Shown here piece after piece: positions 1 through 25,934 of a stretch of 25,934 bases of DNA. This stretch comes from a virus (taxonomy: Duplodnaviria; Caudoviricetes): IMG/VR virus record IMGVR_UViG_3300035676_000349, positions 1-25,934 of that record; one strand, written 5' to 3'. Numbering within the stretch: position 1 is the first letter of the stretch; each line of letters begins with the position of its first letter. The notes beneath the pieces were generated by a model that was not told where the DNA came from, searched no databases, and saw only the letters and a list, made by a program, of their open reading frames with translations. The translations under genes were made by a program, and so were the position numbers.

Positions 1-884
<884 letters not shown>

Positions 885-888
885 CTAA

Positions 889-3099
889 TCACCTCCAACT
901 ACCAAAAAAATTCTTTTTAAAATAATCGGCTGCATCAATCGAACCTTGCGTATTTTGCCAATTAACGTATTCGTCCGCTGTAATATTCCAGCGTCTGGCT
1001 ATGTCGTCGATTACTTCAGGAGATTCAGGAGATTCGGGGTCAGTCCTTAATTTCTCCATATACGCCATAACGCCATTTTTATCTAATTCTTTACCCCGTA
1101 TTATTGTTGGTTGGACATCACTATATTTATCTTTAGGATCATACTTAGGATTAGGGACGTATTTATCTTTATAGAACTCTCTCTCAATAGTTGCATTGTA
1201 ATCATTCAGTCTTTGAGTTTTATCTTTAGTATTTGATAAACGAGATTCTTTTGCGAGTTTTAATTGGTCATTTGTACTGCGGCTTGAAATCTGCGAATTA
1301 ATATTCTTCTGCTGCAAAATCTCCGTTTCTACCTGTTGTAGTGCAAGTCTGGTTTTAGCATCCTCTTGAGTTTTCGTGTATACCGCCTTAATTTCTTTTA
1401 CCGCATTATCAAATTTCAGACCTTTCAATTCTTCCGCTGCCTTATCTAACTTCATTTTACTTTCATCGGATGCTGTTAAAAGACCTATCGTTTTTATCCT
1501 CAAGTCTATAGCCGATATAGCATTTTTCAATTCGCCCTCACGAAGTTCGTTCACTCTCTTACCAATATTCGTCAGTCCAAACTCATATCCATATTTTTCA
1601 AGTAGGTCTGAGCTATTTGTTATCTTTTCAAGCCTTGCGCCTTCTACTGCAATGGCTTCGTCTTTCATACCCTGCGCTGAATATGCATCTCTCAAAGCTG
1701 CTAGATTATTTTGGTTGTTTGCGACGTTGATAGCAAAAGTCGGATCTGACGCTTTCAAATTCTCATATGCTTGAGCATAACCTCTTGCTGTATCGGACAA
1801 TACAAAGCCGTACTGTTTTTCCTCGGAGGCCTCTCGTTCTTTTAGCGCATCTTGTTCGGCTTTAGTAACTTTCAAACCGTATTCACCTTTCTTAATTTTT
1901 TGATCCTCTTGTTTTCTTTTTTCGTCAGCCGTTAGTTCGTATTCACCTGTAACCGGATTTCTAGCATAGCCCATAGAACCGGTATAGTCACTAATCGCTT
2001 TAGCGTCCTTATCTTTTTGTTTCTGTAACGCATCTGCTTTATTCTGAGCAGCCGTAGCCGTAGCCTCTTCCCGTTTCTGAGCTAAGCTGTTGGCGTTGTT
2101 AGTTAACGTTGACGCCAATTGTGCAGTTTGTAAATTCCGATTGAACGCTGTATTGTTAGCATCATTTACGTCTGTAACTCCGGTACGATATCTGTTATAA
2201 GCGGATGTGTCTAGATTCTGTAGCAATTCTAGATTATTCATTAGATTCCCGATGTTTTGTTGATATTGATTTTTCGCCGATTCTTGGAATTGAGGTATAA
2301 GATTCATGTTAGCTAGATCCATAGCCGCCTCATTACTCATACTTCCAAGCATATTTCTCCTGGCAAACTCTCTGATAGTTTGTTCTCTCGCTTGTTGTTG
2401 TGCGGCTTTTAGCCCTTCATCTGTATTAGGATTATAGCTGAACGGTGTAGACATAGACGCTTGCCATTTGGATAGTGCATCAGCTATTTGTTGAGAGTAG
2501 GGAGAATTATAGGGAGCGGGAGCGGCTTGTTGTGTCTGTGGTGTTATCAAACCTTTTAGTTGTTTGAACATGTCCTCTACGGTCATCGTTGGTTGTTGTG
2601 GTTGTTGTGGTAGTTCCGGTAGTTCCGGTTGCTTCGGTAGTTCCGGTTGCTTCGGTAGTTCCGGTTGCTTCGGTTGTACGTATGGTGTTCCGGTATATCC
2701 GGCGTTATTACCTTGTGTCGCATTTTGAGCAGGAGTTTGCAAAAAGTTATATGTAGGCGTTGAAGGCGTTGAAGGCGTTTTAACCTGAAACGTGTTTAGT
2801 TGATTTGTCATAGTTTGAGGTGCAGGTGCTACAGGTGCTACAGGTGCAGATTGAAAAGATGTGGCGGGTTTAAAAGCCGCCAATTGATTAGCTATATTTT
2901 GCGCTGTATTAGTTGCAGGAGCGGTGGGTGTAGCTACAGGCGTTACTTTAGCGGTAGGCGTAGCTTCTATCTGACCTTTTAAGTTATTAACATTCGTCTC
3001 AAATTTTTGGATTGTAGCTGCGTTTGTACCACCCCTTGACTTATATCTATCTAATGCGTCCTGAGCCGAAGATAGTTGTTGCGCTAATGTTTGAGCCAT
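889..3099 (-). CDS. Probable internal virion/ejection (pilot) protein, 736 aa
   Basis: AAAGGAGG RBS. Pro/Thr/Gln-rich disordered N-terminus, then a FSYNPNTD..QQAREQ segment and a long Q/A/K-rich helical/coiled-coil region. Position is typical of podovirus ejection proteins. Confidence 0.55.
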   Translation of the reverse strand: MAQTLAQQLSSAQDALDRYKSRGGTNAATIQKFETNVNNLKGQIEATPTAKVTPVATPTAPATNTAQNIANQLAAFKPATSFQSAPVAPVAPAPQTMTNQLNTFQVKTPSTPSTPTYNFLQTPAQNATQGNNAGYTGTPYVQPKQPELPKQPELPKQPELPELPQQPQQPTMTVEDMFKQLKGLITPQTQQAAPAPYNSPYSQQIADALSKWQASMSTPFSYNPNTDEGLKAAQQQAREQTIREFARRNMLGSMSNEAAMDLANMNLIPQFQESAKNQYQQNIGNLMNNLELLQNLDTSAYNRYRTGVTDVNDANNTAFNRNLQTAQLASTLTNNANSLAQKREEATATAAQNKADALQKQKDKDAKAISDYTGSMGYARNPVTGEYELTADEKRKQEDQKIKKGEYGLKVTKAEQDALKEREASEEKQYGFVLSDTARGYAQAYENLKASDPTFAINVANNQNNLAALRDAYSAQGMKDEAIAVEGARLEKITNSSDLLEKYGYEFGLTNIGKRVNELREGELKNAISAIDLRIKTIGLLTASDESKMKLDKAAEELKGLKFDNAVKEIKAVYTKTQEDAKTRLALQQVETEILQQKNINSQISSRSTNDQLKLAKESRLSNTKDKTQRLNDYNATIEREFYKDKYVPNPKYDPKDKYSDVQPTIIRGKELDKNGVMAYMEKLRTDPESPESPEVIDDIARRWNITADEYVNWQNTQGSIDAADYFKKNFFGSWR
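2611..2676. repeat. 18-bp tandem repeat (about 3 copies plus partial) encoding QPELPK
   Basis: The unit cggtagttccggttgctt repeats; the protein reads QPKQPELPKQPELPKQPELPELPQQPQQP. Confidence 0.9.
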
Positions 3100-3113
3100 A
3101 TATGTCCTCCTTT

Positions 3114-5216
3114 CTATTTTACATACTCAGTCCTACTGCCAAGCATGTCTGTAATTATATGTGCGTCAAAACTCATAAGTTTTACTGGCAGTGAGTAGTT
3201 ATCAGTACTCGCAAAAAGACCGCTCGCATTTAGGGTATCCCTATAAATTTTAAATTGTATTACGTCGCTTACTGTAGAATTGGACGGTGGCGTAATTCCG
3301 GTTGTTATGCCAATCTGATGAAATGTCCCACCGGGATACGTAGTCGCAAGATTATCACATTTTAGATACGTCCAATCCGCTACTGTACTTAAGTTAGCGC
3401 AATATCTAAACTGTATTAGCATATTTGGTGTATTGCCGCTACTCTGTAGCCAATGGAAATGCGGGTATATTACTTCGGATGCAACCCTATCATGGTTAAG
3501 TTGCATATTAGTATATTGAAAACTCGTAAGTGTAGCATTTGTAGAATAATTAATAGTAGTATCAGTAGTATCCTCGGTTATTGCGGAACCGACTATTTTT
3601 AACTTTGTCACGTCTCCCAATTCATCCCGATAGGTTCTTGCATCCCCAAACGCTACATACGTCCCGTCACTTTCAAATTTCGAATAACTTGTACTGTTGC
3701 CAAAAATAGCACTAGAAGCTTTAAGCTCGGTAAACGTTCCGCTACTACTTGTAAGAATGTTAAACGTAGCACTTCCGGTACTACCAAGTTGTCCAATAAC
3801 TGCACTGCTTGAAGTTATAGTGTTAAACGTAGCACTTCCGGTACTACCAAGTTGTCCAATAACTGCACTGCTTGAAGTTATAGTGTTGAATGTAGCACTT
3901 CCGGTACTGCCTAGTTGTCCGATGACTGCACTGCTTGAAGTTATAGTGTTGAATGTAGCACTTCCAGTACTGCCTAGTTGTCCGATGACTGCACTGCTAC
4001 TTGTAAGGATATTAAACTCAGCACTGCCAGTACTGCCAAGTTGTCCGATGACTGCGCTACTGCTAGCAAAGGAATTGAGTATACTCGTGTTTGACCAAAC
4101 GCCACTTGATGTATTGTAAACTAAAAGTTGTCCTGATACTAGCGAACTAATACACGTATCATGTAAATCCTGTAAGGTATTGCCATTGTTAACATTCAAC
4201 AAAACTGCTCCTGCTGTTGAACTTATTACTACATACCCCACTTTTATTGCTACATAAGGCTTAGATGGTTTTACATTAACAATACCTCCTGGAGTGGTAC
4301 TAGAAAGATATAATAAATCACCTTCTGTAAAAGCAGACGTATCTATGTCTCGAACTAGACCGAATGTACTTATATATCCTGTATTATTCTTAGCAATATC
4401 ATGTGTCACCAACCCGATAGAATTTTGGACTGAAAAATCCGTTGTTGCTTGTGCTAATGCAACGGTCGGTCTGTTTCCTTGTGCGCCGTCAATATATACA
4501 ACTTGTCCATTTGTAACATCACCTGTTGTTTTATTTGTCGCTCTAATGTATAGCTCCTGCCCGACTTGTAGGGTTACATCAACGTTTTCAGTTTGTACGT
4601 TCAATGTTTTATCGGAATCGTTCCATCTTAATTCACCTTCACTTAGCGGATCTGTACTCGGTGTAATATTAAACGCTATCTTTTGTACGGATAAACTTGC
4701 CGTGCTGTTAATATACGGTATAACTGCACTACTACTTGTAAGAATATTAAACTCAGCACTTCCAGTACTGCCAAGTTGTCCTATTACTGCACTGCTACTT
4801 GTAAGGATATTAAACTCAGCACTTCCAGTACTACCTAGTTGTCCGATGACTGCACTGCTTGAAGTTATAGTGTTAAATGTAGCGCTTCCGGTACTTCCAA
4901 GTTGTCCTATTACTGCACTACTGCTTGTAAGGATATTGAACCTAGCACTTCCAGTACTGCCAAGTTGTCCTATCACTGCACTACTACTGGCCAGAGTGTT
5001 GAACGTAGCACTTCCAGTACTTGATATGTACGCTAAATTAGCCGTACTGGCATTGACCTGATACAACGTAAGTGAACCGGTACTACCAATAACCAATGAC
5101 GATAAATCGATGTGACTCAAGTAGTACCGCAACCTATTATTCAATTCAACCTGCAAGCTGCTAAAATCCGGCTCGCCGGTTATAGGGTTAACAAGCTCTA
5201 TGTTTTTCCATGCCAT
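3114..5216 (-). CDS. Tail/virion fibre protein with two arrays of 21-aa Ser/Thr-rich repeats
   Basis: The ORF track gives 3114..5264; the likely start is ATG 5216 (MAWKNIEL, GAGG RBS, 2-nt gap after the upstream stop). It has nine SSSAVIGQLGSTGSAxFNxxT units and a central phage-fibre-type domain (GELRWNDSDKTL...LQVGQE...NGQVVYIDGAQG...GDLLYLS). It follows the nozzle gene. Confidence 0.65.
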   Translation of the reverse strand: MAWKNIELVNPITGEPDFSSLQVELNNRLRYYLSHIDLSSLVIGSTGSLTLYQVNASTANLAYISSTGSATFNTLASSSAVIGQLGSTGSARFNILTSSSAVIGQLGSTGSATFNTITSSSAVIGQLGSTGSAEFNILTSSSAVIGQLGSTGSAEFNILTSSSAVIPYINSTASLSVQKIAFNITPSTDPLSEGELRWNDSDKTLNVQTENVDVTLQVGQELYIRATNKTTGDVTNGQVVYIDGAQGNRPTVALAQATTDFSVQNSIGLVTHDIAKNNTGYISTFGLVRDIDTSAFTEGDLLYLSSTTPGGIVNVKPSKPYVAIKVGYVVISSTAGAVLLNVNNGNTLQDLHDTCISSLVSGQLLVYNTSSGVWSNTSILNSFASSSAVIGQLGSTGSAEFNILTSSSAVIGQLGSTGSATFNTITSSSAVIGQLGSTGSATFNTITSSSAVIGQLGSTGSATFNTITSSSAVIGQLGSTGSATFNILTSSSGTFTELKASSAIFGNSTSYSKFESDGTYVAFGDARTYRDELGDVTKLKIVGSAITEDTTDTTINYSTNATLTSFQYTNMQLNHDRVASEVIYPHFHWLQSSGNTPNMLIQFRYCANLSTVADWTYLKCDNLATTYPGGTFHQIGITTGITPPSNSTVSDVIQFKIYRDTLNASGLFASTDNYSLPVKLMSFDAHIITDMLGSRTEYVK
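3750..4064. repeat. 63-bp tandem repeat, 5 copies (second array of the fibre protein)
   Basis: Five consecutive 21-aa units; copies differ mostly at synonymous positions. Confidence 0.9.
4737..4988. repeat. 63-bp tandem repeat, 4 copies plus degenerate flanks (first array of the fibre protein)
   Basis: Four consecutive 21-aa units homologous to the 3750..4064 array. Confidence 0.9.
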
Positions 5217-5218
5217 TA

Positions 5219-6622
5219 TTATCGCCTCACTCTCATATAAGGCTCTAGGTAAAATATGGTACAAGGCCCTGTTCCAGAAAACTTCAACCTGTACCAGTTA
5301 ATCCCCTGTAATGCAGATGTGGGAATCTGTATGCGTGTATTCTGCTCATTGACACTTGCGGTAAATGTTTTTAAAGTTGTGAAGCTTGTACCATCCCAGT
5401 CCGTAGAGTATGATACCGTTAGCGTAGACCCAGTTGGTAAATCCAACACTGCGTAAATATCACCAATGACTTTAAGCCCTCTTACAGGTAACGAATCCCA
5501 TACGCCAAATGTAACTTCCCAAGTGATAGCAGTGCCGCCGTCATCCGTACCATAATTAAGTTTCCATATATAGCCCGAAGTGTCAACAGCATATAGGTTC
5601 TCATCCACCTGAGTAAAATCCAGTATACCCATATTCCACACATACCACAATCTCAAATCTGTATCGTACTGTAAAGTGTAATTGTTAGTTGTAGCGGATG
5701 TGCCATATGGTATGCTCCAATAAATGTACTTCCCAAACTTACCCGCACAAATCTTGTCCTTATAAGTCCAGTTAATACCCTCAACATAAGTCTTGACTCT
5801 CTGGCTAACTTCCTTCGGTACACCTCCCGTATAACCCATAATCCTATCGTAATCCATAAAATAAAGTATATTGTTATGTACCACGACAGACCTATCCGAA
5901 ACACAGCCGACGGGTATAGGCTCCATAAACTCAAAGTCTATCGGGTCATTGCCATATAAAATATGCATAGTCTGATCTGACCAACATATGACCATATCGT
6001 TATAGGCTGATATAGCCGTACCGACACCCTGCATACCAGCAACGGGAATTGTATCCGCATCCAGTACAGTAGTCCAGTCAGTTATCGTATTAGCAGCACA
6101 ACACTTTAAAACCGCCCCATCTAATGCAAATAACCTATAATCATCACAAGTATATAGTCGGGTCTGTGGTGCAGCCGCTATATCTGCTACCGTAGTTCCA
6201 TTGAAATACTCAAGGTAACTGGTGTTAGCCCTTACAGTGAATTTAGCCGCCGCAGTATTAAACTGTAACAGTTTGTCTGTACCGCTTATACATGTAGTAC
6301 TTATATTAATGTAGTCCGTTGTCGCTACTGACCAATACTTCCACACTGCACCATCTACAACGTGAAAAGTGTTTGCGCTACTCGTACCCCTAGTACCTAA
6401 AGCACTTGGTGTTGTTATCGTTGCGCTTGACGATGGAAACTGATAACTTCGCCCAGGTCTTACGCTTAAAGCGGGATAATTTTGATTCGAGATATTTAGC
6501 GCTGATACGCACTCACTGCGTTTAATTTCGTTAGGTGGGTTATAGGTATTTATGCCGTCACCAGGACGGATAATGTCTTGTGGCTCAAAAACTCTACTCG
6601 GCCTACTCTTAAAATACGCCAT
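5219..6622 (-). CDS. Tail nozzle / head-closure beta-propeller protein (P22 gp10 / T7 gp12-like role)
   Basis: Likely start ATG 6622 (GAGG RBS; the track gives 6631). Motifs GINTYNPP, LSVRPGR, VGCVSDRSVV, ILYFMDYD, VSQRV and YDTDLRLWY. Beta-rich, about 470 aa, directly after an adaptor-like gene. Confidence 0.65.
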   Translation of the reverse strand: MAYFKSRPSRVFEPQDIIRPGDGINTYNPPNEIKRSECVSALNISNQNYPALSVRPGRSYQFPSSSATITTPSALGTRGTSSANTFHVVDGAVWKYWSVATTDYINISTTCISGTDKLLQFNTAAAKFTVRANTSYLEYFNGTTVADIAAAPQTRLYTCDDYRLFALDGAVLKCCAANTITDWTTVLDADTIPVAGMQGVGTAISAYNDMVICWSDQTMHILYGNDPIDFEFMEPIPVGCVSDRSVVVHNNILYFMDYDRIMGYTGGVPKEVSQRVKTYVEGINWTYKDKICAGKFGKYIYWSIPYGTSATTNNYTLQYDTDLRLWYVWNMGILDFTQVDENLYAVDTSGYIWKLNYGTDDGGTAITWEVTFGVWDSLPVRGLKVIGDIYAVLDLPTGSTLTVSYSTDWDGTSFTTLKTFTASVNEQNTRIQIPTSALQGINWYRLKFSGTGPCTIFYLEPYMRVRR

Positions 6623-6624
6623 CC

Positions 6625-7272
6625 TTACCACCTCGATTCCATTTGCTCAGCTATTATCGGCGCATTTTCATAGCGTTCTTTAAGCCGCTTTTTTATCTTG
6701 TCAAAACGTTCATCAAATTTTTGTTGATAGTAATTAGCTATTTCGGTATCTGGATTTTGACCCTGAGAAGCTAATGATTGCGTAAGACCAAAACATAGTA
6801 AGTCGTGATACTCAGCATCCAATAACGGGGTTTGTCCAGTTCCAGATAGGGTAGGGGGGTCTTGGTAATAGAAAAAGCGAATTTCATAAAAATCTGTATC
6901 AATCGCTTTGCCGTCAACCGCCAATATAATTACACCCTCAGCCACAACACCCCATATGTATCCAGAATCCACATTATCGTTGAGTGTTTTATGCTCGTAT
7001 TCTTGCCACTCCGTATTATCGTCAATATCATATACAATGTCTTTACTTATCTCTATCTTTATGATATTCTCAGGTTTACAGTCTGTAGGTAGATTGTAAG
7101 TGAGTTGGTTAGCTACTGTATACAGAGTTGTCAAATCGTATATGTTTTTTAACCTCATTATCTGACCGTAAACGTCTTTGTGAATTAAATTTAAATCGAT
7201 TGTACAATCGGCATCCGAAACGCTATTAGGAAACTTTCTATCGGCAAATGCTATAATCTCAGCTACTGTCAT
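6625..7272 (-). CDS. Head-tail adaptor (gatekeeper) protein
   Basis: Likely start ATG 7272 (GGGGGTGA RBS; the track gives 7281). Motifs MTVAEII, TVANQLTYNLPTD and PLLDAEYHDLLCFG plus a helical C-terminus fit podovirus-type adaptors. Confidence 0.7.
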   Translation of the reverse strand: MTVAEIIAFADRKFPNSVSDADCTIDLNLIHKDVYGQIMRLKNIYDLTTLYTVANQLTYNLPTDCKPENIIKIEISKDIVYDIDDNTEWQEYEHKTLNDNVDSGYIWGVVAEGVIILAVDGKAIDTDFYEIRFFYYQDPPTLSGTGQTPLLDAEYHDLLCFGLTQSLASQGQNPDTEIANYYQQKFDERFDKIKKRLKERYENAPIIAEQMESRW

Positions 7273-7289
7273 TCCTATCACCCCCTAAC

Positions 7290-7988
7290 TTAGTTAAATC
7301 GTTTATCTGGTACAACAAAATTCGAAACGTATCTTGCAAAATTACTTATCCTTATTCCATCCATCCAGCCGGGGAAATTAGCAGCATAATCTTGTCTAGA
7401 GCCGATTGTTAGGATATCAATGCCTACAACATCTGTAGTATAGGCTTGTGTATTTTCTGCTATCCCTTGCACGAATATTTTTAAAATCCCACTATTTCTG
7501 CAAAATGCGAAATGATACCACGTATTCGCTGCTATTGATGTGGTAGTAGCATAATCAACTACGCCAGTAGTATTAAAATGGAATTTACCGTCACCAGTTA
7601 AAAACTCCATTCGATACGCTCTAACACCGTTTCTGACAATATCCATCAAAATACAGTCAGCCGCTATGGACGAAAATCTTGCCCAATACTCAATAGTGAA
7701 ATCGCCAGTTCCGAAGTTGAAAATATTTCCGAAGTTAATAACCTCTAAATAGTCACCCGCACCGTCGAAGAGTATGCTTGAATTGTTAAATACGTATTGT
7801 GCAGTATCTATTTGGGCATCACCGCCAACATTAACGGTGTTACCTGCATCATCAATTATAGAGGTTGAACCGTCAGTACCTTTACCTTGTATGAGTAATT
7901 TTGTAAATACGTCCTTTCCATACTGTCGTAAACTGTTTCTCGATGGAATTTTTACTAGCGCATCGGATTGTAGTATAGATAGAGCCAT
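7290..7988 (-). CDS. LamG / concanavalin A-like lectin-domain virion protein
   Basis: Likely start ATG 7988 (the track gives 8012). Motifs SILFDGAGDYL, FGTGDFTIEYW, NTWYHFAFCR and GWMDGIRIS are characteristic of phage LamG domains. Confidence 0.85.
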   Translation of the reverse strand: MALSILQSDALVKIPSRNSLRQYGKDVFTKLLIQGKGTDGSTSIIDDAGNTVNVGGDAQIDTAQYVFNNSSILFDGAGDYLEVINFGNIFNFGTGDFTIEYWARFSSIAADCILMDIVRNGVRAYRMEFLTGDGKFHFNTTGVVDYATTTSIAANTWYHFAFCRNSGILKIFVQGIAENTQAYTTDVVGIDILTIGSRQDYAANFPGWMDGIRISNFARYVSNFVVPDKRFN

Positions 7989-8001
7989 ACTTCTACACCC
8001 C

Positions 8002-9747
8002 CTAATTAGCAACTCTTAATAGCCTGTATCCACCGCCACCGCTATCATCAGCCCCCATTGATACTTGACGTAATGCAAAAGAGCCGCCATCATTGACGTA
8101 TAATAGTAATGCTGTATCCTCAGCAGAAGGTGTATTGTCCAATTCCATAATCGACACAGTTCCATCATAAGCCGCAAGTTTCCCAGACGTTGCTGCATTT
8201 CTTATAGTCCAATCTACTACACCGGCTTGTGCTAAAATTAACTCTGAATTGCTACCACTCGCTACAGAGACCTTCATACTATGCTCGGACTGTATTCTTT
8301 GAGTTGACCTGATAAGACCAGTTGTATCAACTACATTGCCTATTTCAACATCTCTCGTACCGAGTAAACCTAACTGTGATACAGAATTGCTAAGCGCAAT
8401 ATTACTAACAATAAGAGTATCAGCCGATGAAGCACCAGTACCAATACCGTCACCGGTATTAGACAAAGAGTTATTGCAAGCCACAACTGTTCTAGACGAC
8501 CCGCTTTGAACGTATATACCACCGCCGCCATTAGATACAACATTGTTATTTGATATCACTGTATCAAGAATAGAACCTGAAGCTGCGTGATTAAGTCGAA
8601 TACCTACGCTTGTATTTGAACCTACGTTATTATTAATTATTTTAGTTCGTTTGTGATTGCTACTACCCGAACCGTCCCCAATCCAGATTCCGTCGCTAGA
8701 ATTTGATGACACATAATTACCTTCAATTACGTTATCCTCATTATCAGCACCTTGCGCACCAGACCAAATACCGCAATCCGCATTACTGGATATTCTATTG
8801 AAGAGAACCTTATTTCGTGAAGAGCCAAATTCTATAAAAACGCCATTTCGTGAATACGTAGCTGGTAAACCGGATGTTGCGCCATTATCGACAATGATAT
8901 TGTTTTGGATGATATTGTCACTACTTGTATTGTAGATAGAAATTCCGTTATTTTTAGTCCCAGTAATATAGCAATTCGTAATTAGCCCATAAGTGACTTG
9001 ATTGAATCTTATACCGTTACCGTTTGCGTCATCGGCTGGATGTGTAGAACTACCACTATTGCCATCGACTTTTAGACTTGAAATAGTGACATTAGATACC
9101 GCAGAAGAAGGCGAAGCTTCCCCAAAAATGTTATCCGCAGTCGCAGACGCTTTTTGTTTAACAATAGTGTTAAATCCATCCCCTATGTACGTTACATGTG
9201 AACGTAAGTTAATGGGTGCGGTTACTATATATGTTTTTGCACTGAATTTAAGCGTACCACCACCGTTGCTATCCAACGCACTTACGGCGTAATTGATATA
9301 GGTGGTATCGTCTGTTACACCGTCGCCTTTTGCGCCAAACCATTCAGGGTACATACATGGAACGTCCCAAGTTCCTGCTACGCTTCCACCTAACGACAAA
9401 TCAAATATTTGGTGTAATCCTGCGTCAATCTTGCCATTAACGCCGGTAATTGTTTTACCACTAGCGGGCTTAAGCATACCCCCCTCAATAAATTTCAACT
9501 TGATATTGCTTGGTATGCTTATGCTACTAGCAAGATAACACGTTCCGTCTTTGAACCATATTTCGGCATCAGCACCGTTAATGGTCGTATTTATAAGGGC
9601 ATACAACGCAGCGTAATCATCGGTGGCGCCATCTAATTCGCAATAAGAAGCGGCGGCGTATACGCCAAAATTGTCACGTGCAAAAAGGTCATAAAGCGTG
9701 TTAACGCTTGACGCTTGAGCAATTAATTGTGATAGTGTTGTTGCCAT
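8002..9747 (-). CDS. Tailspike-like right-handed beta-helix (pectate lyase-like) protein
   Basis: GGAGG RBS. PEWFGAKGDGVTDDT motif, GGGTLKFS, and many Asn-rich parallel beta-helix rungs (NGISIY, DGIWIG, NNVVSNGGGGIYV). Confidence 0.85.
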   Translation of the reverse strand: MATTLSQLIAQASSVNTLYDLFARDNFGVYAAASYCELDGATDDYAALYALINTTINGADAEIWFKDGTCYLASSISIPSNIKLKFIEGGMLKPASGKTITGVNGKIDAGLHQIFDLSLGGSVAGTWDVPCMYPEWFGAKGDGVTDDTTYINYAVSALDSNGGGTLKFSAKTYIVTAPINLRSHVTYIGDGFNTIVKQKASATADNIFGEASPSSAVSNVTISSLKVDGNSGSSTHPADDANGNGIRFNQVTYGLITNCYITGTKNNGISIYNTSSDNIIQNNIIVDNGATSGLPATYSRNGVFIEFGSSRNKVLFNRISSNADCGIWSGAQGADNEDNVIEGNYVSSNSSDGIWIGDGSGSSNHKRTKIINNNVGSNTSVGIRLNHAASGSILDTVISNNNVVSNGGGGIYVQSGSSRTVVACNNSLSNTGDGIGTGASSADTLIVSNIALSNSVSQLGLLGTRDVEIGNVVDTTGLIRSTQRIQSEHSMKVSVASGSNSELILAQAGVVDWTIRNAATSGKLAAYDGTVSIMELDNTPSAEDTALLLYVNDGGSFALRQVSMGADDSGGGGYRLLRVAN

Positions 9748-9748
9748 A

Positions 9749-10357
9749 TTATCCCTCCAATACTTTGACTTGTCCTACTGCTCCACCTGTATCACTCTTA
9801 AAAAGTACATAATCTCTTACCCTGAAATCATCCACCATACCTGCGGTATACTGAAAACAGTTATTACTTGTTGGCGCAATAGGCGTGGTTCCAGAATGCA
9901 AAGGTCTTGCAGTTACATAGCCGTTACCGCTTTTATTATGGAATGTGATATCTTTACCTTGAAGTGACAAGCATACCATCTTAGAGCCTTTAACTCCTGA
10001 ACTGGAATATGATACCTGATTAGTTGACGCTGCTGTAGTATCAGCGTAAACCGCAACATCCGTGAGGTGTGTTGAAAAGTTAAGACCATATTTGTCCATT
10101 AGCTGGTGACCTAGTATCTTTGTCCAATCCGTATAACTCGAAGCGACTCCGCTTGTAACCGTCGGGAATAAAGTGTCTTGCCATATAGCCGATGAACCGT
10201 ATCTAGTTCCCGTTATCGTAATGTATACCTGGTCTGTTCCAGTTACGACATATACCGCATTTCCGGTGGTTCCTAATGAGCCAACATCGGGTCTAGTACT
10301 GCCACCGTAGTCAAAACATGGAACAGTATACTGTTCTTTCTTGAAACCGTTAATCAT
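9749..10357 (-). CDS. Ser/Thr-rich putative virion structural protein, 202 aa
   Basis: AAGGTGA RBS, ATGA overlap with the upstream gene, beta-rich, located in the structural module. No family recognised. Confidence 0.55.
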   Translation of the reverse strand: MINGFKKEQYTVPCFDYGGSTRPDVGSLGTTGNAVYVVTGTDQVYITITGTRYGSSAIWQDTLFPTVTSGVASSYTDWTKILGHQLMDKYGLNFSTHLTDVAVYADTTAASTNQVSYSSSGVKGSKMVCLSLQGKDITFHNKSGNGYVTARPLHSGTTPIAPTSNNCFQYTAGMVDDFRVRDYVLFKSDTGGAVGQVKVLEG

Positions 10358-10596
10358 AATATCACCTTCTCCTTATTCTTTTTTGCGCACTTGACAAACT
10401 CTTCAGCACTCACATGTATAGCATGGCAATACCTACACCTACGCTCTTTACTCTCAACTTTAGGTGTTTCTTTAGGGATTTCCTTTGGTGCTTCTTTTGG
10501 TGTCTCTTTTGGAGCTTCTTTAGAAAGAAGCTCCAATATGTTATAGAGTAGTTTTTCAGTTACAGTGTTACAGTGGCCTTTATCAACGTTAAACAT
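10354..10596 (-). CDS. Small protein with KE[T/A/I]P repeats and a C-terminal Cys/His metal-binding motif
   Basis: GAGGTGGAG RBS. KEAPKETPKEAPKEIPKETPK followed by CRYCHAIH...C. Confidence 0.7.
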   Translation of the reverse strand: MFNVDKGHCNTVTEKLLYNILELLSKEAPKETPKEAPKEIPKETPKVESKERRCRYCHAIHVSAEEFVKCAKKNKEKVIL

Positions 10597-10606
10597 ACTC
10601 CACCTC

Positions 10607-11566
10607 TCAATCGAATGGACATAGTTGTACTCTTAGATGCGTGCATATAGATTCTGCACCCGCTAAGAATAAACGTTCCTTCTTACTACCCCTTACGTTC
10701 TGGTTAAAATCCCAAAGTTGCATTAACATATCATGCATTGGAAATAGTGTCGTGGCAACATCGGGCGCAGTCTTGGATAACTCTGTTATTTGATTTGTAA
10801 GTGTAATTTTTTCGTCTGTGGTTTGTGCATTGGCCAACGTAGTTGACAATTCCTTCAATTTCTTTTCAAGCTCAATGATCTGATTCACAGTAGGAAGATA
10901 TTCAAAGATGTATTTTTTCAACGTGTAATCTGTTCTCTCTAACATTTCGTCTACGGTGTAATCAGCGTTATTCAGTCTGGCTACTAAATCGGCACGTTTC
11001 GGGTCTATAGTTTTGCAAATCTTACTTGCTGATTCCTCTTGGAAGCCATACAAATATGGAACTTTACAGATATCGCTTTCAGGGGGAATGAATACTGGAA
11101 TACCTCTAGCTCGTGCATAACCTACAAAATATTCGACTGAAGGTCTTTCCTTTGCGTACTCTTCTTCCTGCGCCATATCGACCCCAAAAATTCCCAATTC
11201 TTCTACGCCCTCATATACCGCCATTGCTATCATGTAACTAATACTGTTGGTAAAATAGTCAGTACCAAGAGCCTTGATTATATCCTGTAACGGGTATTCA
11301 ACCGACATGGGTATATCGTCGTGCTTTTCGGTCATATATATCGGAACCGTCGAAGCCCTTAAATCATCTATGTAATCTTTATTTCGCTTGCTGTCTAATA
11401 CAGTGCTTCGGTGATGGAGTTCAAAGTGTTTGGTTATATTACTAGCCCCGCCGTTAGGCAATATAGTCTTATACTCATTTAACACCCATATCTCCCATTC
11501 AGGATTGTTATAAGGCGCTTTATCCCTCGTCGATGGTGCGAAACCTACTATAGCTACTTTTCTCAT
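10607..11566 (-). CDS. Putative CMP-nonulosonate glycosyltransferase (CstII/GT42 or Maf-like fold) with a C-terminal coiled coil
   Basis: AAGGAGG RBS. KVAIVGFAPS..WEIWVLNE and TNSISYMIAMAVYEGVEELGIFGVDM parallel the CstII motifs as I recall them (KVIIAGNGPS..FDVFRCNQ; TSGVYMCAVAIALGYKEIYLSGIDF). By-eye alignment only. Confidence 0.6.
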   Translation of the reverse strand: MRKVAIVGFAPSTRDKAPYNNPEWEIWVLNEYKTILPNGGASNITKHFELHHRSTVLDSKRNKDYIDDLRASTVPIYMTEKHDDIPMSVEYPLQDIIKALGTDYFTNSISYMIAMAVYEGVEELGIFGVDMAQEEEYAKERPSVEYFVGYARARGIPVFIPPESDICKVPYLYGFQEESASKICKTIDPKRADLVARLNNADYTVDEMLERTDYTLKKYIFEYLPTVNQIIELEKKLKELSTTLANAQTTDEKITLTNQITELSKTAPDVATTLFPMHDMLMQLWDFNQNVRGSKKERLFLAGAESICTHLRVQLCPFD

Positions 11567-11589
11567 ATAATTTCCTCCTTAAAATAACT

Positions 11590-11613
11590 AAGGAGACCTA
11601 AACAGGTCTCCTT
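11590..11613. terminator. Intrinsic terminator-like hairpin
   Basis: AAGGAGACCT-aaac-AGGTCTCCTT, a 10-bp perfect stem in an intergenic gap with T-rich tails on both strands. Confidence 0.65.
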
Positions 11614-11631
11614 GTTTTTAATCGATATTTT

Positions 11632-12441
11632 TTACGAATAGCAACTCGATACCAATGATAGAGTACCGCCATTCTCTCCGTATGTCGACATACTCTCTAT
11701 AATCCACCTTCCAGTGGATACACCGAGTAGTGTTATGTGTGGATTAACGCCGCATGAAGCAATTCCTATCTGACCAGAAGTTGCCGCTCCGATAGTAGCA
11801 TTAACTCCATCTGTAGAACAAACCCAAACATAGGCAATGTTAGCTGTTGTCAATCCACAGTTAAACTCAAGTGTAACTCTTGAACCTCTTAATGGTGACT
11901 GTAGTAAATACCTGTTGATATCACCGGAAGATGATGACAGGTAGTAATACCCACTTCTAGGTATATTGTCGGATGCCGGTGTTGCGCATGTGCCAACAAT
12001 TACTTGTGCAGTCCAATTCTCAGTCTGTTTGAGATTTCCGTATAGGAAAATCGAATTGGTTGTGTTGATATCCGCAAAGTTACCGGAACTCGATGTGAGT
12101 TTTCCAAATGTTGCCGACGTAGCCGTAACACTACCGAACGTTGCAGATGTAGAGGATACTGTTTCACCCGCTATTGTTACACCCGTAATCGTGTTGGTCG
12201 AGTTGAGAATTGGTATGCTTCCGCAGGAACTAGCAACTACGTTTACGGTGTTAACCGCACTTGAAGCCGTTAATGTTTGACAGTTGACGCAGCTTGAAGC
12301 AACGGCCGAAACGGTGTTAACCAAGTTCGTTGAGTTCAGGTACGGCGAATTTAGTGCGTTGAAATTCGAATATGTTAACAGACCGCTTGTACCTGGAGAC
12401 GAATTCGGATTGGTAGAACCGAAATATGATTGAATAGGCAT
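11632..12441 (-). CDS. Ser/Thr-rich putative head fibre/decoration protein, 269 aa
   Basis: AAAGGA RBS, directly downstream of the major capsid gene. About 29% S+T by manual count, with short beta-strand repeats (VNTVSAVASSC/VNTVNVVASSC; TSATFG x2). Confidence 0.55.
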   Translation of the reverse strand: MPIQSYFGSTNPNSSPGTSGLLTYSNFNALNSPYLNSTNLVNTVSAVASSCVNCQTLTASSAVNTVNVVASSCGSIPILNSTNTITGVTIAGETVSSTSATFGSVTATSATFGKLTSSSGNFADINTTNSIFLYGNLKQTENWTAQVIVGTCATPASDNIPRSGYYYLSSSSGDINRYLLQSPLRGSRVTLEFNCGLTTANIAYVWVCSTDGVNATIGAATSGQIGIASCGVNPHITLLGVSTGRWIIESMSTYGENGGTLSLVSSCYS

Positions 12442-12469
12442 TTTTTCACATCCTTTCTCTTAGTGTGTA

Positions 12470-13480
12470 TTAAGACTCAGCAATAGAGTTTCCAAGACCT
12501 GCGGCACACATAACTATTGCTCTTGGGTCAACCGGATTGCAGTGGAATCTAGCACGTCCACCCCAGTTGTTAGCATCTGTGTTTTCGTCAACCCAACTCT
12601 TTACCTGCAACGGAATTCTGTTTACGAATACAATACCGTTGCACATTTGGTTGTACCTTGAGTCCATCAAATACCAGCAGTCATATCCGCTAGTAATACC
12701 GGATGGATTACTGAGATAATTCCATGTGATTACATTCCATCTACCACATTGGTAGTTATAGGAGTGGTCGGACGTTCCCGGTCTCTGATCTCCATTTGTC
12801 CAAATAGCATCAGCGACTTGTCTCTTGATTCTAGCGTTGTTGGGTATGATAATAGTGTCGGGTTGAATGTCAGCATACTCGCCACTATCTGTTTTAAACT
12901 TCTGCATTAACTCTTCAACCCTACATAGATTGTCGTATGAGAATCCAGCGTTAAAGTAATTCGCCCATGTTCCGGAAGCGGCTTTATATGTATGTGCGAT
13001 AGAGAACAGTGCCAAGGTATCTTGACAAGTATTATCATAGACCTTACTTCCGAAAGTAAAGGTTGTACTAGCTCCTGCGTTTAACATAGCTGCTGCAAAC
13101 TGTGATCTAGTTCTGTAATACGAGCTAACAAAGTTAGACGCTTCTTTTTTGATGTCGACCATTTTGTTGTCCTCAATCATAGTCTTTGTAACCTTGAAAG
13201 ACTGTTTCCATTCTTTGTCTTCTATGATTTTGGAATATCCTTGCTGTTGGTCAGTACTAGGATACGCACCATTTTCTCCAACATCCTCAAACAATCCTTT
13301 GCCTGTTAAACTCGTAAATTTAACAGCCCATTCTTCCGAGTCCATCGTATTGAATATAGCTTCCATGACCTGATGCTCTTTCATTGCCACTGCTTCTGTA
13401 TCAAGCAAAAATTTCTTAATCGGTGCTTGCGAACCTTTGAATAAATCGTCATTTATACCTGAACCTTTTGAAAAAATCAT
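12470..13480 (-). CDS. Major capsid protein (Mu gpT-like HK97 fold)
   Basis: AAGGAG RBS; 336 aa. Motifs FKVTKTMIED, DTLALFSIAH, QPDTIIIP, WYLMDS and GGRARF..DPRAI. Follows the scaffold and decoration genes. Confidence 0.85.
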   Translation of the reverse strand: MIFSKGSGINDDLFKGSQAPIKKFLLDTEAVAMKEHQVMEAIFNTMDSEEWAVKFTSLTGKGLFEDVGENGAYPSTDQQQGYSKIIEDKEWKQSFKVTKTMIEDNKMVDIKKEASNFVSSYYRTRSQFAAAMLNAGASTTFTFGSKVYDNTCQDTLALFSIAHTYKAASGTWANYFNAGFSYDNLCRVEELMQKFKTDSGEYADIQPDTIIIPNNARIKRQVADAIWTNGDQRPGTSDHSYNYQCGRWNVITWNYLSNPSGITSGYDCWYLMDSRYNQMCNGIVFVNRIPLQVKSWVDENTDANNWGGRARFHCNPVDPRAIVMCAAGLGNSIAES

Positions 13481-13503
13481 TAAAAATCAACTCCTTTTTG
13501 TTG

Positions 13504-13529
13504 TAATAAAAAAGACCCTTACGGGTCTT
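13504..13529 (-). terminator. Intrinsic terminator between the decoration and major capsid genes
   Basis: Minus strand AAGACCC-GTAA-GGGTCTT followed by TTTTATT; GNRA loop. Confidence 0.7.
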
Positions 13530-13533
13530 GTGG

Positions 13534-13977
13534 TTAAACAGTTGTCGAATTCTTGAGTATGAACTTACCAACGAAATATTGTGCGCTTGTATCACTCGTG
13601 TTGTGTACAGCGTGGATTTGGAATTGCCCGGTAGTTGCGACGGTGATAGCACCACTAGACGAACACAGAACGTTATACCCCAAACAGGTTGTACCTACAA
13701 CAGCCTCAGCCGTTGAGTGGTCAACTTTATAGTATAAATCCGGCTGTATTACGTGGACAGGATACTCTTTAGATGTACTACCAGTAGTTGCGCATAGTGG
13801 TATAACGTATTTCTTGTTGAAAATCGTAAGATATGTACTCGCAGGTGTACCGGCAAAACCTGTTCCCGTTGAAGTCCTTACTGCCAAACTGTTAATCGGC
13901 TCCGTTTCAGTAGTTCCAGCAAGCATATATTCAAACGGTTCGCCAGTAACATAGGGTGACTTAATAACTTTAATCAT
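13534..13977 (-). CDS. Putative capsid decoration/cement protein, Thr/Ser-rich, 147 aa
   Basis: AAGGAG RBS. Size and position between scaffold and MCP fit this role. About 24% S+T by manual count. Confidence 0.6.
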   Translation of the reverse strand: MIKVIKSPYVTGEPFEYMLAGTTETEPINSLAVRTSTGTGFAGTPASTYLTIFNKKYVIPLCATTGSTSKEYPVHVIQPDLYYKVDHSTAEAVVGTTCLGYNVLCSSSGAITVATTGQFQIHAVHNTSDTSAQYFVGKFILKNSTTV

Positions 13978-13983
13978 TTAAGA

Positions 13984-14811
13984 TCATCTCCTTTTTTCTT
14001 TTTTGAGAAATTTTACCCAATCCTCCTTTTTCGCTTTAGGATTGAGTTTCCTGTAAAAATTCCATTCGCTTTCGTCGACGTGTACCTCGTTCAAATCAAC
14101 ACCTCCGCCATCTGATTGGATATGCTTTTTTGAATTGATGTCGTTTAGTGTTTTCTGTTTTGCGCTTTTGGTTGACAATTCTACGATACGTTTGATGTTC
14201 TGACCTTTCACTAGGTTGAATACCACCCCAACATCTAATTCCTGATTGTGAGATAGTATCTCGTCAATGTCGGACTCAAACTCTTTGAAGTATTCCTCAT
14301 TTTTCAACTTAGCCTTTTCCTCTATAATGCGAGCGACGTTGACCCGCTTTTTCAAGTCTCTTTCATAGTTTTCAAGATAAACCATTTTTTGAGCTACTTC
14401 GGGCGTATACCCACTTTCGACATATTTCTGCCGTTGTGCGGCTGTAACCATTTCATCGAAATTCGTATACCCAAAACTCTTAGCGAATTCATTCTGCTTT
14501 TCCTGAGTAGCTTTTAGCTGATTCTCGGATTCCCTTCTTGCCGCTGCATATTTTGCATTATCGTCATTAGATTGAGTTGGCTTTTTATCAACCCTCTTTA
14601 CCGCAGGTTTAGAGTCCTCGGTATCGTCAGTATCATCAGTGTCGTTGGTATCGTCAGTGCTAGTATCTGTGTCAACATCGTCCGTATCCTCTTCGCCATT
14701 CCAAAAATCCTCGTTATCCATAGGATCTACATGTGATTCTGCTTTCGGGTTATCAGCGACCTCACCCGTTTTTACGCTATCGCTATCATTATCTACATTA
14801 TCCATCCTCAT
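13984..14811 (-). CDS. Capsid scaffolding protein
   Basis: Highly acidic D/T-rich N-terminus, NAKYAAARRE motif, coiled coil and basic C-terminus. Lies between portal and capsid genes. The start may be 14805. Confidence 0.75.
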   Translation of the reverse strand: MRMDNVDNDSDSVKTGEVADNPKAESHVDPMDNEDFWNGEEDTDDVDTDTSTDDTNDTDDTDDTEDSKPAVKRVDKKPTQSNDDNAKYAAARRESENQLKATQEKQNEFAKSFGYTNFDEMVTAAQRQKYVESGYTPEVAQKMVYLENYERDLKKRVNVARIIEEKAKLKNEEYFKEFESDIDEILSHNQELDVGVVFNLVKGQNIKRIVELSTKSAKQKTLNDINSKKHIQSDGGGVDLNEVHVDESEWNFYRKLNPKAKKEDWVKFLKKEKRR

Positions 14812-14847
14812 TCTCCTTTACCTTTTTACGCTCGGTTAGCGAAATTT

Positions 14848-14871
14848 AAAAAAGACCCTTTCAGGTCTTTT
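14848..14871 (-). terminator. Intrinsic terminator upstream of the scaffold gene
   Basis: Minus strand AAAAGACCT-GAAA-GGGTCTTTTTT directly after a stop codon; GNRA loop. Confidence 0.7.
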
Positions 14872-14977
14872 ACTTTTTGCTGCCACCGTTAGCAGCGTCC
14901 TTTTTTGCCGGTGCTTGACTCTTAGGAGAGTCAGCTTTTACAATCTGATTTGCTCCTGCTCCAAAACCTTTAGCCAT
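14870..14977 (-). CDS. 35-aa basic peptide (not in the ORF track)
   Basis: MAKGFGAGANQIVKADSPKSQAPAKKDAANGGSKK. GGGGTGA RBS, overlaps the portal stop and ends at a terminator. Confidence 0.6.
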   Translation of the reverse strand: MAKGFGAGANQIVKADSPKSQAPAKKDAANGGSKK

Positions 14978-16946
14978 CCTTATCACCCCTTTCTGTTTTT
15001 CGTTCACTGGAATACTGGTTTTGTGCCATCTTCATAACTTCTATATTTTGTTTTACTTTGGCCTCATCCATTTTGATTTGGTAGTCAAGCATCTTTTCAG
15101 CTTGAGCCATTTCCATCTCTTTTTGTTTGCCTTGCCGCTCATACTCCTTGTCCATCATTTCCGCTTCCTTCTCCTGCTGCTGCATTTGCGCTTGTTGCTG
15201 TAATTGTTGTTGCTGCATTTCCATTTGTTGTTTTGCCATTTCCTCTTGTTGTTTCTGTTCCTCAATAGCTTGCTGCTTATAGTCGCCGGCGTTAGGATAC
15301 CCAAGACGTTCCATTGCCGCCCAGAATTGCGGCTTTGTCATAAATCCAGCCGATGCGAATTGAATTGTTTGGTTCATTAACCACATCTTGTCTTTTGGTA
15401 TGCCGTCGCCGGATTCAGCAAAGAACAGAAAATCGGTGTTGTAATACCACTCTCCTGAATCGTCCTGCTCAACAAAGTCATATTTGCTGAACTCCCCATA
15501 CTCAGGTTGACCGTTAGTACCCATCTTAAGGTATGGTCTCACCTCGTCATAAAACGCAAGTTTAAATTCAAACATGATCTCAAAAAGCTCTTTGAAAGAA
15601 TTGCGCTTATTGAACCTCTTAGAGTCCATCCTGCCCGTACTCTGATATATTTGAATCTGTTTTGCAAGCCCCGATTTAGCCGTCGTATCAGGTTTACCTT
15701 GATAACTGTCAGTTATACCCAGTGTGTCTTTTGCTGCTTTGTATTGCTGCTGATAGAATTGTAAATCAGGTTGAATATTGGCTTGCAAATTCAGGACATT
15801 CATTGATGACAACTCATCAACCTCGCCACGTACAACTTGATATAAGTCATTTGATAACTTAAATCTGTGGTCGGACTTTGCCGTAACAATAACGCCACCC
15901 CGAAGTATCTTTTCTTCTACTGTAGATATCACTTTCTTGATGCAGTCGGCTTGGTCTCTGATAACATCCACATCCGATTGACCGCCAAAATGGAAAGGAA
16001 CCGGAACATTTTTTCTAATAATAATCGGATATCTAGTTGGGCAAAAGTATTTTATCTTCGTACCTGCGGGTATAATTTCACCATTATACTTCGCAACATC
16101 CATATCAAGCGTTTCATATTCCTCGACTTTACCGTCAATCCTACGTGCAAAATAGTTATCGAGATTTTCAAGTGTTGTATCGTTAGTCCACGTGTATTTA
16201 CTTATCCTACCATCTTTATTCTTGTACCACTTAGTTATAACTGTCACGTTATCAGTGTCGTTCTGGTTATCACTTTCACCGTCAATGGTAGCATATTCAG
16301 GATACTCTTCCCCGATATCAGGTAATGTGACCTTATATCTACGCTCAACCCAATCCTTTGACTCAGATGAAACGGTGAAGAAGTATTCCATTTTTTGAAT
16401 GTTAAAAACGCCAGGTTGGGGTATCAATTGTTTTGGATGCCTATTATCTAGTTTAATCTCACCTCGATAGAGATGATGTTCAAAATCAGGATCCCACTCC
16501 ACGACAATTATAGAGAATCCTTGTACAGGTGTAGTCCTTTCGTTCTCGTCATTAATGCGGTATATATCAGACTCAAACATATCGTTCTTAATGGAGTCCT
16601 CTATAGTCATCTCAAGTTGCTCTTTGCCTCGCCGTTTACTTTTAACAGCAGGACAGGGGATTGTGGTATCCACCTGACTCTCAATCATTTCATACACAAC
16701 ATTGATTACGTTATTAGCCTTACGCCGTGAATTAGGTGGTGTCCTATTGTCGTTAACATCCAAATCAACTTCATGTGTTCCTATGAATAACTTCTCTCTA
16801 TCATCCATCAACACCGTATCATATTGGTTTTTAGCCTGGATGAATTGTTCTTGAGCTTTACGTAGCATCTTTTCATTGCTCTTTTCTTCTTTGCGCTTTT
16901 CCACAACCTCACCCACTTTTTTTCTAAATCTATCAAAAATTCCCAC
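14970..16946 (-). CDS. Portal protein (P22-like, with Gln-rich C-terminal coiled coil)
   Basis: Likely GTG start at 16946 (GGGTGA RBS; the track gives 16967). Motifs NVINVVYEMIESQV, YPIIIRKN..FGGQSDVDVIRDQ, LGITDSYQG..TTAKSG and a long Q/E-rich barrel helix. Confidence 0.9.
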   Translation of the reverse strand: MGIFDRFRKKVGEVVEKRKEEKSNEKMLRKAQEQFIQAKNQYDTVLMDDREKLFIGTHEVDLDVNDNRTPPNSRRKANNVINVVYEMIESQVDTTIPCPAVKSKRRGKEQLEMTIEDSIKNDMFESDIYRINDENERTTPVQGFSIIVVEWDPDFEHHLYRGEIKLDNRHPKQLIPQPGVFNIQKMEYFFTVSSESKDWVERRYKVTLPDIGEEYPEYATIDGESDNQNDTDNVTVITKWYKNKDGRISKYTWTNDTTLENLDNYFARRIDGKVEEYETLDMDVAKYNGEIIPAGTKIKYFCPTRYPIIIRKNVPVPFHFGGQSDVDVIRDQADCIKKVISTVEEKILRGGVIVTAKSDHRFKLSNDLYQVVRGEVDELSSMNVLNLQANIQPDLQFYQQQYKAAKDTLGITDSYQGKPDTTAKSGLAKQIQIYQSTGRMDSKRFNKRNSFKELFEIMFEFKLAFYDEVRPYLKMGTNGQPEYGEFSKYDFVEQDDSGEWYYNTDFLFFAESGDGIPKDKMWLMNQTIQFASAGFMTKPQFWAAMERLGYPNAGDYKQQAIEEQKQQEEMAKQQMEMQQQQLQQQAQMQQQEKEAEMMDKEYERQGKQKEMEMAQAEKMLDYQIKMDEAKVKQNIEVMKMAQNQYSSERKTERGDKDG

Positions 16947-16965
16947 AGCATCACCCGCTTTTTGC

Positions 16966-17006
16966 AAAATAAAAAAGCCAGGATACGGTTTTTCGTATCC
17001 TGGCTT
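16966..17006 (-). terminator. Strong intrinsic terminator directly upstream of the portal gene
   Basis: Perfect 13-bp stem AAGCCAGGATACG-aaaaac-CGTATCCTGGCTT followed by TTTTATTTT on the minus strand. Confidence 0.8.
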
Positions 17007-17035
17007 ATTAGGTGCTTACGCCCTCTCGCTCAGTG

Positions 17036-17188
17036 TTATATACTTAGTTCACTGCTACTCGTAGCAATGTCAGCTAGTTTTACCGCCCTTTCGTTTTTAC
17101 ATCTTGGGCATTTAATGTATATGGTGTCTTGGTCTCGGAAAAACTGCGTCTGCCTACAGCAGTCGCATTTAACACGTGTTTTTTTCAT
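17036..17188 (-). CDS. Mu Com-like zinc-ribbon protein, 50 aa (not in the ORF track)
   Basis: MKKTRVKCDCCRQTQFFRDQDTIYIKCPRCKNERAVKLADIATSSSELSI. CxxC...IKCPRC pattern; AAAGGTGG RBS. Confidence 0.7.
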   Translation of the reverse strand: MKKTRVKCDCCRQTQFFRDQDTIYIKCPRCKNERAVKLADIATSSSELSI

Positions 17189-17209
17189 TTTCTTCTACCA
17201 CCTTTCTTC

Positions 17210-17713
17210 TTACACGCCAATGAAATCACTCCTTAATAGACCGTATTCAATTACATCAACATATTCTCCATTTTTCCAAGCCGCTTGTATTCTAGTACCC
17301 TCTTTTCTAAAACCCAACTTCATAGCGAGCGATTTAAAGCCCCCATTTGTTTTAAGCGTACCTGCATATATCCGATGCAAATTTAAAGCCCTAAAACCGT
17401 GGTATATTATCATCTGGCACGCTTCAAAAGCAATACCCTGTCCTTTATATGTTTCCAATAGAAATACCTTTAACTCTGCTGACCGATTAATGAAATTTAT
17501 ATCCTCAAGACTTACACGACCTGCGAATTTACTATGACACACTATGTTCATAATAAGGTTATTGGCATCTGTTACTTTACACTTCGTTATAGGCATCCTG
17601 CCTAACTGGCTACCTTTGAGATTATCTAAATCGTTTAAAAGTTCTAAGTTATCCTCGTAATGCTGGTTATATATGTTAGCATCTAACTCACATTTAAAAC
17701 CTTTGAGTTTCAT
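17210..17713 (-). CDS. GNAT (RimJ/RimL-type) N-acyltransferase
   Basis: Likely start ATG 17713 (TGATG overlap with the aminotransferase stop; the track gives 17776). Motifs INFINRSAEL, YKGQGIA, LNLHRIYAG and KLGFRKEG. Confidence 0.85.
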   Translation of the reverse strand: MKLKGFKCELDANIYNQHYEDNLELLNDLDNLKGSQLGRMPITKCKVTDANNLIMNIVCHSKFAGRVSLEDINFINRSAELKVFLLETYKGQGIAFEACQMIIYHGFRALNLHRIYAGTLKTNGGFKSLAMKLGFRKEGTRIQAAWKNGEYVDVIEYGLLRSDFIGV

Positions 17714-18768
17714 CAATAGGGCTCCTTTCTCCACGCTTGGCATATTTCCTTTTCGACCTGCTGAACAACGGGGCATTGATTCTGGTCATATCCTAAGCTT
17801 CGAAATAGTGGCATCTGGAATATTGGTTTTACGTACCCTCTTTTAACTCCAAACTCGCACCTATCGTGTATACCCGTCGTCCACTCAGGTATATCACCAC
17901 GCCAAGCATACCTGTAAAAACTATGCTCAGTATTAGGTCGTACCTTAACGTTAAAACATTCTGCATCCCTACGGTAGCCTTTCATAATACCGTCAAGCTT
18001 TTTAAGTTGTTCTCTAGCAATAGCCGCACTTAATTCTGTCATTCTTAGATTCATACCGACCATACCAATAATATTTGCTAATTTTGACACTGTTATATCT
18101 TTTCGGTTCATGTCATTTATAGCGGCTTCAGCGTGATTCATACTGAGTCGTAAGTTAAGATCTAACTCACTATCATTTGTAACTACCATACCCCCCTCCC
18201 CACAATGTACGTGTTTATGGTAGTTAAGGGAATATACGCTGATGTCACCTAGTGTTGTTGTATAATTACCGTAATACCTTGTCGCCGGAGCTTGTGCTGC
18301 ATCGACTATAAGTTTTAATCCGTAAGTCCTTGATATTTCTTGTAATCTATCGTAGTCGCACGATTGACCAAATAAGTCAACAGCTATAATAGCCCTTGTT
18401 TTATCGGTAATTTTTTTAACTACATCATTGGGGTCGATACAAAAGTAATCGGGTTCAATATCTGCAAATACTGGTTTAGCTCCAAACAATAGTGGTATAG
18501 ATGCGCTACACGTCATGCTGTAAGGCGTTACAATTACCTCGTCGTCGGTTCCTAAACCTATAGCATTCAACGCCATCCATAGTCCCGACGTCGCACTATT
18601 ACAGGCTACAGCATTATCAACCTTAAAATGTTTTTTCCATTCGTTTTCTAACTCACTGATTTCAAACCCTCCATAAAATTCTCCTGACCAATTACCTTTA
18701 TATCCTGAAAGAATACCCCTTTGCATGACTCTTTGGACTGCTTCTAATTCTTCTTTACCTATGCTCAT
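17713..18768 (-). CDS. DegT/DnrJ/EryC1/StrS PLP-dependent sugar aminotransferase (PseC-like role)
   Basis: Motifs ACNSATSGL, GAKPVFADI, VDAAQA, SLNYHKHVHCGEGGMVVT (PLP lysine) and GMNLRMTELSAAI. Confidence 0.92.
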   Translation of the reverse strand: MSIGKEELEAVQRVMQRGILSGYKGNWSGEFYGGFEISELENEWKKHFKVDNAVACNSATSGLWMALNAIGLGTDDEVIVTPYSMTCSASIPLLFGAKPVFADIEPDYFCIDPNDVVKKITDKTRAIIAVDLFGQSCDYDRLQEISRTYGLKLIVDAAQAPATRYYGNYTTTLGDISVYSLNYHKHVHCGEGGMVVTNDSELDLNLRLSMNHAEAAINDMNRKDITVSKLANIIGMVGMNLRMTELSAAIAREQLKKLDGIMKGYRRDAECFNVKVRPNTEHSFYRYAWRGDIPEWTTGIHDRCEFGVKRGYVKPIFQMPLFRSLGYDQNQCPVVQQVEKEICQAWRKEPY

Positions 18769-18788
18769 TTTTATACCTCACTATAATT

Positions 18789-18965
18789 TTACACTTCGTC
18801 TTCGTCTTCGTCTTCGTCTTCGTCTTCGTCTTCGTCTTCGTCTTCGCCATATCTTTCTTTTGATAGCAATTCGCTGGCTACTTTAACATCTTTAATGCTA
18901 TGTCGTTTCATGTAATCTCTTACATCTAATTCCCAATTATTTGTGCTACCACAAAATAATTCCAT
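18789..18965 (-). CDS. 58-aa protein with an (ED)8E acidic tail (not in the ORF track)
   Basis: MELFCGSTNNWELDVRDYMKRHSIKDVKVASELLSKERYG(ED)8EV. GGAGG upstream; fills the gap between two coupled genes. Confidence 0.6.
   Translation of the reverse strand: MELFCGSTNNWELDVRDYMKRHSIKDVKVASELLSKERYGEDEDEDEDEDEDEDEDEV
18795..18845. repeat. Perfect hexamer repeat (TTCGTC)x8 plus TTC
   Basis: Read directly from the sequence. Confidence 0.95.
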
Positions 18966-18966
18966 T

Positions 18967-19749
18967 TTATATCAACTCCTCCATAAGCTCCAACGCTTTT
19001 AATCCATCGTACATGGTACACTTGAGTTCTTCCTTACCCTCAAGGAAATTATATGCGTTATCTATGACGTACCTAGTGTGATGGTCGAATCGTGCGGGTA
19101 CTGGGTCATTACCTATGCGCTGTTCCCTGAAGACATATCCATCCTCAAACAGTATTCGTAACGCCCAAAATCTAAGTATCTCTTCAGACATGAACTCATG
19201 TATGTCCATACACTGTCTGGGTACGCCGAAGTAATTAAATATATCTAACGCATGGGTTCCCGTATGTAGCATACCCCTATTAAATCTACAGTAGCCGTGT
19301 ACAGCTTTACCATGTTCTGCCTTTAACTGCTGATACTCCGGAATAAACCTCCTTGTATAATCTACAAGTATGGGTATTTTGCGGTCTTCGTAAAACTTTA
19401 TCACTTCTTTAACTTCTACAGAAGTCATACACAGCGGTTTCTCGCATATTACAAGTTTAGGTTTGTAACTATAGAGACTTAATGCTAACAGGTTATAATA
19501 GTGCGTATCGTCAGGCGTTGCTATAATAATTACATCATATTCAAGGCAAATATCGGTACGTGTGTCCCAAAATGCATATGCTTTGCGTTCTTTATCTACG
19601 CTTTTATCGTATGCCCAAATTTCAAAATTCCCATTCTCCTTTAGTGCTTTAGCGTAAGATATTGTTTTATGCTCGTTACCGGAACCAGGGGCGTCGTTTA
19701 AACACCCCATATTACCACACCCGACTATTAGCGCATTATACTTCGCCAT
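18967..19749 (-). CDS. Gfo/Idh/MocA family NAD(P)-dependent oxidoreductase
   Basis: Likely start ATG 19749 (GAGGTG RBS; the track gives 19755). Motifs LIVGCGNMG, IIATPDDTH, VICEKP, VDYTRRF and HTGTHALD. Confidence 0.88.
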   Translation of the reverse strand: MAKYNALIVGCGNMGCLNDAPGSGNEHKTISYAKALKENGNFEIWAYDKSVDKERKAYAFWDTRTDICLEYDVIIIATPDDTHYYNLLALSLYSYKPKLVICEKPLCMTSVEVKEVIKFYEDRKIPILVDYTRRFIPEYQQLKAEHGKAVHGYCRFNRGMLHTGTHALDIFNYFGVPRQCMDIHEFMSEEILRFWALRILFEDGYVFREQRIGNDPVPARFDHHTRYVIDNAYNFLEGKEELKCTMYDGLKALELMEELI

Positions 19750-20524
19750 ACGCACACCTCAACTCGTGGTAGTAATCCTTCTGCTCAACGTTTTTGTTAA
19801 TGGAAGGTAGCTCAGGATAAGTCATAAAAAATTCAATCACTTCTTTAAGCCCGAAATACACGCCCTTATGCGCCTCGAATAAAAACTTAAGTAGCTCATA
19901 ATCGTCCTTGGTATCAATGCATAGTCTAAGATGACTGTAGTTAACTTGTGGATTCTTGTCTAAAACAACACACATGTTTTTAAACCGCTTGTAATTGCGT
20001 GGGTTTTTGTAAATCCAAGTAGAAACATGTTGTCTATCTACAGGATTGTCAACTTCAGCCGCAACCTTCTCAAGTGTCTTAAGCCAGAAGGCTTGAACGT
20101 CCATACCTCTAGGATATGTCCTTTGTATTACATTACTACAGTAATCATTCACCGGCTGATTACCCAGACTGCTTATAACGTCATCTACTGCGTATTTATC
20201 GATACATGGGCAATCGCTAGTAATCTCAACTATCATGTCGGTTTTTACGATTTTAGCCGTCCGTAAAACTCTTTCCAATACGTCGTTCTCGTCTATGTCA
20301 AATGCTGCGTATTTACATTTTAGTTGGTCGCACAACTCAAATATTTCCTTGTCACCATGTGTGCAAGCCACGATTATATTATCAATAAACTTGCTCATCC
20401 TGAGCCTTTCTATGATGTGCTGTAGTACTGGTTTACCTGCGAGTGGAAACATAGTCTTGCCAAATAGCCTTGTTGACTTCATTCGTGCTTGGATGATTGC
20501 GGTTACTAGGAATTGTCCGTACAT
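19736..20524 (-). CDS. spsF: SpsF-like CMP-nonulosonate synthetase (cytidylyltransferase)
   Basis: Motifs AIIQARMKSTRLFGK, ENDVLER, ITSDCPCID, RTYPRGMDV, RQHVSTWI and LRLCIDTKDDY. Confidence 0.88.
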   Translation of the reverse strand: MYGQFLVTAIIQARMKSTRLFGKTMFPLAGKPVLQHIIERLRMSKFIDNIIVACTHGDKEIFELCDQLKCKYAAFDIDENDVLERVLRTAKIVKTDMIVEITSDCPCIDKYAVDDVISSLGNQPVNDYCSNVIQRTYPRGMDVQAFWLKTLEKVAAEVDNPVDRQHVSTWIYKNPRNYKRFKNMCVVLDKNPQVNYSHLRLCIDTKDDYELLKFLFEAHKGVYFGLKEVIEFFMTYPELPSINKNVEQKDYYHELRCAYGEV

Positions 20525-21690
20525 AAACCCACCCCCACTTCGAATTTAGGTTTTATATTACAATGCATTTTACCTAAATCATATTTTAAACTTACACTGA
20601 ATAGTCTATTGTTGATTAATTGACTTTCTACATGCGCATTAAAGTCAAATAAACTTATGCCGATGTAATCACAAAAATTTTCTACGTATCTAATATCTAG
20701 CCTATGATCTAAAAGCTTTACCGCTTTTATAGCCTCTTCTCTACTTGCACCAATCTCACGTATCAAATAGCATTGCCAGTCGGTTTCGTAGCCAAAACCA
20801 AATTTCATATACTTCAACCACTGATTAACCAATAGGTGGTCTCCATCAACGCTTGTCTCTCTTGCAGACCTTCCTATTTGCCCAACATACTCGTCATATC
20901 TACCTTTAAGACCATATACCCTAGAATATAGTGTATTGTGTACCTGACCCCACTCTTTTACGTAGTGTTGCAAGAATATAGCTTTTTTACCCGATGAATA
21001 AACCCTAAGCATTGGAAAATCAAACATGTGCAATTGCTTATAGGTTATAGGTTCACACCCATATAACTCGGCTTCCTCGTCGGTTATTATTAAGTCCTTA
21101 GCATTACAACCTTTTATAGTGTTATTATTTACGATAGTTAAAGCGTCTCCACTGTAAACGTTATCTGACAACCCAAATATAGCCGCCGGATTCTCACCCT
21201 GAATTATCAAGGGTATTGCTTTTTCACACGCTACTCTATATGCTGACGCCCACAGAGAATATTCAGAACTTCTTACAAGATTTCCGTACTTGAAGAAATC
21301 TCTCTTTGTCAAATTCATCATTACTTTAGGGTCTGGTCTAATTTCTATCAAGTCAAAACCATAAGACCGTAGATTCTCGATGTTATGCGTTCCAACTTTA
21401 GTTCGTCCGTCAGGTGCATTACACACCAATAACGGATTAAGTCCGAGTTCATATTTTGCATATAGGGCTTGAAAGTGACTGTCTTTACCCCCAGATACCC
21501 CGATAACGCAATCGTAAGAACTACCGTGTGCTTTTGCCCAATCGACAATATTCTGTAATTCTTTTTTCCTGGCATCCCAATCAATACTCTTTCTTGATTC
21601 CCAATAGTTGCACGCACCACAAACACCATTTTCGTCAAAGACGATATTAGGTCTTGTGTCAGGTTGAACACATTTTTTGCAATACCTCAT
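20506..21690 (-). CDS. N-acetyl sugar amidotransferase (PseA/WbuX/PtmG family, PP-loop)
   Basis: AAGGAGG RBS. Motifs CKKCVQPDTRPNIVFDENGVCGAC, YDCVIGVSGGKDSHFQ, IPLIIQGEN and LKYMKFGFG. Confidence 0.9.
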   Translation of the reverse strand: MRYCKKCVQPDTRPNIVFDENGVCGACNYWESRKSIDWDARKKELQNIVDWAKAHGSSYDCVIGVSGGKDSHFQALYAKYELGLNPLLVCNAPDGRTKVGTHNIENLRSYGFDLIEIRPDPKVMMNLTKRDFFKYGNLVRSSEYSLWASAYRVACEKAIPLIIQGENPAAIFGLSDNVYSGDALTIVNNNTIKGCNAKDLIITDEEAELYGCEPITYKQLHMFDFPMLRVYSSGKKAIFLQHYVKEWGQVHNTLYSRVYGLKGRYDEYVGQIGRSARETSVDGDHLLVNQWLKYMKFGFGYETDWQCYLIREIGASREEAIKAVKLLDHRLDIRYVENFCDYIGISLFDFNAHVESQLINNRLFSVSLKYDLGKMHCNIKPKFEVGVGLCTDNS

Positions 21691-21721
21691 AATCTTTTTA
21701 CCTCCTTAAGGGTTAAAGTAT

Positions 21722-21808
21722 TTATTTTTCTTTAAAGCTTTTAGCTAGTAGTACTACTAGACTAACCATAAATCCAAGATACGCTACTATTATAATTACA
21801 TTCTGCAT
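21722..21808 (-). CDS. 28-aa single-pass membrane peptide (not in the ORF track)
   Basis: MQNVIIIVAYLGFMVSLVVLLAKSFKEK. GGAGG 10 nt upstream; hydrophobic core with a basic tail. Confidence 0.5.
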   Translation of the reverse strand: MQNVIIIVAYLGFMVSLVVLLAKSFKEK

Positions 21809-21810
21809 AC

Positions 21811-22443
21811 TCATAGTACCTCCGCTAATTGCTTTGGTGTCCTTGCGAACTCTCCTGCATCCAGACCCGTAGAATCCTCAAGCTTGTAATGCACCTCGTA
21901 GATATCAGGTTTATATGTATTAAACAGTTCCCAGTCCGTAGTATGGTCAGATATGGCCGTATTCTCTAAGCACATAAAAGTCCCAAATGCATCATCATAA
22001 TCCTGGAAAGTAGCCGGATATTTGCGAACGCTGTAGAGTGCCGTGCAGTTATGCATCTCGTCAATTTTGCGCTCATCGGATAAATCCCCTATACTGACAT
22101 ATACCGGAATATTACGGGGTACATGGCCTATTAGGTAATCCTTAGTCCTGTCATTAGCTATCTTAACAAACGGTATTTTGTGATGCAATAAGAATTTTAA
22201 GGAGACTATATCGAATACACTTGAAGTTACTTTGTAGCCGTATGCCATGGCGTATTTGTACATGTACTCAAATACGTCATACTCAAGGGGTATGTTATCA
22301 CCCGCTGATTCGAATAGCTGAGTCTTGAAGATAATTTCGTATTTCTTGTTATCTATCTTGTAAATCTCATCAATCATCTGCCTGACTATAGCTTTGTCGT
22401 TTTTGAATGTATTAGCAGATATATCAAGTATGAATTGTCCCAT
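21811..22443 (-). CDS. neuB: Divergent minimal NeuB/PseI-family nonulosonic acid synthase lacking the C-terminal SAF domain
   Basis: FILDISAN, FKTQLF, SSVFD..S..FL, IPFVKIAN, KYPA, ISDHT, EVHYKL and GLDA are colinear with NeuB motifs (IIAEIG.N, VKFQ, STPFD, YKIAS, YP, SDHT, EKHFTL, GPD). Confidence 0.75.
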   Translation of the reverse strand: MGQFILDISANTFKNDKAIVRQMIDEIYKIDNKKYEIIFKTQLFESAGDNIPLEYDVFEYMYKYAMAYGYKVTSSVFDIVSLKFLLHHKIPFVKIANDRTKDYLIGHVPRNIPVYVSIGDLSDERKIDEMHNCTALYSVRKYPATFQDYDDAFGTFMCLENTAISDHTTDWELFNTYKPDIYEVHYKLEDSTGLDAGEFARTPKQLAEVL

Positions 22444-22951
22444 TGAAATCCTCCTTGTCTATACTAAAGTATAATGAATGGTAATACTTACCTTCCCAAT
22501 ACTTGCGATTGGGCATGTATACATTAATAGCATTGTAGGTATTAGATATCTTTTTCCAGAATTTAATTGCTGAATTACTCTCGTAACACTCGCCGTATAT
22601 GGTCTTTAGATTAAGTTGATTAAAACCTCTATCTAGTAGCATATGTACAGCAGCCGTCCCATTCTTCATACCCTGAGATATAGGTTTTAGTATTATACTT
22701 ATCTCGCCCAAGGAATTTTCCCACTCGATATTTAGTAAACCACACATCCCTATGAAGCTAGGTGATGTCTTGTTGTCGTTATATATACCCCACCAACGGC
22801 TGTTAGAGTTGCGATTACAAACCACATTCTTGTAAAATTCGGCTTGCATCTCCTGTGTTAGATGGTATGGTGTTCTTAGCGTATGTAGTTGCTGATTTCG
22901 CCATAGCCTAACCTCTTCCATGTTGGCTAACGATAACTCCTTAAACTCCAT
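22424..22951 (-). CDS. GNAT N-acetyltransferase (PseH-like)
   Basis: Motifs VRLWRNQ, FIGMCGLLNIEW, GFNQLNLKTIYGE and NSAIKFWKK. Adjacent to the pseB homolog. Confidence 0.8.
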   Translation of the reverse strand: MEFKELSLANMEEVRLWRNQQLHTLRTPYHLTQEMQAEFYKNVVCNRNSNSRWWGIYNDNKTSPSFIGMCGLLNIEWENSLGEISIILKPISQGMKNGTAAVHMLLDRGFNQLNLKTIYGECYESNSAIKFWKKISNTYNAINVYMPNRKYWEGKYYHSLYFSIDKEDFNGTIHT

Positions 22952-23807
22952 CGATAGACCTCCTTATCTTTTCAACGCTTAAAAATACGGGGTTATTACC
23001 CGAAGACAAACCTTGAGTTCCAAGAATCTCATCCGGAGGTATAATCCATTCGTGTAACTTCTCACCTTCACGAATACCCGTAAAATATGGTTTACAACCT
23101 AAAGCCTCTACCAAGTCAATTATGCGTATAGAGGGCATGTCCGGTATCATGAGTTCCCCGGGTTTACCTGACTCTAACGCCTTGTCCACTAAAGCAATGG
23201 CGTCTGCCATCGATAACCAGAATCTCGTCATACGCTCGTCCGTAACTGGAAGAGACTTAGCACCTTCGGACATGAGTTTCCTGTAATAAGGTAATACACT
23301 CCCAGCACTACCTATAACATTGCCGTATCTGCAAACGATACCGCCCTGATTAAGCCATAACTTTTCGGCCATTTTCTTAGAGGTTCCATAGGTGTTTACA
23401 GGAAGTACCGCTTTGTCAGTGGATATGAGTATTTTAGTTATAAAGGGATTCAAACAATCCAATAAATTTTGCGTACCATTGACGTTAATTGAAAGGCACT
23501 CTTGCGGGTTCTTCTCACATGCATCTATGCACTTGATAGCCGCAGCGTGTATGACATGAGTTACAAGTCTTGTCGCATGTTTTAGACGTTCTTTGTCTCT
23601 AAGGTCGCCCAAAATCCATGTGATGTTAGCTGGGTTGCCCAACTCTTCCCTGAGTTGTTTTTGTTTAAGCCAATCTCTTGAATAGATAGTGATAGGAATT
23701 TTACACTGTACGTTATCCTTTTTTATGTATTTACCTTGGGATGTGCAGAAATGGTGTTTCAAGTAAGCACTTCCGAATGAGCCGGTTCCTCCGGTTATTA
23801 ATAGCAT
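22941..23807 (-). CDS. pseB: UDP-N-acetylglucosamine 4,6-dehydratase (PseB/FlaA1-like)
   Basis: Motifs ITGGTGSFG, YSRDWLKQ, HAAAIK, STDKAV, YGTSK, RYGNVIGS.GSV, TDERMTRFW and GIREGEKLHE. Confidence 0.9.
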   Translation of the reverse strand: MLLITGGTGSFGSAYLKHHFCTSQGKYIKKDNVQCKIPITIYSRDWLKQKQLREELGNPANITWILGDLRDKERLKHATRLVTHVIHAAAIKCIDACEKNPQECLSINVNGTQNLLDCLNPFITKILISTDKAVLPVNTYGTSKKMAEKLWLNQGGIVCRYGNVIGSAGSVLPYYRKLMSEGAKSLPVTDERMTRFWLSMADAIALVDKALESGKPGELMIPDMPSIRIIDLVEALGCKPYFTGIREGEKLHEWIIPPDEILGTQGLSSGNNPVFLSVEKIRRSIDGV

Positions 23808-23845
23808 AGCTATTCACCGCCTCCTGACTATTTATTTATGTACTA

Positions 23846-25444
23846 TTATTTTATTATACCCCATTTTTGCGCCAAAAGCAACTTATCTTCCTTAGATGCA
23901 CGAAAATAATCATCTTGACGGTCGGGGGGTAAATCATTTATACTTATATGTTTTTCCTGTTTTTTAGCCGTACCTCCTTGACCTGATAACGCAGTATGTA
24001 AAGCTATGGCGTACGCCATAATAAGGTCGTCATGCTTTCCATCTTGAGCTACAGGTTTACCCCTATCATCCCTAACAAACGTTAACATTTCATCCAATGT
24101 TGGTATGTCATTAATTTTATCAACGTAATCCCTAACATACTCAACAAGGTCTGATATTATAGCTTGACGATTATACTTGTCCGTTCTAAATCCATATTTC
24201 TGCTGTATATCGTGGGTTATGCTATCCGTCTGTTGGCGTAAGTAAATTTTGGGATACTTTAATCTTTGAAGATTCAACACAAATCCAGGGTTAAAATTGA
24301 CTTCAGGGTTGAGTAAAGCGGTGTTGTAATAATACCCACCATAAGTAGCCTCTTCCGCTAGTTGGTCTATGTCAATATGCCCATGGAAAACAGCCACTTG
24401 CTCATAAGTCGAAGAGTCTAATATCTGTATTGCGTCGTAATCTCCGGTAACATTCCCCTCCGCTAAGTCAATTCCAGCAACGTACTTTTGGTTAGGTTGC
24501 GGATGTTGGTATATAGTCCACAATCCATTGGCATCCGGAATGAATTTGGAGGTGGAGTTAGGTGGTGTTGTTGTTGGTGTTGTGGAGGAGTTTGGGTTAA
24601 ACCTACCCTTAATGGGCTTATAGTATGGAGTTTTACTCGACTTAGCCTTTGGGGCATTTAAATGCACAATCCTATTCTGCACTTTCTGTGCATCGAATAC
24701 AGTCTTACCAAGTACACCCCACTGTCCTAAGCAATAGACCATGTAGTAATAAGGGTCGGTCTCCTTGAATCCCTCAAGAACGTTTATAGCCTCTTGGTCT
24801 AGAAATCTATTGTCTTTATAAGTTGTATGAGATGTAGTTGTGTTTGGGTGGTTAACGTCAAAAAATCTAGACTTGAGCCAATGGGATACTGATATCGGAT
24901 TGAAAGTTAAAATTATCTGTTTATAATATTTTGTTTCACCCCTCAACCTGATATCTAATTGTTGAAAGTCTTCTAACGTTAACTCACTCGCCTCTTCAAT
25001 CCAGATTGAGGTTATGTTATAAATAGATTTTAATTTCTCTACGTCGTCCAGTCCTGAGAATATGATTTCAGATCCATTGATTTTATACTTAATACGCAGG
25101 TCGGTCTGGTTGAAATCAAAATTTGCAGTGGATTCATAGTCGCCTATTTGCGAACGCAATTGCTGAAAACAAGATTCCCTTAATGTTTTACCGACTTTTC
25201 GCACCACAAGTATTCTATGACCCGCCTGAGATTTTATACGGCGTATTATTTTTTGACCGGCAAAAATTGATTTACCACTACCTCCACCACCCATTAGAAC
25301 TAAATACCTTTTATTATCATCGTAAAAATTCCAATATGCTTTATTAGTACGATCGTAAATTTTGATTAGCGGTAGGATTAATTTTCTATCGGTCTTATTA
25401 GCTTTTTCATATAGTTCGAGTAGTTCTTGTAATTTATCCAACAC
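23846..25444 (-). CDS. terL: Terminase large subunit
   Basis: GTG start with GGGTGA RBS. Walker A GGGGSGKS, Walker B IWIEEASE and coupling motif LTFNP. RNase H-like nuclease residues GIDLAEG, DYDAI and HDDLIMA. Confidence 0.95.
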   Translation of the reverse strand: MLDKLQELLELYEKANKTDRKLILPLIKIYDRTNKAYWNFYDDNKRYLVLMGGGGSGKSIFAGQKIIRRIKSQAGHRILVVRKVGKTLRESCFQQLRSQIGDYESTANFDFNQTDLRIKYKINGSEIIFSGLDDVEKLKSIYNITSIWIEEASELTLEDFQQLDIRLRGETKYYKQIILTFNPISVSHWLKSRFFDVNHPNTTTSHTTYKDNRFLDQEAINVLEGFKETDPYYYMVYCLGQWGVLGKTVFDAQKVQNRIVHLNAPKAKSSKTPYYKPIKGRFNPNSSTTPTTTPPNSTSKFIPDANGLWTIYQHPQPNQKYVAGIDLAEGNVTGDYDAIQILDSSTYEQVAVFHGHIDIDQLAEEATYGGYYYNTALLNPEVNFNPGFVLNLQRLKYPKIYLRQQTDSITHDIQQKYGFRTDKYNRQAIISDLVEYVRDYVDKINDIPTLDEMLTFVRDDRGKPVAQDGKHDDLIMAYAIALHTALSGQGGTAKKQEKHISINDLPPDRQDDYFRASKEDKLLLAQKWGIIK

Positions 25445-25452
25445 AAATCACC

Positions 25453-25584
25453 CTACTTTTTCTTTTTCTTACCTGCTTTATTTAAAGCGATAGCGATAGA
25501 TTGTTTTTGAGGGTATCCGGAGTTTACTAATTCAGAGATATTGCTGGATATCGTTTTTTTAGATTTACCTTTTTTGAGGGGCAT
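25453..25584 (-). CDS. 43-aa basic phage protein (not in the ORF track)
   Basis: [56 protein letters not shown] recognise the MPLKKGKS...QxxAIAL pattern from small phage ORFs near packaging genes. Confidence 0.8.
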
Positions 25585-25735
25585 ATTATACGTACCTCCT
25601 TAAATGGTATTTAATGGTAATTAGTTTTTAGTAGTGTACAATTTACCACCCATATATATTTAGAGAAGCCGGGGTGGGGTTGCTCCCTACCGGTGGGGGT
25701 AGGGTGGGGGTATAGGGAAAAGATAAAATAAATAT

Positions 25736-25863
25736 AGTAGAGCAGTGTGCAGTAGAGCAGCGTGCAGTAGAGCAGTGTGCAGTAGAGCAGCGTGCAGTAG
25801 AGCAGCGTGCAGTAGAGCAGCGTGCAGTAGAGCAGCGTGCAGTAGAGCAGCGTGCAGTAGAGC
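25736..25863. repeat. 15-bp tandem repeat AGTAGAGCAG[C/T]GTGC, 8 copies plus 8 bp
   Basis: Read directly. Copies 1 and 3 carry T, the others C. Confidence 0.95.
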
Positions 25864-25880
25864 GCATGTAAAATATTTGC

Positions 25881-25910
25881 AATGTAACAATATAGATATT
25901 TTGTTACATT
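25881..25910. promoter_or_regulatory. Operator-like inverted repeat
   Basis: AATGTAACAA-N10-TTGTTACATT, perfect 10-bp arms. Function inferred. Confidence 0.45.
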
Positions 25911-25934
25911 AAGAAAAACCCTGCAAGCGTTGGC

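Follow-up and report, generated by a model that had tools for sequence, protein, structure and literature searches.

The phage represented here probably O-glycosylates proteins of its own virion with a pseudaminic-type nonulosonate, using a 319-aa enzyme encoded among its head genes. Because donor-synthesis genes and a sialyltransferase-shaped enzyme lie inside the particle-building operon, this uncultured tailed phage is likely to attach sugar to the proteins on the outside of its own particle, and sequence patterns suggest that the acceptor sites are probably a short Ser-Thr-Gly/Ala-like motif. The original prediction, that the phage makes an activated sialic-acid-like donor and coats its particle with it, has gained support from the fold of the enzyme, its co-occurrence with donor genes, its position and the enrichment of the motif, and we regard it as likely to be correct. 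No paper describing such a phage nonulosonate virion system was found in the literature.

A sugar-pathway cluster between terL and portal

The window, the whole stretch of 25,934 nucleotides that was analysed, belongs to a linear virus record that is 32% complete, with 68% of the genome absent. All genes from terL through the 319-aa transferase lie on the minus strand. In the direction of transcription, the terminase large subunit gene terL (23846..25444; PF04466 and TIGR01547 over cut-off) is followed by the sugar cluster (17210..23807), made up of PseB-like, GNAT, short NeuB, WbuX, cytidylyltransferase, Gfo/Idh/MocA, DegT/PseC and second GNAT genes, and then by a P22-like portal (14970..16967; PF16510, phrog_156), a scaffold gene, a 147-aa gene, the major capsid protein (MCP) gene (12470..13480; PF25209, phrog_371), a 269-aa S/T-rich gene and the 319-aa transferase gene. 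This order bears out two earlier claims, namely that eight co-oriented, mostly overlapping sugar genes are inserted between terL and portal, and that the transferase lies two genes past the MCP. Specifically, five of the seven junctions inside the cluster overlap, and the remaining two are gaps of 120 and 198 nt, each with small ORFs.

The sequence is a linear metagenomic fragment, in which a bacterial flagellar glycosylation island could have been joined to phage genes by misassembly, but we hold this to be extremely improbable. The GC (0.36–0.42) and GC3 (0.33–0.45) of the cluster match those of the structural genes, sugar genes lie between terL and portal in at least seven other records, and the short NeuB is phage-type: it was found at 49 viral loci, whereas a set of 185,579 genomes yielded 15 MAG contigs from scattered phyla, several of which carry terminase and portal genes. 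A chimera, which the original prediction had named as a risk, is unlikely, judged from composition and recurrent synteny.

The genes were annotated by Pfam and NCBIfam profile searches with family cut-offs. Six of the eight pass the Pfam cut-off with E < 1e-6, NeuB passes its own (25.9 bits against 22.1) and WbuX passes the NCBIfam cut-off, so the annotation of the cluster is not a product of chance. The PseB-like UDP-GlcNAc 4,6-dehydratase (22941..23807; PF02719, E 3.5e-62) has PseB as its best NCBIfam model, at 254 bits against a cut-off of 408, and the DegT/PseC-like sugar aminotransferase (17713..18768; PF01041, E 1.7e-67) scores 168 bits with PseC versus 130 bits with LegC, both below cut-off. 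Two GNAT N-acyltransferases match PF13302: a PseH-like candidate (22424..22951) with a weak PseH match (TIGR03585), and a second of 167 aa from its likely start (17210..17713). The CMP-ulosonate cytidylyltransferase (19736..20524; CTP_transf_3, PF02348, E 6.8e-29) is SpsF/PseF-like, and the WbuX/PseA-family N-acetyl sugar amidotransferase (20506..21690; TIGR03573, 285 bits against 203) is predicted to form acetamidino groups. The original prediction of a PseB, C, H, G, I and F pathway with PseA therefore stands in part: PseB-, PseC-, PseI- and PseF-type enzymes, GNATs and a WbuX/PseA member are present, and PseB, PseC, PseH and PseF have superfamily matches, with equivalog scores below the curated cut-offs and PseB and PseC as best-scoring models. 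The part that fell is the UDP-sugar hydrolase PseG, which the profile search did not find among the eight genes and which was also under cut-off in 49 and in 34 related records. Where no PseG stands, the sixth gene encodes an NAD-dependent oxidoreductase (18967..19755; PF01408) whose PDB relatives are Gfo/Idh/MocA oxidoreductases.

The nonulosonate synthase is likewise reduced. At 210 aa (21811..22443; PF03102), the NeuB/PseI-type protein is a TIM barrel in which no C-terminal SAF/antifreeze-like domain (PF08666) was found. In canonical NeuB, the SAF domain is needed for catalysis. The structure model (pLDDT 96) has NeuB, SpsE and PseI as top fold matches (TM 0.76–0.80), there are 357 homologues of similar length, and K40, K94, Y142, H167, E183, H185 and D195, which we take to be the metal and PEP residues, are invariant.

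A CstII-fold protein and its link to donor genes

The 319-aa protein (10607..11566) consists of a CstII-like domain of the single-Rossmann GT-A-variant fold (residues 1–168) and a C-terminal coiled coil (residues 172–319). In its structure model (pLDDT 91), residues 1–168 have CstII as the first entry in both fold lists, namely Foldseek (E 3e-4) and VIA (Z 11.3, rmsd 3.1, 153 aligned residues), and a profile search against the PDB gave a weak CstII match (E 0.04) that spans two CstII motif blocks. Identity to CstII is 14–17%. The invariant Asn30 lines up with the asparagine of the CstII FRCN motif, and the sole invariant histidine of the family is H51; the catalytic base of CstII is His188. 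The claim of a CstII/Maf-like transferase holds at the level of fold, supported by the two fold comparisons, but not of profile, since neither a GT42 family (Pfam/NCBIfam), nor the Maf domains PF01973 (MptE-like) and PF20157 (Pfam), nor the GT29 sialylmotifs (PF00777) were matched. An hhalign comparison with a phage Maf gave a probability of 0.7%, and a weak Maf echo at family level appears in one member (E 8.8e-4). Judged from the predicted structure, the enzyme is a member of a separate phage family with a CstII fold, belonging neither to Maf nor to GT42.

It is very unlikely that the protein is instead a TPK/MptE-like pyrophosphotransferase or a structural or assembly protein, the S/T bias of its neighbours being structural. 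Thiamine pyrophosphokinase (TPK) and MptE do share its fold (Z 9.5 and 9.3), among named Atlas clusters the closest is PF01973 MptE-like (0.80), and half of the protein is coiled coil. CstII nevertheless ranks above both, with 153 versus 122–139 aligned residues; the Asn30 match also speaks for CstII, and this alternative leaves unexplained the co-occurrence with NeuB and the lack of the motif, both described below, in homologous structural proteins where the transferase gene is absent.

The family has 413 IMG/VR matches and occurs with podo-, HK97- and SPP1-type heads. Among 81 loci examined, it lies two to three genes past the MCP in 53 of the 65 in which both genes were called, and its neighbours are capsid and neck genes, not flagellin. 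The original prediction asked whether pathway and transferase co-occur across phages, and they do: NeuB is found in 33 of 76 transferase records (19/49, plus 14/27 further ones) versus none of 82 capsid-matched controls (0/50 and 0/32), although Fisher p values overstate independence because many of the 50 first-set controls are near-identical gut phages. Among near-complete records, the counts are 7/8 versus 0/25. Reciprocally, 35 of 49 short-NeuB records encode a CstII-fold enzyme: the 319-aa family in 10, Maf in 22 (3 shared) and GT29 in 6.

These counts also bear on a second possibility, that the 319-aa enzyme glycosylates the virion with a host CMP-ulosonate (Neu5Ac, Kdo or Pse), the cluster feeding a different transferase, for instance a Maf encoded in the missing part of the genome. 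Three phages with closely similar clusters (G111, G123, G129) encode both a true Maf and a 319-aa-family enzyme, and with 68% of this genome not covered by the record, the cluster may serve an enzyme other than the 319-aa one. Furthermore, 43 of the 76 transferase records, most being fragments, show no NeuB, and the transferase stands without NeuB in one complete record (G036) and in the cultured Microcystis phage. What also weighs against the favoured reading is that the closest transferase-bearing relative by head module (L012/L118) carries few motifs and no sugar genes in the terL-portal interval, and that its record, 46% complete, contains no NeuB. Against a host donor, besides the near-complete counts, a complete record (G137) has the cluster and a 319-aa-family enzyme with Maf absent, and in G042 and G171 the transferase gene lies within a NeuB-NeuC-cytidylyltransferase run. 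We consider a host donor unlikely, albeit the least unlikely of the alternatives, and favour transfer of the phage-made sugar.

The Ser-Thr-Gly/Ala motif and candidate acceptors

Outside the enzyme itself, STG (2.6-fold) and STA (2.2-fold) are the two most enriched tripeptides in transferase-bearing phages, versus 0.9–1.0 in controls, and among 495 held-out proteins they again rank as the top two of 8000 tripeptides. In matched homologous families, ST[AG] occurs in 35/51 with the transferase versus 7/93 in controls, concentrated in small outer head and neck proteins, with no enrichment in internal or non-structural proteins. Some phages without the 319-aa family have observed/expected ratios near 2, on small counts.

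Within the window, a single repetitive fibre supplies most of the motif signal; elsewhere ST[AG] occurs at the frequency expected by chance (3 sites observed against 3.8 expected). This 716-aa fibre-like protein (3114..5264, minus strand), with 21-aa repeats, 27% S+T, 14 ST[AG] sites and weak tail-fibre PHROG and cement-domain matches, is by sequence the best candidate acceptor. It lies outside the stretch on which the original prediction was made. The Ser/Thr richness of structural genes was confirmed, with S+T at 24–29% in the 147-, 269- and 716-aa proteins versus 7–13% in enzymes. Further candidate acceptors are the 147-aa pre-MCP protein (13534..13977; S+T 24%, two ST[AG] sites), whose slot is S/T-rich in transferase-negative relatives too; the 269-aa post-MCP protein (11632..12441; S+T 29%), a candidate head decoration or fibre whose Atlas look-alikes are all viral and whose slot in a close relative (L380) has three ST[AG] sites; and a 202-aa protein (9749..10357, minus strand; S/T 22%), syntenic in close relatives, with two ST[AG] sites in each of its L380 and L381 orthologues and none in the window copy. 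The MCP has no ST[AG] sites.

That the motif tracks the transferase in the phage's own outer proteins argues against modification of the host surface (flagellin, S-layer or capsule) for superinfection block or serotype conversion, like prophage epaAB. Precedents for it exist, flagellin being the target of Maf-type enzymes (PMC3426422) and prophage nonulosonate-modifying genes being proven to change capsule (PMC12053666), and 22 of the 49 phages with a short NeuB encode a true Maf. Yet the genes here are co-oriented in the late head operon rather than in a moron or lysogeny position, and profile searches of the window found no flippase, polymerase or membrane GT, nor a membrane anchor or export partner for any GT; we judge this reading improbable. 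Still less probable is that the sugar serves DNA hypermodification. The cluster adjoins terL and phage glycosyltransferases often modify DNA (PMC12619734), but no base-hydroxylase or thymidylate-synthase-type partner was found in the window, the transferase lies among head genes, and the motif signal in proteins needs a protein acceptor.

Proposed route, related systems and implications

We propose that a CMP-activated pseudaminic-type nonulosonic acid would be made late in infection. Following the Pse route, host UDP-GlcNAc would be dehydrated by the PseB-like enzyme, aminated at C4 by the PseC-like enzyme and acylated by a GNAT. UDP would be removed by a host-supplied enzyme or possibly by the Gfo oxidoreductase, which could alternatively epimerise the sugar. 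The minimal NeuB would then condense the sugar with PEP, the cytidylyltransferase would activate it with CTP, WbuX would convert acetamido to acetamidino, and the transferase would attach it, in the cytoplasm, to proteins of the decoration, neck and fibre. Such a coat would be charged, hydrated and variable in its chemistry, and would most likely serve to alter particle sticking, degradation or environmental recognition; the original prediction suggested shielding or a tuning of adsorption as possible benefits.

Mycobacteriophages such as Che8 decorate capsid or tail proteins with phage-encoded GTs (PMC11256854, PMC12619734; work of Freeman et al. 2023, PMID 37329881), and this phage is predicted to do likewise. 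In the passages of the first two sources, a nonulosonate donor pathway is not mentioned, and Maravista has its GT genes close to the genome's 3' end (PMC11256854), whereas here the head operon holds both donor pathway and CstII-fold enzyme, and the motif carriers are small outer proteins, not the MCP. Maf enzymes O-glycosylate flagellin with Pse or Leg in Aeromonas, Campylobacter and Clostridium (PMC3426422, PMC13317340); the predicted cytoplasmic CMP-nonulosonate transfer to Ser/Thr of a filament or structural protein, the CstII/TPK-like domain and the PseB/C/H/I/F/A-type genes are shared. Unlike Maf, the window enzyme lacks PF01973 and PF20157, is half as large, carries a coiled coil at its C terminus and neighbours capsid genes, and its system lacks PseG, has a minimal NeuB and implicates a tripeptide motif. 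With Campylobacter CstII (GT42), it shares the core fold and two motif blocks, but it is predicted to act on a protein instead of on LOS galactose. Megavirinae fibril clusters likewise combine nucleotide-sugar pathways with GTs, coating the particle with rare bacterial amino-sugars, but in eukaryotic giant viruses and with UDP-linked hexoses and polysaccharide chains; the word nonulosonic is absent from that paper (PMC10117803). The Acinetobacter prophage genes epaA-epaB are also phage-borne nonulosonate enzymes, with cytidylyltransferase and oxidoreductase domains, yet they are two genes that convert the host's own Pse to 8-epi-Pse in its capsule, with no synthase, transferase or virion link in the passages of PMC12053666, from whose text the word "virion" is absent.

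A broader reading, on which we are evenly divided, is that hundreds of uncultured tailed phages with several head types share a self-contained, sequon-directed protein O-nonulosonylation: a phage-specific CstII-fold transferase would recognise Ser-Thr-Gly/Ala, outer virion proteins would acquire the motif jointly with the transferase, and interchangeable donor cassettes (Pse-, Leg- and Neu-type, with acetamidino, formyl or methyl tailoring) would use a SAF-less minimal synthase and no PseG. If so, such phages would bear a variable sialic-like "serotype". To our knowledge, phage virion glycosylation is regarded as rare and documented mainly for mycobacteriophages. The minimal NeuB and the missing hydrolase point to undescribed enzymology, and glycoengineering would gain a useful tool in a transferase that is small, soluble and directed by an acceptor tripeptide. 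If such a family is widespread and has its own sialic-acid-like donor pathway, virion glycosylation would be a common but overlooked layer of particle chemistry among uncultured phages, and many sugar genes labelled "auxiliary metabolic" would be reassigned to particle building.

Predicted transferase and its place in the late operon

The window is a linear IMG/VR virus record in its entirety, rated 32% complete. Its genes, all carried by the minus strand, make up a late operon of podovirus-like type, in which terL is followed by eight sugar genes, a P22-like portal, scaffold, a 147-aa gene and the major capsid protein (MCP) gene, then by a 269-aa gene, the 319-aa transferase gene, two small genes, a beta-helix spike and a LamG protein, and finally by an SU10-type adaptor, a nozzle-like protein, a fibre of 716 aa with repeats and two long proteins of likely ejection function. 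Because ribosome sites are of the AGGAGG type and capsid relatives occur among gut proviruses and in Bacillus phage PK1, a Firmicutes host is suggested. A sigma-70 promoter scan of the window was at chance (43 vs 47.7), and an Rfam search of it gave no match. A tandem repeat (15-nt unit, 8.5 copies; 25736-25863) lies upstream of the small gene preceding terL.

The 319-aa protein had been described as CstII/Maf-like; the CstII half of that description holds for the fold, and the protein fails as a member of Maf or of GT29. Searches of Pfam, PHROGs, NCBIfam and PDB sequences placed it in no family; it has 242 homologues, its Atlas clusters are 92-98% viral, and relatives are encoded on 413 IMG/VR stretches. 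The AlphaFold model (pLDDT 91) comprises an alpha/beta domain (residues 1-168) and then a long coiled coil, with CstII as the top Foldseek match (E 3e-4). In VIA, CstII scored Z 11.3 (rmsd 3.1, 153 residues), above thiamine pyrophosphokinase (Z 9.5) and MptE-type HPPK (Z 9.3); with both of these folds ranking lower, a role other than glycosyl transfer is very unlikely. Alignment of the family profile with CstII is weak and covers its N-terminal block and its 'AIALGYKEIYLSGIDF' block. No Maf structure was among the fold matches listed by Foldseek and by a narrow VIA search. Hhalign to phage Maf and to phage GT29 was significant for neither, and by the Pfam and hhalign results the transferase is a family of its own, apart from the flagellin glycosyltransferase family Maf and from GT29, and by fold and context is predicted to act like a CMP-ulosonate transferase.

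The transferase gene lies two to three genes after the MCP gene in 53 of 81 loci, the others having no recognisable MCP (15), no call (1) or other distances (12). Several family members reach 500-630 aa (L381 at 499-2274, L218, L232). The L381 protein carries an intein-like insert directly after a conserved EEY motif, with weak LAGLIDADG/intein matches, and the position of this insert suggests that the EEY-adjacent segment may be an essential part of the active site.

Across 50,697 INPHARED records, the transferase was found in 1, NeuB in 3 (one a bacterial contig), PseB in 6 and the cytidylyltransferase in 1; as no record appears in more than one of these match lists, the search yielded no cultured phage that could model the complete system. 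The sole cultured transferase carrier is Microcystis phage Mvi-Yong1342-1 (PP496355.1, XAN61349.1; L093:34781-35584). XAN61349.1 is annotated as 'type 11 methyltransferase', sits immediately ahead of terS and has no methyltransferase domain by Pfam.

Sugar cluster and its likely product

By Pfam and NCBIfam, the cluster reads PseB-like, GNAT, NeuB, WbuX, CTP_transf_3, Gfo/Idh/MocA, DegT/PseC and GNAT. Because PseB and PseC are the best NCBIfam models for their genes yet both sub-threshold, and WbuX alone among the cluster proteins passes its cut-off, a pseudaminic acid (Pse)-type product is rated only as likely from these profiles. PseG, named by the original prediction among the enzymes that make CMP-pseudaminic acid, is not borne out here: none occurs in the window, and scores fall under cut-off in 49/49 and 34/34 related records, with one probable fusion in viral record G163. 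No PseG above cut-off therefore accounts for UDP removal across the family. Gfo as a PseG substitute is weakened by its presence in just 19 of the 49 short-NeuB loci, and further by the complete record G137, which has neither Gfo nor PseG.

The window NeuB, a nonulosonate synthase of 210 aa, is judged not to be decayed despite its length, because it has 357 homologues similar in length, a set of invariant residues (Lys/Tyr/His/Glu/His/Asp) matched in alignments by canonical NeuB, and a predicted eight-stranded barrel (pLDDT 96) whose ten best fold matches are NeuB, SpsE and PseI. It has no SAF domain. This short subfamily is phage-type, since it occurs at 49 viral loci vs 15 MAG contigs from scattered phyla, several of which also carry terminase and portal genes. 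Contigs with these phage clusters binned into MAGs of unrelated phyla (L322-L336) are probably misbinned phage, and could pass wrongly for bacterial nonulosonate loci. PseB, DegT, cytidylyltransferase and GNAT occur together in 32/49 short-NeuB loci, and every gene type of the window cluster in 5/49.

At the junction of sugar cluster and portal, there is a strong intrinsic-terminator-like hairpin (16975-17006, minus strand), and the 50-aa ORF before it (17039-17188, minus strand) has Cys pairs like those of a zinc ribbon; this arrangement could control read-through from the cluster to the head genes. Gaps within the cluster hold an ORF of ~58 aa with an ED repeat at its C-terminal end and a 6-nt tandem repeat at 18794-18846 (gap 18790-18965, minus strand), and a small hydrophobic ORF of ~30 aa (gap 21720-21810, minus strand).

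Co-occurrence of donor genes and transferase

The expectation that sugar cluster and transferase co-occur across phages holds. Specifically, NeuB was found in 19/49 of the longer loci among the first 81 transferase loci and in 14/27 further records, including 7/8 near-complete ones, vs 0/50 capsid relatives lacking the transferase from the window's MCP family and 0/32 of HK97 type, for which transferase absence was judged on a 10-kb locus only; p values are inflated because many first-set controls are near-identical. Conversely, a CstII-fold enzyme is present in 35/49 short-NeuB records (8/10 near-complete): the transferase family in 10, true Maf in 22 (3 shared) and GT29 in 6. Donor cassettes differ between records (NeuC-type, PseB-type, transketolase, methyl, formyl and deacetylase genes) and lie between terL and portal in at least seven others; on indirect evidence, it is hardly credible that the cluster is an assembly chimera.

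Counting against the pairing, the nearest head-module relative with the transferase (L012) lacks a cluster at this position, and its fragment shows no NeuB; in addition, both Maf and the transferase occur in three phages whose cluster is similar. Weighed with the NeuB counts, it is unlikely that a host or other donor is used while the sugar cluster serves a second enzyme.

True Maf (PF01973 + PF20157) adjoins terL or the sugar cluster in 22/49 records (L197-L244), and others carry GT29. Virion genes of these phages are S/T-rich and lack the STG motif, and the phages look like parallel virion-glycosylation variants.

Candidate acceptor motif and proposed function

Acceptors were sought by unbiased tripeptide counts against the expectation from each protein's composition. 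In 934 proteins from the 81 transferase loci, de-duplicated at 60%, STG (280 vs 106 expected) and STA (261 vs 117) ranked top apart from the enzyme's own motifs, vs observed/expected ratios of 0.89 and 0.96, respectively, in 380 control proteins. Both came first again when 495 held-out proteins, taken from 51 loci not used before, were counted (193 vs 67 and 182 vs 77). Within seven homologous small head/neck families common to both sets, the motif occurs in 35/51 transferase-phage vs 7/93 control proteins. Portal, protease, tape measure, terminases and MuF show no enrichment (20 vs 22.4 expected; controls 26 vs 23.3), and it is by gene position and by their Pfam names that motif-bearing proteins are taken as 'outer'. 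In four Maf-only genomes the virion genes are S/T-rich with no STG enrichment; in four other genomes without the transferase family, O/E came close to 2, from counts of 7-11.

Of the ST[AG] sites in the window, 14 fall in the 716-aa fibre (2.2 expected; most of them are copies within its repeats), two in the 147-aa protein, one in the 269-aa protein and none in the MCP. With the fibre set aside, the total is no different from chance, and Ser-Ser pairs are more frequent. Two close relatives (transferase 57-59% identical) share the gene order, with 2-7 sites in neighbouring proteins. The sequence evidence for a candidate acceptor motif is strong for the family and moderate for the window. S/T-richness of the pre-MCP 147-aa slot was rejected as a specific sign, transferase-negative relatives also reaching 22-24%, and ST[AG] counts of NeuB proteins were set aside as reflecting a conserved enzyme motif. 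In transferase-negative relatives with the window's capsid family (L120-L196), collagen-like Gly-X-Y tripeptides dominate (TGP, PQG, GPQ), which suggests a different fibre strategy.

With the motif concentrated in small head/neck proteins, host-surface conversion, as with prophage epaAB, is distinctly unlikely, and use of the sugar for DNA modification is highly improbable. The feature is real, and its original reading as phage virion glycosylation is supported with corrections, PseG among them. A search of mainly open-access literature brought up no description of a phage system that glycosylates virions with nonulosonate; background came from PMC11256854, PMC12619734, PMC12801897, PMC12053666, PMC3426422, PMC13317340, PMC10117803 and PMC6292376 and of the preprints bioRxiv 2026.04.20.719630 and bioRxiv 2025.07.13.664564. 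The simplest account, which we consider probable, is that decoration, neck and fibre proteins would be O-nonulosonylated late in the cytoplasm with a phage-made donor. Phage virion glycosylation is a known kind of system; what would be undescribed here, going by that literature search, is its donor class, its transferase family and its candidate sequon.
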